This document shows, piece by piece, positions 1 through 64,000 of a DNA stretch of 64,000 bases (position 1 is the stretch's first letter; the number at the start of each line of letters is the position of its first letter). Source of the DNA: an uncultured Saccharofermentans sp. (lineage in GTDB: Bacteria; Bacillota; Clostridia; Saccharofermentanales; UBA5734); contig OY776634.1 in the NCBI GenBank assembly GCA_963675845.1, positions 2,109,052-2,173,051 on the forward strand, read 5' to 3'. Both the position numbers and the translations under genes were made by a program. The notes beneath the pieces were generated by a model that was not told the DNA's origin, searched no databases, and was given only the letters and a program-made list of their open reading frames with translations.

Positions 1-516
1 GGCAGGATCTACAAGGTCTTGAAATTCAGGACCATGGTCCAGGACGCCGAAGAGCGCTACGGTGCACACCTGTCCAGCCAGGACGACCCGCGTCTGACGC
101 GAGTCGGCAAATGGCTCAGATCCACCCGGCTGGACGAGATGCCGCAGTTCATCAACATCCTGATCGGCGACATGTCGGTGGTCGGCCCCCGGCCGGAACG
201 GCCGGGCCTGATCATCAAGATCGAGGATACGGTGCCGGGATTCACCCAGCGCCTCAAAGTCAAATCCGGCCTGACCGGCATGGCCCAGATCTACGGCCGC
301 TATGACACCAATCCCGAGGACAAGCTGCGCTTCGACATGCTTTACATCCGAAACTACTCATTCCTGCTCGATATCCGGATCATCGCCCAGACGCTTAAGG
401 CGATGATGCCATCCAGCATCTACCGAAAGGACCGGCTGGACGACAATTTTGCCGCCCAGCCCGACGGCTGCGAAAAAGAAAGCCCGATCGTCTCCGATCA
501 ATCTCGTCGAGCTTAG
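1..516 (+). CDS. Bacterial sugar transferase (polyprenyl-phosphate sugar-1-phosphate transferase), C-terminal part; 5' end is upstream of the window
   Basis: Frame is open from base 1. Motifs RLDEMPQFINILIGDMSVVGPRPERP and LTGMAQIYGR match the conserved core of the bacterial sugar transferase family. Codon usage is high-GC like the neighbours. Confidence 0.85.
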   Translation, partial: GRIYKVLKFRTMVQDAEERYGAHLSSQDDPRLTRVGKWLRSTRLDEMPQFINILIGDMSVVGPRPERPGLIIKIEDTVPGFTQRLKVKSGLTGMAQIYGRYDTNPEDKLRFDMLYIRNYSFLLDIRIIAQTLKAMMPSSIYRKDRLDDNFAAQPDGCEKESPIVSDQSRRA

Positions 517-556
517 ATGCCTATTCTGTCGCATTCAGCCACATCGCGGATGCCTA

Positions 557-585
557 TGGTCATTTTAAGCATTTAAAGTTATAAT
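557..585 (+). promoter_or_regulatory. Candidate sigma-A promoter for the GGDEF/HD-GYP gene
   Basis: TGGTCA (557-562), 17-nt spacer, perfect TATAAT (580-585), about 50 nt upstream of ATG 635. The -35 matches only 4/6. Confidence 0.35.
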
Positions 586-634
586 ATATTTCATCAAACT
601 GCTAATCTGACTGATCTGACGTGCGGAGAATGAT

Positions 635-2995
635 ATGAACGAACACGATAACTTGAGCGGAACACAAGAATCGCCGACCCCCGATAAGATGGGTGACTCG
701 TTGAACATTATTCACCAGTCCCCGGTCTGCTTCGCGTTGCACAGTGTGCTCTACGACGCGTCCGGCAATCCGGACGACTACCGGTTCGACTATGTCAATC
801 CGGCTTTTGAGAAAACGCTGAAAGTCCAATCGGAGGAAATCATCGGTCAGACGCTCAGGCAGGTTATGCCGACTGTCACGAACGATTCCTTTGATTGGAT
901 CGGCTTTTACGGCAAGGCCGCCAAAACGCATCAGTTGCAGCGCATCCGTCAGTATTCCGAAGCGCTCGATCTGCATTTTGACATTCAGGTCATTTCCACT
1001 GGCCAGGACACCTTCGCCGTCTGGTTTTCGGACGAGACTCGTCAGGTTACGGAAAAACGCATGCTGGAGAAACTGATTCTATCGGCGGAGGAATTTATTC
1101 TGAGCGCCAACACATCGTTTGACTACCCGCGCCTGGTCGATCTGATCCGCGACCTGTCGGGCGCCAGCATTGCCGCGCTGCACCTGATCGACGCCGGCCG
1201 CCGTGCGTTCTACGTCAAAGCCGCTTCCGGCGCGCCGGAAAAACTCAGGCAGATGGCCGGCCTGCTCGGCCGTGATTCCATCATCGGCATGAATCTGCGC
1301 TATCCGGCTGACATGGAGCAGCAGCGCTACACCTCACAGATCACGGTTTTCGATCATCTCAGGGATTTTGCCAGCGACAGCCTGTCGCCGGAAGACAGCA
1401 GCAGCATTTCAGAGACCTTGGGCCTGGGACAGATCGCCGTGTCGCGTATCCACAACGACCATGAAATGATCGGTACTTTTGTCATGTTTATGGCCGACGG
1501 CAAGCCGCTTGAAAATGAACCCATGATCCGCCTGTTAACCCGCCAGACCAGCCTGATGATGACCCGTCAGCGCGCCGAAACGGAAGTCAGCCGGCTGCTC
1601 AGCCAGTTCGAGCTGGTCTACAACGGTACGCAGGATGGCCTTTGCCTGATCCGGGTCCGCGGCGAGGGCAATTATGTCTATCTCAACAGCAACCAGGCCT
1701 TGCAGAATCTTCAAGGCATCACTGTTCAAAACCTGGACGGCCTCACCCCGGCGGATGTCTTCGACCCGGAAACCTGCAGGCATCAGGTTAGCATGTATGA
1801 CTACTGCACCCACGCCAAGAAGCCGGTCTCGTTCGAGCAGGAAATCTTCGCAGGCGACGAGGTCCGTTACTGGCAGATTACCCTGACACCGGTTGTTCAG
1901 GGCGGCGCTGTCAGCCATCTGGTCGGCTCAGTCCGTGATATCACGGACGACAAGAAGCACCTGGCCCAGATTGAATACATGAGCTACCACGATCAGTTGA
2001 CCGGGCTGTACAACCGCCACTATTTCGACGATACATTGAAGCGGCTGGATACGCCGAGGAACCTGCCCATGAGCATCCTTGTCATGGATGTCAACGCTTT
2101 GAAGCTGGCCAATGACATTTTCGGCCACGGCTTCGGCGACGACCTCCTGAAGACCGCCGCCAACCTGATGACTGATCACTGCCGGGCGGATGACATCATC
2201 GCCCGGGTCGGCGGTGACGAGTTTGAGATTATTCTGCCGCAGACCGGCGAAGAGCAAGCCGCGAGCGTTGTGTCCAGGATCCAAAACGGGATGCAGTCGC
2301 TACGGGTTGGCCCGCTGCCGCTTTCGATCTCGATCGGTGCGGCTACCCGAACCGACTTCAATGAACGCATCGACAGTGTGCGCAAAAAAGCTGAAGACAC
2401 AATGTACCGCAACAAGCTCTGCGAGAGCCGCCAGACCAGACAGGCGCTGCTTGACAATATTATCGCGACGCTCCAGCAGGACCGGATCGAACAGCGCCAT
2501 ATGACCCGGACCGGTGAGATCTGCCGCCTGATGGCCGAAAATCTCGATCGGAATGACTTGAAACCCGAAGACTTGAAGCTGATCGGCCTGCTGCACGACC
2601 TGGGCAAAATCGCGATACCGGGTGAAATCCTGAACAAGCCAGCCTCTCTGAACATCTCGGAGTGGGATGAAATTCATCGCCACCCTGAGCTCGGCTACAG
2701 AATTCTCAGCGGTACAGAAACCCACAACAGTCTGGCGGATATCGTGCTCGGCCACCATGAACGCTGGGACGGCAAGGGCTATCCCAGGGGGTTGGCCGGC
2801 GACGAGATCCCGCTGGTGACCCGAATCCTTTCGATCGCGGACGCTGTTGAGGCGATGACCAGCGACCGGCCCTGGCGCCGCGCGCGGTCGCTTAAATATG
2901 CGATATCAGAAGTTCGGGAGAATGCTGGCAGCCAGTTTGATCCGGATCTGGCAAATCTTTTTGTGAACAAGGTATCTTGTCAAATCGCCCTTTGA
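635..2995 (+). CDS. Multidomain c-di-GMP signalling protein: PAS/GAF sensory region, GGDEF diguanylate cyclase, HD-GYP phosphodiesterase
   Basis: 786 aa. Intact RVGGDEFEIILP with RADD (RxxD I-site-like) five residues upstream. C-terminal LHDLGKI and HHERWDGKGYPRGL are HD-GYP signatures. Confidence 0.9.
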   Translation: MNEHDNLSGTQESPTPDKMGDSLNIIHQSPVCFALHSVLYDASGNPDDYRFDYVNPAFEKTLKVQSEEIIGQTLRQVMPTVTNDSFDWIGFYGKAAKTHQLQRIRQYSEALDLHFDIQVISTGQDTFAVWFSDETRQVTEKRMLEKLILSAEEFILSANTSFDYPRLVDLIRDLSGASIAALHLIDAGRRAFYVKAASGAPEKLRQMAGLLGRDSIIGMNLRYPADMEQQRYTSQITVFDHLRDFASDSLSPEDSSSISETLGLGQIAVSRIHNDHEMIGTFVMFMADGKPLENEPMIRLLTRQTSLMMTRQRAETEVSRLLSQFELVYNGTQDGLCLIRVRGEGNYVYLNSNQALQNLQGITVQNLDGLTPADVFDPETCRHQVSMYDYCTHAKKPVSFEQEIFAGDEVRYWQITLTPVVQGGAVSHLVGSVRDITDDKKHLAQIEYMSYHDQLTGLYNRHYFDDTLKRLDTPRNLPMSILVMDVNALKLANDIFGHGFGDDLLKTAANLMTDHCRADDIIARVGGDEFEIILPQTGEEQAASVVSRIQNGMQSLRVGPLPLSISIGAATRTDFNERIDSVRKKAEDTMYRNKLCESRQTRQALLDNIIATLQQDRIEQRHMTRTGEICRLMAENLDRNDLKPEDLKLIGLLHDLGKIAIPGEILNKPASLNISEWDEIHRHPELGYRILSGTETHNSLADIVLGHHERWDGKGYPRGLAGDEIPLVTRILSIADAVEAMTSDRPWRRARSLKYAISEVRENAGSQFDPDLANLFVNKVSCQIAL

Positions 2996-3090
2996 GCGTT
3001 CTTAAATGCAACAATGCTATACAGACTGCACAAATATTAATTGAAAAATACAGTTAACAAAACAAAAACATTTGAATTACATAGAATGTA

Positions 3091-3119
3091 TTGACAACGA
3101 GTGCTTGAGCTATTACAAT
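3091..3119 (+). promoter_or_regulatory. Sigma-A promoter of the flagellar operon leader
   Basis: TTGACA (3091-3096), 17-nt spacer, TACAAT (3114-3119). It lies about 25 nt upstream of the riboswitch aptamer. Confidence 0.7.
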
Positions 3120-3143
3120 CATCAATGTCAAAAAAATGTGAAT

Positions 3144-3232
3144 GTTCCGACAAGGGCAGAACAAGTGAAAGCTTGCGACGCAAAACTACGGGCCTAAAGA
3201 CATGAAGTCCATGGCAGCCAGTTACCGGACAA
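3144..3232 (+). promoter_or_regulatory. c-di-GMP-I (GEMM-I) riboswitch aptamer in the flgB leader
   Basis: ACAAGGGCAGAACAAGUGAAAGCUUGCGACGCAAAACUACGGGCCUAAAGACAUGAAGUCCAUGGCAGCCAGUUACCGGACAA aligns by eye with the V. cholerae Vc2 aptamer. Shared elements: GGGCA.A, GAAA tetraloop hairpin, GACGCAAA, CGGGCCUAAA, GUUACCG. Confidence 0.8.
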
Positions 3233-3261
3233 GAGAGTTAGATCTTTCTTTGTTTTGAGTA

Positions 3262-3296
3262 CAGCGGCTGACGAGAATCGGCCGCTGTTTTGTTTT
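3262..3296 (+). terminator. Intrinsic terminator, probable riboswitch expression platform
   Basis: Stem cagcggctga / tcggccgctg (10 bp including one G-U), 6-nt loop, then TTTTGTTTT (3288-3296). It sits 30 nt after the aptamer and 170 nt before flgB. Confidence 0.8.
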
Positions 3297-3467
3297 AACC
3301 CTTCTGAGAAGCCATCACCAAACTTCGAATCGCTCGTCAAGGATTGATGTTGTGATCTTATTTAAGTTTGTCTTTTTGACCTGACCGCATGGATGCAACA
3401 TCGAACGACAGGGATGTCATCGCCTATACGCAGGATGCCGCAGGGCTGTCTGCCGGGAGGATGACAA

Positions 3468-3932
3468 ATGCTGGAGCGACTTTTAAACCCAGTCCAAACC
3501 TTGGAGCGTGGCCTGGATGCCGTTTCACTCAACGGAGAGGCCATCGCCAGTAATATCGCTAATGCCGACACGGTCGGCTACCAGGCGAAATCTGTCGATT
3601 TCGCCCAGGTTTTTCAAAACGCTATCGCTGTCGATGGCGTCAATTCATCAAATACTGCAAAAACCCAAACCTACAAGTCATGGCTGGAGAATAGCGATGA
3701 CTCATTTCGCCTGCCGTCTGTCCAATCGCACGCCGTGGCTGCAGCTGCGGCGGATTTGGATTTTGATGTCTCCAGCGAGCCCGCAAGCGAAATCCGTCTG
3801 GACGGCAACAATGTCGACATTGATCAGCAGATGACTGAACTGGCCAAGAACCAGGTCACCTACGAAGCACTGACCTACGCCGTCTCCAAGGAGCTCGGCC
3901 GGATCAGCCAGGTGCTTCGCGATGACCGGTGA
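3468..3932 (+). CDS. flgB: Flagellar basal-body rod protein FlgB
   Basis: Rod-family N-terminus LNGEAIASNIANADTVGYQAK. GGGAGGA lies upstream of the ATG. First gene of the operon. Confidence 0.93.
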   Translation: MLERLLNPVQTLERGLDAVSLNGEAIASNIANADTVGYQAKSVDFAQVFQNAIAVDGVNSSNTAKTQTYKSWLENSDDSFRLPSVQSHAVAAAAADLDFDVSSEPASEIRLDGNNVDIDQQMTELAKNQVTYEALTYAVSKELGRISQVLRDDR

Positions 3933-3954
3933 ATTTTGCGTGAGGTAAAACGCC

Positions 3955-4374
3955 ATGGGATTTTTCAACTCAATGAACATCAGCGGATCCGGCCTGACCG
4001 CCCAAAGTCTGAGGCTGGACGTCATTGCCGAAAACATCGCCAACGTCGATACGACAAGAACCGGCGACGGAACAGCCTACCAGCGCAAAACGGTCGTACT
4101 GGGCGAGAAACAGGCCGATTTCGCCGACCTGATGGACAAAGCCCGGGGCGGCGTCGAAGTGCGAAAGATCGCCGAAGACCCGACAACTGGCGAACTGGTC
4201 TACAACCCGGATCACCCGGATGCCGACGAGCAAGGGTACGTCGAGATGCCCAATGTCGACATCACGACGGAATACGTCGACCTGATCTCGGCGTCCCGGT
4301 CTTACGAAGCCAACCTGACTGTCATGAACGCCGCCAAGCGGATGGCCGTCAAGGCTCTCGAGATCGGCCGATAA
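3955..4374 (+). CDS. flgC: Flagellar basal-body rod protein FlgC
   Basis: MGFFNSMNISGSGLTAQSLRLDVIAENIANVDTTRT and C-terminal SRSYEANLTVMNAAKRM. Confidence 0.95.
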   Translation: MGFFNSMNISGSGLTAQSLRLDVIAENIANVDTTRTGDGTAYQRKTVVLGEKQADFADLMDKARGGVEVRKIAEDPTTGELVYNPDHPDADEQGYVEMPNVDITTEYVDLISASRSYEANLTVMNAAKRMAVKALEIGR

Positions 4375-4401
4375 TCGAAAACTCAAGGAGGACGAAGACC
4401 T

Positions 4402-4707
4402 ATGACCACCATCAATCCGGCGCTGAGTGCGACTGGCAGCCTGAACCAACTGGACAGCATTGGCAAAACCCGGGACGCCGGCGGCGGCGAAGCCTTCACC
4501 GAGACACTGAACAATGCCCTCTCACAGGTTTCGAGCGCTGAGCAACAGGCGTATACGGAAAGCCTCCAGCTGCTGACCGGCGATTCCGGCAACATCCACA
4601 ATGTCGTCCTGGCCGCCGAAAAGGCGGATATCGCTTTGCAGCTGACCATGCAGGTTCGCAACAAGGTGCTGGACGCCTACAACGACATGATGCGGATGCA
4701 GATCTAA
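4402..4707 (+). CDS. fliE: Flagellar hook-basal body complex protein FliE
   Basis: 101 aa. C-terminal LQLTMQVRNKVLDAYNDMMRMQI. AAGGAGGA RBS. Position is between flgC and fliF. Confidence 0.9.
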   Translation: MTTINPALSATGSLNQLDSIGKTRDAGGGEAFTETLNNALSQVSSAEQQAYTESLQLLTGDSGNIHNVVLAAEKADIALQLTMQVRNKVLDAYNDMMRMQI

Positions 4708-4769
4708 CCAGACCGATGCACTGAACCTGACGCCGCTGCCAGCCGGGACGGATCTGGCGCACAACGATA

Positions 4770-6440
4770 ATGGAGCACACAACATTGAGCAGCAACGGCT
4801 TACTGGACCAAATGGGAATAGTCGGAACAGCCATCCGGAAGATTCTGGACGGCTGGAAACAGTTTGATCAGGCCAAACGCCGCCTGATCCTGATTCTTGG
4901 CGTGACCGGGCTGGTTCTGGCTTTGGGCCTGACCGTCATGATCAACACGCCGCATTACGCTGTGCTGTATACCAACTTGTCTGCCCCGGATGCCGGCGAG
5001 ATCCTGCAGCAGCTGGACAAGTCCGGCATTGACGCCAAGGCGGAAGGCGCGGACACCATCTTGGTCGCGGCCGACCAGGTCGATGCCGTCCGGATGGATC
5101 TGGCGGCGTCCGGCTACCCGAAAAACTCAAGCAACCTGGACATCCTGGAGCAGAGCACCGGCTTTGGCATCACGGATGAAGACAAACAGGTGTATCGCCG
5201 CTACCAGCTGCAGCAGGACCTGCAGGCCGCGATCGAAACATTCGACAGCGTGCTGGATGCCAGCGTCTCGCTCAACATACCCGAAAAAAGCAACTTCGTC
5301 ATCGAGGACCAGCGCCAGGACGCGTCTGCCGCGATCCTGCTCTCGCTCAAGGTCGGCACCCAGCTGTCCGCTGAAAATGTCCTGGCGATCGAATCGCTGG
5401 TTGAAAAAAGCGTGCCCGGCCTGACGGCTGATAACATCTCGATCATTGACAGCAACATGAACGTCCTGAACAGCAAGCGCTCGGGCGGGCAGATGAGCAG
5501 CACCGACCAGCTGAGTTTGCAGAGCGAGATTGAAGGCAAGCTCAAGAATCAGGTCCTGGCGCTGCTCCAGCCGGTTTTCGGCAGCGGCAAGGTGCTGGCC
5601 GAAGTCAGCGTCGACCTGAATTTCGACGACTCAACCGTGGAGTCCATCTCTTTCGAGCCGGCCGCCGGCAATACCGAGGGCATCATTTCCAGCATTGACA
5701 AGCTCAAGGAGTCCTCGTCCGGTACGTCAGGATCACCGCAGTCTGCCGGTTCGGACAGCAATGGCGGGTCGGTAACGACCTATGAAGCCACCGGCACCGA
5801 CCAGAGCGACTATGAAAAGACGTCCGAGAGCATCTCGTACGAAATCAATACGATCAAGGAAACGCTGGTTCGCGCCAAAGGCACCATCAATGGCCTGACC
5901 GTGTCGGTTATTCTGGACTCGACAGATGAAAACGCCGCAGCCTATGCCGCCAACGTCAAAAAGCTGGTTGCGACGGCTATCGGGGTATCCGAAGACTACA
6001 TCACGGTCGACAGCCTGCCGTTCCTGGGCGCTGCCGGCGTCGATGAGACCTGGGCAGCCTATCAGGAAACCAATGCCAGGGCCCAGCAATGGGAACAGAC
6101 GCGTTTCTTCATCCTGCTCGGCGCGGCGATGCTGCTGGCCTTCATCCTGCTGGCCGTGATCGTGAAGCTGGCCCGCCAGAGCCGCGAATCCCGGCTGGCG
6201 ACCGTGCCGGACCAGCCGTCTGCCATGAGCGGACGGTCGCGCAGCGAGCTGGCCGCGGCATACGAGCAGGCCAGTCAGTCCGCGGATGGCCAGTCAGCGC
6301 TCGAAGACGACGATATCGCAGCCGCGCTGATCAACAACGCCAATGAGATCCAGCGCAAGAAAATTGAATCGTATTTCGATCGGAACCCTGAAGTCGCGAC
6401 GTCTATCCTGCGCGGCTGGCTTAATGAGGATGCGAGGTGA
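4770..6440 (+). CDS. fliF: Flagellar MS-ring protein FliF
   Basis: 556 aa. N-terminal TM helix followed by YAVLYTNLSAPDAGEILQQLDKSGI, and a second TM near the C-terminus (FFILLGAAMLLAFILLAVIV). Confidence 0.95.
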   Translation: MEHTTLSSNGLLDQMGIVGTAIRKILDGWKQFDQAKRRLILILGVTGLVLALGLTVMINTPHYAVLYTNLSAPDAGEILQQLDKSGIDAKAEGADTILVAADQVDAVRMDLAASGYPKNSSNLDILEQSTGFGITDEDKQVYRRYQLQQDLQAAIETFDSVLDASVSLNIPEKSNFVIEDQRQDASAAILLSLKVGTQLSAENVLAIESLVEKSVPGLTADNISIIDSNMNVLNSKRSGGQMSSTDQLSLQSEIEGKLKNQVLALLQPVFGSGKVLAEVSVDLNFDDSTVESISFEPAAGNTEGIISSIDKLKESSSGTSGSPQSAGSDSNGGSVTTYEATGTDQSDYEKTSESISYEINTIKETLVRAKGTINGLTVSVILDSTDENAAAYAANVKKLVATAIGVSEDYITVDSLPFLGAAGVDETWAAYQETNARAQQWEQTRFFILLGAAMLLAFILLAVIVKLARQSRESRLATVPDQPSAMSGRSRSELAAAYEQASQSADGQSALEDDDIAAALINNANEIQRKKIESYFDRNPEVATSILRGWLNEDAR

Positions 6441-6445
6441 GCGCC

Positions 6446-7459
6446 ATGGCCTATGAGATTGCGACAATTACACCTCGCCAGAAAGCCGCGATTTTGCTCA
6501 TCGCTTTGGGTAAAGACTGTTCGGCTAAGATCTTCCAGCAGCTGACGGACGATGAAATCGAGCAGCTGACCCTGGAAATCGCCAATATGCGGCGGGTCGA
6601 CAACCAATCCCAGTCCGAAGTGATCAAGGAATTTTCAGAAGCCTACCTGGCTCAAAACTATATCCTGGAGGGCGGCATCGACTATGCCCGTGAAATCCTC
6701 AACAAGGCGATCGGGCAGCAGCGCGCCTTCGACCTGATCAGCAAGCTGACATCATCGCTGCAGGTCCGGCCGTTCGACTTTGCCCGTAAAATGGACGCGA
6801 CGCAGCTGTTGAATGTCATCCAGCACGAACAGCCTCAGACCATCGCGCTGGTCCTGTCCTATCTGGACTCGAGGCATTCCGCTTCCATTCTCAGCGCGCT
6901 GTCGCAGGACATCCAGACCGAGGTCGTAGCCAAAATCGCGACCATGGGCAAGACTTCGCCGGAACACATCAAGGAAGTCGAACGCATTCTGGAAAAGAAG
7001 TTGTCCAGCCTCGGCTTGTCGGATTCTACCCGAATCGGCGGCATTTCCACCACGGTCGACATCCTCAACGCGATCGATCGCGGCACGGAAAAATATATCC
7101 TGGAAAGCCTTGGCCAGCGTGACGAGAACCTGGTCGACGAGATCCGGAGCAAGATGTTCCTGTTTGAGGATATCGTCAAACTCAACCGCATTTCGATCCA
7201 GCGCGTCCTCAAGGACGTGTCCAACGACGATCTGGTTATGGCCCTCAAGGGTGTCAAGGAGACCGTAGCGGACTATATTTTCGAGAATCTGTCCAAGCGC
7301 ATGAGCGAAATGATCAGGGAAGAAATGGAGCTCAAGGGCCCCGTCCGCATCCGCGACGTCGAAGAAGCCCAGCAACGCATTGTCGGAACCATCCGCAAAC
7401 TCGAAGAAGCCGGGGAAGTCATCATTTCCCGCGGCCAGGAGGAACAGCTCATTGGCTAA
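6446..7459 (+). CDS. fliG: Flagellar motor switch protein FliG
   Basis: ITPRQKAAILLIALGKD plus a conserved middle and C-terminal domain. The ORF track begins at GTG 6437. ATG 6446, just after the fliF stop, is preferred. Confidence 0.93.
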   Translation: MAYEIATITPRQKAAILLIALGKDCSAKIFQQLTDDEIEQLTLEIANMRRVDNQSQSEVIKEFSEAYLAQNYILEGGIDYAREILNKAIGQQRAFDLISKLTSSLQVRPFDFARKMDATQLLNVIQHEQPQTIALVLSYLDSRHSASILSALSQDIQTEVVAKIATMGKTSPEHIKEVERILEKKLSSLGLSDSTRIGGISTTVDILNAIDRGTEKYILESLGQRDENLVDEIRSKMFLFEDIVKLNRISIQRVLKDVSNDDLVMALKGVKETVADYIFENLSKRMSEMIREEMELKGPVRIRDVEEAQQRIVGTIRKLEEAGEVIISRGQEEQLIG

Positions 7460-7460
7460 G

Positions 7461-8132
7461 GTGCATAAATCTGGTTCCATCACGTTCAATACCGCCCGCC
7501 CGGCCTGTCCCGGCCTGGCGGCCGATGGCAACCGGCAGAACCTATACATTGAGCAGCAAACCGAAGCTGTGCTTGACGAAGCCCGGACCAAAGCGCAGCG
7601 CCTGGTCGACCAGGCTGTGGCCGAATCCATCGCAATCCGGCAGCGCGCTGAGGATCAGGGCCGCCAGGAAGGTTTGGCGAGCGGCCGACAGGAAATGCAG
7701 GCTGCCGAGTTCAAACTCAAGAATCGTGTCGATCAGGCCATTGACGAGCTGGAAAAACGGCTTGCCGGGATCATCGGCGAACTCGAGGGCGATCTGCTGG
7801 ACCTGGGCCTGGCAATTGCCGAGAAAGTCATCGGCATTGAGCTGGACCGCAGCGACTCGGCCTTTTTGGGAGTCGTCGATGAAGCGATGACCAGATTCCA
7901 GCAGGACGACCGGCTTGTTATGAGATCCAGCCGGAACGACTACTGGCGCACCCTGGTGTCCAGCAGCTACGCGGACAGTCAGACAACGCGCGTCGAGCTG
8001 GTAGCCGATGACAGCCTGAATCCATATGACCTGGTGATTGAATCGACGGCCGGCAGCGTGGATGCCGGTGTCAGTACCCGGCTGGGCAAGATCCGCGACG
8101 CCCTGCTGGACCAGACCGGAGGCCCGGCATGA
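7461..8132 (+). CDS. fliH: Flagellar assembly protein FliH
   Basis: Ala/Glu/Gln-rich coiled-coil FliH-like protein between fliG and fliI. GTG 7461 directly follows the fliG stop, whereas the track ATG 7380 would overlap fliG by 80 nt. The stop overlaps the fliI start (ATGA). Confidence 0.8.
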   Translation: MHKSGSITFNTARPACPGLAADGNRQNLYIEQQTEAVLDEARTKAQRLVDQAVAESIAIRQRAEDQGRQEGLASGRQEMQAAEFKLKNRVDQAIDELEKRLAGIIGELEGDLLDLGLAIAEKVIGIELDRSDSAFLGVVDEAMTRFQQDDRLVMRSSRNDYWRTLVSSSYADSQTTRVELVADDSLNPYDLVIESTAGSVDAGVSTRLGKIRDALLDQTGGPA

Positions 8133-9451
8133 GCCGCCTGAGCGCCAGTGGCCATATCGAGCGGCTGCGTCAGATCGACACCGTCGTCTACCAGGGCGAA
8201 GTGACCCAGCTGATTGGAACCACAATCGAATCCGCCGGTCCCGCATCCCGGATCGGAGACATCTGCCGCATCTATTCACACCAGGGAGCTTCGGCGGTCG
8301 ACGCTGAAGTTGTCGGCTTCCGGGATCATGCGATTCTGCTGATGCCGTTCGGCAAGCTCGTCGGTATCGGTCCGGGCTCCAAGGTGGTGGCACTCGGCCA
8401 CTCCCTGATGGCACCGGTCGGCGAACAGCTGCGCGGCAGGATACTGGACGGTCTGGGCCGACCGATGGATTCGCTCGGCCCGCTGGGCAACAGCCAATTC
8501 GTCAGTGCCGACAACGTGCCGCCGGACCCGCTGTCGCGCCAGCGCATCAGCCGGCCGCTGGACCTGGGGGTTCGGGCCATCGACGGCCTGCTGACCTGTG
8601 GCCAGGGACAGCGCATCGGAATATTTGCCGGCAGCGGTGTCGGCAAGTCCACCCTGATGGGCATGATTGCGCGCCAGGCCAAGGCCGACATCATTGTTAT
8701 CACCCTGGTCGGCGAGCGTGGCCGGGAAGTTCGCGAATTCGTCGAGAAGGACTTGAAAGCCGAAGGCCTGGCCAAGTCGGTGCTGGTGGTCGCCACATCC
8801 GACCAGCCGGCGATTGTCCGCCAGAAATCCGCCATGATGGGCACGGCGATCGCCGAGTCTTTCCGCGACCAGGGCAAAAATGTCCTGCTGCTGATGGATT
8901 CACTGACCCGGTTTGCCATGGCTCAGCGTGAGATCGGCATGTCCATCGGCGAACCCCCGGTCTCCAGGGGCTACACCCCATCGGTTTTCAACGTGCTGCC
9001 GCGGCTGCTTGAACGCAGCGGCAACGGCGAGTGCGGTTCGATCACCGGCCTGTATACGGTGCTGGTCGAGGGTGACGACATGAACGAGCCGGTCGCGGAC
9101 ACCGTCCGCGGAATTCTGGACGGTCATATCGTCCTCTCCCGGAATCTGGCGCACCGCGGTCATTTTCCGGCCATTGACGTCCTGGCATCCGTCAGCCGCG
9201 TCATGCCGGATATCGCAAGCCCTGAGCATCTGGCCAGCGCCGGGTTTGTCAAAAGCCAGATCAGCGTCTACCGCGAAGCGCAGGACCTGATCAATATCGG
9301 CGCCTACAAGAAAGGCGCCAATCCGGAAATCGACAAGGCGGTTGAACTCAACCCCGTGATCAACGGATTTTTACGCCAACCTGTCGACGACTTTGAGACG
9401 CTTGAAGAGTCCGTGCGCAAATTGCGCGTCATTAGTGGAGGAGAAGCATGA
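8129..9451 (+). CDS. fliI: Flagellum-specific type III secretion ATPase FliI
   Basis: Walker A GSGVGKST, Walker B LLLMDSLTRFA, F1-ATPase-like length of 440 aa. Confidence 0.97.
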   Translation: MSRLSASGHIERLRQIDTVVYQGEVTQLIGTTIESAGPASRIGDICRIYSHQGASAVDAEVVGFRDHAILLMPFGKLVGIGPGSKVVALGHSLMAPVGEQLRGRILDGLGRPMDSLGPLGNSQFVSADNVPPDPLSRQRISRPLDLGVRAIDGLLTCGQGQRIGIFAGSGVGKSTLMGMIARQAKADIIVITLVGERGREVREFVEKDLKAEGLAKSVLVVATSDQPAIVRQKSAMMGTAIAESFRDQGKNVLLLMDSLTRFAMAQREIGMSIGEPPVSRGYTPSVFNVLPRLLERSGNGECGSITGLYTVLVEGDDMNEPVADTVRGILDGHIVLSRNLAHRGHFPAIDVLASVSRVMPDIASPEHLASAGFVKSQISVYREAQDLINIGAYKKGANPEIDKAVELNPVINGFLRQPVDDFETLEESVRKLRVISGGEA

Positions 9452-9906
9452 GAAAATTTGAGTTTCGCCTGAAGTCATTGCAAAAAGCCAAGCTGACCCA
9501 GGAAAAGGAACTGAAGCGTGACCTGGCCCAGATCGAGTCCCGGCTGGAGATCCAACAGCGTGAACTGCTGGCGCTCGAAGACGCCAAAGCCAGCTTGACA
9601 AACCAGTGGCAGGCCGACATGGCCAAGGGTCTGGGCGCGGCGGCGGTTCGTCAGTTTTCGATCAGCTTTGACCGCCTGAGCGAGCTGCGCGATATCACCA
9701 TTGCCGAGATCGACAAGATCGAGGCCGAAAAGGAAGCCTGCCGCCAGCGGCTGGTCGCCCTGATGAGTGACCTCAAGGGGCTGGAAACGCTGGAAAATGA
9801 ACAGTTTGAATCCTATCTCAAGGAAACCGCCCGCGAGTCTGAACTCGAAATCGGCGATTTCGTATCGTTTCGCCACAAGCCAGCCGCACCTGGCCGCGTA
9901 ATATGA
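9448..9906 (+). CDS. fliJ: Flagellar export chaperone/stalk protein FliJ
   Basis: 152-aa all-coiled-coil protein. Start overlaps the fliI stop. Conserved operon position. Confidence 0.8.
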   Translation: MRKFEFRLKSLQKAKLTQEKELKRDLAQIESRLEIQQRELLALEDAKASLTNQWQADMAKGLGAAAVRQFSISFDRLSELRDITIAEIDKIEAEKEACRQRLVALMSDLKGLETLENEQFESYLKETARESELEIGDFVSFRHKPAAPGRVI

Positions 9907-10601
9907 AAGGAGACCCGAGCACGATGGAAATGGATCTTGAACTGGACAAGAAACTGTCGGACGACGGTTCGATCGTCCCTAAAAAAGCCCGAAACAAAAA
10001 GATCAGGCAGCCCAACCCCAGGTCCGGCAAAGGCTTCGCGGCCGGGTTCGTGCTGGGCATCTTCCTGATCCTGATGCTGCTGGTGGGCATTGGCGCGGCA
10101 TTTTATATGAACATCAACGACTTACAGCTGACAGCGATCCAGACGATTCGGCTGGATGAGAAGACCTTCGATTATCTGGAACAAGAACTGGCCGCGCTGG
10201 ATGAATCCTTCAGCGAGCTCAGCGCCGGACAGCAGGTATTGAAAAGCGACCGGATCAAACTCGAGCAGGACCGGACCGCGCTCATCGAACAGCAGGCGGA
10301 ACTGATGGAACGGATTCAAGAGGTCGAGGCAGTCTCGCTGGCACTGAGCGAGCAGAAAGCTGAACTGGACAGCATCGTCTCGCTCTACGAAGCCATGGAA
10401 CCCGACGTTGCCGCGGCAATCCTGACCGAAGGCGAGGACATGGCCCAGACCTCGATCATCCTGAAAAACATGCAGGACAGCAAGCTTGCCTTGATCCTGG
10501 CTGAAATGGAGTCGCAGCAGGCCTCAGACCTGATCACCCTGATGGCGACCGGTGTTTTTGCCCCGACAGCAGCCGATGACGGCGAGGAGGGCGCAGAATG
10601 A
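9903..10601 (+). CDS. YlxF/MotE-like flagellar protein (N-terminal TM, coiled coil, MgtE-N-like helical domain)
   Basis: TM segment FAAGFVLGIFLILMLLVGIGAAFY. C-terminal AAAILTEGEDMAQTSIILKNMQDSKLALILAEM. Same slot as B. subtilis ylxF, between fliJ and fliK. Confidence 0.65.
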   Translation: MKGDPSTMEMDLELDKKLSDDGSIVPKKARNKKIRQPNPRSGKGFAAGFVLGIFLILMLLVGIGAAFYMNINDLQLTAIQTIRLDEKTFDYLEQELAALDESFSELSAGQQVLKSDRIKLEQDRTALIEQQAELMERIQEVEAVSLALSEQKAELDSIVSLYEAMEPDVAAAILTEGEDMAQTSIILKNMQDSKLALILAEMESQQASDLITLMATGVFAPTAADDGEEGAE

Positions 10602-11800
10602 ACAGCGGTTCGATTATCCCGGGACTGCCGGCCGTACAGCCCGGCCAGCTGATGCAGGCATTGGCCAAAGACGCTTCAGACCCGGCGCTGGCCAGTTGTT
10701 TTGCCGCCCTGCTGGGCGCTAGCCAAAAGACCCCTAAATGGCCGTCTGCTGAAGCTGGCGACCCGCCGAGTCAGGAACAGATGGACCTGGCAATCGAGCT
10801 GCTGGCAGCTCAGATGCAGACCCCGGTCAACATCTCGGTCGAGATTGAATGCGGCGAGAGATTTGATGCTGCCGACACCTCGGGTGGCCAGACGGGCGAG
10901 CTGGCGATAAACCAGGCTTTTGCAGGCGAGACCGAACAACCAGCGGGGTTTGAGGCAGCTCAAAAACAATTCGATCAACCGAATAAAATGCAAATTGACA
11001 CGGTTTTGTTCGCTCAGGACACCCAGCCAGTCCAATCGACACCGCCCCGGATGCCAGCAGCAGATGACGCTCAAAAGCTCGAGGCGGCGATTCAAACTGG
11101 CCTGAAAAACGGTGATGCCGACAAAAGCCAGGGCGCTGTCCCAGGCCTTGCACAGTTGACAGACCCGGGCCGGGCCGAGATGACCAGGGTCCAGGGCAAA
11201 GGTTTGGACAAGATCATGACCCGTTCGGAAGACCTGCCGGATAAAAGCCAGGCAGACTTCCAGATGATGCTGGATCGCCAGATCACACCGGCGCAGCAGC
11301 CGGCCGTTCCGCTAGCCCAGGGCGTCGCGACAAAATCCAACCCGGTTCTGGACGCTGAACCGATCAGCGGCGAGCAGCTGGTCGGCCAGGTGGTCGAGCA
11401 GGCCGAGTTTGATTTGACGGCTGAGCGCCAGTCCATTCGCATCCGGCTCAAGCCGGACCATTTCGGCGAACTGGAAATCCAGGTCAGCCGCAGCGGCGGC
11501 CAGCTCGAGGCCAGCATCCTCACGGACAAGGAGCAGACCCGGGAGATGCTGTCGGCCCACCTGGGTCAGCTGCAGACGGCGCTCGAGACACGCGGCATCA
11601 AGGTGGATACGCTGCAGATCCGCTCTGACGAATCGGCAGCTGCCGATTTTCAAAGCAGTTTCGACGACAAGTCCGGCCAGCAGCCCGACCGTGACCTGCC
11701 GGAACTTGACGATATCCGCGAAGCAGCCCGGCCCATCTCTAGCGAGACAGATCCGGGAACCGGCCTGCCGGTCACTGGCAGGATCAACACCGTGGTCTGA
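10598..11800 (+). CDS. fliK: Flagellar hook-length control protein FliK
   Basis: Pro/Gln/Ala-rich N-terminal region and C-terminal Flg_hook domain IRIRLKPDHFGELEIQVSRSGGQLEASILTD. Confidence 0.88.
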   Translation: MNSGSIIPGLPAVQPGQLMQALAKDASDPALASCFAALLGASQKTPKWPSAEAGDPPSQEQMDLAIELLAAQMQTPVNISVEIECGERFDAADTSGGQTGELAINQAFAGETEQPAGFEAAQKQFDQPNKMQIDTVLFAQDTQPVQSTPPRMPAADDAQKLEAAIQTGLKNGDADKSQGAVPGLAQLTDPGRAEMTRVQGKGLDKIMTRSEDLPDKSQADFQMMLDRQITPAQQPAVPLAQGVATKSNPVLDAEPISGEQLVGQVVEQAEFDLTAERQSIRIRLKPDHFGELEIQVSRSGGQLEASILTDKEQTREMLSAHLGQLQTALETRGIKVDTLQIRSDESAAADFQSSFDDKSGQQPDRDLPELDDIREAARPISSETDPGTGLPVTGRINTVV

Positions 11801-11810
11801 AAGGAGACAT

Positions 11811-12245
11811 ATGGACATTTCACAAATCACCAGCATCACGCCAGCGTCTGGCACAAGCCCCAGCCGGAACATCGGCTCGGATCTTGGCAAGGACGAATTC
11901 ATGAAGATCCTGGTCGCCCAGCTTTCCAACCAGGACCCCTTAAGTCCCTTGGAGGACAAGGATTTCATCGCCCAGATGGCTCAGTTCAGCATGCTGGAGG
12001 AATTGCAGAACCTGGACACCGGCATGGCTTTCAGCCAGGCCAGCAGCCTGGTCGGCAAGCACGTCTGCGCCCAGGTGGCCACAAGTGACGGCCAGTCAAG
12101 AGCGGTTTTCGGCCAGGTTGAAGCCGCCCTGATCATCGACGGCGCGCCCTGCCTGCAGATCGATGGCGAGACCATTCCCTATAACGAGAACATTATAGTC
12201 TATCAGCCGACTCAGACCGAAACACCGAACGGCAGAACACTTTAA
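11811..12245 (+). CDS. flgD: Flagellar hook capping/assembly protein FlgD
   Basis: GKDEFMKILVAQLSNQDPLSPLED motif. ATG 11811 follows AAGGAG. The longer track ORF (11691) overlaps fliK. Confidence 0.9.
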   Translation: MDISQITSITPASGTSPSRNIGSDLGKDEFMKILVAQLSNQDPLSPLEDKDFIAQMAQFSMLEELQNLDTGMAFSQASSLVGKHVCAQVATSDGQSRAVFGQVEAALIIDGAPCLQIDGETIPYNENIIVYQPTQTETPNGRTL

Positions 12246-12258
12246 GGAGGAAAGACCC

Positions 12259-13116
12259 ATGCTCAGATCACTTTATTCCGGCGTGTCCGGGCTCAAGAAC
12301 CACCAGACCAAGATGGATGTCATCGGCAACAACATCTCCAACGTCAATACGGTCGGCTTCAAGTCCAGCCGCGTCACGTTCCAGGACATCTACAGCCAGA
12401 CGCTGGCGCCCGCGTCCGCCCCCAGTACGACCGGCGGCCTCGGCGGCACCAATCCCAAGCAGGTCGGCCTGGGCGTCTCGCTCGGCACGGTCGACATCAT
12501 GCACACCCGCGGCGCGACCGAGTATACCGGCGCTCCACTGGATATCTCGATCGACGGTGACGGCTTCTTTGCCGTCACCGACAATACCCAGGAGTACTAC
12601 ACACGGGCCGGCAATTTCTCGACCGACTCCAACAACAGCCTGGTGACGTCGGACGGCCTTTATGTGCTGGGCTGGTGCCTGCCGGACGGTGTCGACCCCG
12701 CGACGGTCACGGTGCCGGACGCGCCGCCTGCCGTACTCGAGCGAATCACGATCAGCGACAACTTCTACGACGTTTCAATCTCGTCAAGCGGTGAAGTGGT
12801 CGGCATCAACCTCGCTACCCAGGCCAAGCAGGTGATCGCCAAGATTGCGCTGGCCAATTTCAACAACCAGAACGCGCTTGAAAAATACGGCAACAGCCTG
12901 TATGCGTCCAACCTCAACACCGGCACACCGGAATTCGGATTCCCGGGCAACGAGGGTGTCGCGACGCTGAGTCCGAGCTCGCTGGAAATGTCCAACGTCG
13001 ACCTGGCCAAGGAATTCACCGACATGATCGTCACGCAGCGCGGTTTCCAGGCCAATTCCAGGGTCATCACCACGTCCGATGAGATTCTGGAAGAACTGGT
13101 CAATATGAAGCGGTAA
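12259..13116 (+). CDS. flgE: Flagellar hook protein FlgE (short Firmicutes type)
   Basis: MLRSLYSGVSGLKNHQTKMDVIGNNISNVNTVGFK and C-terminal VTQRGFQANSRVITTSDEILEELVNM. Confidence 0.9.
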   Translation: MLRSLYSGVSGLKNHQTKMDVIGNNISNVNTVGFKSSRVTFQDIYSQTLAPASAPSTTGGLGGTNPKQVGLGVSLGTVDIMHTRGATEYTGAPLDISIDGDGFFAVTDNTQEYYTRAGNFSTDSNNSLVTSDGLYVLGWCLPDGVDPATVTVPDAPPAVLERITISDNFYDVSISSSGEVVGINLATQAKQVIAKIALANFNNQNALEKYGNSLYASNLNTGTPEFGFPGNEGVATLSPSSLEMSNVDLAKEFTDMIVTQRGFQANSRVITTSDEILEELVNMKR

Positions 13117-13138
13117 ATTCAAGATCTACTGAGAAAAG

Positions 13139-13546
13139 GTGAAGGTAGCCAACGTGAAGAAAGTTCTCTTAATCATTGTCATCGCGATCGCGATTGTCGG
13201 CATCGGGTTTTTCTCGATCGTACAGCTGACGAAGCCGAAGGACCCGTTCGCTCTGAACTACGATCCGGGCGATTCGTTCATTACGGATGTCAAGTCCAGC
13301 GACTCGCTGCTGAAGACCGATGTGGTCATCCTGGTCTCCGACGACAGCTGGATCGCGCAGCTGGAGGAGAACAACCACATCATCCGCAATGACATTATTT
13401 TCATCCTGCGCTCGATGACGCGGGATGAGATCAAGCGCGACGGCATCGAAGCTTTGCTCAGTGAGGCAATCGTCGGCAAGCTGAACGCCGAGTTTGAAAC
13501 GGATGTCTTTCAGGAAATCTATTTCAATGAATTCGTTATTCAGTAA
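13139..13546 (+). CDS. fliL: Flagellar basal body-associated protein FliL
   Basis: 135 aa with a single N-terminal TM (VLLIIVIAIAIVGIGFF) and the FliL-like tail EIYFNEFVIQ. The start may instead be GTG 13154. Confidence 0.8.
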   Translation: MKVANVKKVLLIIVIAIAIVGIGFFSIVQLTKPKDPFALNYDPGDSFITDVKSSDSLLKTDVVILVSDDSWIAQLEENNHIIRNDIIFILRSMTRDEIKRDGIEALLSEAIVGKLNAEFETDVFQEIYFNEFVIQ

Positions 13547-13568
13547 AAGACACGAGAAAGGCACGAAG

Positions 13569-14564
13569 ATGGCGGAAATACTGTCACAAAATGAAATCGA
13601 CCAGCTGCTTTCTGACCTCAGCGAGGGTCGTTTTGTCGAGCCGCCGGAAACGGTGGCCGAAGGCCCCAGAATCAAGCGCTACGACTTCAAAACAGCGAAC
13701 AAGATCCCGCGCGACCAGATCAAGACACTTGGGATCATCTATGAGAATTTTTCGCGCCTGCTGGGGACTTTTCTAACCGGCACGCTGGGGGTTTTCTGTG
13801 AGGCTGAACTGGTCACGCTGGAGGAGCAGACCTTCCAGGAGTTCACCAACTCCGCGCCCCAGTCCAGCATCCTGGCCATTCTTGGCATGGCACCGCTGGA
13901 AGGATCGACCCTGTTCCAGATCTCGCCGGAAATCGCCTACGCCATCCTCGACTGCCTGCTCGGCGGCCCCGGCAAGCCGTCCAGCTACCGCCGCCTGTTT
14001 ACCGAGATCGATCTGGTCATCCTGGAAAAGGTGATCAAACAGCTGCTGCCGCTGCTGCCTGAAGCCTGGGAGAAGGTCGCCAAGGTCGAAGCCGTGCTGG
14101 AGAACATGGAAACGAGCCTCCAGTTCACGCAGATCGTACCGCCGAATGAGACCATCGTCATCATCACGATTTCGGTTTGTATCGGCGAGACCGAGGCGCT
14201 TGTGAACTTCTGCCTGCCCCAGCTGTCCTTTGAACCGCTGACCAAAACCCTCAACACCAGGCTTCTGGTCAGCGGCCGCAGCGAGCCCAAAAACGATTCG
14301 GGCAATTCAAGAAACATCCTGTCCATGATCAGCCAGACATCGATCCCGATCCAGGCTGTCCTGTCCGAAGCGACCATTTCGGTCAGCGAACTGGTCAATC
14401 TGCAAATCGGGGATGTCATCCACCTGGACAGCCATTACCAGGATCCGCTGGTGATCAAGATCGGCAATATCGCAAGACTGGAAGGATCCCTCGGGACCCG
14501 CGGCAGCCGGTATGCCGTCAAAGTCACCGGAATCAACAGCAAGGAGGAAGCAGACCATGAGTGA
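13569..14564 (+). CDS. fliM: Flagellar motor switch protein FliM
   Basis: N-terminal CheY-P docking motif MAEILSQNEIDQLL. Conserved FliM middle and C-terminal SpoA-like domain. The track ORF start (13494) overlaps fliL. Confidence 0.94.
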   Translation: MAEILSQNEIDQLLSDLSEGRFVEPPETVAEGPRIKRYDFKTANKIPRDQIKTLGIIYENFSRLLGTFLTGTLGVFCEAELVTLEEQTFQEFTNSAPQSSILAILGMAPLEGSTLFQISPEIAYAILDCLLGGPGKPSSYRRLFTEIDLVILEKVIKQLLPLLPEAWEKVAKVEAVLENMETSLQFTQIVPPNETIVIITISVCIGETEALVNFCLPQLSFEPLTKTLNTRLLVSGRSEPKNDSGNSRNILSMISQTSIPIQAVLSEATISVSELVNLQIGDVIHLDSHYQDPLVIKIGNIARLEGSLGTRGSRYAVKVTGINSKEEADHE

Positions 14565-15600
14565 CATGCTTTCACAACAAGACATTGATGCCATGCTGGC
14601 CCAAACGGCCGCCGGCCAGAGCCTGAGCGGCCCGGAAATCGATACGCTGGGTGAAATCGGCAACATCAGCATGGGGTCGGCCGCGACTGCCCTCAATACC
14701 ATCCTTGGCCGCAAGGTGAGAATCACCACGCCCGAGGTCACATTGACGACGATGCAGGAGCTGGTGGACAGCCACCAGATGCCCTACCTGATTGTCAATG
14801 TCGGCTACTCCGAGGGCTTTTCCGGCCACAATCTCTTCATCCTCAAGCTCGATGACGTCAAGATCATGACCGATATCATGATGGGCGGCGACGGCCAGCC
14901 AGACCTTGAAGCGGAATTGTCCGAACTGCATATCAGCGCGATCAGCGAAGCGATGAACCAGATGATGGGCGGCATGTCGACCTCGATGGCCGAGATGTTC
15001 AACCGCATGGTCAACATCACGCCGCCGGTCACCAATGTGGTCCGATTGTCGGACGAGCAGCTCCAGGCTGTATTCCCGGACGACGGCAACGAGCTGGTCA
15101 ACATCAGCTTCAAGATGGAGATCGAAGGCCTGCTCGACAGCCGGATCATGCAGCTGATGCCGCTCGCGTTCAGCAAGTCGCTGGTGGGCGAGCTGGTCGG
15201 CGTGCCCGAACCGCCGGCCAAAAAACCGGAAGAAAAACCGGCTCCGGCCGGACCCGCGCCCCAGCCGGCTCAGTCCGTCAACGCCCGGCCGATCTCGCTG
15301 CCCAGTTTTGACGAGCCGGGTGCCAGCCAGGCGATTGTTGAGAACTCGATTGACCTGATCCTGGACGTGCCGCTCCTGATTACGGTCGAGCTCGGCCAGT
15401 GCCGCAAAACCATCAAGGAGATCATGGACATCAACGTCGGCTCGGTCATCGCGCTGGACAAGCTGGCCGGCGAGCCGGTCGATGTCGTGGCCAACGGCAA
15501 GGCCGTGGCCAAGGGCGAAGTCATCGTGGTTGACGAGAATTTCGGCATCCGGATCACCGAGGTCCTGTCCGCCGGCAAGCGCATCCGCCTGGCCAGATAG
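14557..15600 (+). CDS. fliY: Flagellar motor switch phosphatase FliY (CheC-like domain plus FliN domain)
   Basis: MSDMLSQQDIDAML N-terminus, CheC-like repeats, Pro-rich linker, C-terminal FliN/SpoA domain (IALDKLAGEPVDVVANGKAVAKGEVIVVDENFGIRITEV). AAGGAGG RBS. Confidence 0.92.
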   Translation: MSDMLSQQDIDAMLAQTAAGQSLSGPEIDTLGEIGNISMGSAATALNTILGRKVRITTPEVTLTTMQELVDSHQMPYLIVNVGYSEGFSGHNLFILKLDDVKIMTDIMMGGDGQPDLEAELSELHISAISEAMNQMMGGMSTSMAEMFNRMVNITPPVTNVVRLSDEQLQAVFPDDGNELVNISFKMEIEGLLDSRIMQLMPLAFSKSLVGELVGVPEPPAKKPEEKPAPAGPAPQPAQSVNARPISLPSFDEPGASQAIVENSIDLILDVPLLITVELGQCRKTIKEIMDINVGSVIALDKLAGEPVDVVANGKAVAKGEVIVVDENFGIRITEVLSAGKRIRLAR

Positions 15601-15627
15601 CCGCCGGAGCATGACGAGGAGAAGAGC

Positions 15628-15936
15628 ATGGGACCAGATTTAGGACAGATTATTCTACTGGTGGTTGTCATGGCGGGCATTTTTGTCCTGTCCTGGCTGG
15701 CGACCAAGTATCTCGGCCGCCGCCTGGGCACAAGCTCAAGTGCCAGGATGAAGGTCGTGGAGCGCCTGGGGCTGGGCCGTGACCGCCAGATCGCGCTGGT
15801 CAAGGTCGGAGACCGGCATTATATGGTCGGCATTACCGGCCACCAGATCAGTTTCAGCCAGCCGGTCGATCTTGAGTCGTCCGACATGAAGACGCAGCTG
15901 GAAAGGGCAATGGTGCACGATGGAAACGAATCCTAA
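15628..15936 (+). CDS. fliO: Flagellar biosynthesis protein FliO/FliZ
   Basis: 102 aa with a single TM (IILLVVVMAGIFVLSWLA). Position is just upstream of fliP and overlaps it. Confidence 0.75.
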   Translation: MGPDLGQIILLVVVMAGIFVLSWLATKYLGRRLGTSSSARMKVVERLGLGRDRQIALVKVGDRHYMVGITGHQISFSQPVDLESSDMKTQLERAMVHDGNES

Positions 15937-16666
15937 ACCCAGGCGAAGCATCAAGGCCCTGGGCATGATGCTGGCCATCGGCTTGATGCCGTTCTTATTC
16001 GGCGCCAGCGCATCAGCATCCCTGATCGATCTGCCGGACGAGCGCTCCCAGAGCGTCCAGCTGCTGTTGCTGCTGACCGTTCTGGCCCTGGTCCCGTCTA
16101 TCCTGATCATGATGACCGGCTTTACGCGGATCATCATCGTACTCTCGTTTGTCCGGAACGCGCTGGGTCTGCAGCAGATGCCGCCCAACCAGATCCTGAT
16201 TGGTCTGGCCCTGATCCTGAACCTGTTCTTCATGGCCCCGATCATCGGCGAGATCAAGGCAGTCGCCTACGATCCTTATGTCAACGAACAGATTGAACAG
16301 GACGAGGCCATCGAGCTGGCGATGCAGCCGCTTCGCGGCTTCATGCTTGAGCAGACCTACACTGACGACCTGAGCATGTTCATGGATATGGCCGGGATCG
16401 ACCAGGTGCCCACCGTCCAGGACGTGCCCAGCAAGGTGTTAATCCCGGCCTTTGTCACCAGCGAGCTCAAGCGCTCATTCCAGATCGGGTTCTTCATCTT
16501 TGTCCCGTTCCTGATCATCGACATGATCGTCGCCTCGACCCTGATGTCGATGGGCATGATGATGCTGCCGCCGACCGTGATCTCGCTGCCGTTCAAGATC
16601 CTGCTGTTCGTTCTGGTCGACGGCTGGGGTCTGATCATCAAGACATTGTTCAACAGTTTCGCTTGA
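15920..16666 (+). CDS. fliP: Flagellar export apparatus protein FliP
   Basis: 248 aa. Conserved LLLLTVLALVPSILIMMTGFTRIIIVLSFVRNALG and MGMMMLPP segments. Confidence 0.96.
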   Translation: METNPKPRRSIKALGMMLAIGLMPFLFGASASASLIDLPDERSQSVQLLLLLTVLALVPSILIMMTGFTRIIIVLSFVRNALGLQQMPPNQILIGLALILNLFFMAPIIGEIKAVAYDPYVNEQIEQDEAIELAMQPLRGFMLEQTYTDDLSMFMDMAGIDQVPTVQDVPSKVLIPAFVTSELKRSFQIGFFIFVPFLIIDMIVASTLMSMGMMMLPPTVISLPFKILLFVLVDGWGLIIKTLFNSFA

Positions 16667-16679
16667 AGGAGGATGCGCC

Positions 16680-16949
16680 ATGAGCCAGGCAGATGTGATG
16701 CAAATCGGCAAAGATGCCATCTATACGGTGATGGAAGTCGCGGCCCCGGTCCTGCTGACCGGACTGATTATCGGCCTTCTGGTTTCGATTTTCCAGGCCA
16801 TGACCCAAATCAACGAACAGACCATGGTCTTCATCCCCAAGATTGTCGGCATCCTGCTGGCGATCCTGGTGTTCGGCTCCTGGATGCTGACGAGGCTGGT
16901 TGAGTTTACCAACCGCCTGTTTGCCGGCATGCAGACCATGATTCAATAG
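16680..16949 (+). CDS. fliQ: Flagellar export apparatus protein FliQ
   Basis: 89-aa two-TM protein (VLLTGLIIGLLVSIFQAMTQINEQT), canonical FliQ. Confidence 0.95.
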   Translation: MSQADVMQIGKDAIYTVMEVAAPVLLTGLIIGLLVSIFQAMTQINEQTMVFIPKIVGILLAILVFGSWMLTRLVEFTNRLFAGMQTMIQ

Positions 16950-16967
16950 GAGAAAAGGACAAACGAC

Positions 16968-17759
16968 ATGGAGCAGCTGATCGGACAGATCAATAGCCAA
17001 CTGCCATACTACCTGCTGCTGTTTGTGCGCATGAGCGGGCTGTTCATCATGTCGCCAATTTTCGGCCGCAAAAACATCCCGGCCATGCTGAAGATTGGCT
17101 TTTCGGTTCTGCTGACCCTGATCCTGGGCACCGCAACCGTGCCGACCGGCGTCCAATTCGACGATCATCTCCTCGGATATGTCCTGCCGGTGCTGGGCGA
17201 ACTGGCGGTCGGCCTGTCGCTGGGCTTTGTCGCCGCGATGTTCTTTTCGGCCACCCTGATCGCCGGTCAGATCATTGACGTTGAAATGGGCCTGGGTATC
17301 GGCGGCGTCTTTGATCCGGGCATGAACACCAATGCCGCGGTCAGCGGCGTTTTTCTCAACCTGATGATGCTGCTATATTTCCTGCTCAACAACGGCCACC
17401 TCCGCCTGATCCGGATCCTGGCCGCGTCGGTCGATCTGGCGCCGGTCGGACAGGTCACGCTTTCACCCGATCTGGCGCTTTTAGGCGCCCAGCAGTTTAC
17501 GCTGGCCTTTGGCCTGGCTGTCAGCCTGATGCTGCCCCTGATCGGCGCGGCACTGCTGACCGAGACCGGCATGGGCCTGCTGATGCGCGCCATTCCCCAG
17601 CTCAACGCCTATATGGTCGGCATTCCCCTCAAGGTGCTGGTCGGCCTGTTCGTACTCACCATGCTCCAGCCGGTCTATGTCATATTCTGCGACAAGGTCT
17701 TCAATGAGATCTACGCCGCGTCAGGCCGTTGGATCAGCCAGATGGGAGGTGCGGCATGA
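16968..17759 (+). CDS. fliR: Flagellar export apparatus protein FliR
   Basis: 263-aa polytopic membrane protein between fliQ and flhB, with FliR-like RMSGLFIMSPIFG. Confidence 0.93.
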   Translation: MEQLIGQINSQLPYYLLLFVRMSGLFIMSPIFGRKNIPAMLKIGFSVLLTLILGTATVPTGVQFDDHLLGYVLPVLGELAVGLSLGFVAAMFFSATLIAGQIIDVEMGLGIGGVFDPGMNTNAAVSGVFLNLMMLLYFLLNNGHLRLIRILAASVDLAPVGQVTLSPDLALLGAQQFTLAFGLAVSLMLPLIGAALLTETGMGLLMRAIPQLNAYMVGIPLKVLVGLFVLTMLQPVYVIFCDKVFNEIYAASGRWISQMGGAA

Positions 17760-18826
17760 GCCAGTCCGGCGAAAAAACCGAGAAGGCGACACCCAAAAAG
17801 CAGCGCGAGCAGCGCGAGAAGGGCAATGTCCTCAAAAGCCGCGACCTCGCGGTTGCCCTCCAGCTGCTCAGCCTGTTCGCATTCTTCCGGCTGGCCGGCC
17901 CGGTCATCGCCCGGGGCCTGCAGGGCATGGTCCGATCCGCCCTCTCCGGCCGCGTGCTGACCGCCGAGCCGCTGACCATCCAGGCCACGTCCGGCTATTA
18001 CGGCGAGGTGATGGGCGAGGCGCTTTTGATCATCGCGCCGCTGTTTGCCTTTGTTGTCTTCATGGGCGCTCTGGTCAACATCGTCCAGACCGGATTTCTG
18101 CTGACCGGCAAGGCGCTGGCTGTCAAGGCCGAACGCATCAGCCCGGTCGCCGGCGCCAAGCGGATGTTCTCCAGCCGCAGCGTTGTCGAGATGCTCAAAT
18201 CCGTCGCCAAGATCGGCGTGGTCGTGCTCTCGGTCTACCAGCAGTTCTGGCATGACACGCGCGACATCGCCAGCCTGGTGTCCTACCGGATCGACATCGC
18301 GGCCACCATGGTGCTGGACCTCTGTCAGGCCCTGGCGCTCCAGCTGGGCGTGGTCTTTCTGGTGATCGCGGTATTCGACTACCTCTACCAGTGGTACAAG
18401 CACAACAAGGATATGCGCATGACCAAGCAGGAGGTCAAGGATGAATACAAGACGACCGAGGGCAATCCGCAGAACAAGAGCAGGATTCGCTCGATCCAGC
18501 GGCTGCTGGCCAGCCAGCGCATGATGGCCGATATTCCGCTGGCCGATGTCGTCGTAACCAACCCGACCCATTACGCGATCGCGCTCCGATATGACCCTGA
18601 CCGTTCCGCGGCGCCGGTCGTGGTGGCCAAGGGCAAAAACCTGGTTGCCCAGCGGATCAAGGAGATCGCCCGCGACAACCGTGTCGCCATCGTCGAGAAC
18701 AAGCCGCTGGCCCAGTCGCTGCACAAAATGTGCAAGGTCGGCAGCCAGATCCCGGCCGATCTCTATGGGGCCGTGGCTGAAGTTCTGGCCTATGTCTTCA
18801 AACTCAAGGGAGGTGCGCGCGCATGA
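17756..18826 (+). CDS. flhB: Flagellar export switch protein FlhB
   Basis: MSQSGEKTEKATPKKQREQREKGNVLKSRDL N-terminus and NPTH autocleavage motif (VVTNPTHYAIALRY). The start overlaps the fliR stop. Confidence 0.96.
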   Translation: MSQSGEKTEKATPKKQREQREKGNVLKSRDLAVALQLLSLFAFFRLAGPVIARGLQGMVRSALSGRVLTAEPLTIQATSGYYGEVMGEALLIIAPLFAFVVFMGALVNIVQTGFLLTGKALAVKAERISPVAGAKRMFSSRSVVEMLKSVAKIGVVVLSVYQQFWHDTRDIASLVSYRIDIAATMVLDLCQALALQLGVVFLVIAVFDYLYQWYKHNKDMRMTKQEVKDEYKTTEGNPQNKSRIRSIQRLLASQRMMADIPLADVVVTNPTHYAIALRYDPDRSAAPVVVAKGKNLVAQRIKEIARDNRVAIVENKPLAQSLHKMCKVGSQIPADLYGAVAEVLAYVFKLKGGARA

Positions 18827-20850
18827 AGGTGACCGATTTTCTGATCGCGGTCGCGATCTTCGTCATTATCCTGCTGATCATCGTCCCGCTGTCGCCGGTC
18901 ATTCTCGACTTCATGCTGATCGTCTCGGTCACGCTGTCGGTCATGGTCCTGATGATGGCCTTGTTTACCAAGGAGACCCTGGATTTTTCGGTCTTTCCGT
19001 CACTGCTTTTGATCATGACGCTGTTTCGGCTGGCGCTCAACATCTCTTCGACTCGCCTGATCCTTGGAAACTCCGGCGAAGCCGGTGCCGTCATCCGGAC
19101 CTTCGGCAGCTTCGTCATCGGCAGCAACATCACGGTGGGTGTCATCATCTACGCGATCATCATCGTGATCCAGTTCATCGTTATCACCAAGGGCGCGGAG
19201 CGCGTCGCCGAAGTCGCGGCCCGCTTTACGCTTGACGCCATGCCCGGCAAGCAGATGGCGATCGACGCCGACCTGAACGCCGGCCTGATCAATGAGCAGC
19301 AGGCCCGCCAGCGCCGTCAGAAAATCCAGCGTGAAGCTGATTTCTACGGCTCGATGGACGGCGCCAGCAAATTCGTCAAGGGCGACGCGATCGTCGGCAT
19401 CCTGATCACCGTGATCAATATGCTCGGCGGCATCGCGATCGGCGTGCTGTCATCCGGCATGGCCATCGATGAGGTGGTTTCCCAGTACACCCTGGCCACC
19501 GTCGGTGACGGCCTGGTCAGCCAGCTGCCGGCCCTTTTGGTCTCCACCGCCACCGGCATCATCGTCACCCGCGCTGCGTCCGAGAACAACCTCGGCCGCG
19601 ACATCACCGACCAGTTCTCGGCCCAGCCGGTGATCATGATCCTGGCCGCCGCCATGATCTTCCTCCTCGGCATGATCCCCGGCCTGCCCAAGGTGCCGAT
19701 TGTCCTGCTGTCCGCAGTCCTGATGGTCCTGGGCCTGATGCTGCGCAAGCAGAAAAAGGCGGCCGGCCAGATTCAGCAAGTCACCAGCGAAACCCAGGCC
19801 CGTAAAAAACCCGAAAATGTCACCGACCTTCTGCAGATCGATCCGGTCGAGCTGGAATTCGGATACGGCCTGGTCGGGTTGGCGGACGCCTCGCAGGGCG
19901 GCGAGCTGTCCGAGCGCATCACCATGATCCGCCGCCAGTCGGCGATCGAGCAGGGCCTGATCATCCCCGGCATTCGGCTGCGCGACAACGTCGCGCTCAA
20001 AAACGGTGAATACCGGATGAAGATCCGCGGCGAGGAAGTTGCGCGCGGCGATGTGGTGCCGGACGGCCTGATGGCCCTGCACGCCGAACTCGACGAGCAT
20101 CCGATCCAGGGCACGCCGACCACCGACCCGTCCTTCGGGCTGCCGGCGCTGTGGATCAAGAAGAGCGACCGGGAACAGGCGGAACTGCATGGCTACACGA
20201 TCATCGATCCGCCGTCCGTGATCGCCACCCACCTGTCCGAGGTCATCAAGCGCCATGGCCATGAGCTGTTGGACCGCCAGCAGGTGCAAAGCCTTGTTGA
20301 CCACCTGAAAAAGACCCAGCCGGCGCTGGTCGAGGAGATCTTCCCGCAGGTGTTCTCACTCGGTGACCTGCAGAAAGTGCTGGCCGGTCTGCTCAAAGAA
20401 TCGATATCGATCCGCGACATCGGCACCATCGTCGAGACCATGGCGGACAACAGCCAGGTCAAGCACCCCGATCAGCTGGTCGAACTGGTCCGTCAGCGGC
20501 TGCGCCGCTCGATCACCCGCCGCCACACCGACGGTGGCCGGGTCGACGTGATCACGCTGGACCCGGCGCTCGAACAGCTGATCGCCGAGCGCATTCGCCA
20601 ATCCGAACAGGGTTCGTTTGTAGCAATCAGTCCGGATCAGATCCAGCAGGTGCTGCAGAGCCTGAAACGGGAAGTGGAGCAGATCCTGGCGGTGGGCAAA
20701 AGTCCGATTATCATGTGCTCGCCGCATATCCGGCCGCACTTCAAGAAAATGAGCCAGCAACTGATCCCGGACCTGGTGGTCCTGTCCTATAACGAGATTG
20801 AGTCAGACATCGAGATATGTGCCCAGAATATGGTCAGCATCGGCAGCTGA
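18823..20850 (+). CDS. flhA: Flagellar export gate protein FlhA
   Basis: 675 aa. Conserved FVKGDAIVGILITVINMLGG and a cytoplasmic C-terminal domain. Confidence 0.97.
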   Translation: MKVTDFLIAVAIFVIILLIIVPLSPVILDFMLIVSVTLSVMVLMMALFTKETLDFSVFPSLLLIMTLFRLALNISSTRLILGNSGEAGAVIRTFGSFVIGSNITVGVIIYAIIIVIQFIVITKGAERVAEVAARFTLDAMPGKQMAIDADLNAGLINEQQARQRRQKIQREADFYGSMDGASKFVKGDAIVGILITVINMLGGIAIGVLSSGMAIDEVVSQYTLATVGDGLVSQLPALLVSTATGIIVTRAASENNLGRDITDQFSAQPVIMILAAAMIFLLGMIPGLPKVPIVLLSAVLMVLGLMLRKQKKAAGQIQQVTSETQARKKPENVTDLLQIDPVELEFGYGLVGLADASQGGELSERITMIRRQSAIEQGLIIPGIRLRDNVALKNGEYRMKIRGEEVARGDVVPDGLMALHAELDEHPIQGTPTTDPSFGLPALWIKKSDREQAELHGYTIIDPPSVIATHLSEVIKRHGHELLDRQQVQSLVDHLKKTQPALVEEIFPQVFSLGDLQKVLAGLLKESISIRDIGTIVETMADNSQVKHPDQLVELVRQRLRRSITRRHTDGGRVDVITLDPALEQLIAERIRQSEQGSFVAISPDQIQQVLQSLKREVEQILAVGKSPIIMCSPHIRPHFKKMSQQLIPDLVVLSYNEIESDIEICAQNMVSIGS

Positions 20851-20864
20851 CAGAAAGGCAGGCA

Positions 20865-21680
20865 ATGAAGTTGGAACAACAGCAAGCAAAAATGGGTAAA
20901 AGCCCTCAGACCGGTCAGGACGCTGAACAAGCCCGGCTCGCGAAGCTGTGGCAGACCTGGTTCAAGGATCGTGACGCGGAGGCGCGAAATGACCTGCTGA
21001 TGCAGTATATCGGCCTGGTCCGGCGTGTCGTCAGCCGGCTGTTTCCCGCGAGCCGTCCCTACCATGACCAGGAGGATTTGATCAGCTGCGGCGTTCTAGG
21101 CCTGATGGACGCGATCGAACGCTTCGATCCGGTTAAGGGCGCCAAGTTCGAGACCTACGCCCAGATCAGGATCCGCGGCGAGATCATCGACTATATGCGC
21201 CACCAGGACTGGGCGCCGGTCCATGTGCGGACCAGAATCCGCCGGGTCGAATCAGCCTACGACGAGATTGCCCAGGCCAAGGGCCGCGAAGCGTCCGACC
21301 TGGAAGTGGCCGAGTACATGGAGATGACGGTTGAGGAGCTCCAGCAGGTGATGGGCGATGCCCATTTCCTGTCCATTCTCCATCTAGACGAGCTGCTGAA
21401 CTCGCCCGGCGCCGAGACCAGCCTGGTTGACTCGGATGCCCCGTTCGACCGTCAGGTGGAAAACCGGGAAATGCTGCAGATCCTGTTGGATGAATTGTCC
21501 AGCCTGTCCGGCCGGGAGCAGCTGATCCTCAACCTCTACTACTATGACGAACTGACCTTGAAGGAGATCGGCACCGTGGTGGGCCTGACCGAGTCGAGAA
21601 TCTCGCAGATCCACTCCGCCGCGCTGCTCAAGCTCAGAAGCCGGATCGGACGAATGACGCGACTGCCGTCGGTAACCTGA
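20865..21680 (+). CDS. fliA: Flagellar sigma-28 factor (SigD/FliA)
   Basis: Region 2 (LLMQYIGLVRRVVSRL ... RIRGEIIDYMR) and region 4.2 HTH (LTLKEIGTVVGLTESRISQIHSAALLKLR). It starts 14 nt after the flhA stop. Confidence 0.93.
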   Translation: MKLEQQQAKMGKSPQTGQDAEQARLAKLWQTWFKDRDAEARNDLLMQYIGLVRRVVSRLFPASRPYHDQEDLISCGVLGLMDAIERFDPVKGAKFETYAQIRIRGEIIDYMRHQDWAPVHVRTRIRRVESAYDEIAQAKGREASDLEVAEYMEMTVEELQQVMGDAHFLSILHLDELLNSPGAETSLVDSDAPFDRQVENREMLQILLDELSSLSGREQLILNLYYYDELTLKEIGTVVGLTESRISQIHSAALLKLRSRIGRMTRLPSVT

Positions 21681-21698
21681 AATAATAACACAAAAGAT

Positions 21699-21728
21699 TA
21701 AAGTTATTCACCGTTCTGTCCGTTGATA
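21699..21728 (+). promoter_or_regulatory. Candidate sigma-28 promoter for the distal rod/late-gene operon
   Basis: TAAAGTTA (21699-21706), 12 nt, TCCGTTGATA. The -35 is a near-perfect match to TAAAGTTT. The -10 is a degenerate match to GCCGATAA. Confidence 0.35.
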
Positions 21729-21754
21729 GAACATGAAGAGATATGGAGGACAAG

Positions 21755-22501
21755 ATGATCAGAGGTCTCTATACAGCAGCAACCGGCATGCAAAGCCAGC
21801 AGAGCCGGATGGACACGGTCACCAACAACCTGGCCAATGCCCAGACCATCGGGTACAAGCAGGATACGCTGCTGACCCGCTCCTTTGAAGAACAGCTGAT
21901 CTCCCGGCTGGGGGATTCAGGACAGCCCGGTGGACAGACCATCGGCTCGATCGCCGGCGGCGTCCACATCGACGAGGTCGCAACGCTGTTCGGCCAGGGC
22001 GCCCACAAGGCAACCGGGATCCAAACCGACCTGGCCCTGACCGGCGACGGCTTTTTCACGATCGCGACGCCGGCAGGCGAGCGCTACACACGGGCCGGCA
22101 GCTTCACCGTCTCAGCGGATGGCTTCCTGACCACCCAGGACGGCCAGGCCGTGCTGGGCGAAAACGGTCCGATCCAGGTCGGGTCCGAGCCATTCTCGGT
22201 CAGCGCCAATGGCCTGGTGGTGCACCAGGACGGCGTTGACGCCCTGAGAATCACGGCGTTTGACGACAACAGCGCCCTGCAGAAGACCGGCAGCGGCCTT
22301 TGGCAGAACACCGGAGCCGGCACCATAGCGGGCACCGAGGTGACTGTCAGCCAGGGTTATCTGGAACAATCCAATGTCGATCTGACGGAACAAGTCGTCG
22401 ACATGATGAGCATTACGCGAAACTACGAGATCAACCAACGTGTCCTCAAGACCATGGATGAGCGTCTGGGACAGGCCGTCAACGAGATCGGCAAGCTGTA
22501 A
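21755..22501 (+). CDS. Flagellar basal-body rod protein, FlgF/FlgG family
   Basis: MIRGLYTAATGMQSQQSRMDTVTNNLANAQTIGYK and C-terminal EQSNVDLTEQVVDMMSITRNYEINQRVLK. Confidence 0.9.
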   Translation: MIRGLYTAATGMQSQQSRMDTVTNNLANAQTIGYKQDTLLTRSFEEQLISRLGDSGQPGGQTIGSIAGGVHIDEVATLFGQGAHKATGIQTDLALTGDGFFTIATPAGERYTRAGSFTVSADGFLTTQDGQAVLGENGPIQVGSEPFSVSANGLVVHQDGVDALRITAFDDNSALQKTGSGLWQNTGAGTIAGTEVTVSQGYLEQSNVDLTEQVVDMMSITRNYEINQRVLKTMDERLGQAVNEIGKL

Positions 22502-22514
22502 GGAGGCCCAAGCG

Positions 22515-23282
22515 ATGTCCAACCAGTCACTTTACACCGCAGCTGCCGGCCTCAGGGCGCAGCAGCAGAGCATTGATACGCTGGCCAGCAACATTGCCAA
22601 TGTCAATACGGCCGGCTACAAGCGAAGCCGAGTAAATTTTTCCGACGCGGTCTACCGGGCCATGCTCGATCCGTCCAAGCCGCTGAGCGGCCAGGATGAG
22701 AACCTGCAGCTCGGACACGGCGTACTGGCGCAGTCTGTCCAGCACGACTTCGGCACAGGCCAGCTGGAGGAGACCTCGCGCAGTCTCGACTTCGCCCTGA
22801 CCCAAGCAGGCTTCTTTGCCCTGTCCGGTGAGGACGGCCAGACGGTCTATACCCGGTCCGGCGCGTTTCAGAGCCAGCCGCAAGGCGGCAGCAACGTCCT
22901 GGTCACCGCCGACGGCCGGCCCGTGCTTGACCGCGAGGGCGGTCGCATCGCGTCAGCCAAAGCGCTGGACGAGATCGAAGTGGACAGCTTCGGCAACCTG
23001 TCGCTGGACGGCGAGGCGCTGGGCGCGCTCGGCATCTATACCTTCGCCAACCCGCAGGGGCTTGAAGCACTGGGTGACGGCGTGTTTGCCCAGACGGTCC
23101 AGTCCGGCGCGGCCGAGGCCGGCGCCGGGGATGTCCGCCAGGGGTGGCTGGAGCGGTCCAACACCGACCTGACTGAAGAGATGACCGACCTGATCGCCGC
23201 CCAGAGGGCCTATGCCTTTTTGAGCCGTGCGATCAGCACAGCCGACGAGATGCGGCAGATTGAAAACAACATCCGGCGGTAA
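22515..23282 (+). CDS. Flagellar basal-body rod protein, FlgF/FlgG family (second paralog)
   Basis: MSNQSLYTAAAGLRAQQQSIDTLASNIANVNTAGYKR and C-terminal ERSNTDLTEEMTDLIAAQRAYAFLSRAI. AGGAGG RBS. Confidence 0.9.
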   Translation: MSNQSLYTAAAGLRAQQQSIDTLASNIANVNTAGYKRSRVNFSDAVYRAMLDPSKPLSGQDENLQLGHGVLAQSVQHDFGTGQLEETSRSLDFALTQAGFFALSGEDGQTVYTRSGAFQSQPQGGSNVLVTADGRPVLDREGGRIASAKALDEIEVDSFGNLSLDGEALGALGIYTFANPQGLEALGDGVFAQTVQSGAAEAGAGDVRQGWLERSNTDLTEEMTDLIAAQRAYAFLSRAISTADEMRQIENNIRR

Positions 23283-23315
23283 GCGCGGGATTGGAAGTGC
23301 AAGGAGTGATCAAGC

Positions 23316-23609
23316 ATGAAAATTAATCCAAATATCTCAGCTGCCGCGATCAAGCGCTACGAGAAGACCGTCCGGCATGAAGAGCCGGGTCTGGCTCGAA
23401 TCGACACTGAAGACAAGATTGAGCTGTCGGATCAGGCAAGGCTCCATGCCAGCCTGGTCAGCCTGGCCAGAAACTCGGATGCCGACGAGTCCGAAACCCG
23501 AGTCCATGCCGTGATGAACAAGATCGCATCCGGCGCGTACAAGGTCGACCTCGAACAGCTCGCAGACCGGATGCTCAACCAGTTTGGAGGATCGAACAAT
23601 GAACGCTGA
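23316..23609 (+). CDS. flgM: Anti-sigma-28 factor FlgM
   Basis: 97 aa. C-terminal KIASGAYKVDLEQLADRMLNQF is typical of FlgM. Located upstream of flgN-flgK. Confidence 0.85.
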   Translation: MKINPNISAAAIKRYEKTVRHEEPGLARIDTEDKIELSDQARLHASLVSLARNSDADESETRVHAVMNKIASGAYKVDLEQLADRMLNQFGGSNNER

Positions 23610-24096
23610 CCTGACACAGCTCTTAGACCTGGTCGGCCGCCAGAAGGCCGTCTATGATGGCCTGCTGGATCTGGCGAAACAGAAGAAAGACGCGATCGTC
23701 AAGGGCGACATCACGACGATGGACCAGGTGGTCGCGTCCGAGGAAGCGCTTTTGGTGCATATTACTGAACTGGAACGCCTGCGCCGCGAGATCACCCAGG
23801 GTGTCGCCGTCCGCTGTGAAGTCGACGTCGACCAGCTGACGCTGGCCAACTGGCCGGACCTGGACGACGAGCAGCGCGGTCAGATCGATCGGCTGCAGAC
23901 GGATTTCCGCCAGACGCTGGACGAGATTTCCGAGATCAACCAGGTCAATAGCCGGCTTTTGACCATTCACCTCGACTATGTCCAGGCCGTGATCAATGAA
24001 GTGACCCAAACCCAGCGTTCCAGCTCCTATGACAAGGACGGCAGCCAGCAGACGCGCCGCCTGCAGCGGCTGAATCTGGTCGACGAAGTGATGTGA
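23599..24096 (+). CDS. flgN: FlgN-like flagellar chaperone
   Basis: 165-aa helical protein (LLDLVGRQKAVYDGLLDLAKQKKDAIVKGD) in the flgM-flgN-flgK position. Confidence 0.65.
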   Translation: MNADLTQLLDLVGRQKAVYDGLLDLAKQKKDAIVKGDITTMDQVVASEEALLVHITELERLRREITQGVAVRCEVDVDQLTLANWPDLDDEQRGQIDRLQTDFRQTLDEISEINQVNSRLLTIHLDYVQAVINEVTQTQRSSSYDKDGSQQTRRLQRLNLVDEVM

Positions 24097-24103
24097 GGGT
24101 GCC

Positions 24104-25591
24104 ATGAGCAATTTCGCAGGATTGGAAACCGCCCGCAAGGGCCTGGTCGTCAGCCAGAAGGCGATTGAACTGACCAGCCATAACATTTCCAACGCCAACA
24201 CCGAGGGCTACACCCGGCAGCGCCTGGTCACCCAGGGGATTGATCCGGCGGCCGGCCTGTCGCATTTTTCCAACCCCGGCTATGCCGCGGTCGGACTGGG
24301 CGTCGAGATCGTGTCGATCGACCAGATCCGCAACCCGTTTCTGGATACCCAGTATCGCCAGGAAGCCTCGCTGGCCAGCGCGTGGAACACCCGTTCCGAG
24401 AGCCTGGGCTATATCGAGTCGCTGTTCAACGAGCTGACCGGCACCGGCCTGGGCGAGGCGTTCGACCAGTTCTCGCAAAGCGTGCAGGAACTGACCAAGA
24501 ACCCGTCGGCGGCGGAAAACCGCACCAACATGCTGCAAAACGCGATCAGCCTGGTCGAGACCTTTGCCCATTACACCGCCCAGCTTGATGAGATTCAGCT
24601 CAACCAGGATACCTCGGCAGGAAACATGGTCGCCGAGATCAATACGCAGGCCAGATCAATCGCGGACTTGAACACCCAGATCGCGATGTATGAACTGTCC
24701 GGCAACAAGGCCAACGACCTCCGCGACCAGCGGGGCCTGCTGCTCGACCAGCTGGCCGAGCGGATTGACTTTTCTGCCCATGAAAACAGCCAGGGGGAAC
24801 TCCAGGTCTTCGTCGGCGGACAGATCCTAATCGACCACCAGGAAACTCGAGCGGTCCTGGCCAGCCCGACGCGGCCGAATCCGCTGGATCCGGCCGGAGC
24901 CAACCTGAACGAACTGGTCTGGGCTGACAATGCGACCCCGTTTGCCATAACCAGCGGCAGCCTCAAGGCGACGCTCGACCTAAGAGACGGCGACACGGCC
25001 GACGATGCCGGCATCGTCTATCTGAAAAACCAGCTGGATCGGCTCGCCCGCAGCCTGGCCGACACCTTCAACGCGATTCATTCGACTGGCTGGACGCTGC
25101 CCGACAGCGGGACGGGCACCGCCTCGCAGACCGGGCTGGACTTCTTTGTTTCAGCCGATGGAGGTCCTGTCACAGCCGGAACCATCCAGGTCAGCGCCCA
25201 GATCAAGGGCGACACCAACCTGATCGCAGCGTCCGACCAGCAGATCACGGAGGTCTCCCAGCTCGGTAACAACCGCCAGGCCCTGAAGCTGGCCGGGCTG
25301 TTCGACTCGACCAGCATCCCGGATATCGAGAGTTACTCGGGCTTTTTGAACGGCCTGGTCTCGACCATCGCGGTCGAGTGCCGCCAGGCCAACAACACCG
25401 CGGCCAACGAGAAGACGCTGCTGCGGGCGATCGACGCCCAGCGCGACCAAATCTCCGGTGTCTCGATGGACGAGGAGACCGCCAACCTGATCAAGTACCA
25501 GCACAGCTACAACGCAGCCGCCCGGGTCATTTCGACCATTGACGAGATGCTGGACGTCCTGGTCAACCGGACCGGCGTTGTCGGCCGATAA
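24104..25591 (+). CDS. flgK: Flagellar hook-associated protein 1 FlgK
   Basis: MSNFAGLETARKGLVVSQKAIELTSHNISNANTEGYTRQRL and C-terminal SGVSMDEETANLIKYQHSYNAAARVIS. Confidence 0.95.
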   Translation: MSNFAGLETARKGLVVSQKAIELTSHNISNANTEGYTRQRLVTQGIDPAAGLSHFSNPGYAAVGLGVEIVSIDQIRNPFLDTQYRQEASLASAWNTRSESLGYIESLFNELTGTGLGEAFDQFSQSVQELTKNPSAAENRTNMLQNAISLVETFAHYTAQLDEIQLNQDTSAGNMVAEINTQARSIADLNTQIAMYELSGNKANDLRDQRGLLLDQLAERIDFSAHENSQGELQVFVGGQILIDHQETRAVLASPTRPNPLDPAGANLNELVWADNATPFAITSGSLKATLDLRDGDTADDAGIVYLKNQLDRLARSLADTFNAIHSTGWTLPDSGTGTASQTGLDFFVSADGGPVTAGTIQVSAQIKGDTNLIAASDQQITEVSQLGNNRQALKLAGLFDSTSIPDIESYSGFLNGLVSTIAVECRQANNTAANEKTLLRAIDAQRDQISGVSMDEETANLIKYQHSYNAAARVISTIDEMLDVLVNRTGVVGR

Positions 25592-25621
25592 GCCAAAAGC
25601 CGCCAAGGAGGAGCAAACCGC

Positions 25622-26554
25622 ATGCGCATCACAGAAAACATGATGGCCCAGGCATATCTCGACGGCCTGAACCGCAACATGGAACAGATTGCCGAATACC
25701 AGGAGCAACTGTCCACCAACAAGCGCATCAACCGGCCGTCTGACGATCCGGTCGGCGTGATCAATTCGCTGACCGTCCGGTCCAACCTGTCGCGCCTGTC
25801 CCAGTACAGCCGCAATATTGACGACGCGTCGTCCTGGCTGACCCAGAGCGAAACCGCGCTGACCGATCTCAATTCAAGTCTTGTATCCGTATACGAATTG
25901 GCACTTCAGGCCGGCGGCGGCTCGATGAGCAAGACCGACAAGCTCGCGATCGCGACCGAAGTGAAGCAGATCCGCGACTATATGATCGAGCTCGGCAATA
26001 CCCGGATCGGCGACAAGTATGTCTTCGGCGGATTCAACACTAAAACCGCCCCGTTCACCCAGGCCGGCGGCAGCGTCCTCTACCAGGGCGTCGACCTCTC
26101 GCTGGCCAGCCCTGCCCAGGTCGCGGCCTTCCAGAACCAGGAGACGGCTTTCGATACCGGTAAGGGGACCCGGATCAAGGTCAGCCTGACCGGCGTCGAC
26201 CTGACCGGCGCCGGCGACGACAATTTCTTCAAGACCATCGACGATATGATCCAGGCCCTGGAAGCCGACTCGACATCGGATGACCTGGCTGACTTTGCCG
26301 AGAAGATGCTAAAGGCCCAGGAACGGGTGCTGTCCACCCTGGCGGACGTCGGCGGCCGGCAAAACCGGCTGGAGCGGCTGTCTGAACGCTACGCGGTGGA
26401 CCAGTTCAATTATGAGAGCCTCCAGTCATCGATCGAGGACATCGACACCGCCGAGATCATCACCCGGATGAAGCTGGCCGAAACCGTCTATGAATCAGCC
26501 CTGTCCATCGGTTCGCGGGTGATTATGCCCAATCTGACACAATTCTTATCCTAA
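25622..26554 (+). CDS. flgL: Flagellar hook-associated protein 3 FlgL
   Basis: MRITENMM...QLSTNKRINRPSDDPVG, a flagellin-like N-terminus. 310 aa. Confidence 0.93.
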   Translation: MRITENMMAQAYLDGLNRNMEQIAEYQEQLSTNKRINRPSDDPVGVINSLTVRSNLSRLSQYSRNIDDASSWLTQSETALTDLNSSLVSVYELALQAGGGSMSKTDKLAIATEVKQIRDYMIELGNTRIGDKYVFGGFNTKTAPFTQAGGSVLYQGVDLSLASPAQVAAFQNQETAFDTGKGTRIKVSLTGVDLTGAGDDNFFKTIDDMIQALEADSTSDDLADFAEKMLKAQERVLSTLADVGGRQNRLERLSERYAVDQFNYESLQSSIEDIDTAEIITRMKLAETVYESALSIGSRVIMPNLTQFLS

Positions 26555-26607
26555 AGGACTTGCTGTTGCGCTAAGAAACATTTATTATTGTTTAGGAGAT
26601 CAAAGTA

Positions 26608-27087
26608 ATGCAGATCATGACAAAAACGTTCGGCGAGCTGGACATCAGCGAAGAGAAGATCATCATGTTCCAGGACGGATTGCCCGGCTTCGAGCACCTG
26701 AAGCGGTTCATCCTCCTGATTCTGGACCAGACCCGGCCGTTTCTGTGGCTGCAGGCAGTGGACGAGGACGTCTCGCTGCCCTTGATCAGCCCGTTCGATA
26801 TCCTGGCGGACTATTCGCCGGAAATCGACGACCAGGTCTTCAAGGGTCTGGAACTGGACCGGGAAGAGGACCTTCTGGTCCTGGCCGTTTCGGTCATCCC
26901 GCGCGAGGTCGCCAAAATGACCGCCAACCTCGCGGCACCGGTGCTGATCAACATTACAAAGAATTTCGGCCGGCAGGTGCTGACCGAAGGCAGCGACTAC
27001 GAGATCCGGCAGCCGATATTTGAATCGGTCTGCCAAATCATGCAGGGGGAGAAAGATCATGCTGATCCTGACCAGGCGAAGCAATGA
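26608..27087 (+). CDS. fliW: Flagellar assembly factor FliW (CsrA antagonist)
   Basis: IMFQDGLPGFEHLKRFILL and NLAAPVLINI motifs. 159 aa. Directly upstream of csrA and overlapping it. Confidence 0.93.
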   Translation: MQIMTKTFGELDISEEKIIMFQDGLPGFEHLKRFILLILDQTRPFLWLQAVDEDVSLPLISPFDILADYSPEIDDQVFKGLELDREEDLLVLAVSVIPREVAKMTANLAAPVLINITKNFGRQVLTEGSDYEIRQPIFESVCQIMQGEKDHADPDQAKQ

Positions 27088-27280
27088 GGCCGTCGTTCTT
27101 GGCGACGATATCAAGGTCACCGTTCTGGACATCGACGGTGACCGGGTTAAAATCGGCATCGATGCCCCCCAGGCAACCAAGATCCTGAGAGCGGAACTTC
27201 TGGCCGAAGTCCGCGATGTCAACCTCGAGGCAATTTCCGCCGGCCCCAACCTGCTGGATGCGATCAAGAGCAAGGGCTGA
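27059..27280 (+). CDS. csrA: Carbon storage regulator / translational repressor CsrA
   Basis: MLILTRRSNEAVVLGDDIKVTVLDIDGDRVKIGIDAPQATKILRAEL, near-canonical CsrA. The track ORF start (27020) is upstream of the true ATG. Confidence 0.96.
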   Translation: MLILTRRSNEAVVLGDDIKVTVLDIDGDRVKIGIDAPQATKILRAELLAEVRDVNLEAISAGPNLLDAIKSKG

Positions 27281-27336
27281 GCGAGTTTTGACCTGATTCA
27301 ATCCGAAATCCAGTATAAGTCAATGCATTTTATAAA

Positions 27337-27364
27337 AGGGGACAGGACAGCAATGTCTTGCCCC
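27337..27364 (+). terminator. Possible terminator hairpin after csrA
   Basis: GGGG...CCCC outer stem with an inner GACA/TGTC stem and an internal loop, followed by a T-rich tail (tgatttattg). The structure is imperfect. Confidence 0.35.
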
Positions 27365-27618
27365 TGATTTATTGTTAAGTCAATTCAGTCTTAAAGACCG
27401 CATTGATACCCTGTTTCTTGGCGCGGCACCCATGGTAATATTCGCTTTCTGCGATATCTGGTGAGCGTTGGCCACAAAAGATCCGGACCTGCTGCAAACG
27501 AGAAAGTTCATGGGGTGAGCGGTCTCTGCTCCAAACCAATAAGCAAGCCAGAACAAGTCAAGATACCTTGATGACTGAGGTCAAAAGGGCAAGATATAAA
27601 GGAATTCATAAAAAAAAG

Positions 27619-27647
27619 TTGCGAAACGAAACAATATCGTTTATAAT
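27619..27647 (+). promoter_or_regulatory. Sigma-A promoter inside the island
   Basis: TTGCGA (27619-27624), 17-nt spacer, perfect TATAAT (27642-27647). It lies about 245 nt upstream of the 27891 ORF, implying a long leader. Confidence 0.5.
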
Positions 27648-27890
27648 GAAAATGTTATAAATTGATTTTAGTTCATTGTTTTATGACTCGGATATTATGC
27701 CTGATAATTGACATCCAATCATCATAATGATCGACAGGATCAGTTGCTTTGTGCTGCAAAGAAGGTGGTGGTGCCTATTGAAAGAATTATAAAGTCCTTA
27801 CAAAAACTAGCGGCTATCAACTTAACTGTCAGCAATACCGAAATGGACTAATATGAAAAAAATATAACGATGGTACCGAAAAAATAGCAG

Positions 27891-28304
27891 GTGAGAAAAA
27901 TGGATACTGAAAAACTGTTCTGCAATCGAAGTGTTAGGCTGTTGAGTCAGGGGATAGCTCTTGTGGCAATCGTCTTACTGATCATCGCACGGGCAAGCTT
28001 CTCATTGGGTGTTCAAGAGGGGATTCATATTCAGCTTCTTTCAATTATTGGCATCGACATTTTGATCGGATCTTTTACAAGCATCCTGTTGGCCAAGCCT
28101 GACCAAGTGCTGCCTATATCTATCTTGGCGCTGGTTGCATTCTTTTTCACGGTGGCACCCTTTTTATATTTGGTCATTTATGCTCGATTCGCAAGTGTCT
28201 TCATTCCTTTGCATCAATCATTCGAATGCGCAGCTGCCCTGTTCGGTTTGAGCATATCGCAAGTTATTTATGTCTTGATCAAACGGCATAGCCATAAAAA
28301 ATGA
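27891..28304 (+). CDS. Hypothetical integral membrane protein
   Basis: 137 aa with about 4 hydrophobic helices (LLSQGIALVAIVLLIIA, ILALVAFFFTVAPFLYLVIY). AT-rich codon usage. No recognisable family. Confidence 0.55.
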   Translation: MRKMDTEKLFCNRSVRLLSQGIALVAIVLLIIARASFSLGVQEGIHIQLLSIIGIDILIGSFTSILLAKPDQVLPISILALVAFFFTVAPFLYLVIYARFASVFIPLHQSFECAAALFGLSISQVIYVLIKRHSHKK

Positions 28305-28354
28305 GAAGAAAATCAAGGGGCTTAGCTTCGCAATAGGGTTCTGGTGCAAAAGTG

Positions 28355-28663
28355 TTAATGAGGACACAAAACTTTCGGTCGACGGCAATGGACCAGACAC
28401 GGGTAGAACATTACATCACCATGACGCCAGACACGCTCTTGTGGCTCATCGCCGTTTCGGCTTGTCTGACCACCACAGTTCGGGCAGGCTATTGCCGCCG
28501 CTTTTCGGATCCCAACGTGAATGTGCAGGGTCAATTCCTTGTCATCAAACTCAGCACCCACGATGTACCATAGCTCTTCTAATCCTAATGATCCTGCAAT
28601 CATTTTTGTCATCTTATCAATAAGGTCCATACTTTTCCATCCAGAACCATTTTGCCATTTCAA
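28355..28663 (-). pseudogene. ISL3-family transposase, N-terminal fragment only
   Basis: LGLEELWYIVGAEFDDKELTLHIHV...CPNCGG...RVWRHGDVMFYPCLVHCRRPKVLCPH matches the ISL3 zinc-finger N-terminal region. It stops after 102 aa with no DDE domain downstream. Confidence 0.75.
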
Positions 28664-28799
28664 CGACTTTGGGAGTAGAGCCTTTATAAATTATCTGGGC
28701 GCAACTATTGTTCAATAACATCAAGGCCAAAAAAATAAGACTTTATGTCATTATATATAATCGAGAATCATTTCAGTTATTATTTTGAAGGAGTTTGAG

Positions 28800-29228
28800 A
28801 TGAACACAAAGCAGCAAAGAGCATTGTCCTTTATTATCATTGCCTCAGTTTTACTAATGCTTGGATCAGCAGTGTATGCAGAATCATATTCTTCCACACT
28901 AAATGTTTCTTCGCAACTTGATGGCTCTGCACGATATTATTCTGGTTCGACAATTAATATCGCTTGCAGAAACACTTATCTAAACACTGTCTTCAATACA
29001 ACTAGTGATACTTTAAGGGTTGGATGCTTCAAAAAGGGATTTCTGGGAATATACTTCCAGGTCGGATCCTCTGTAGTTAGAACCGTTACAAACAGCGGTT
29101 ATACTACTGTCTCGGGGAGTTGGACAATGGATGGAAATGGCACATATCGTTTTCGTTTTCTAAAAGGATTATGGAATGGTATGCAGGAGCAAATCCTATC
29201 TGATGATGTTGACATGTGGAGCAACTAA
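28800..29228 (+). CDS. Hypothetical secreted protein
   Basis: Signal-peptide-like N-terminus (ALSFIIIASVLLMLGSAVYAES). AAGGAG lies before ATG 28800. No known domain recognised. Confidence 0.55.
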   Translation: MNTKQQRALSFIIIASVLLMLGSAVYAESYSSTLNVSSQLDGSARYYSGSTINIACRNTYLNTVFNTTSDTLRVGCFKKGFLGIYFQVGSSVVRTVTNSGYTTVSGSWTMDGNGTYRFRFLKGLWNGMQEQILSDDVDMWSN

Positions 29229-29272
29229 AATTAATAATTTGATTTTGACATTTCTTAAGGCGAGAGATTAAT

Positions 29273-29848
29273 ATGACTCTCGCCTTGAGATTTCTCGCGG
29301 AGGTAGTTGTGATAGGTTTTGATTCGGAATTTCTAGTAGTACCATTATTTTTAGCATTAGTGATTTACTTTTTCATCAGAATATTTTTGCTCAAAAATAA
29401 ATCTAAAAGCTTTGTCATTATAGATTTGGCATTTATATTGTATTGTTTTCTCGTGATTAATTCGCTGTATTTTCCCCTTGAAATTTATTATAATAGCAAC
29501 TGCGTTGAACTTAAAGATATCCATTTCAATTTAATGCCATTTGTAAACACTTACAAATCACTTGTAACCACCACTAACAGTGGTTTGAGTTTAACTAGCC
29601 TCATTTACATTATAGGTAATTTGTTTGTTTTCGTACCTTTATCTCTTTTCTTGTTATTACGTTTCCCTGAAAGGAAATATCTAAATACTCTGATAATCAT
29701 ATCGATATCATTATTCGCTGAAATATTTCAGTTAATATTGATTTTCATAACAAAAGACAGTCACAGGATTATAGATATTGATGATTTATTACTTAATTTT
29801 ATCGGTGCAACGACTTCTTGGCTCATCTTAAATAAACTTTTTAAATAA
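29273..29848 (+). CDS. VanZ-like family membrane protein
   Basis: NLMPF...IGNLFVFVPLSLFLLL...EIFQLIL...IDIDDLLLNFIGATTSWLI follows the VanZ pattern (N.PF, GN...F.P.G, E..Q, D.DD...N..G). Confidence 0.7.
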   Translation: MTLALRFLAEVVVIGFDSEFLVVPLFLALVIYFFIRIFLLKNKSKSFVIIDLAFILYCFLVINSLYFPLEIYYNSNCVELKDIHFNLMPFVNTYKSLVTTTNSGLSLTSLIYIIGNLFVFVPLSLFLLLRFPERKYLNTLIIISISLFAEIFQLILIFITKDSHRIIDIDDLLLNFIGATTSWLILNKLFK

Positions 29849-30003
29849 TTAATATGAAATAAATCAACAGAAAGCATTTGTCAATTCGCTGATAACCGAG
29901 GAAGGAATATACAGTTATAACAAAGCCTGTGAGAATACATATATATTACCTTCTATTTTATATGCTAACAGCATTTAATACTTCGAAGCAGGAGGGGATA
30001 AAA

Positions 30004-30102
30004 ATGATTGAATTAAAAAACGTTAGTAAAAGCTATGGCCACAAAGCGGTTTTGAATCATATTAATCTAACAATTAAACCCGGCGTTGACATAGGCGCCT
30101 AG
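30004..30102 (+). pseudogene. ABC transporter ATP-binding protein, 32-codon N-terminal remnant
   Basis: MIELKNVSKSYGHKAVLNHINLTIKPG is a typical ABC ATPase start. It breaks before the Walker A motif and hits a stop. AGGAGG RBS upstream. Confidence 0.75.
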
Positions 30103-30593
30103 GTCGGGATTAAGTGTCTAGAAGCTGTTTATGGCAGAATAGCAATCAGAAAATGTGGAAGTTAACAATCCTGCCAGTTGGAGACTAAAAGCCACCAGGT
30201 TGACTAGCTCCAACTGCAATCAAATGTACAGAATATTTCGTAGCCTAATGCAGAGTTTTCGGAAATGAAACTACAGGATTTCCGGCAATGGAAATGCAGA
30301 GCTCAAGCTGTACGTCTGTTGTGACCGGAAAGCGACCGGCAGCGGGATAATAGGACATATCAGGTAGCCAACAGGGTATCTTTTTAACGTCTTTTCCCTA
30401 GGAAATTTTCTCCGTCAAAACTAAGTGCGTTTATTATGTCGGTGACATTCTGGCTGCCCGTATTAGTTTTATCATCGACTAAGACGAAGCGAATCACCTG
30501 AAGTGCTTTTTCAGAAAGCGTGCCTAGTCGCTCAGGACTTACTTGTCCGGGCTGGTGTTGCTGAAGTCATCCATGGCGCAGGAGCAGGCACCG

Positions 30594-30872
30594 CTATTGA
30601 ACATATGCTATTAAAGCGCCGTGCCGCATTTTGGCGTATTCCATCAGCACCAGAAATTGAGCTTTGGAGAGCGCTTTGACCTGCAAGTGTTCAACAGGAA
30701 TACGCACGAATTTGCCGAACATAGACCAGGCAGGCGTCGTGTGTGAAACATCGGGGCTGATTCGATTTGCCGTATATTGCATACAAAACGACTTGCTGAA
30801 AGCAAAGAATGTCTTGCCACTGTATTCTTTACAAGCTTGATAATTATTCAACAGCTGTATAGAGGTTGGCAT
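30594..30872 (-). CDS. Hypothetical protein, possibly a fragment of a degraded mobile-element gene
   Basis: 92-aa ORF in a patch of intermediate GC with interrupted frames downstream. I recognise no family. Confidence 0.3.
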   Translation of the reverse strand: MPTSIQLLNNYQACKEYSGKTFFAFSKSFCMQYTANRISPDVSHTTPAWSMFGKFVRIPVEHLQVKALSKAQFLVLMEYAKMRHGALIAYVQ

Positions 30873-30940
30873 AGCGCAAAGAACTGGCCAATTTGAATAT
30901 TGTTCAGAGCGAATGTATGCTGTAAGTAAAGGTATGGGGT

Positions 30941-31699
30941 TTGAAATATGCGCTTTTCTATTCGTTTGACGTTCATTATGAAATCATGGTCGGTGAAGTT
31001 ATAAATATAGCTGATCGGGTGCATGCCAATGATAACTGCGACGGGGATATCTCTGATCAGGTCAAGATCGAAACAAACTTTGATTTCAATGTTCCAGGGG
31101 TCTATACGATCTCCTTGGAAGTAACCGACTCTTCCTTCAATACAGCAGTAAAAGAGGCAAAGATCCAGGTTTGCGCGCTGCATGAAATAGGCGACGAATT
31201 AGAACTGAACAACTGGCAATTTTCAATCAAGAATTACTACTTCACAAGTTCAATTGAAGACAAAGGAACTTGGGACAAGGTTTTGTACCATTCCTATACG
31301 GCAGCGGAAGGACAAATCTATCTTGTGCTGGAGGCAACGCTCAAAAACACCGGAAAAGGTCAAGACAGCTTTGCCAATACGCCTGGTTTCTCGATCGTTC
31401 CAAGTGATGAACAGACCAATGAGATTGTGTATTACCAGGAAAAAATGGAATTATTAACGCGTTACTACGAAGATCCTTTGGCTATAGAGCCGTGGAATCA
31501 CCTGACCATGGGCAATGATCTTCGAAACTATAACCTGATCATGGTCGACGGCGGTGAAATCGTAAGCGGCAGATTTTATTTTCTTATTCAGGATTCGATT
31601 CAAGACAATGGTGAAAGCCTAATGCTAAGATTTGAAAGCTTGAAAAATTTAATTCCAAGCCGAAAAGGCTATGTCTTCTATGTGACATTAAGGCCATAG
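30941..31699 (+). CDS. Surface-protein fragment: bacterial Ig-like (DUF5011-type) domain plus DUF4352-like domain, apparently 5'-truncated
   Basis: DNCDGDISDQVKIETNFDFNVPGVYTISLEVTDSSFN resembles the Ig-like DUF5011 pattern. GQIYLVLEATLKNTGKGQDSF resembles the DUF4352 core. No signal peptide or anchor is present. Confidence 0.55.
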   Translation: MKYALFYSFDVHYEIMVGEVINIADRVHANDNCDGDISDQVKIETNFDFNVPGVYTISLEVTDSSFNTAVKEAKIQVCALHEIGDELELNNWQFSIKNYYFTSSIEDKGTWDKVLYHSYTAAEGQIYLVLEATLKNTGKGQDSFANTPGFSIVPSDEQTNEIVYYQEKMELLTRYYEDPLAIEPWNHLTMGNDLRNYNLIMVDGGEIVSGRFYFLIQDSIQDNGESLMLRFESLKNLIPSRKGYVFYVTLRP

Positions 31700-31760
31700 G
31701 CCGATTTGCTGTAAAAAGCATGCTGTCCCTAAAACGGTTCGCAAATTCAAATGCCCTATA

Positions 31761-32013
31761 TTCTCCAGAAAAAGCACAAAATATGGTTTAAGTGGAGAAA
31801 ATAAGATGAAGCATTGCTTGTATTACTGGATAAACTCAAAGCGCGTGTGAATCTCGTCGCTTAGATATACCACGCTCTAATTTCCCAAGCTGTTCAGACC
31901 ATTAAATCGTATGATCTTAGAGCAGTTTAGCAGGGTGGTGAAGATGATAAATGAAAAAATGCTTGGATTTCTCCAGAAAAAGCAGTAATATTGATTTAGG
32001 TGGAGAAAATATG
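31761..32013 (+). repeat. Duplicated abiEi leader/operator (two roughly 45-nt direct copies, each with a 7-bp inverted repeat)
   Basis: The two copies run 31761-31808 and 31969-32013. Both start ttctccagaaaaagca and end gtggagaaaat..atg. In copy 2, TTCTCCA (31969-31975) and TGGAGAA (32001-32007) are inverted repeats; the latter overlaps the abiEi RBS. Confidence 0.7.
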
Positions 32014-32613
32014 ATAAAGACGACAGCAATTTTGCTCAATGAGCTAAAAGATTATGCCAATCCAACAGCGAAGATCAGACGACTTGTGGATCACGGCGAT
32101 TTAATTCCGATAGTCCGGGGTGTTTACGAAACGAATCCGGATATCCCTGGATATTATCTTGCTTCTGTGATCTATGGTCCTTCTTATCTATCCTTTGAGT
32201 TTGCACTCTCATTCCACTCGCTGATACCGGAAGCTGTACGCACCTTCACATCCGCAACTTTTGAAAAGAGAAGAGCCAAGCAATTTCAAACACCATTTGG
32301 CATGTTTACTTACCGAGACATACCCAGTCAAGCTTATCCATACGGTGTCGATCTTTATTCTGAAAACGGATATAGCTTTCAGATCGCGTCTGCAGAGAAA
32401 GCAGTCTGCGATCATTTGTATAAAATCGCGCCGCTCAGCAATAGGACTGAGTTGGAGCAACTCTTGTTCGAAGACCTGAGAATTGACCAGGATATGTTTT
32501 TCGAGTTGAATTTTCCTGATCTTCTTGATCTTGCAGCCAGGTTTCAAACGAAGAATCATAAGCTTTTACAGGCCTATATTTCAAGGGGGATCAAAAATGG
32601 ATCAAATTCTTGA
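32011..32613 (+). CDS. abiEi: AbiEi-family antitoxin/transcriptional regulator (type IV TA / abortive infection)
   Basis: LIPIVRGVYETNPDIPGYYLASVIYGPSYLSFEFALSFHSLIPE is the typical AbiEi core. It overlaps the downstream AbiEii gene. Confidence 0.85.
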   Translation: MIKTTAILLNELKDYANPTAKIRRLVDHGDLIPIVRGVYETNPDIPGYYLASVIYGPSYLSFEFALSFHSLIPEAVRTFTSATFEKRRAKQFQTPFGMFTYRDIPSQAYPYGVDLYSENGYSFQIASAEKAVCDHLYKIAPLSNRTELEQLLFEDLRIDQDMFFELNFPDLLDLAARFQTKNHKLLQAYISRGIKNGSNS

Positions 32614-33466
32614 GCAGATGCTCAAACAACTTCAGAGAAAAGAATCTATTGATCATGAAAACAGCCTCAAAGAGGTTGTTCAGGAAATTGTCCTCTGCGG
32701 ATTAAGCCGAGCTGGTTTTTTTAAGAAAGCTGCTTTTTACGGGGGGACGGCACTCAGATTATTTCATGGTTTAAACAGGTTCTCTGAGGATTTGGATTTT
32801 TCGCTCAAGCATCCCGACCCTTTATTTGAATTATCTGTATTTCTGCCAGCGTTGGAAAAAGAGATTAGATCATACGGTCTCAATTTCCGGGCAGAGGTTA
32901 AAAATAAATCTGTTGATTCGGATATCAAGTCAGCCTTTCTTAAAGGGAACACGAAAGAGCACATGCTGATGTTCTATGCTGACGAAAAAAGAAAAAGACC
33001 GATTGGACCGGGTGAACTGATAAAAATCAAGCTTGAAGTCGATATCAATCCACCGGATTTTGCAAGCTTTGAAACCCAGTATAAAACGCTTCCCGTTCCT
33101 TATGAAACTTGCCTCTACGATATGCCGTCACTCTTCGCGGGCAAAATCCACGCAGTCATTTGCCGGTCATGGAAACGTCGCGTCAAGGGCAGGGACCTTT
33201 ATGATTTTGTGTTTTATCTTTCAAGAGAGACAGCTGTCAATCTCAGGCATCTCGCTGCCCGGCTACAGCAGTCAGGGTTGGTTACTGATCCAGAGGAATT
33301 TTCGATCGAAGACGTTAAAAGATTGTTGCAGGAGCGTTTTGAAAATATTGACTACGACCAGGCCAAGCAAGATGTTTTGCCATTCATTAACAATTCCGGA
33401 GAACTCGATGTCTGGAAAGCTGATTTTTTCAATGGAATTGCATCAAACCTAATGAGTAGCGATTAA
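32597..33466 (+). CDS. abiEii: AbiEii-family nucleotidyltransferase toxin (DUF1814)
   Basis: FYGGTALRLFHGLNRFSEDLDFSL is the nucleotidyltransferase signature of AbiEii. 289 aa. It overlaps abiEi by 17 nt. Confidence 0.88.
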   Translation: MDQILEQMLKQLQRKESIDHENSLKEVVQEIVLCGLSRAGFFKKAAFYGGTALRLFHGLNRFSEDLDFSLKHPDPLFELSVFLPALEKEIRSYGLNFRAEVKNKSVDSDIKSAFLKGNTKEHMLMFYADEKRKRPIGPGELIKIKLEVDINPPDFASFETQYKTLPVPYETCLYDMPSLFAGKIHAVICRSWKRRVKGRDLYDFVFYLSRETAVNLRHLAARLQQSGLVTDPEEFSIEDVKRLLQERFENIDYDQAKQDVLPFINNSGELDVWKADFFNGIASNLMSSD

Positions 33467-33665
33467 AACCCAAAGACCAGATATTTGACTTGTCTTGGAT
33501 TATGTCTACGATTAGATTAGATGAGTATAGAGTAAATGAGTAGATCATTGGATATCAAATTGGAGGCTGCACAGACAATTAGAATCAGACTTGAAGTGAA
33601 TAGGCGTCTATTCAGAGGAATGGACAAGTAAAACATGACTATTAAAGTGTTTTTGGTGATGGTTG

Positions 33666-34445
33666 ATGTTATTAGCGGAATTGCACGGAAAACTATCTCG
33701 AGGATTACTCCATCGAGAATCAGCAAAATCTAATCCGAATCACGAGGAGTCTGAAGACATTCTGACGTCCAATGTCTTTGGTTTTCTAAAATATGCTGAT
33801 CGCAAAACCTATCTTAAACAGTTTTTGCAGCGTGTTGAATTGAAATTGGGAAATGAAGATTTAAGTCAAGTTGAGTTTCAATTCTGGCCAACCTATCCGG
33901 ATGGAACAGAACCCGATGTCGTTTTGATTTCAGATCAATACTATATATTAATCGAAGCAAAGAAAAATGCAGGTTTCGGATCAGGGGAAGATGACATGTC
34001 TCATCAACTGGCTAGAGAATACCGCGAAGGGAAGAAGGCGGCTTCCAGCCTTGGTAAAGAATTCATCCTCTTGACAATAACTGCAGACGCATGCTTTAAA
34101 CAACAAAAATTCAAGCAAGTGCCATTCTTGCTGACCGAACCATGCTTTTTCTGGACAAACTGGCAGAATGTCTCCACTATTCTGCAAGTTGTACTCGAGC
34201 AGGAAAGCTGTGTTCCAGACAGACTTTTTGCTGAAGACTTATTAGCCCTTCTTGAACGGAAAAACCTACGAGGGTTTAATTCATTCGATCGTCTGTCATT
34301 TCCATATCGTTCTGCTGAAAAAATATTTTTCGAATATACAACTGCGGTTTATCGAGGTGGATTTGTTGGCTTCAAAAATGTATTGCCAGCGTATCGATTA
34401 GCTGCCATTGATCAGGAGTTGTTTTTTATGCAGGAAGAGTCTTGA
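33666..34445 (+). CDS. Uncharacterised PD-(D/E)xK nuclease-like protein with an unknown C-terminal domain
   Basis: LAELHGKL...SEDILTSNVFGFLKY then GTEPDVVLISDQYYILIEAKKNA gives the E...D...ExK layout of the restriction-endonuclease fold. The C-terminal roughly 110 aa has no motif I recognise. Confidence 0.6.
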   Translation: MLLAELHGKLSRGLLHRESAKSNPNHEESEDILTSNVFGFLKYADRKTYLKQFLQRVELKLGNEDLSQVEFQFWPTYPDGTEPDVVLISDQYYILIEAKKNAGFGSGEDDMSHQLAREYREGKKAASSLGKEFILLTITADACFKQQKFKQVPFLLTEPCFFWTNWQNVSTILQVVLEQESCVPDRLFAEDLLALLERKNLRGFNSFDRLSFPYRSAEKIFFEYTTAVYRGGFVGFKNVLPAYRLAAIDQELFFMQEES

Positions 34446-34519
34446 GATTCTGATTAATGGCCAGATATTGATCAACTGGTCAGAAAGACTGCTAACGGAG
34501 AAAGAGAGGTTGACTTGCC

Positions 34520-35098
34520 ATGACCCAAGACTTAGCCAAACAGACCCAGAACGCTTTCGAATTCATCGAGAAACTTAATTTTGAGGTCTCATATCTAATT
34601 AAGGAAATCGAAGGGCTTTTAGCGCTCGAACCTGAGCAGTTTAAGATTCTCAAGCCATCCGGCTATGCTGTGACTGCCAAAAAATCCAATGGTCTCGATC
34701 CAGTTCTTGTTGAACAGTGGCTTAAAAAAAACATGGCGGTGTTTTTTGGCGCGAAAAACAACATAAGAAACTCGGTCACGTCCCTTCACGAGGATCTGAA
34801 AATACTTTTTACATATATTCAACTCTTTCAAAAGGACATCGATCAACCCAAGGTGTATTTTGGAATGCTATCAGATATTCATTCGAAGCAGAATGAGAAT
34901 AAGTTCGAGAAGCTGGCTTTTGAATTCGCCTATCGTGCAGATAAGTTCATTAATTTGGAGAGTGGCTCAGTATACGAAGACAATTACTGTTCGTTCAAGA
35001 TGGATGTGATTGTTGAAGATTTGTTCTCGATTAACAATAGCACCGATGTATTGGAAAAGATTGCTCAACCCATGCTGAATATCTATAGAACTGAATGA
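34520..35098 (+). CDS. Hypothetical protein, partner of the nuclease-like gene
   Basis: 192-aa soluble protein with no catalytic motif recognised. Same strand, 74 nt downstream of the nuclease-like gene, with the same AT-rich codon usage. Confidence 0.5.
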   Translation: MTQDLAKQTQNAFEFIEKLNFEVSYLIKEIEGLLALEPEQFKILKPSGYAVTAKKSNGLDPVLVEQWLKKNMAVFFGAKNNIRNSVTSLHEDLKILFTYIQLFQKDIDQPKVYFGMLSDIHSKQNENKFEKLAFEFAYRADKFINLESGSVYEDNYCSFKMDVIVEDLFSINNSTDVLEKIAQPMLNIYRTE

Positions 35099-35166
35099 CC
35101 TGCAATAGACTGGCAATCAAATTAGCGCTGAATGTGATTAGCTGAATAGAACACTTGCCTTTTCTT

Positions 35167-35194
35167 GAAACCTTCGGATTTTCCGGAGGTTTTC
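35167..35194 (+). terminator. Terminator-like hairpin at the right edge of the island
   Basis: gaaaccttcgg / ccggaggttttc stem (10-11 bp including a G-U), 5-nt loop atttt, with the T-run partly inside the 3' arm. Confidence 0.45.
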
Positions 35195-35353
35195 AATCAA
35201 TCCCAGACCATCAACAATTTTCCGAATCCTTGAAATTTTCCCTAAAGGTTTCTAGGGTATTCACGTAAACCTTTATTGAAGGACATCAAAGATTTGCTTG
35301 CGGTCAAGGGCGCCCGAGACCTCATGGCAAGCCGGCAGTGATTCTTCAATCAA

Positions 35354-35388
35354 GGGCACGGATGCCCGAACAACACATTTCAAGGAGG
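35354..35388 (+). promoter_or_regulatory. Two CsrA-binding-site candidates in the flagellin leader
   Basis: Hairpin GGGCA-CGGA-TGCCC (35354-35367) presents GGA in its loop. A second GGA lies in the Shine-Dalgarno AAGGAGG (35382-35388), 9 nt before the ATG. Confidence 0.65.
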
Positions 35389-35397
35389 AAACATTCC

Positions 35398-36492
35398 ATG
35401 CGTATCAACAACAACCTGATGGCCCTGAACACACAGCGCCAGCTCACCGTCAACAACAACAACACAGCCAAGTCAGTTGAAAAACTGTCATCCGGCTACC
35501 GCATCAACCGTGCAGGCGACGACGCCGCCGGCCTGGCCATTTCCGAGAAAATGCGCTCCCAGATCCGCGGCCTGACCATGGCTGCCAGAAACTCCCAGGA
35601 CGCTATCTCACTGGTCCAGACCGCTGAAGGCGCCCTGTCCGAAACCCACGCCATCCTGCAGCGCATGCGCGAACTGGCCGTCCAGTCTTCAACCGATACC
35701 AACCAGAACGTTGACCGTTCAGCGCTGAGCCAGGAGTTCGAACAGCTCAAGACTGAGCTGACCGACATCTCAAGCTCGACCAAATTCAACAACATGAACC
35801 TTTTGGACGGCAGCTTCGGCGTCCAGGTCGATACCGACAGCACGGCTTCAACCGTCTTCGCCGTGACCGGTGTCGCGTCGGTTGACGCGGGCGGTGCTGC
35901 CAGCACATCCTACACCTTCGCGGTTGCGGCCGGCGAACTGTCTGTTTCGGACGGCACGACCTCGGTTGACCTCGGCACAGCCACCGACTATGACGGCGTT
36001 GGTACAATCAACGTCTCTGAGTTCGGCATTTCGATCAAGACCAACGACTCCTTCACCGGCGCGTCGCTTGACACCACGATCATCGCCATGGAAGCCACCG
36101 GTTCGGGTACCATCCAGACCGGCGCTAACGCCGGCGAAGAACTGAGCATCACGATCGACGACATGAGCGCGGCTGGCCTGTCCGTCAACGGCGCCGACAT
36201 CGGCACCCGCGACAACGCGGTTACCGCCCTGGGCACGGTCGACACGGCCATCAACACCGTTTCCACCCAGCGCGCCAAGCTCGGTGCTATCCAGAACCGT
36301 CTTGAGCACAAGATCAACAACCTCAGCACATCCGCTGAAAACCTGCAGGCTGCCGAATCACGGATCCGTGACGTCGACATGGCCAAGGAAATGAGCGAGT
36401 ACACCAAGAACAACATCCTGGTCCAGGCCGCGACCTCCATGCTGGCGCAGGCCAACAACGCACCTCAGTCCGTTCTCCAGCTGCTCCGCTAA
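35398..36492 (+). CDS. fliC: Flagellin
   Basis: MRINNNLMALNTQRQL...GYRINRAGDDAAGLAISEKMRSQIRGL and C-terminal AESRIRDVDMAKEMSEYTKNNILVQAATSMLAQANNAPQSVLQLLR. The central domain is Ser/Thr/Gly/Asp-rich. Confidence 0.97.
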   Translation: MRINNNLMALNTQRQLTVNNNNTAKSVEKLSSGYRINRAGDDAAGLAISEKMRSQIRGLTMAARNSQDAISLVQTAEGALSETHAILQRMRELAVQSSTDTNQNVDRSALSQEFEQLKTELTDISSSTKFNNMNLLDGSFGVQVDTDSTASTVFAVTGVASVDAGGAASTSYTFAVAAGELSVSDGTTSVDLGTATDYDGVGTINVSEFGISIKTNDSFTGASLDTTIIAMEATGSGTIQTGANAGEELSITIDDMSAAGLSVNGADIGTRDNAVTALGTVDTAINTVSTQRAKLGAIQNRLEHKINNLSTSAENLQAAESRIRDVDMAKEMSEYTKNNILVQAATSMLAQANNAPQSVLQLLR

Positions 36493-36532
36493 ATTTCATC
36501 AGCATTCTTGGTTTAATCAGCCAATCGGGCGC

Positions 36533-36561
36533 GGGAAGAGCCGGTCATGCCGGCTCTTCCC
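36533..36561 (+). terminator. Strong hairpin between flagellin and fliD (no U-tract)
   Basis: Perfect 12-bp stem gggaagagccgg / ccggctcttccc with a 5-nt loop, followed by AAAAAA rather than T residues. Confidence 0.4.
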
Positions 36562-36633
36562 AAAAAACCGGACTGCTTGCTTCAAGTTTGCCCAATCCAA
36601 GATCAAGATCCTGCTGAAAGGGGACCCGAAGCC

Positions 36634-38112
36634 ATGAGTTCAGATATGCTCCGCATCACCGGCATTGCGACCGGACTCGATACAGATTCGATTGTTTCCA
36701 GCCTGATCCAGGTTGAACAGATGAAGGTCGACCGTGTTTTCCGCCAGAAGGTCCGGATGGAATGGGAGATGGAGGCCAAGACCGCCGTCAATGACGCGAT
36801 CAAGTCGTTTCGCAACACCACCATGAGCGTGCTGTCGGACCAGAACCTGTATTCGTCCACCGCATTCAACACCTACAAGGTAACCCTGGACTCGGACACC
36901 CGATCTGTCGAGATCAGCGCCGGCGCCAACGCCGAGGCGCAAAGCCATACCATTGACTCGATCACCCGGATCGCCACCGCGTCGGCCGCTGAAAGCACAG
37001 CCCTGTCCACCGGATCCGGTCTGGACAAATCCGCGGCGCTTCAGGACCTGGCTTTATCCACTCCGCTGGTTTTCGGCGGTGCAGAATCCGACGAAATCTC
37101 ATTTTCAATCAACGGCTCCACCTTCACCTTCAACAACACCGATACCCTGGCCGACATGCAAAGCGAGATCAACGCGAGCGACGCGGGCGTCAGGGTCATT
37201 TACAGCGAATTATCCGACAAGCTGACCATCCGTTCAACCGATAAGGGGTCCGGCTCGTCTGTCAATATCACCAACATCACTGGCAACGCCTTCGGCACCG
37301 GCTCGGCCTTCGGGATCGAGACCGGCGACTTTGCAAACGGCCAGGATGCCGTTTTGTCAATTGACGGCTACGCCGTCACCAAGTCCGACAACACCTTCAC
37401 GATCGACGGCCTGACGTATACCCTCAAGGCAGCCTCGGCCGACCCGATCGACTTCGCGGTCGAGCGCGACCTGGACACAGTCGTTGACCGGATCCAGGGT
37501 TTTGTGTCCGAATACAATGACTTGGTCGCCATCCTCCAGACCGCGATTGCCGAAGAGGCGGACAGCGACTTCTATCCGCTGACGCTGGCCGAAAAGGAAG
37601 CGATGAGCGAGGATGAGATCTCATCCTGGGAGATGCGGGCCAAGCTGGGCACGCTGCAAAATGACCGAAACATCCAGAACCTTTTGACCGGCATGCGCCG
37701 CATGCTCTATGACACGGTGTCCGGCACCGGGCTGTCCCTCAACGATATCGGGATCAAGACCATCTCCTATTACGATGGCGCCAAGATCATGCTGGATGAG
37801 ACCCAGCTTCGCGCCAGGCTGACGGATAACCCGGACCAGGTGATGAACCTGTTCATCCAGACATCCGACACCGACACCTACGACGAGATGGGGCACCTGG
37901 CCCGGCTGGGCGATGTGCTGTCAGACTATACCGGCATCTATTCCCGGGCGACGGCCGAACAGGAGATCAGCCGGGTGGCCAACCGGATATCCGATCTGAC
38001 CGAGCGGATGTACGACAAGGAAGACGCCCTGTACAAGAAATACGCCGCGATGGAATCCGCGATCGCGACCTTGAATTCGCAAAGCAGCTGGCTGTCCAGC
38101 CAGTTCCTGTAA
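36634..38112 (+). CDS. fliD: Flagellar filament cap protein FliD
   Basis: ITGIATGLDTDSIVSSLIQVEQMKVDRV N-terminus and C-terminal YKKYAAMESAIATLNSQSSWLSSQF. Confidence 0.93.
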   Translation: MSSDMLRITGIATGLDTDSIVSSLIQVEQMKVDRVFRQKVRMEWEMEAKTAVNDAIKSFRNTTMSVLSDQNLYSSTAFNTYKVTLDSDTRSVEISAGANAEAQSHTIDSITRIATASAAESTALSTGSGLDKSAALQDLALSTPLVFGGAESDEISFSINGSTFTFNNTDTLADMQSEINASDAGVRVIYSELSDKLTIRSTDKGSGSSVNITNITGNAFGTGSAFGIETGDFANGQDAVLSIDGYAVTKSDNTFTIDGLTYTLKAASADPIDFAVERDLDTVVDRIQGFVSEYNDLVAILQTAIAEEADSDFYPLTLAEKEAMSEDEISSWEMRAKLGTLQNDRNIQNLLTGMRRMLYDTVSGTGLSLNDIGIKTISYYDGAKIMLDETQLRARLTDNPDQVMNLFIQTSDTDTYDEMGHLARLGDVLSDYTGIYSRATAEQEISRVANRISDLTERMYDKEDALYKKYAAMESAIATLNSQSSWLSSQFL

Positions 38113-38141
38113 AGAATATTTTGGCAAAGGAGACAGACCCC

Positions 38142-38555
38142 ATGAATCTTGGAAACGGCTACGCCAAATACCGTGAACAGAGCATCCTGACCGCCGGCCC
38201 CGGCGACCTGGTCGTCATGCTCTACGACGGCGCCCTGAAGCAGCTGAGAATCGCGATCGCCGCCCTGGCCGACGATGAGGGCCATCCGAAGAACCCGGAG
38301 CAGGCCAGCCAGGCGCTGATCCGTGCCCAGGACATCATCTGCGAGCTGATCCAGGGGCTGGATTTTAGCTACGAGATCTCGAACGAGCTGCTGGACCTGT
38401 ACGACTACTTCAACCACGAGCTGATCCAGGCCAACATCAAGAAGGACTGCCAGCTGATCGAATCGATCTACGAACTGATCGCGGGGCTGCGCGAGACCTG
38501 GGCCGAAGCGGTGCAGATCTGCCGCAAGGAACAGTCTGTCGCGGTCGGCGGCTGA
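38142..38555 (+). CDS. fliS: Flagellin-specific chaperone FliS
   Basis: YREQSILTAGPGDLVVMLYDGALKQL and LDLYDYFNHELIQANIKKD motifs. AAGGAG before ATG 38142. Confidence 0.9.
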   Translation: MNLGNGYAKYREQSILTAGPGDLVVMLYDGALKQLRIAIAALADDEGHPKNPEQASQALIRAQDIICELIQGLDFSYEISNELLDLYDYFNHELIQANIKKDCQLIESIYELIAGLRETWAEAVQICRKEQSVAVGG

Positions 38556-38565
38556 ACCCAAAGCG

Positions 38566-38898
38566 ATGGATGAGGATCTGAAAAAACTTCAGGCCCTGAC
38601 CGAGCAGGCGATGCTGGCCGTCGACGGCGAGGACATCGCCGGATTGACCGGGCTGATCGCCGAGCGCCAGGCCCAGATGGACCTGATCGACGCCAGGCGC
38701 GCCCAGGGCGAGTGCTTCTCCCGGGACAGCCTGCAGCTGCTCGGGGAACTGGCAGAAACAGACCGCCAGCTGCGCGCCAGGGCGGAGGCGCTGCTCGAAT
38801 CGTATCGGAAAAACCTGCAGATGGTCCGGCGCTTCCAGAAGGTCAAGGGCTACGAGCCCTATACCGATCCGGCACGCCATCTGGATATTCGCGAATAA
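38566..38898 (+). CDS. FliT-like small helical flagellar protein
   Basis: 110-aa helical protein in the fliD-fliS-fliT slot. The assignment is positional only. Confidence 0.5.
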   Translation: MDEDLKKLQALTEQAMLAVDGEDIAGLTGLIAERQAQMDLIDARRAQGECFSRDSLQLLGELAETDRQLRARAEALLESYRKNLQMVRRFQKVKGYEPYTDPARHLDIRE

Positions 38899-38922
38899 CA
38901 AAAACGCTAAGGAGATTGAGAC

Positions 38923-39276
38923 ATGAAAACAGTATTGGTGGTCGACGATGCGGCCTTCATGAGGGTCACGATTAAGAACATGCTGGAGAAAAACGGCTTC
39001 TCGGTCGTCGGTGAAGCCGAAAACGGCCAGGTGGCGGTCAGCAAGTATCACGAGCTCAATCCGGATATTGTCACTATGGATATCACCATGCCGGAGATGG
39101 ACGGGCTTTCGGCCCTGAAGGCGATCATGCAGATTGACGGCCGGGCGACGGTCATCATGATGACAGCGATGGGTCAGCAGGGCATGGTCAAGGAAGCAGT
39201 CATGTCGGGCGCCAAGGGCTTCATTGTCAAGCCCTTCAAGGAAGAGACCGTCGTCGCCGCGCTCGCCAAGCTCTAG
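38923..39276 (+). CDS. cheY: Chemotaxis response regulator CheY
   Basis: 117-aa single receiver domain: VLVVDDAAFMR, phospho-acceptor context IVTMDITMPEMDG, and KGFIVKPF. Confidence 0.95.
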   Translation: MKTVLVVDDAAFMRVTIKNMLEKNGFSVVGEAENGQVAVSKYHELNPDIVTMDITMPEMDGLSALKAIMQIDGRATVIMMTAMGQQGMVKEAVMSGAKGFIVKPFKEETVVAALAKL

Positions 39277-39297
39277 GGCAGATGAGGAGATAAAGAC

Positions 39298-41352
39298 ATG
39301 GCCGACAAGAAAACAGTGAGCCGCGAGCCCATGCTGGAGATGTTCATTTTCGAGACCCAGCAGCTCTTGGAGCAGCTCGAGGACATCCTGATCGAAAGCG
39401 AGAAGATCAACCTCTTATCGACCGAATCGGTGAACGAGGTTTTCCGGATCATGCACACCATCAAGGGCGCAGCCGCCATGATGATGTATGATTCGATCGC
39501 CAGCCTGACCCATGCGGCCGAGGATATCTTCGCCGTCATCCGCCAGGCCGCCAAGCCACTGTCGGACATCTCCGAGCTGGCTGACGCCGTGCTCCAGGTA
39601 TCGGACTTCATCAAGGGCGAGATCGTCGTCATCGAAGACGGTGGCCAGCCGGGGGCCCTGCCGGGTGAGCTGGCTGAACGGCTTAAGGTGCTGCTGGCGC
39701 ACTATGCCAGCGCCAAGCCGGCCACGGACAAAGTTTCCCAGCCCGCGCAGCCGGTATCCGCGCCTCAGGAAGCCAGCCCGCACAAGGCCTGCCCGCCTGA
39801 GCAGAATACGGACGCGGCACGCTTCCGGGCGCGCATGTTCTTCGAGGACGGCTGCCAGATGGAAAACATGCGGGCGTTCACCGTGGTGCACAACCTGAAG
39901 CCCCATGTCTGCGAGCTGAGCTATGAACCGGCGGACATCGATGTCAATGAGAACAGTTCCGGCCAGATCCGGGAAACCGGCTTCAGCCTGACCTTCTGTT
40001 CGGAAGAGGACCCGGAAGTCCTCTATGCGCTTTTGGACCAGACGCTGTTTCTCGAACGCTTGGAATTCGAACAGGATGAACCAGCAATGACCCGTCCGGC
40101 CGATGAACCGCCGGGCCAGCAAAAGGGCGTGCCCCCAACAACGCAGCCCGAAACAGTTGTCTCAACAGCCGCGCCGGTCACAAGCGGCAGGCCGCAGAGC
40201 ATCATCTCGATCAACATCACCAAGCTCGACCAGCTGATGGACCTGGTCGGCGAGCTGGTCATCGCCGAGGCGATGGTGACGCGCAGCCCTGACCTGGACG
40301 GTCTGGAGCTGGACCAGTTCGCCAAGTCCGCCCGGCAGCTGGGCAAGCTGACCGATGAACTGCAGGATATCGCCATGTCGATCCGCATGGTCCCGGTCGC
40401 GCCGACCTTCTCCAAGATGCAGCGCATCATCCGGGATATGAACCGGAAGCTCGGCAAGTCAGTCGAGCTGGTGACGGCCGGCGAAGAGACCGAAATCGAC
40501 AAGAGCATCATCGACCGGCTGTCGGATCCGCTGATGCACCTGATCCGCAACAGCCTCGACCACGGGATCGAAACGCCCGAAGCGCGGCGCAAGGCCGGCA
40601 AGCCGGATAAGGGGACTGTCCGCCTGGAAGCCAAAAATTCCGGCGGCGATGTCTGGATCACGATCCGGGATGACGGCAAGGGCCTGGACCGTGACAAGAT
40701 CCTGGACAAGGCGCGGCGCCAGAACCTGCTCAAGAAGCCGGCCGAGGACTATACCGACAAGGAGATCTACAGTTTCATCTTGCTGCCCGGATTCTCGACC
40801 AAGGAGGAGGTCTCGGAGTTTTCCGGCCGCGGCGTCGGCATGGACGTGGTCCGGGAGAACATCGAGCAGGTCGGCGGCCAGATCAGCCTGGACAGCCAGG
40901 CCGGACAGGGCACTACCATCTCGATTCGCATCCCGCTGACCCTGGCGATCCTGCAGGGCATGCATGTCAAGGTCGGACAGACCAGCTTCATCATTCCGAC
41001 CACCACCATCCGCGAGACCTTCCGCGCCAAGCCGGAGCAGGTCATCCATGACACCGAAGGCCACGAGATGATGATGATCCGGGGCGAATGCTTCTCGATC
41101 AGCCGGCTGCACCAGCATTTCAACCTCGAGCCCAAGGTCGAAAGCCTGACTGACGGCATCATCGTCGTGGTCGAGGATTCGGACCGTGCGCTGTGCCTGT
41201 TCGCGGACGAGCTTCTGGGCGAGCAGCAGGTCGTGGTCAAGCCGCTGCCGGCCTATATCAAGAAAGCCAAAAGCCTGGCCGGATGCACCATCCTCGGGGA
41301 TGGATCCATCAGCCTGATACTCGATATCCGTGATTTGACTGAGAACCACTAG
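39298..41352 (+). CDS. cheA: Chemotaxis histidine kinase CheA
   Basis: Hpt motif FRIMHTIKGAAAMM, dimerisation and HATPase regions (HLIRNSLDHGIE, GRGVGMDVV), and a C-terminal CheW-like domain. Confidence 0.97.
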   Translation: MADKKTVSREPMLEMFIFETQQLLEQLEDILIESEKINLLSTESVNEVFRIMHTIKGAAAMMMYDSIASLTHAAEDIFAVIRQAAKPLSDISELADAVLQVSDFIKGEIVVIEDGGQPGALPGELAERLKVLLAHYASAKPATDKVSQPAQPVSAPQEASPHKACPPEQNTDAARFRARMFFEDGCQMENMRAFTVVHNLKPHVCELSYEPADIDVNENSSGQIRETGFSLTFCSEEDPEVLYALLDQTLFLERLEFEQDEPAMTRPADEPPGQQKGVPPTTQPETVVSTAAPVTSGRPQSIISINITKLDQLMDLVGELVIAEAMVTRSPDLDGLELDQFAKSARQLGKLTDELQDIAMSIRMVPVAPTFSKMQRIIRDMNRKLGKSVELVTAGEETEIDKSIIDRLSDPLMHLIRNSLDHGIETPEARRKAGKPDKGTVRLEAKNSGGDVWITIRDDGKGLDRDKILDKARRQNLLKKPAEDYTDKEIYSFILLPGFSTKEEVSEFSGRGVGMDVVRENIEQVGGQISLDSQAGQGTTISIRIPLTLAILQGMHVKVGQTSFIIPTTTIRETFRAKPEQVIHDTEGHEMMMIRGECFSISRLHQHFNLEPKVESLTDGIIVVVEDSDRALCLFADELLGEQQVVVKPLPAYIKKAKSLAGCTILGDGSISLILDIRDLTENH

Positions 41353-41365
41353 GAGGAACGAGACT

Positions 41366-41860
41366 ATGACACAGAAGGTTTACGACGAAGAGATCGGCGG
41401 CGAAGACACCCAGAAGGGCAAATTTCTGACCTTTGCCATCGGCGAGGAGTGCTACGGCATCGAGATCAGCTATGTGACCGAGATTATCGGCATCCAGCCG
41501 ATCACGGCCGTGCCGGAGGTGCCGCGCTATGTCAAGGGCATCATCAACCTGCGGGGCAAGATCATCCCGGTGATCGACATCCGCCTGAAGTTCAGGAAGG
41601 AAGCGGTGCCCTACGATGACCGCACCTGCATCGTGGTGGTGGACATCGAAGAGCTGTCGGTCGGCCTGATCGTCGACAATGTCGCCGAGGTCATCGACAT
41701 CCCGGACGAGAACATCGTGCTGCCGCCGGATTCCAAAACGGGCTTTCACAACCGCTACATCAAGGGCATCGGCAAGGTCGAAGATGACGTCAAGCTGCTT
41801 TTGGACTGCAACAAGATCTTGAGTGACGAAGAATCAGATATCATCGAAGCAATCGCCTGA
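41366..41860 (+). CDS. cheW: Chemotaxis coupling protein CheW
   Basis: [24 protein letters not shown]...[16 protein letters not shown] is a canonical CheW domain. Confidence 0.95.
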
Positions 41861-41913
41861 CAACAAATTCCTGTGCGCAGGGACGCCACAACAACAGGAG
41901 GAGGACTCTGGAC

Positions 41914-44181
41914 ATGAAATGGTTTCAAAACAGAAAGATCGGCACCCAGCTGATCGCAAGCTTCATCATCGTAGCCCTGATCGCCGGCCTGACCGGCGGG
42001 ATCGGCATCTATGCCATCTCGAACCTCAACGGTGCCAACAAGGCTCTGTACGAGGAGTCGACTCTGTCGGTTGACAAGGCTAGCGAGATCATGCACTTGT
42101 TTTTATCGACCGAAGTCAAGATCCGGGACGCGGTGCTGGTCGACGCCAAGGAGCAGATCAACGAGCTGCTGACCGAGATCGACCAGAACCAGGCCGAACT
42201 GCAGATTGTCGTCCGCGAGATGGACGACATGATCGCGGATCCTCTGATCAGAGAATCGCTGGATGCCTACAAGGCTGACATGGCTGCCTATGACGATGCT
42301 TTGACCAACATTTCCGGCATGGCCCGAAACAATGTCGACACCCAGGCCCTGATGAAGATCACCAGCACCCTCGAGCCGATCAGCGCCCGCAATACCGAGA
42401 ACATTGAAACCCTGATCACCGGCATCAAGGCGCAAGCGGCCCTGCGTTCGGCCGAAAGCCAGGACCTCGGGATACTCCTCGGAATAGTCATGGCTGGCAC
42501 CGTTCTCGCAGCCATTATCCTCTCGATCCTGATCGGCATCCTGATCTCGAGAATGATCGGAAAACCGATCAAGAAGAGCCTGGAGATGCTGGAGGAAATG
42601 ACCAAGGGGCGCCTCAATAGCCGTCTCAACCTGGGCCGCACGAACGAGATCGGCCAAATGGCCGAAAACCTCGACCGCCTGGCCGACTACCTGCAAAATG
42701 TCATCATCGCCGCCATGAACAAGATATCCAGAGGCGACATCGACATCCAACTCGAAGTCTACGACGACCTGGATGAGATCACACCGGCGCTGAAGACCAC
42801 GGTCGAGACCATCGACGATCTGCTCAAGAAGACGATCGGCATGGTTGACGCCGTCGCCCAGGGCGATATGCAGACCCGCATCGACGTCGCCGGCCTGCAG
42901 GGGGACTGGCAGCGTCTCGGCAAGGGCGTCAACTCGATCCTCGACGAGATTTCGGCACCGGTTTCCGAAGCCTCCATGGTCATGACGAAAATGGCGGAAG
43001 GCAACCTCAAGATCCGCATCACCGGCGACTACAAGGGCGATCATGATACATTCATCAAGCAGCCCTTCAATGCCGCCCTGGAATCGCTCTCGTCCTATGT
43101 CGATGAGATCTCCAGCGTGCTGACCAACATGGCCAATTCCGACTTCCAGCAGGAGATCCAAAACGACTACCCCGGCGACTTCGCGCCGATCAAGACATCC
43201 CTGAACCTGATCATCGACACCTTCAACAAGGTCCTTTACCGCCTGGCGACATCCGCCGAGCAGGTGTTCGCCGGTGCCCGCCAGGTGTCGGACGGCAGCC
43301 AGGCCCTGGCCAGCGGCGCGACCGAACAGGCCGGCTCGATCGAGCAGCTGACCGCCTCGATCAGCGACGTCGCGGACATGACCCGGCAGAACGCCCTGAG
43401 CGCCAACGAGGCTAACGAACTGGCGTCCAAGACACAGAACAGCGCGAAATCGTCCAACCAGCAGATGAAGGATATGCTCGAGGCGATGGATGAGATCAAT
43501 GTCTCGTCCAAGAATATCTCGAAGATCATCAAGGTCATCGACGACATCGCCTTCCAGACCAATATCCTGGCCCTGAACGCTGCGGTTGAAGCCGCCCGGG
43601 CAGGCCAGCACGGCAAGGGCTTCGCAGTGGTCGCAGAAGAGGTCCGGACCCTGGCGGCCAGATCCGCCAGCGCGGCCAACGAGACCACTGGCCTGATCGA
43701 GGGCTCGATCAAAAAGGTCGAGCTGGGTACCAAGCTGGCCAACGAGACCGCTACCTCGCTCGATAACATCCTGGTCGAGATCGCCAAGTCGACCGAGCTG
43801 ATCAGCCAGATCGCCGAATCGTCGGACGAGCAGGCGAGCGCGATCGGCGAGATCAACGAGGGCGTCGACCAGGTCTCCAAGGTGACACAGTCCAACTCGG
43901 CGACCGCGGAGCAGAGCGCCGCGGCCAGCGAGGAGCTGACCGGCCAGGCGGATATCCTCAAAGCCATGATCGAGCAGTTCAAGCTCAAAGAACAATCCAA
44001 GCGAATCAAGAAAGAGACATTCGACGAGGACAACTCCTATGAAGACGATCCTGAGCCTGGGCTGGAAGTGGAAAAAATGGACCCGCCCGCTGACCAATCA
44101 CCTGATGCCGGACAACAACCCATCCTGGCGGCTGTTCGGCCAAAGATTAATCTGACCGACGACGAATTCGACAAATTCTGA
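41914..44181 (+). CDS. Methyl-accepting chemotaxis protein with a poly-HAMP array and C-terminal pentapeptide
   Basis: Two TM helices flank a four-helix-bundle-type sensor. About five HAMP-like repeats follow, then a signalling domain ([37 protein letters not shown]). The acidic/Pro tail ends in EFDKF. Confidence 0.93.
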
Positions 44182-44194
44182 GCACAAGAAGCAG

Positions 44195-45025
44195 GTGACG
44201 AACCGGATGATCAGTATCAGCGACAAGGATTTCGAGACCCTGGTGGGGTATATGCACCAGACGTTCGGGATCAACCTTCAGAAAAAACGCAACCTGATCG
44301 AAGGGCGGTTGGGCGGCCACGTGGATGAACAGGGCTTCAAAGACTATGGCGCCTACATCAGCCACGTGCTGTCCGACACATCCGGCCAGCGCCTGACGGA
44401 ACTGGTCAACCGCCTGACCACCAACCACACGTTCTTTTTACGCGAGGCGGCCCATTTCGATCTGCTCAAGCGCCAGATCCTGCCGCAGCTGGTCCGCTCG
44501 GCTAAAAACAAGGAGATCCGGACCTGGAGCGCCGGCTGCTCGTCCGGCGAGGAGCCCTATACGCTGGCGATGGTGCTGCATGACTATTTCGGCACGCAGA
44601 AGGCGTTGTGGGACACCCGGATCCTGGCGACCGACATCTCCCGGAAGGTGCTGGACAAGGCGCGCCAGGGCCGGTATCCGGCGCAGGCCAGGGAGATGCT
44701 GCCGGAGAGCTGGCAGCAGCGCTACATCCGGGACCTCGGGACCGGCGAGATCGAGCTGGTGCCGAAAATCCGGGAAGACGTCGTCTTTCGGTCTTTGAAC
44801 CTGATCCAGGACCGTTATCCGCTGAAAGGTCGGTTCCACCTGATCTTTTGCCGAAATGTCATGATCTATTTCGACAAGCCGACCAAGCGCGAGCTGGTCC
44901 GGCGGCTGTATAACCTGACCGAGCCCGGCGGCTACCTGATGATCGGGCACGCCGAATCGATCGGCCGCGAGGAAACGGACTACTGTTATGTCCAGCCGGC
45001 CGTCTACCAGAAGCCCTGCCGCTGA
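44195..45025 (+). CDS. cheR: Chemotaxis protein methyltransferase CheR
   Basis: IRTWSAGCSSGEEPYTLAMVL SAM-binding motif and FCRNVMIYFD. The start is GTG 44195 or ATG 44207. Confidence 0.94.
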   Translation: MTNRMISISDKDFETLVGYMHQTFGINLQKKRNLIEGRLGGHVDEQGFKDYGAYISHVLSDTSGQRLTELVNRLTTNHTFFLREAAHFDLLKRQILPQLVRSAKNKEIRTWSAGCSSGEEPYTLAMVLHDYFGTQKALWDTRILATDISRKVLDKARQGRYPAQAREMLPESWQQRYIRDLGTGEIELVPKIREDVVFRSLNLIQDRYPLKGRFHLIFCRNVMIYFDKPTKRELVRRLYNLTEPGGYLMIGHAESIGREETDYCYVQPAVYQKPCR

Positions 45026-45053
45026 TTTCAAATGATTTGAGGTATAGACCCGC

Positions 45054-46085
45054 ATGAATAAACGCCGAATCAAGGTCCTGGTTGTGGATGACTCGATGCT
45101 GTTTCGCGAGACGATCGCCAAAGGACTCCGGGAGGACCCGATGTTCGAGGTGGTCGGAACGGCGTCGGATCCGTTCGATGCCCGGGACAAGATCGAACAG
45201 CTTGATCCGGATGTCTTGTCGCTGGATGTCGAGATGCCGAAGATGAACGGGATCGAGTTCACCCGGCGGCTGATGCCGCAGCACCCGATCCCGATCGTTG
45301 TTGTCTCGGCCGTCAGCGCCAATGTATTCGACGCGATGGCCGCCGGCGCGGTGGATTTCGTCACCAAGCCGGGGATCGGCAGCGAGAACGGCATCGAGCG
45401 ATTGATCCGCGAGCTGTCGATCAAGCTGAAAATCGCAGCCAGCGCGAGACTGAAGACCGGACAGGAAACCGAGCGCCCCAGGTCCGCATCCACCAGCCAT
45501 ACCCGCGGCGCCTGCCGCCTGATCGCCATCGGTGCCTCGACCGGCGGCACCGAGGCGGTCGCGGCGCTGCTCAAGGCCCTGCCGGCCGACATCCCGCCGG
45601 TGGTCGTTGTCCAGCACATGCCGCCGGTGTTTACTAAACTGTTCGCCGAACGCCTGGACCAAACCTGCCCGCAGCAGGTGGTCGAGGCGCAGGACGGCCA
45701 GCCGGTCCAGCCGGGGACGGTGTATATCGCGCCCGGCGGTCTGCATATGACCGTTATCCGGAAGCGCGGGCAGTTGACGATCTCGTGCCTCGAGGGCGAC
45801 AAGGTCTCCGGTCACTGCCCATCGGTCAACGTCCTGTTTGATTCAATTCTCGAACTGGGCCAGGTGGCCTCCGGTACGATCGGCATCCTGCTGACCGGGA
45901 TGGGCAAGGACGGCGCGGAAGGCCTTTTGAACTTGAAGCGGGGCAATGCGCTGACGATCTGCCAGGACGAGGCCACGAGCGTGGTCTTCGGTATGCCGGC
46001 CCAGGCGATCCGGCTGGGCGCGGCCTGCGAGGTTCTGCCGATCGGGCGGATCCACGAGCCGATCCTGGCCTCGATCCGGGAATAA
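45054..46085 (+). CDS. cheB: Chemotaxis methylesterase/deamidase CheB
   Basis: N-terminal receiver (KVLVVDDSMLFRETI, LSLDVEMPKMNG) and C-terminal esterase (AIGASTGGTEA, VVVQHMPPVFT, GMGKDGAEG). Confidence 0.96.
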   Translation: MNKRRIKVLVVDDSMLFRETIAKGLREDPMFEVVGTASDPFDARDKIEQLDPDVLSLDVEMPKMNGIEFTRRLMPQHPIPIVVVSAVSANVFDAMAAGAVDFVTKPGIGSENGIERLIRELSIKLKIAASARLKTGQETERPRSASTSHTRGACRLIAIGASTGGTEAVAALLKALPADIPPVVVVQHMPPVFTKLFAERLDQTCPQQVVEAQDGQPVQPGTVYIAPGGLHMTVIRKRGQLTISCLEGDKVSGHCPSVNVLFDSILELGQVASGTIGILLTGMGKDGAEGLLNLKRGNALTICQDEATSVVFGMPAQAIRLGAACEVLPIGRIHEPILASIRE

Positions 46086-46119
46086 GGCGCCAAACCAGAA
46101 AAACAACAACGATGGGGTA

Positions 46120-47871
46120 TTGAACATGACGATGCAGCCCGAAATCAATCAGCAGAGCCTGGCTAAAATTCTGGAGGATGTCCTTTTGCATGCCCGGGAT
46201 GTCGTCTTCTGCTGGTCGAAGCGGGATGTGTCCAGGCACCTGGCCTGCAGCGGCAGCATCCGGGATGTCCTGGGGTTTTTGCCAAGCGAGATCGCGTCCC
46301 CCGGCGACTTCGGCGACAATGTCTATTACGCCGACAAGGCCAAGGTCCAGGATGCCCTGCGCGACATCCAGACCGGCGAGGAGGAGCCGCGGCTTGTCGA
46401 GCACCGTCTGATCACCGGCTCAGGCGACATCCGCTGGGTCCGGACCTGTGTCCGCCAGATCCTGCCGGACTGGCTGGGCCATGAGCTGATCGTCCTGACC
46501 GTGACCGACATCGACGAGGAGAAGCGCTACAAGAACCGGCTCCGCGAGAAGACCTACCGCGACCCCCTGACTGGCCTGCCCAACCGGGCCATGCTCGAGT
46601 ACAAGCTCCAGGCGTTCATGGAGTCGGTACAGCGCAACGGCAAGCACCTGGCGCTGATCCACCTCGACCTCGATAACTTCAAGACCTTCAACGAGCAGTA
46701 CGGCTACGGCTTCGGCGACGGGATCCTCAGGCAGATCGGCGATGTTCTGCTGGCCGAACTCCCGGTCGATACCGCGGTCTTCCGGGTCGGCGGCGATGAA
46801 TTCATGCTGCTGATCAAGAACCTCGACAACCGGACCGATCTTGAGCAGATCATGCAGAACATCATGAACTGCCTGAAGTCATCGATCGACGAGCAGGGCC
46901 AACAGGTCACCATCCAGGCCTCGGCCGGCATCGCGATCTACCCGGATGACTCGGACAATACGGACGACGTGCAGAACAACGCCATGATCGCCTTGAAGAA
47001 GGCCAAGGAGCACGGCACCGGCCACTGGTGCTACTTCAACCCGATCCTCAAGGTCGACCAGATTCGGAGAGCCGATCTCGAGAAGCGGCTGCGCCGCGCG
47101 ATCGACCAGCGCGAGTTCTACCTGGTCTACCAGCCGCAGCTGGATACGCTCACGCAGCAGATCTCCGGCATCGAGGCCCTGATCCGCTGGAACGATCCGG
47201 AGCACGGCCTGGTCTCGCCGGCGGATTTCATCCCGCTGGCGGAAAGTTGCGGCCTGATGATCCCGATCGGGGCATTTGTCCTGGAGACGGCTTGCCTGCA
47301 GCAGATCAACTGGATTGCCCAGGGCATCCCGGTCGTGCCGATTGCCGTCAACATCTCGACCGACCAGATCCGCGATCCGCATTTCTTCCCCAACCTGAGA
47401 AGAACCCTGGCCAAGACCGGCCTGCCGCCGGAGCTTCTGGAGCTGGAGATCACTGAGAGCCTGTTTCTGGAGTCCTCCGACATTGTGCGCGAGCTGTTTG
47501 CCAAGATCCGGAGCCTGGGCATCCGCATCGCGCTGGACGATTTCGGCTCCGGCTATTCCTCATTGACCTACCTCAAGAACTTCCAGCTCGACCGCCTGAA
47601 GATCGACCGCACCTTCATCCGCGACATGAAGCTCGAATCGGTCGAAACCGCGATCACCGGCACCATTGTCACGCTGGCTCATATCCTGGAGCTGGATGTC
47701 GTCGCCGAAGGCGTGGAGACCAAAGAGCAGTATGACTACCTGAAGAAGGTCGGCTGCAACAACGTGCAGGGGTATTTCTTCCACAGGCCGCTGTCTGAGC
47801 CAAAGATCCAGCGGCTGTTGAAAACTCAGCCGCTCTTGGAGCAGACCGTCCGCAAGAGGAAGAAACGATGA
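46120..47871 (+). CDS. PAS-GGDEF-EAL c-di-GMP turnover protein
   Basis: RVGGDEFMLLI (no RxxD I-site upstream). The EAL domain carries EALIRW, DDFGSGYSSL and the EGVET motif. ATG 46126 is an alternative start. Confidence 0.93.
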   Translation: MNMTMQPEINQQSLAKILEDVLLHARDVVFCWSKRDVSRHLACSGSIRDVLGFLPSEIASPGDFGDNVYYADKAKVQDALRDIQTGEEEPRLVEHRLITGSGDIRWVRTCVRQILPDWLGHELIVLTVTDIDEEKRYKNRLREKTYRDPLTGLPNRAMLEYKLQAFMESVQRNGKHLALIHLDLDNFKTFNEQYGYGFGDGILRQIGDVLLAELPVDTAVFRVGGDEFMLLIKNLDNRTDLEQIMQNIMNCLKSSIDEQGQQVTIQASAGIAIYPDDSDNTDDVQNNAMIALKKAKEHGTGHWCYFNPILKVDQIRRADLEKRLRRAIDQREFYLVYQPQLDTLTQQISGIEALIRWNDPEHGLVSPADFIPLAESCGLMIPIGAFVLETACLQQINWIAQGIPVVPIAVNISTDQIRDPHFFPNLRRTLAKTGLPPELLELEITESLFLESSDIVRELFAKIRSLGIRIALDDFGSGYSSLTYLKNFQLDRLKIDRTFIRDMKLESVETAITGTIVTLAHILELDVVAEGVETKEQYDYLKKVGCNNVQGYFFHRPLSEPKIQRLLKTQPLLEQTVRKRKKR

Positions 47872-48572
47872 AGCAGCAAGACATCTCAATCGGCACACGC
47901 CTCGAGATCTGGCCGCTGACCGAGCTGTCGGAGCATGAGCCCCAACCGGCAGCGACCTTGGTCAGCCAGGTGATCGAGGGCGGGCAGAACCAGACGATGA
48001 GCATCGCGATCCCGAGCCGCGGCGCCAATCTGGTCACCTGGCCGCTCGGTCAGCGATTCCGGATGGCTTTCACCGAGCCCAATCAGTGCTGCTGGACGCT
48101 GGACGGCGAGATCGAAGAGCAGATCGTCATCGACAAGGTGCGATGCTACAGAATCGCCATCCAGGGTGAGCCGGTCCGCCAGCAGCGAAGAGACTGGTTT
48201 CGGCTGCCGGTCAGCCTGGCCATGTCATTCAGGTTTCACGAGGCAAAAGATACGGACCGGGACGCGGCGCAGCAGCCGGAGGAAGATATCCCGGCCTTTT
48301 CCGGCATGACCCGCGACATCTCAGGCGGCGGCGCATCGTTTGTCACAGACATGAAGCGGCTGGACTGCAAACTTTTGGATATTGAAATTCCGTTAAGATC
48401 CGACCGCGTGATCCGGGCCAAGGGACATATTGTCCGAAAGGAAGTCCTGAACGAGCAGCCCAGGCGCTCCCACATCGCGATCCAGTTCACCGAAATCTCC
48501 CGCGGCGACCAGGATGACCTGGTGCGCTTCGTGTTTCGCGAGCAGGTGAGAGCCCGCAAGGTCGGCGGGTAG
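47868..48572 (+). CDS. PilZ-domain c-di-GMP receptor (YcgR/MotI-like flagellar brake candidate)
   Basis: QQRRDWFRLP (RxxxR) and TRDISGGGASF (D/NxSxxG). The start overlaps the GGDEF-EAL stop (ATGA). Confidence 0.85.
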   Translation: MKQQDISIGTRLEIWPLTELSEHEPQPAATLVSQVIEGGQNQTMSIAIPSRGANLVTWPLGQRFRMAFTEPNQCCWTLDGEIEEQIVIDKVRCYRIAIQGEPVRQQRRDWFRLPVSLAMSFRFHEAKDTDRDAAQQPEEDIPAFSGMTRDISGGGASFVTDMKRLDCKLLDIEIPLRSDRVIRAKGHIVRKEVLNEQPRRSHIAIQFTEISRGDQDDLVRFVFREQVRARKVGG

Positions 48573-48670
48573 GGCGGTTGTCAAACAGGGCGGAAAAACG
48601 GGAGACACAAGGAAAACTGGATTGGTAAACAGTAATATTCTGGTTAAAAAGACATGGGATACTTTGCAGT

Positions 48671-48724
48671 TTGACTACAAATTTAGTCAATCAATTGACA
48701 ATCAAAGTAATTGAGTCATACAAT
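48671..48724 (+). promoter_or_regulatory. Sigma-A promoter with an adjacent palindromic operator-like site upstream of capD
   Basis: TTGACTA-caaatt-TAGTCAA palindrome (48671-48690), then TTGACA (48695-48700), 18-nt spacer, TACAAT (48719-48724). Confidence 0.6.
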
Positions 48725-48831
48725 GGGGTCTGAATAGGGTTTAGTCGGGCCTTGATAAAGGATGGCAAGGCTGGCAATCCCAAATCCAGGGAAAACTCAA
48801 TTTTGATATGCTTGTCATCAAAGGATAGGAA

Positions 48832-50796
48832 GTGTCACCGTTGAAGCATTTAGGTCAAAACCGCAGGATTCCGATTTCAAGAAGGCTGTTGCCGATCTTT
48901 GATTTTCTGATTCTGCTTTTTTCAATTGTTGTCTCGTTCTGGCTCGCCTACGGCGATGTCAAGTGGCCCCGGCTGGGCGAGGTCTTTCTCCAGATTATCT
49001 TCCCCTCCGCGATCTGCGGCCTGATCATCTTCGAGTTTATCGGGCTGTACCGCCAGCTCTGGCGGTTTGCCACCATTCTCCAGTACATCTACCTGGCTGC
49101 CGGCACGCTGCTGCAGACCACATTCTACTACCTGATCGGCTTGCTGTTCCCCAATCCGCCGCGGCACGGCTACTATGTCGTCTTCTGGATGACCAGCTTC
49201 ATCCTGATGACCGCGCTCCGCGTCGCCTACCGGATTATCTTCAACTATGAGCTGTATCACCTTGCCAAGGCGTATCATCGCTTCAGGGCGAGATTTCACA
49301 ACCGCCGCGCGAAGGAGAATCTGACAAGGGTTTTGATCATCGGGGCGTCGCGCACGGCCAGCAAGATCATCCGCGAGATGCGCGAGACGAGATCCGGCTA
49401 CCTGCCGGTCGCGATCATCGACGACGACCGCGAAAAGCTCGACTGCTCCGTCATGAACGTGCCGGTCATCGGCGACCGCAGACACCTCTATGAGGCGGTC
49501 GACAAGTACAGCATCCAGGAAGTGATCATGGCGATCCCCAACGCCGAGCACAATGTGATCATCGACTACACCGAGATGTGCCGCTTGATCAATGTCAAGC
49601 TCAAGATCATGCCGGGCATCCAGGACCTGATCGACGGCAAGATCAGCCTCGACATGATCAAGGACGTCGCGATTGAAGACCTGCTGGGCCGCCAGGAGAT
49701 CGAGTTCGACGACGAGGGCCATACCGTATACCTCAAGGACAAGGTCGTGCTGGTTACCGGCGGCGGCGGATCGATCGGATCCGAGCTCTGCCGCCAGATC
49801 GCCAAGGCCGGGCCGAAGCGGCTGATCATCTTCGATATCTACGAGAACAACGCCTTTTCGCTTCAGCACGAGCTGCTGGCCAGCCACAAGGATGGTCTGG
49901 ATCTTAAGATCCTGATCGGGTCGGTGCGCGACACGCATCGCCTGGATGAAGTCTTCGCGCAGCACAAGCCGGACATCGTGTTCCACGCCGCCGCGCACAA
50001 GCACGTCCCCCTGATGGAGGACAGCCCGGGCGAGGCGGTCAAGAACAACATCGGCGGCACCTACAACGTCGCGGACGCGGCCGGCAAGTTCAAGTGTGAG
50101 CGCTTCGTCCTGATCTCAACCGACAAGGCGGTCAACCCGACCAACAAGATGGGCGCGACCAAGCGTATCGCCGAGATGGTGATCCAGACTATGAACCGGG
50201 TCCATCCGCACACCCAGTACACGGCCGTGCGTTTCGGCAATGTCCTGGGCTCCAACGGCTCGGTGATCCCGATCTTCAAGGAGCAGATCCGCCGCGACCG
50301 GAAAATTACAGTCACCCATCCGGACATCACAAGATTCTTCATGACCATTCCGGAAGCCTCCAGGCTGGTGATCAAGGCCGGCTCGTACAAAGCCCAGGAC
50401 AGAGACGACAGCCATACGTATGTTCTCGACATGGGCGAGCCCGTCAAGATCCTGGATCTGGCCAAGGCCCTGATCCTCCTGTCCGGCCTGGAAGTGGACC
50501 GCGACGTCAAGATCGAGTTCACAGGCCTCAGACCCGGCGAGAAGATGTACGAAGAGCTGTTCTACGACAAAGAAGACATGACCAGAACGGAAAACGAGAA
50601 AATCTTCAAGATCAAGCCGGGGTACGATCCGACCAAACTGATCACTGAGCTCGAAGAACTCCAGTCCCTGATCGGCTGGATGAACCCGGAGTTCGACCGG
50701 ATCACCATCTGGATTTTAGAACACCAGGCCAAGCCGCAGATCACCATGAAGCCGGTCACCAAAAAGTCCAACAAGATCCTGGCGGAAATCTCATGA
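48832..50796 (+). CDS. Membrane-anchored polysaccharide biosynthesis protein CapD/EpsC/PglF family (NDP-sugar 4,6-dehydratase/epimerase)
   Basis: Four N-terminal TM helices and two Rossmann segments (RVLIIGASRTASKII; VLVTGGGGSIGSELCRQI). 654 aa. GTG start. Confidence 0.9.
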   Translation: MSPLKHLGQNRRIPISRRLLPIFDFLILLFSIVVSFWLAYGDVKWPRLGEVFLQIIFPSAICGLIIFEFIGLYRQLWRFATILQYIYLAAGTLLQTTFYYLIGLLFPNPPRHGYYVVFWMTSFILMTALRVAYRIIFNYELYHLAKAYHRFRARFHNRRAKENLTRVLIIGASRTASKIIREMRETRSGYLPVAIIDDDREKLDCSVMNVPVIGDRRHLYEAVDKYSIQEVIMAIPNAEHNVIIDYTEMCRLINVKLKIMPGIQDLIDGKISLDMIKDVAIEDLLGRQEIEFDDEGHTVYLKDKVVLVTGGGGSIGSELCRQIAKAGPKRLIIFDIYENNAFSLQHELLASHKDGLDLKILIGSVRDTHRLDEVFAQHKPDIVFHAAAHKHVPLMEDSPGEAVKNNIGGTYNVADAAGKFKCERFVLISTDKAVNPTNKMGATKRIAEMVIQTMNRVHPHTQYTAVRFGNVLGSNGSVIPIFKEQIRRDRKITVTHPDITRFFMTIPEASRLVIKAGSYKAQDRDDSHTYVLDMGEPVKILDLAKALILLSGLEVDRDVKIEFTGLRPGEKMYEELFYDKEDMTRTENEKIFKIKPGYDPTKLITELEELQSLIGWMNPEFDRITIWILEHQAKPQITMKPVTKKSNKILAEIS

Positions 50797-51356
50797 CGAC
50801 AACCCCTCAAAAATCCTTCTGCCTCTTTTGCCGCACCGGTCAGGAGCAGGCCATCGCCGATCGGATCAACGAGGAATACACCCAACTCCAGGCGATCGCC
50901 CCGACCAAGGTGCTGCCGGAAAAGCTCAAAGGACAATGGCGAAACCGACCCAAGACCTTGCTCCCGGGCTACATCTTCCTCTACACGGACGATGAGGTCC
51001 CCCACGACCTCAGACACAAGACCAACCATACCTACAGACTACTGGAGTACGAAAGAGGCGTCAGGACCCTCATAGGGCCGGACGCCGACTATGCCATGTG
51101 GCTCCTCCGCCACCAGGGACAGATCCAGCCGTCCAGGATCCTGGCCATCGGGGAGCACGTGAAGGTCATCGACGGCCCGCTCATGGACTTCCAGGGCAGG
51201 ATCAAGAAGATGGACAGGCACAAGCGACGCATCTGGGTCGAATTCGACTTCGACAGCCAAAAACGCACCATATCCATCGGGGCGGAATACCTCTCAGACC
51301 CCAAACAGGCCGACCCGTTCCAAAGACAAATAACAAGCACCATCCCCCAAATGTAA
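50793..51356 (+). CDS. NusG-paralog transcription antiterminator (LoaP/UpxY-like)
   Basis: NGN-like N-terminal half (FCLFCRTGQEQAIADRI...LPGYIFLY) and a KOW motif (GEHVKVIDGPLMDFQGRIKKMD). The start overlaps the capD stop. Lies inside a glycan locus. Confidence 0.75.
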   Translation: MTTTPQKSFCLFCRTGQEQAIADRINEEYTQLQAIAPTKVLPEKLKGQWRNRPKTLLPGYIFLYTDDEVPHDLRHKTNHTYRLLEYERGVRTLIGPDADYAMWLLRHQGQIQPSRILAIGEHVKVIDGPLMDFQGRIKKMDRHKRRIWVEFDFDSQKRTISIGAEYLSDPKQADPFQRQITSTIPQM

Positions 51357-51459
51357 ACATTACACAACAAGGCTTGCGAGCCCAAAGCAAAAAGGGGTAG
51401 AATAACAACAGTGTTCAAAAATTGAACACGACAGAACAACACAACCCAGAGGTGAAAAC

Positions 51460-52029
51460 ATGACACCCGACCAACCCACCGAACAGGACAAGGATCTGAT
51501 CATCCTGACCGAAATCGAGGCCAACCAGGACATCTCGCAGCGCGAGCTGGCCAAACGGACCGGCCTCTCTTTGGGTTCGGTCAATATTCTCCTCAAAAAG
51601 ATGGCAAGAGAAGGCCTCATTAAGATGGAGTCCATTCCGGCCAACCGGGTCATCTACATGCTAACCCCCATGGGCATCGCCGAAAAGGCGGCCAAGACCA
51701 TCCGCTACATCCGCCACCACTACAAAATGATCCAACAGACCGAGAACCAGATCGCCGATCAGATCCGGAAATATAGCAAGTCCAACAAGATCGTCTACCT
51801 GGTTGAACCCGAAGGGGAACTGGCAGACCTGTTACAGGGCGCACTTGAGACCTGCAGACAGGAAAATCTCAATACGCCGATTGTCATGATCCGCCCGGAC
51901 GAGGCACTCAAGCAAGATAACCTCGAACACAAGGACAATGCCGTCATCCTCTACCTGCCGGATGACTACTTGACCAAAAGCCGACAGCAGGCTACCAGCA
52001 TCCCGATGCACAGCCTACTGGGTAACTAA
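51460..52029 (+). CDS. Winged-helix (MarR-like) EPS-associated transcriptional regulator
   Basis: wHTH segment ISQRELAKRTGLSLGSVNILLKKMAREGLIK. The N-terminal domain resembles EPS-associated MarR regulators. The C-terminal half is unknown. Confidence 0.65.
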   Translation: MTPDQPTEQDKDLIILTEIEANQDISQRELAKRTGLSLGSVNILLKKMAREGLIKMESIPANRVIYMLTPMGIAEKAAKTIRYIRHHYKMIQQTENQIADQIRKYSKSNKIVYLVEPEGELADLLQGALETCRQENLNTPIVMIRPDEALKQDNLEHKDNAVILYLPDDYLTKSRQQATSIPMHSLLGN

Positions 52030-52090
52030 AAGACACAGCTCCTAACCTTCTGATCTGACGCCTGCGTGCGCAAAGAGGAGGGGTGGGATA

Positions 52091-52147
52091 CAGACAGGGC
52101 CTGGCCAACCGAGCAGCTATTCTGCTCGGTTGGCCAGGCCCTGTCTG
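52091..52147 (+). terminator. 26-bp perfect hairpin at the high-GC/low-GC junction
   Basis: cagacagggcctggccaaccgagcag (52091-52116), loop ctatt, exact reverse complement (52122-52147), then ggtttc. It lies 60 nt after the regulator stop. Confidence 0.6.
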
Positions 52148-52447
52148 GGTTTCAAGAAAGATGACGGGTGAGTTTGGGGGATTGGGTATTGCTTGTTGGA
52201 GGGTAAGGCGTGAAGTTAGCGGTGATATTTTGAGCGTAGCACACCTATTGCAAGTTTGTGCGATAGGCACAGACTGTCACTGTTTCTGGGTTAGACACAG
52301 TGGTGAGGCACTTGAGCAAAGTGAATCGATTGATGCGATGAACGAATTTGACTGATATAGGACTAAAGTACGACGGTAAGAAAGTCAGCAAGATGAAAAC
52401 TTGCAAAATAGCATAAACAACGAACAAACAAGGTAGGTTGGGATTAG

Positions 52448-52798
52448 ATGATAATGAATGGACGTCGAGGTTTTACGTTAATTGAGCTTATCGCAGTTAT
52501 TGCGATTCTCGGAATTCTAGCAAGTATTATTAGTTTAGCTATTTCAGGGTTCGTAAAATCGAGCAGACAGCGAGTGTGTGAAATCAACAGCATACAGATT
52601 GAAAAGTTGTATGGTGCGGAGCTTGCCCTAACGGGGGCTGATCATTCAGACAGCCTGTTTAATCAATTTGTTGAACAATATGGTGACTGCTGTCCGACTG
52701 GCGGGTTGTATTCATTCGTTGACAATAGCGTTGTCTGCAGTATCCATACTGAAGAATCTGTAGGTGAGTCTGAAGTTGAGGGAGTTCCGTATTTGTAA
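52448..52798 (+). CDS. Orphan prepilin-type (type IV pilin/pseudopilin-like) protein
   Basis: MIMNGRRG|FTLIELIAVIAILGILASII is a class III signal peptide with a G-FTLIE cleavage/methylation motif. 116 aa. Cysteines lie in the C-terminal part (DCCPTGG, VCSIH). Confidence 0.8.
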   Translation: MIMNGRRGFTLIELIAVIAILGILASIISLAISGFVKSSRQRVCEINSIQIEKLYGAELALTGADHSDSLFNQFVEQYGDCCPTGGLYSFVDNSVVCSIHTEESVGESEVEGVPYL

Positions 52799-52915
52799 GA
52801 ATTTGGTTCGGTTATAGACAAGGGTAGTCGTGCTATAAAATCTTCAACCGAAGTATTGTGATCATTGAAGATGCATGAGAGAGGATCTGGTAGTTTTGTG
52901 TTTGAGTGGATTAGA

Positions 52916-53480
52916 CGACGTGAGTATCTTGAAAGAATGAAAACACAATATATTGTGGCTCAAAAATATTTGACTACCATATGTTGCATAAAACACATCC
53001 TTTCACCATAATCGGGCGCGACGTGAGTATGCTCTTAGAATAACTATATATAGTAGGTTTAAAAATTCGGAACACAATATGTAGAAACGAAAAACTGTAA
53101 TTTGTAATTAACTCGAAAAGATAATTACAGGCTTAAGGCCAGTAAAATCAAGGCTTTCAGAGATTTTGTAATTTGTAATTAAGAATTCGCCAAACTTTTT
53201 ATGTATTTAACGCCGATTCGACGTGAGTATGGTGAAAAGATAACAAGATATAGTATAGAACGAGAGTTCGCATACAATATGCTGCATAGGCATTTTTCAA
53301 AAAAGTGGTAGATAGAAAATCATCGACCACCGCTGAAAGTCAGTAAAATCAAGGGTTTCAGAAGATGGTGGTAGATGGTGGTCGATAAAAACACAAACTT
53401 TTATGTATTTAAGACCCAATCGACGTGAGTATGGTGAAAGGATAAAGAGGCTGTAAGGCAGTGGTAGCAAGGGTTTTAGA
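52916..53480 (+). repeat. Tandem modular repeat array in the leader of the glycan cassette
   Basis: The anchor cgacgtgagtat occurs at 52916, 53019, 53219 and 53421 (spacings 103, 200, 202). The core cagtaaaatcaagg[c/g]tttcaga is at 53140 and 53341, with a degenerate copy at 53459. Unit-specific words are tgtaatttgtaattaa (53096, 53167) and ggtggt-type (53305, 53363-53386). Confidence 0.9.
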
Positions 53481-53653
53481 GGTTGATATATCAGGGTGAA
53501 TGTTACAGTAGCATTACACGTAGTCTCATCCAATCAAAACATAGAATTATGCAATATATAGTGCTTGAAATCAATCAAATCACTACATATAGATCAAAAA
53601 ATAAGGTGTTCTATACACCTCAAACATACATAAACAAAGCAGGAGGAACTATC

Positions 53654-54304
53654 ATGGTTTACTTAAAAATCAAAAGATTAATAGATATCATACTTTCAAC
53701 ACTCGGACTTATCATTCTATCTCCTGTTTTTTTAGTACTCATTATAGCAATCAAGATTGACTCCCCTGGACCTGTTCTCTTTAAACAGAAAAGAGTTGGG
53801 ATTCATAAGAGTCATTTTCATATATTGAAGTTTAGAACCATGAGAATTGATACGCCTAAGGACACGCCAACACATTTATTAGAGAATCCGGATCAGTGGA
53901 TTACGAAGGTAGGTAAATTCCTACGTAAAACATCTCTGGACGAGCTACCTCAAATCATCAATATCTTTAAGGGTGAGATGAGTATCATTGGTCCAAGACC
54001 TGCGCTTTGGAATCAGTATGACCTGATTGAAGAAAGAGACAAGTATCATGCTAATGACGTGCCGGTTGGGCTTACAGGCTGGGCGCAGATTAATGGTAGG
54101 GACGAATTGCCTATAGAAGAAAAGTCTAGGTTGGATGGGGAATACGTTAAAAAAAGAAGTCTTTGGTTTGACCTTATATGTTTCATAGGGACTTTTACAG
54201 CTGTTCTTAAGAGCAAAGGTGTCATCGAAGGTGGAACTGGAGTTATTGCAAAGATGACTAAAGATAAAGAAGAGAAAAAAGGTTCGAGTCATTCCAACTT
54301 ATAA
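53654..54304 (+). CDS. Initiating sugar transferase (small PglC/WbaP-C-type polyprenyl-phosphate glycosyl-1-phosphate transferase)
   Basis: KRLIDIILSTLGLIILSPVFLVLIIAIKIDSPGPVLFKQKRVG...DELPQIINIFKGEMSIIGPRPA. AGGAGG lies before ATG 53654. The track ORF start (53483) is upstream. Confidence 0.92.
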   Translation: MVYLKIKRLIDIILSTLGLIILSPVFLVLIIAIKIDSPGPVLFKQKRVGIHKSHFHILKFRTMRIDTPKDTPTHLLENPDQWITKVGKFLRKTSLDELPQIINIFKGEMSIIGPRPALWNQYDLIEERDKYHANDVPVGLTGWAQINGRDELPIEEKSRLDGEYVKKRSLWFDLICFIGTFTAVLKSKGVIEGGTGVIAKMTKDKEEKKGSSHSNL

Positions 54305-54315
54305 GAGGTGAAACG

Positions 54316-55179
54316 ATGAAGCGAGTTCTAATTACCGGAAAAAAAAGTTACATAGGTACATCTCTTGAGAATTGGCTCAAGAGAGAACCTGATAAATATA
54401 AAGTAGATACGGTTGATATGAAAGATGGATCATGGAAAGAGAAAGACTTCGGTTCATATGATGTCGTGTTTCATGTGGCTGGGATAGCACACGTTTCATC
54501 TGATCCAAAGATGGAAGACCTCTACTATAAGGTAAATAGAGATCTAACGATTGAAACTGCTGAGAAGGCCAAGGCAGAAGGTGTAAAGCAGTTCATTTTT
54601 ATGAGCAGCATTATTGTTTATGGTGACAGCAGCAGTAGCAAGCGAGTTATAGATAGAAATACAGTTCCTACGCCAAGTAACTTTTATGGAAATAGTAAGC
54701 TACAGGCTGAGGAAGGTATTAAGCATTTAGAAACTGATGAGTTCATGATTGTGGTGCTAAGACCACCAATGATATATGGAAAAGGATCTAAAGGGAACTA
54801 TCCTAGGTTGGCAAACATGGCTAAGAAGATACCGATATTTCCTAACATCGATAATGAGCGCAGCATGCTTCATATAGATAATCTTTGTGAGTTCATTAAG
54901 GTAATGATTGATCATGAAGAGACAGGGCTTTATTTCCCGCAGAACAAAGAGTATGTGAAGACCAGTGAATTGGTAAAGACGATAGCAGAAGTTCATGGGA
55001 AGAAGATAATGATGACGGAGGTATTTAATCCTGTGTTGAGGTTGATGTTTAGTATTGGAATTGTGAATAAGGTATTCGGCAATTTGGTTTATGAGAAGTC
55101 CATGAGTGACTATGATAAGGCGAATTACCGAATAAGAGATTTTAGAGAATCTATTGAGTTGACGGAGAGTAGGGATTAA
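54316..55179 (+). CDS. NAD-dependent sugar epimerase/dehydratase family protein
   Basis: N-terminal Rossmann VLITGKKSYIGTSL and catalytic YxxxK (YGNSK). 287 aa. Confidence 0.85.
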   Translation: MKRVLITGKKSYIGTSLENWLKREPDKYKVDTVDMKDGSWKEKDFGSYDVVFHVAGIAHVSSDPKMEDLYYKVNRDLTIETAEKAKAEGVKQFIFMSSIIVYGDSSSSKRVIDRNTVPTPSNFYGNSKLQAEEGIKHLETDEFMIVVLRPPMIYGKGSKGNYPRLANMAKKIPIFPNIDNERSMLHIDNLCEFIKVMIDHEETGLYFPQNKEYVKTSELVKTIAEVHGKKIMMTEVFNPVLRLMFSIGIVNKVFGNLVYEKSMSDYDKANYRIRDFRESIELTESRD

Positions 55180-55181
55180 AT

Positions 55182-56276
55182 ATGGCAAAGAAGGTTCTAA
55201 TTTTGGTGAACCATGATGTGGTAATTTACAATTTTAGAAAAGAGTTAGTTGGGAGACTATTATCCGATGGAAACCAAGTTGTTATTTCTTCACCTTATGG
55301 TGAGAGGATTGATGATTTAGTTGAAATGGGATGTAAGTATATTGAAGCAAAAATTGAACGTCATGGTACAAACCCTCTCAATGAGCTTAAACTTATGAGT
55401 TATTATAAGAAAATTATGAGAGATATAAAACCTGATGTTGTTTTGACTTATACAATTAAACCCAATATTTATGGTGGTTTAGCTGCTAAAAAATATGGAA
55501 TCCCTTATATTGCCAACATAACCGGGTTAGGGACAGCTGTTGAGAAAAAAAGCCTCATGCAGCAAATTACTATTATTCTGTACAAATTAGCTTTCTCAAA
55601 TATTCAAAGAGTGTTTTTTCAGAATACAGAAAACATGAAGTTTTTCAGAGACAACAATATCGTAGTTAATAAGCATAGATTAGTGCCTGGTTCGGGTGTT
55701 AATTTGGATCATTATCAAGTATTAGACTATCCACCTGAAGATACAACAGAGTTTGTTTTTATTTCAAGAATTATGAAAGAAAAAGGCATTGATCAGTACA
55801 TAGAGGCAGCAGAATACATCACTAAGAAGTATCCAAATACCAAATTTCATGTGTGTGGATTTTGCGAAGAAGCCTATGAAGATATTCTAAGTGATTTGCA
55901 AAACAAAAATATTCTCACTTATCATGGAATGATTAGAGATATTAGAGATATATTAATGAAAGCCCACTGTACGATTCATCCAACATACTATCCTGAGGGG
56001 TTATCAAATGTACTACTTGAAAGTGCTGCAAGTGGAAGACCAATTATTACTACAGACAGAAGCGGGTGTAGAGAAGTTGTTGATCAAGGAATTAACGGAT
56101 TCATGATCAAACAGAAGGATAGTAATGATTTAATTGAAAAAGTGGAAAGTTTTTTGAAATTAAGTATTGAAGAAAAAAGGCAGATGGGCTTAGCAGGGAG
56201 AGCTAAGGTTGAAGCTGAATTTGATAGACAGATTGTTGTGGATGCATATATTGATGAAATAAATAAAACTAATTAG
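55182..56276 (+). CDS. Glycosyltransferase family 4 (GT-B)
   Basis: EX7E motif EGLSNVLLESAASGRPIITTDRSGCREVV. 364 aa. Confidence 0.88.
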   Translation: MAKKVLILVNHDVVIYNFRKELVGRLLSDGNQVVISSPYGERIDDLVEMGCKYIEAKIERHGTNPLNELKLMSYYKKIMRDIKPDVVLTYTIKPNIYGGLAAKKYGIPYIANITGLGTAVEKKSLMQQITIILYKLAFSNIQRVFFQNTENMKFFRDNNIVVNKHRLVPGSGVNLDHYQVLDYPPEDTTEFVFISRIMKEKGIDQYIEAAEYITKKYPNTKFHVCGFCEEAYEDILSDLQNKNILTYHGMIRDIRDILMKAHCTIHPTYYPEGLSNVLLESAASGRPIITTDRSGCREVVDQGINGFMIKQKDSNDLIEKVESFLKLSIEEKRQMGLAGRAKVEAEFDRQIVVDAYIDEINKTN

Positions 56277-56292
56277 ATGACTGAGGTGTGAA

Positions 56293-56847
56293 ATGAAAAA
56301 ATATATTAGAGCTTTTATATGCTTAACATACTCACTAATCAAATTTTCAACAATTAAAATTTTTCATTTTAAAGGTTTTACTTTCACAATATATAGCATA
56401 TTTTCACCTTTAACACAGATTGACTTAGGTAAGAATTCACAATTGAAATTATCAAAAATTGTTAAAGCTAGAAGCGGAGTGAAGTTGAAAGTTAGAGATG
56501 GTGCTAAATTGGATATTGGACAAGGAACCTCATTTAATCATGGGTGTATGGTAGTTAGCCACGATGAAATAAAAATTGGTGAAAATGTTCAATTCGGACC
56601 CAATGTACTAATTTATGATCATGACCACGATTTCAGAACACAGAATGGATTGAAAAATTTAAAATATTTAAGTTCCCCAGTGTCTATAGGTAATAACGTT
56701 TGGGTAGGTGCTAATGTTGTTATTTTAAGAGGAACAGTAATTGGAGATAATTGTGTGATAGGAGCGGGTACAGTTATTAAAGGTAATTTTGAAAATGACA
56801 CAATAGTGACTAATCATAGAGAAGTAAAATGCAAAAAAATCAATTGA
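56293..56847 (+). CDS. Hexapeptide-repeat (LbH) acetyltransferase
   Basis: Left-handed beta-helix repeats IGNNVWVGANVVILRGTVIGDNCVIGAGTVI. 184 aa. Confidence 0.85.
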   Translation: MKKYIRAFICLTYSLIKFSTIKIFHFKGFTFTIYSIFSPLTQIDLGKNSQLKLSKIVKARSGVKLKVRDGAKLDIGQGTSFNHGCMVVSHDEIKIGENVQFGPNVLIYDHDHDFRTQNGLKNLKYLSSPVSIGNNVWVGANVVILRGTVIGDNCVIGAGTVIKGNFENDTIVTNHREVKCKKIN

Positions 56848-57765
56848 GTGAAAGAAGGTGAGGAATTGCTCGTATCAGTTATAATCACAACCTATAATAG
56901 AAATTATGAAATTGTTAAAAGAGCGATTGAAAGCGTGAGAGAACAAACATATAAAAAAATTGAAATTATAGTCACAAACGATACACCAAAAGAAAATAAG
57001 TTGTTTCAAGAGGTTAGTACAAATATAAATGAGTATGGAGATCAGATCACTTATATAGCTGAAGGAATAAATCGCGGAGCATGTTATGCAAGAAATTTGG
57101 GATTTGAGGTTTCAAAGGGAGATTATGTTGCTTTTTTAGATGATGATGATCTGTGGTCTAAAGAAAAGATTGAAAAGCAGGTTGATATACTAAATAAAAC
57201 AAAATTTCCAATGGTTACAGTTGGGTTTGAAAGTATTACTTTAAACAATCAAGAACAAGAAATAAAGAAGGAACTTAGAGTAGGGAAAAAAAGTATTTTA
57301 AACTTAAATGATATTTTAAAGAAGAATATTATTGGAGGAGCTTCTGCCCCATTAATTAGAAGAGAAGCTTTTATTAAATCCGGAAAGTTTGATATAAACA
57401 TGCCAGCGGCACAGGACTATGATTTATGGATTAGAATCGCAGAATTAGGTGATGTTTACTATATATCTGAGCCTCTACAAAAATATTATATATATAGTGG
57501 CGAAAGGATATCAAATAGCTCAAGTAAGAAAATAAAAGGTTATTCAAAACTGTTGGAAAAATACTCTGAAATTGCATGTAATAATAGAAGCTTTTTCACA
57601 AATAAACATATAGTGCTATCTTATCACTACTACAACCTTGAGGATAATGAAAATGGAAAATCTCACTTTTTTTCATCAGTTAAAAGCATACCTACAACAG
57701 TGGATTTTGTATATTACGTGCTTAAGATCGTAAAAATTAGACTTTCTAACAAATATAAAAGATAA
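56848..57765 (+). CDS. Glycosyltransferase family 2
   Basis: VSVIITTYNRNYEIVKRAIESVREQTY and FLDDDDLW (DxD). GTG start abuts the previous stop. Confidence 0.88.
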   Translation: MKEGEELLVSVIITTYNRNYEIVKRAIESVREQTYKKIEIIVTNDTPKENKLFQEVSTNINEYGDQITYIAEGINRGACYARNLGFEVSKGDYVAFLDDDDLWSKEKIEKQVDILNKTKFPMVTVGFESITLNNQEQEIKKELRVGKKSILNLNDILKKNIIGGASAPLIRREAFIKSGKFDINMPAAQDYDLWIRIAELGDVYYISEPLQKYYIYSGERISNSSSKKIKGYSKLLEKYSEIACNNRSFFTNKHIVLSYHYYNLEDNENGKSHFFSSVKSIPTTVDFVYYVLKIVKIRLSNKYKR

Positions 57766-57780
57766 AGGTGAGACTACAAT

Positions 57781-58872
57781 ATGAATGTTTTGGAAATCAA
57801 CTTAATAATTGTATATGCGATTTCATTTTTTGGTCTTATAAGATCAAAGTATGCGAATAGATTTTTTCTAGTTGTTGCAACTTTATCATTAGTTGTTTTT
57901 AATGGATTAAGAAGTGTAAGTGTTGGAACAGACACTATTAGATATTATAAACGATTTAATGAAATCAGTAATGCTAATTCATTGAGTGATTTTTTAAGTA
58001 TTGATATAGAATTTGGTTATAAGATTAGCCAAAAAATATTCCAAATATTTACTTTGAATTTCAATTATTGGTTACTTATAGTTGCGGCATTTGTGTTTTT
58101 TTTATTTGCAAGAGTAATAAGTAAACACTCTAGGAATTATTTTTTGAGTTATTTTCTGTTTATTACACTAGGATACTATGATTTTTCATTTACTGGAATT
58201 AGGCAAATAATAGCAATAATTGTAGTGCTTTTTTCATACCAATATATTTTGAGTAAGAATTTTAAGGAATTTTCAATTACTTGTCTCATAGCAGCTTCTT
58301 TCCACACTTCAGCATTGTTTTTTTTCCCTATGTATTTTATCTCAAGGATTAAATGGAAAAAAATACATTCAATATTTTTAGTAACTCTGTTGGCTTCAAT
58401 ATATATATTCAGGCTACAAATTGGCGAATTATTAACAGTGGTTTATTATGATGAAGCTTCTAGCATTATGTTAGATAGGTATTCAAGTACGGGTCAGATA
58501 GGTGGACTAGCCGTTATGACACTGCTTATACTGGCTTGGGGTATGATATCATACAATCCCTTTAAACATAAAGATCTTGAAAATATTGTGTTGACAAATA
58601 TCATTTTTGTTTCAGCGATTATTCAAATGATTAGTTCATTTTCATATCTGTTCACAAGGTTGAACATGTATTTTATGATATTTTTAGTTTTATACATTCC
58701 TAATGTAATAAAAAACATCAGCAAAACCCCCATAAAGATGAATAAAATAGGAAGTAAAATTTTGCGAAGCATTTATCTAATAGTATTCTTAATAGTATTA
58801 ACTGTATATTATTTAAATTCAATTAAACTAAACGGATCCAACATTTTACCTTATACTCTTTTCTGGAATTAG
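57781..58872 (+). CDS. EpsG-family / Wzy-like polysaccharide polymerase
   Basis: 363-aa polytopic membrane protein (about 10 helices) with EpsG-like organisation and no cytoplasmic catalytic domain. Sited in a Wzx/Wzy locus. Confidence 0.7.
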   Translation: MNVLEINLIIVYAISFFGLIRSKYANRFFLVVATLSLVVFNGLRSVSVGTDTIRYYKRFNEISNANSLSDFLSIDIEFGYKISQKIFQIFTLNFNYWLLIVAAFVFFLFARVISKHSRNYFLSYFLFITLGYYDFSFTGIRQIIAIIVVLFSYQYILSKNFKEFSITCLIAASFHTSALFFFPMYFISRIKWKKIHSIFLVTLLASIYIFRLQIGELLTVVYYDEASSIMLDRYSSTGQIGGLAVMTLLILAWGMISYNPFKHKDLENIVLTNIIFVSAIIQMISSFSYLFTRLNMYFMIFLVLYIPNVIKNISKTPIKMNKIGSKILRSIYLIVFLIVLTVYYLNSIKLNGSNILPYTLFWN

Positions 58873-59055
58873 CATAATAAGTTAATATTGTTAATATTGC
58901 TACAATGATAATAATTCTAATTTTCCTATTAGATGTTTAGAATTAAATATAATTCCTATTATTATTCAATGGGATTTTTAATGGAAAAGTTACTCTATAT
59001 TTAAGTATTCTTATTTTTTAACTTAGATTCAACAAATAATGTTTTTTTACTTAAT

Positions 59056-60210
59056 ATGCAAAGATTAGGAGATGTAAGTGTGATAATAAAAAGAAAAATA
59101 TTACAAGTGACTGGCTCACTACGGATGGGCGGAGTAGAGAAAGTCGCTATAAATTATTACAAATATATAGATAAAGATGAGTTTGAATTCGATTACTTAG
59201 TTTTTGGAGATGAAAAGGGAGATTTAGAATATCAGGTTGAATATTTAGGGGGAAGAGTATTAAGAATACCTCATCCAAGAAAGGGATTAATTGATTTCTA
59301 TAAAAACATACGTAATATATTAAGAAAAGAAGGGCCGTATGATGTTGTTCATTCTCATCCTCTGTTTATCAGTGGCTTAGTTATGAAAGCAGCATATGAA
59401 GAAAAGGTGGCAACAAGGATTGCTCATTCACATAGTGCTAGGGATAATTTAAAGGTATCACTAAAAAAGAAAGTATATAACGTTGCAATGAAATTTTATT
59501 TAAAAAAATACTCAAATATTTTTCTGGCATGCAGTGTAAGCGCTGGAAATTACTTGTTTGGAGCTAAGTTTTTTGGACAAAATGGACAAGTCATCAATAA
59601 TGGTATTGATTTAGAGAAATTTAATTTTGATATTTCAATTAGAAATAAAGTAAGGAACCAGCTTAGGCTTGATAAAAGCTTTGTACTTGGTCACATAGGT
59701 AGATTAAGTGATGTAAAGAATCAAACATTTGTATTAGATGTGTTTAACAGAGTAAAACAAAATTACTCAGATTCAAAGTTGATTTTAGTAGGTGATGGAC
59801 CTGATAAAAGGAAACTTATTAAATATGCCAAAAATCTTGAAATATACAATGATGTAATATTTTTAGGAACACGTGAAGATGCAAATGAATTACTACAAGC
59901 TATGGACTTATTACTATTCCCTTCAAAGTATGAAGGACTAGGAATAGCAATATTAGAAGCGCAAGTTGCGGGGTTAAGATGCGTAATATCTGACATAATA
60001 CCAAAAGAAGTTGATGTTACTTCATTAAATTCTAGATTATCATTAAATGACGATCTTAATAAGTGGGCAGACGAAGTTTTGAAATACAATTGTCTATATG
60101 AAAGAGAAAACAAAACTTATGATTTTATAAAAAATCAATATGATATGGATAGCGTTATGCGGAAAATAAGAGAGATTTATACTCTTAATAGTAATAGTAT
60201 TTTAAATTGA
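59056..60210 (+). CDS. Glycosyltransferase family 4 (GT-B)
   Basis: ILQVTGSLRMGGVEK N-terminus and EX7E motif EGLGIAILEAQVAGLRCVIS. GTG 59080 with AGGAG upstream is an alternative start. Confidence 0.88.
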   Translation: MQRLGDVSVIIKRKILQVTGSLRMGGVEKVAINYYKYIDKDEFEFDYLVFGDEKGDLEYQVEYLGGRVLRIPHPRKGLIDFYKNIRNILRKEGPYDVVHSHPLFISGLVMKAAYEEKVATRIAHSHSARDNLKVSLKKKVYNVAMKFYLKKYSNIFLACSVSAGNYLFGAKFFGQNGQVINNGIDLEKFNFDISIRNKVRNQLRLDKSFVLGHIGRLSDVKNQTFVLDVFNRVKQNYSDSKLILVGDGPDKRKLIKYAKNLEIYNDVIFLGTREDANELLQAMDLLLFPSKYEGLGIAILEAQVAGLRCVISDIIPKEVDVTSLNSRLSLNDDLNKWADEVLKYNCLYERENKTYDFIKNQYDMDSVMRKIREIYTLNSNSILN

Positions 60211-60395
60211 TCTCATTATTGTATTATCTGTTGTAATAATTTCGATTCAGGTGAGTTCTTCGGTTGGTATAAAAGTGCCATTAGTAATTACGATTTTTAA
60301 TCCTTTGTATCATTTAATTGCTTTGTATAAAGAGTTAACGGAATGTAGATGTAATTGGTCAATACTAAATGATAATTGAAGTTAGGGAGGTTCAA

Positions 60396-61550
60396 ATGAA
60401 GAAAATAGGAATTTTGACATTTCATTATTCAAATAATTTTGGCGGTGTTCTTCAATGTTATGCTCTACAAAGTTTTTTAGACTCTAAAGGATATGAAGTT
60501 GAAATAATCAACTATATCCCTTTAAGCGCTAAAAAGCAGAGTATTTTACATTCAACAGGAATCAGAAAAAATGTATTTAAATCAGAAAAGGCCGATTTAA
60601 TGCCAGCAACTTTAATTAGAAGAATTGCAATCAAAGCGAAGTATAATAAGAAAATTACTGAGAAATTTAATGAATTTCGAGAATCTTATATGAACTTGAG
60701 CGAGGAAGTTAACGAAAATACAATTAATTCTATTCTATGTAAATATGAATCCATAATAGTAGGGAGCGATCAAGTCTGGAATCCTGGAAGGCGCAAACAA
60801 AGAAACTACTTTCTTGACTTTGGAGAGTCATTCAAGGGCAAAAAAATCAGTTATGCTGCTGATTCAACAATTTCTGAGGTTAATAACAGTCATGTGGATC
60901 ATTTATCAAAGGCTCTGCAAGAGTTCCATAAGATATCTGTTCGAAATGATCATTCTAATTTATTCGTTAAAAATTTAATCGGAAATTATGCTCCTGTTGT
61001 TTGTGATCCAACTTTGCTTTTGGATTTTTCTGAATTAGAAAATAAAAGAAAACAAAGATTTAATTTAGATGAAAAATTCATCTTAGTATACGCATTAGGT
61101 AAAGAAATAGACGGATCAAACAAGAGACTTATAAATAAAATTAAAGAAAAGTATGGAGATTTAAAAGTATATTCCATAGTAATACCAACAATGAAATTCA
61201 ATATACCTAATTATGCAGATAAAGTATTATATGATCTTGATCCTATTGAATGGTTAGAATTATTTAGAAAAGCAACTTTCATAATGACTGATTCCTTTCA
61301 TGGAACTTTGTTCTCACTTAAGTTTCATAAACCGTTTATAGCATATTATGCTGAGACATTAAGATCAACAAGATTTATTGATCTAGGTAAAAGATATGAT
61401 ATAGAGGATTTTATTGTCAGCACTATTGAAGATGTTGATATGAAAAATTCCTTGTATAAGACACCCGATTATAATAGAGTAGATAATTTGATTCATGAAC
61501 AAAAAAAAGTCTCAATGGCTTTTTTAGAGAATGCTTTAAAAGACAATTAG
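60396..61550 (+). CDS. Polysaccharide pyruvyl transferase family protein
   Basis: MKKIGILTFHYSNNFGGVLQCYALQSFL and GSDQVWNP are typical of the PS_pyruv_trans family. GGGAGG RBS. The track ORF start (60369) is upstream. Confidence 0.85.
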   Translation: MKKIGILTFHYSNNFGGVLQCYALQSFLDSKGYEVEIINYIPLSAKKQSILHSTGIRKNVFKSEKADLMPATLIRRIAIKAKYNKKITEKFNEFRESYMNLSEEVNENTINSILCKYESIIVGSDQVWNPGRRKQRNYFLDFGESFKGKKISYAADSTISEVNNSHVDHLSKALQEFHKISVRNDHSNLFVKNLIGNYAPVVCDPTLLLDFSELENKRKQRFNLDEKFILVYALGKEIDGSNKRLINKIKEKYGDLKVYSIVIPTMKFNIPNYADKVLYDLDPIEWLELFRKATFIMTDSFHGTLFSLKFHKPFIAYYAETLRSTRFIDLGKRYDIEDFIVSTIEDVDMKNSLYKTPDYNRVDNLIHEQKKVSMAFLENALKDN

Positions 61551-61594
61551 CAGAATAAATTATGATAATCACAATTGAAAAAAGGTGAATAATA

Positions 61595-63127
61595 GTGAGA
61601 AATAGTTCAAAGTTAAATCAGGTAAAGGCAGGTGCTGCCTTATCATATATATCGATGGGACTGGGTTATCTGGTTTCCATAGTTTATACTCCAATAATGC
61701 TGAGGTTGTTGGGACAAAGTGAATATGGTCTTTATAATTTAGTAGCATCTGTTGTAGCGTATTTAGGTGTTTTGAACTTTGGATTTGGGAGTGCTTATAT
61801 GCGCTATTATTCGAGATACAAAGTTCAAGATGACAGAGAAAAAATTGCTACCTTAAATGGTATGTTTTTAATCATTTTTTCTGTTATAGGATTGATAGCG
61901 GTAATTGCAGGAACAGCATTAGCAATGAATACTGAGGTCATTTTTGGGTCAGAGTTGACAAATGTTGAATTATCAAGAGCGAAAATCTTAATGATGATTT
62001 TAGTGATAAACCTAGCTATTTCATTTCCGAATATAGTCTTTTCTTCGCATATTACAGCAAATGAAAAATTTGTCTATCAGAAATTAGTTCTGATGATTAA
62101 AACGGTAGCTAATCCGTTTGTTGTATTACCTCTTTTAATCTTAGGGTACGGATCAGTGGGCATGGTTATCGCTACTACACTTTTGAATATTACCATTGAG
62201 ATAATCAATGCAGTATTTTGTATTAATAAACTTAAAATGAAATTTTCTTTCAGGGATTTTGATCTCAAGTTAATGAGAGAGATGACTGTGTTTTCGTCAT
62301 TTATTTTTATAAATTTGTTGATTGATCAGATTAACTGGAACGTGGATAAGTTTATTTTAGGAAGATTTCATGGCACGATTTCAGTTGCTGTCTACGGTTT
62401 GGCAGCACAACTCAATACGTATTACCTATCAATCGCCACTGTAATTTCAAGTGTATTTATTCCGAGAGTACATAGACTAGTGGCGTCTAATAACAATGAT
62501 GAATTAACAAAATTGTTTACTAGAATTGGTAGGGTACAGTTTATCATACTTTCTTTAATTTCAAGTGGACTGATTTTTTTTGGGAGTCCTTTTATTAATA
62601 TGTGGGCAGGTGATAATTACGATGGTTCTTATCCAATAGTATTATTACTAATTATTCCTGTTACTATTCCACTTATACAGAATATTGGAATTGAAATACA
62701 ACGGGCAAAAAATATGCATCAGTTCAGATCATGGGTATATTTTTTTATTGCTCTTGGGAATTTAGGTTTAACTATTCCATTAGCAAAAGTTTACGGTGGT
62801 ATTGGGGCAGCTATTGGTACGGCAGCGTCACTTATCATCGGTAATGGCTTAATTATGAATTGGTATAATCATGTAAAAGTTGGTTTGGATATGAAGTTTT
62901 TCTGGAAACAGATATTAAATTTTATTCCAGCTTTAATTATCCCTGGAGTAGCAGGTATAGTAATGAATAAGTACTTTGATTTGAATAATATCAATTTATT
63001 TTTAGTGTCTGGAACAATTTATGTAATTATATTTAGTATCTCAATGTGGTTAATAGGAATGAATCAATATGAGAAAGATTTACTGGGAAATCCAATTAAA
63101 AAACTTTTAGATAGAATAATTAGATAA
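61595..63127 (+). CDS. wzx: Wzx-type oligosaccharide flippase (MOP superfamily polysaccharide biosynthesis protein)
   Basis: 510 aa, about 14 TM helices, N-terminal AGAALSYISMGLGYLVSIVYTPIMLRLLGQSEYGLY typical of flippases. Confidence 0.85.
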   Translation: MRNSSKLNQVKAGAALSYISMGLGYLVSIVYTPIMLRLLGQSEYGLYNLVASVVAYLGVLNFGFGSAYMRYYSRYKVQDDREKIATLNGMFLIIFSVIGLIAVIAGTALAMNTEVIFGSELTNVELSRAKILMMILVINLAISFPNIVFSSHITANEKFVYQKLVLMIKTVANPFVVLPLLILGYGSVGMVIATTLLNITIEIINAVFCINKLKMKFSFRDFDLKLMREMTVFSSFIFINLLIDQINWNVDKFILGRFHGTISVAVYGLAAQLNTYYLSIATVISSVFIPRVHRLVASNNNDELTKLFTRIGRVQFIILSLISSGLIFFGSPFINMWAGDNYDGSYPIVLLLIIPVTIPLIQNIGIEIQRAKNMHQFRSWVYFFIALGNLGLTIPLAKVYGGIGAAIGTAASLIIGNGLIMNWYNHVKVGLDMKFFWKQILNFIPALIIPGVAGIVMNKYFDLNNINLFLVSGTIYVIIFSISMWLIGMNQYEKDLLGNPIKKLLDRIIR

Positions 63128-63142
63128 ATGAGGGGTGACGAA

Positions 63143-64000
63143 ATGAAGGTAGCCGAATTTAATAAAAAGAAAAAATTTAGCGAAGCTAGTGGTTCTTGTG
63201 CAGTTGTAGAAGATAATATAAAGATGGAACTTAATGAATATGGCATATATGAAGAAAAAGTTTTGCTAGATGAGGATTATGAACTTAGTCCGTTGGTAGA
63301 ATATGTGTGTCCTAACTTAAATAAAGATGTTGATGAATCAAAAATAACAAAAAATATTTTTGCTAATGTGGATGGAATACAATTTGACAAGAGAATTGGA
63401 TTTTTCAAGTCATTATATGTTGGATACGCATCTGAGGGAAATTATAGGGAAAATGGCAGTTCGGGTGGAATGGGAACTTGGATTTTCAAGGAATTATTTG
63501 AAAAAGATTTGATTGATGGTGTTATACATGTGAAAGAAAATCCAGATAAAAATAGCCCGATATTGTTTCAATATGATATTTCAAGGTCGATTGATGAAAT
63601 TAGAGATGGTGCTAGAACAAAATATTACCCTGTTGAGTTTTCGAAAGTTATGAAAACTGTGAAAGAAGTACCCGGTCGATATGCTATTGTTGGGATACCT
63701 AGTTTCATTATGGCGATTCGATTATTAGCTGAAAAGGATGAAATTATTAAAGAAAGAATAAAATTTACAGTTGGTTTGATTTGTGGGCATCAAAAAAGTA
63801 GTGGATTTGCTGATTTTTTTGCATGGCAAGTTGGTATTAAACCAGGCAATCTAAAGAGTATTAACTTTCGGAAAAAGATTTTAGATAAATCAGCTAATAA
63901 TTATGGAGTTGAGATGACGGGTTCTATTAATGGGGAAATTGTTTCTATTATAAAGCCAACAAAAGAATTAATAGGTCATAATTGGGGACAAGGTTTTTTT
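63143..64000 (+). CDS. Coenzyme F420 hydrogenase/dehydrogenase beta-subunit-like protein (3' end beyond the window)
   Basis: I translated this frame myself; it is open to the window end. MKVAEFNKKK...CAVVEDN...GSSGGMGTWIFKELFEKDLIDGVIHV...VGIPSFIMAIRLL...VGLICGHQKS resembles the FrhB/FdhB family often paired with pyruvyl transferases. Confidence 0.7.
   Translation, partial: MKVAEFNKKKKFSEASGSCAVVEDNIKMELNEYGIYEEKVLLDEDYELSPLVEYVCPNLNKDVDESKITKNIFANVDGIQFDKRIGFFKSLYVGYASEGNYRENGSSGGMGTWIFKELFEKDLIDGVIHVKENPDKNSPILFQYDISRSIDEIRDGARTKYYPVEFSKVMKTVKEVPGRYAIVGIPSFIMAIRLLAEKDEIIKERIKFTVGLICGHQKSSGFADFFAWQVGIKPGNLKSINFRKKILDKSANNYGVEMTGSINGEIVSIIKPTKELIGHNWGQGFF

Follow-up and report, generated by a model that had tools for sequence, protein, structure and literature searches.

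A conserved and locally amplified candidate leader element, with a predicted covarying helix, upstream of a clostridial glycan operon

The leaders of polysaccharide operons are loading sites of specialised NusG paralogs (RfaH, UpxY and LoaP). To our knowledge, only a handful of such paralog signals are known, almost none of them from Clostridia, and we know of no tandem arrays of ops sites. BOX-type repeats of pneumococci, which are modular, vary in the number of their tandem sub-units and can form intergenic hairpins, are dispersed genome-wide. Among the closest described systems, the RfaH ops/JUMPstart element and the Bacteroides opsX (PMC11685472) are short non-template-strand signals in polysaccharide leaders that are tied to a specialised NusG paralog; in the dfn/mln leader of Bacillus velezensis, LoaP targets a small hairpin with a UNCG tetraloop that precedes a NusA-dependent terminator (PMC12691694); and EAR (eps-associated RNA) has been described in Bacillales (Irnov & Winkler 2010, cited in PMC12691694).

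Here we analyse a 0.85-kb gap ahead of a glycan operon of an uncultured Saccharofermentans sp., lying in a stretch of 64,000 nucleotides that is called the window hereafter. The gap carries tandem modules with a recurring 12-nt anchor, and in its full units a 22-nt core is accompanied by three word-bearing regions, R1, R2 and R3, of which R2 can pair with either of the others. Similar to ops and opsX, the anchor sits on the sense strand of a polysaccharide-operon leader in a genome that encodes a NusG paralog, but it is accompanied neither by a pause hairpin at 10-16 nt nor by a G at -10, and the canonical-looking ops-like site of these loci, GGCGAAGCYRTG, is separate from it. With the B. velezensis leader the modules share a leader RNA hairpin, proposed to recruit the paralog, beside a LoaP-type gene, whereas both the UNCG hairpin and the terminator are absent from them and the protein encoded here falls below the LoaP cut-off. 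As far as the citing paper describes it, EAR is likewise a cis-acting non-coding element of an exopolysaccharide operon, located between the early and the biosynthetic genes and thought to act on elongating polymerase; it is however single-copy, the modules being tandem and accompanied by a NusG paralog, and an Rfam search gave no sequence or structure match between them. A conserved core, a covarying closing helix and an upstream competing segment are also the marks of a riboswitch or attenuator, but no expression platform was found here, no ligand is known, and several copies in series are unusual; unlike BOX elements, the modules keep to a single type of locus and a single orientation. The element would belong with the polysaccharide-operon leader signals for specialised NusG paralogs, and is probably neither an addressing system nor an sRNA pair.

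Anchor, core and word repeats in the gap

The genome has a GC content of ~60%, and the operon from 53.6 kb onward one of 26-39%. The genes and signals around the gap are the following (window coordinates).

47868-48572: PilZ gene
48695-48724: best sigma-70-like promoter of the locus (TTGACA-18-TACAAT), upstream of the whole block
48832-50796: CapD-like Polysacc_synt_2 gene
50793-51356, + strand: LoaP-like NusG paralog with NusG and KOW domains
51460-52029: MarR_EPS-like HTH gene
52448-52798, + strand: small pilin-like gene with a prepilin N-terminal methylation motif
52799-53653: gap of 0.85 kb between the pilin-like and wbqP-like genes
53654-54304, + strand: wbqP-like priming sugar transferase (Bac_transf), first gene of the AT-rich glycan operon

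Exact-sequence look-ups of the window proteins returned no match. The best family of the 50793-51356 protein is antiterm_LoaP (NCBIfam NF033641), at 113.9 bits and so below the cut-off of 125. The AT-rich glycan operon starting at 53654 encodes the wbqP-like priming sugar transferase, an epimerase and glycosyltransferases, and homologs of this transferase with 80-98% identity are present in many Clostridia. From gene order alone, we infer that the gap is a transcribed leader between the regulatory block and the glycan operon.

The 12-nt anchor CGACGTGAGTAT occurs four times in the 64 kb, at 52916, 53019, 53219 and 53421 and always on the + strand, compared with a chance expectation of 0.17 per 64 kb, and none of 100 shuffles reached four copies. 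The 22-nt core CAGTAAAATCAAGGSTTTCAGA is found only at 53140 and 53341 in the 64-kb window (0 expected), and a third copy at 53450-53480 has 68% identity to it, this terminal core being the most diverged of the window's core copies. The gap is divided by these repeats as follows.

52916-53018, + strand: half unit 0, with the anchor at 52916-52927 and a P1 hairpin at ~52946-52987
53019-53218, + strand: full unit 1 (word class TGTAATT), with the anchor at 53019-53030, P1 hairpin at 53044-53084, R1 at 53096-53111, R2 at 53119-53129, core at 53140-53161, R3 at 53167-53182 and junction block at 53192-53218
53219-53420, + strand: full unit 2 (word class GGTGGT), with the anchor at 53219-53230, P1 hairpin with a GAGA loop at 53248-53280, R1 at 53305-53313, R2 at 53322-53331, core at 53341-53362, R3 (doubled word) at 53363-53386 and junction at 53396-53420
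53421-53653, + strand: terminal unit, equal to the conserved single-copy leader, with the anchor at 53421-53432, a core-like hairpin at 53450-53480, a AATGTTACAG..CATTACAC hairpin at ~53502-53519, a TTATGCAATATATAGT box at 53551-53566, a GGTGT..ACACC hairpin at 53602-53622 and the Shine-Dalgarno sequence at 53641-53647, the start codon following at 53654

The anchor, the core, the words in their three positions, all coordinates and the word spacings (19/17 nt and 52/55 nt) given by an earlier sequence-only reading hold in the sequence. That reading divided the gap into two full units, a half unit and a truncated third one, and the gap is better read, judging from the relatives described below, as a conserved single-copy leader (53421-53653) with amplified copies of its 5′ part in front.

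Within the units, the conserved blocks are 87-89% identical while the words are replaced wholesale, and the units are mosaic, the first 40 nt of unit 1 resembling L030_c and the second half of unit 2 resembling L030 (related loci carry L numbers throughout). In unit 1, the 16-nt sequence TGTAATTTGTAATTAA stands at both 53096 and 53167 as an exact direct repeat, and its inverted copy lies between them at 53119-53129; in unit 2, ATCGACCACC (53322-53331) is 100% complementary to GGTGGTCGAT (53377-53386), and AGATGGTGGT is tandemly doubled. The word period is 7 nt in unit 1 versus 10 nt in unit 2, R1 and R2 form palindromes of 26-27 bp with a spacer of 5-11 nt, and CAAKATRTAG boxes recur at a variable spacing (29, 32 and 41 nt). 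The P1 hairpin of half unit 0 was predicted at -13.5 kcal/mol (z -3.5), the fold of unit 2 has a z of -2.9, and its hairpin reaches -25.8 kcal/mol (z -5.4). For the terminal leader, the consensus fold yielded a weak structure with one covarying pair, in which a 6-bp closing helix GACGUG/CACGUC is tentatively proposed. The possibility that each 200-bp unit consists of two homologous ~100-nt halves was discarded, as the global alignment of the halves versus shuffles gave a z of ~0; only short local similarities (ATCGAC; GTGGTNNATAAAAAC) were seen between them.

Half unit 0 also contains a window-specific ‘anti-anchor’, ATCCTTTCACCATAATC (52997-53013), as one arm of a 17-nt inverted repeat (52997-53013 / 53427-53443, 94% complementary) that flanks 413 bp. 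Taken with a modular tandem structure that recalls the pneumococcal BOX elements, this might mean that the units are independent sRNA genes, a mobile-element (MITE/IS) remnant or a promoter switch inverted via the 17-nt repeat, which we consider very improbable on the following grounds. Neither a promoter nor a terminator of its own was found for any unit, and 52800-53653 holds no good promoter, including the interval of the inverted repeat, and no terminator-like site on the + strand. No recombinase occurs among the genes scanned (47868-56847 and 26551-41352), L035 has no counterpart of the repeat's left arm at the corresponding position, and an inverted arrangement was seen in no relative. 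Further module copies were found neither elsewhere in the 64-kb window nor in the 20-kb flanks of the relatives, and the modules had no plasmid or phage match, which together argue against a mobile-element origin; a scan of viral contigs gave no match as well. The paralogous sRNA pair envisaged by the sequence-only reading is not borne out, since the units are without promoter and terminator and represent amplified copies of a single-copy operon leader, and an identity as IS/MITE termini, which that reading had named as a possible refutation, does not fit copies that occur in one locus type only. The element is probably a new cis-regulatory leader rather than a set of separate sRNAs.

With Rfam 15 covariance models, no relevant match was obtained in 50000-56000 up to an E of 10, matches at the gathering score were found neither in the region nor in 12 related loci, and the motif strings, when sought in the literature, gave unrelated matches only, in line with the initial impression that the motif lies outside the known riboswitch and leader families. 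By these searches and the comparisons below, it appears to be an uncatalogued and conserved leader element, amplified here and equipped with a covarying helix. A sigma-70 promoter within every unit, using the anchor as its -10, was rejected, for there is no conserved -35 and TTGACA/ATGACA stand at spacings of 18, 28 and 31 nt; sigma-54, Spo0A-box and CsrA (GGA) readings of the anchor, judged by eye, were inconsistent across the copies. No sequestration of the Shine-Dalgarno sequence by the units was found, that sequence lying >250 nt from the full units; no terminator follows R3, and no expression platform coupled to a switch was identified. The units contain no conserved small ORF, the junction frame differing between the window and L030, and a small leader peptide across the junction (ATGTATTTAA...) was dismissed, because its frame and stop differ between the two and it is without a Shine-Dalgarno sequence. 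Trans targets of the words were not found elsewhere in the 64-kb window.

Single-copy leader and copy number among the relatives

A comparison set of 45 related loci was gathered by four routes, i.e. from species genomes by their LoaP-like proteins, from metagenomes by a two-anchor DNA pattern, from contigs encoding LoaP-like homologs, and from contigs encoding close homologs of the transferase. The exact anchor and core words were not found in 20 LoaP-based genome loci, and sensitive blastn and nhmmer searches were needed for detection. In L036 and L038-L043, one ~235-nt leader lies directly 5′ of the wbqP-like gene, is 77-81% identical to 53421-53653 and has the layout of anchor, core hairpin, further small hairpins and boxes, and Shine-Dalgarno sequence; the terminal leader is partly conserved in L010 and L030 as well. 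The first 60 nt of this leader (anchor plus core) are 92-97% identical among L036 and L038-L043 versus 75-87% for the adjacent gene, and the leader as a whole is more conserved than the third codon positions of the adjacent transferase gene, which points to anchor plus core as the selected unit and suggests strong purifying selection on its single-copy form. The ancestral form would be one ~235-nt leader lying immediately 5′ of a wbqP-like gene, and a leader of this type is usually located 3′ of a small pilin-like gene. The earlier claim that the gap is not a random spacer is upheld.

Copy number among the relatives amounts to 1, 2, 3 or more, and up to 8 in a related form of ~100-nt sub-units, so the ~200-bp units of the window would be local amplifications. 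Full ~200-bp units occur only in the window (2 and a half), L030 (3), L042 (1 and a partial one, interrupted by a RhuM gene) and L027 (1). The ~100-nt A/B sub-units, with 2-8 copies in L004-L008, L019 and L025-L034, share the same anchor (CCGTGAGTATGG / CGACGTGATTATG) and the GACCACAATATGTAG box, and sit both 5′ of the LoaP-like gene and 5′ of glycan genes; because a window-type unit and A/B sub-units are found in one array in L027, both are assigned to a single family. The anchors share the orientation of the flanking genes in each of ~30 loci, arrays typically begin right 3′ of the pilin-like gene, and remnants of the pilin-like 3′-end (TTGATTGGATG) stand just before the anchors in L010, L035, L036, L041 and L042, recurring at the unit junction in L042. 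Together, these observations indicate that the ‘tandem modules’ are local amplifications of an intra-operon leader.

Copy number differs even among close relatives, and this would also be expected of a neutral, VNTR-like repeat, in which unequal recombination or slippage between anchors multiplies the units, and the complementarity arises as a by-product of templated correction of quasi-palindromes and short-patch gene conversion between R1 and R3, but not from selection. The tandem doubling of the words, the exact 16-nt repeats at R1 and R3 of unit 1, the mosaic nature of the units and the divergence of the terminal core in the window all conform to such a process. It is nevertheless rather unlikely in our view, given the apparently strong purifying selection on the single-copy anchor and core, a three-part word layout that is the same in three classes from different organisms, and the maintenance of the blocks at 87-89% identity through a wholesale exchange of the words.

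Word classes and the R2:R3 helix

The words fall into three classes: TGTAATT, present in window unit 1 only; GGTGGT, carried by 6 of the 8 known full hairpins (window unit 2, three in L030 and two in L042); and GTAGTC in L027. Following a check proposed by the sequence-only reading, the relatives were searched with a covariance model, built from the GGTGGT hairpins alone and comprising R2:R3 and an inner CUGAAA/UUUCAG helix. This model recovered window unit 1 at full length with 23.7 bits, and found the third class in L027 (R1 ATGTAGTCTGACTAC, R2 ATCGACTACAG, R3 TTGTAGTCTGAGTAG), where two C:G pairs of the GGTGGT type are changed to U:A and A:U, accompanied by a matching change of R1. The pairing of R2:R3 together with the inner helix was tested on only 8 full hairpins of three word classes, in an alignment fitted to the covariance model: 90% of the cells pair versus 25-48% in slid controls, 4 pairs change on both sides, and the observed measures are reached in only 1-15 of 500 shuffles. 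In L042, two C-to-U changes keep G-U wobble pairs.

Predicted duplex energies show the same preference for cognate partners, R2:R3 and R1:R2 being several-fold more stable than the cross-unit pairs. For its own R3 and R1, the R2 of unit 1 has pairing energies of -8.2 and -8.1 kcal/mol, respectively, against only -2.9 to -3.6 kcal/mol for GGTGGT-type partners. With a GGTGGT-type R2, the cognate R3 gives -11 to -21 kcal/mol (-16 to -21 in the five intact units) and the R3 of unit 1 only -1.4 to -3.8 kcal/mol. A helix of R2 and R3 that encloses the core and keeps its complementarity across the change of words, as the sequence-only reading had put forward, is supported by these sequence comparisons.

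In each of the three word classes, R1 repeats the sequence of R3. A hairpin of R1 and R2 may therefore compete with R2:R3, and either of these mutually exclusive helices can be formed in every class, which agrees with the earlier proposal of alternative pairings. With 10 bp, the R1:R2 pairing of unit 1 is a strong one; that of unit 2 and of L027 is moderate, and that of L030, with 5 bp, is weak. The equality of R1 and R3 could also result from gene conversion between nearby repeats. In 9 of 10 comparisons, folding of the hairpins is slightly more favourable on the + strand, with similar z-scores on both strands; this bias could originate from the G>C skew, and strand asymmetry failed as a discriminator between RNA and DNA once composition was controlled for.

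The same words might function at the DNA level as an operator array, in which the R1/R2 inverted repeat and the doubled R3 bind a dimeric regulator, e.g. the neighbouring MarR_EPS-type HTH protein, and the CAAKATRTAG boxes provide further sites. The R1-R2 palindromes of 26-27 bp, the perfect palindromes such as TTATGCAAGATATTGCATAA in related sub-units, and the location of an HTH gene beside the LoaP-like gene in the window and in L001, L006, L021, L024, L041 and L044 would suit such an array, yet the words are unrelated and differ in period (7 versus 10 nt) with only one HTH gene to recognise them, the palindrome half-sites are not conserved between units, and the box spacing varies. Moreover, the G-U-preserving substitutions in L042 and the compensatory changes fit single-strand pairing better than recognition by a protein, and we regard the array as distinctly improbable. 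Address-specific protein sites, another suggestion of the sequence-only reading, are not supported either: 5 of the 6 full units of the relatives (three in L030 and two in L042) carry the same GGTGGT word as window unit 2, the sixth (L027) has GTAGTC, and the word periods are unequal.

Ops-like signals and the NusG paralog

Related modules were found beside LoaP-like genes and 5′ of glycan operons, as had been anticipated, and to this extent the proposal that the modules are leader targets of the LoaP-like protein finds loose support. The other part of the evidence points away from it: the modules co-occur more closely with the wbqP-like transferase and pilin-like genes than with the LoaP-like gene, and are present without a LoaP-like gene in the sequence examined of L025, L034, L035, L038 and L042; the terminator is absent, no UNCG-type hairpin with a stem of at least 4 bp exists in 52800-53653, and the GGCGAAGCYRTG site is the better candidate. 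A UNCG hairpin at 51371-51382, outside the gap, is not conserved in 23 other loci with LoaP homologs. The link of the modules to the NusG paralog is circumstantial, if not without foundation.

Written as G-ACGTGAGT-ATG, the anchor is identical to RfaH ops, G-GCGGTAGC-GTG, at 7 of 12 positions, in an ambiguous register that permits two alignments, and both have the C-GNNA-G mini-hairpin layout (PMC11685472) and the T11-G12 step, with positions 2 and 9 covarying. Elements of the ops type are marked by a GCG(N)NAGC-type mini-hairpin and a Y-G pause step. By analogy, the anchor may be a pause or ops-like signal. If the anchors were true ops-type non-template-DNA recruitment sites of the LoaP-like paralog and the hairpins only passengers, one would also understand why GCGAAGC, which forms the hairpin in opsE of Bacteroides (PMC11685472), is joined to the anchor as CTGCGAAGCCGTGAGTATGG in L005, L019, L025, L027, L028 and L033, and why the anchor-type leader takes the position, directly 5′ of the transferase gene, that is held by GGCGAAGCYRTG in loci without a pilin-like gene. 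However, the nearest hairpin (R2-core-R3) ends 42-48 nt upstream of the anchors instead of at the 10-16 nt of a pause hairpin, the G at position -10 is not conserved at the anchors, the C:G closing pair proposed for the mini-hairpin is lost in the B-type anchors (CGTGATTATG) of relatives, and the alignment to ops has two registers, making such pure recruitment sites quite improbable.

In 14 of the first 24 loci, GGCGAAGCYRTG lies on the sense strand directly 3′ of the LoaP-like (or LoaP-like plus HTH) genes. All 14 have an RNA hairpin, unrelated in sequence, whose end precedes the predicted pause U by 10-16 nt (mode 13-14), which is the geometry of hairpin-stabilised pauses and of the Bacteroides opsX; L021-L023 carry a one-base variant (TATA instead of TATG). 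Hairpin plus GGCGAAGCYRTG appears to be a better candidate than the modules for the recruitment site of the NusG paralog. If confirmed, the presence of such an ops-like site and its pause hairpin next to LoaP-like genes would blur the split between the RNA-recruited LoaP and the DNA-recruited RfaH/UpxY.

Our preferred explanation of the modules, to which we give about an even chance, is an amplified cis-regulatory leader RNA that acts on elongation together with the NusG paralog. The locus would be ordered as a regulatory block (LoaP-like, HTH and pilin-like genes), the leader and a horizontally spread glycan operon, and the basic, cis-acting unit would consist of the 12-nt anchor and a hairpin with the conserved core at its apex, the 5′ part of the leader having been tandemly amplified in this genome. 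In the amplified copies, a basal helix R2:R3 would close the core hairpin, its sequence being free to vary as long as it pairs, while R1, an upstream direct copy of the 3′ arm, could transiently capture R2 during transcription. The nascent RNA might then act with the NusG paralog on the elongating RNA polymerase, as an aid to pausing, loading or anti-termination, and extra copies would raise the chance of engagement.

A bolder and, in our estimate, unlikely version holds that the module represents an undescribed class of co-transcriptional RNA/DNA devices for specialised NusG paralogs of Clostridia, where R1 would keep R2 occupied up to the synthesis of R3, the conserved loop of the closed hairpin would be offered to the paralog or the polymerase near the ops-like anchor, and cells would tune expression of the glycan operon through the copy number of the module. 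Were it true, then together with hairpin plus GGCGAAGCYRTG it would mean that the LoaP-like clade of Firmicutes uses ops-style recruitment like RfaH/UpxY, and not a UNCG RNA hairpin. The locus type offers an apparently strongly conserved, uncatalogued leader element with a putative covarying helix, and its natural copy-number variants from 1 to 8 are a ready-made dosage series.

The element adjacent to the LoaP-like genes has a diverged counterpart in the window.

52060-52180, + strand: the window's diverged copy of the LoaP-adjacent element, with GCGTGCGCA at 52066-52074

This copy contains a perfect 26-bp hairpin at 52091-52148, and 22 nt later an anchor-like GACGGGTGAGTTTGG (52163-52177) takes the place of GGCGAAGCYRTG.

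Ops-like element and hairpins beside the LoaP-like genes

Directly 3′ of the LoaP-like genes (encoding NusG paralogs) in the related loci L003-L008, L010, L013-L015, L018-L020, L024 and L041, a conserved non-coding element was found that is absent from Rfam, exemplified by these copies:

L015:1225-1335, element 3′ of the LoaP-like gene
L006:11180-11299, element 3′ of the LoaP-like gene

Its RNA hairpin is variable in sequence and ends 10-16 nt ahead of the GGCGAAGCYRTG pause step, and two conserved blocks, ATCATCGCC..GGCGTG and GCATAGC, lie 5′ of the GGCGAAGCYRTG element. GGCGAAGCYRTG is an ops-like motif that has GCGAAGC in common with the Bacteroides opsE. The window counterpart (52060-52180) is diverged, and a perfect GC-rich hairpin of 26 bp at 52091-52148 takes the position of the short pause hairpin in the relatives; the miRNA-like Rfam matches returned from this hairpin were dismissed as spurious.

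Another hairpin adjoins the window LoaP-like gene itself:

51371-51382, UNCG-tetraloop hairpin GGCTTGCGAGCC, with the LoaP-like stop codon on its 5′ side and the HTH start codon on its 3′ side

It is of the same type as that bound by Bacillus LoaP, but 23 other loci do not conserve it.

Anchor fusions and the anti-anchor

In the last anchor-bearing sub-unit 5′ of the glycan genes, the 12-nt anchor and an ops-type hairpin are joined as CTGCGAAGCCGTGAGTATGG at the following sites:

L005:1473, fusion site
L019:11015, fusion site
L025, fusion site
L027:406, fusion site
L028, fusion site
L033, fusion site

A small prepilin-type (N_methyl) gene, which is a constant component of these glycan loci (window 52448-52798, L007, L008, L025, L029, L032, L034, L035 and L041), is always found immediately 5′ of their anchor arrays. 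Within the window array, a segment complementary to anchor extensions was also located:

52997-53013, 17-nt ‘anti-anchor’ ATCCTTTCACCATAATC

It is complementary to the 3′ extensions of anchor 4 (94%, 53427-53443) and anchor 3 (88%, 53225-53241), and could be a partner in a long-range RNA helix or an inverted repeat bracketing the amplified units 1-2; it is missing from the homologous position in L035.

Core and hairpin of the terminal leader unit

The core of the terminal unit (53459-53480), which is in the ancestral position, is further from the family consensus than those of the amplified units (53140-53161 and 53341-53362), a divergence that would fit constraint relaxed after duplication. 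About 30 nt 5′ of the Shine-Dalgarno sequence, and preceded by an A-run, lies a GGTGT..ACACC hairpin (53602-53622), which recurs in L036, L038, L041 and L042 with its stem kept and its loops varied. On the minus strand, hairpin and A-run read as an intrinsic terminator, which may block antisense transcription out of the AT-rich operon.

Wider genomic setting

The window has a c-di-GMP-I riboswitch (3145-3229, 68 bits), and the gene immediately 5′ of the glycan locus (47868-48572) encodes a PilZ domain, which hints at c-di-GMP control of the region. A second AT-rich island (27000-35000, GC 32-45%), with VanZ-like, surface Ig-like and AbiEii toxin genes, adjoins flagellin and FliD genes and is probably acquired DNA. 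The operon is in mobile contexts in some hosts: a RhuM-family gene insertion (L042:2466-3476) interrupts the L042 module array, and the leader in L038 (L038:1-3521) and L040 has an Abi_2 gene and a large serine recombinase on its 5′ side.
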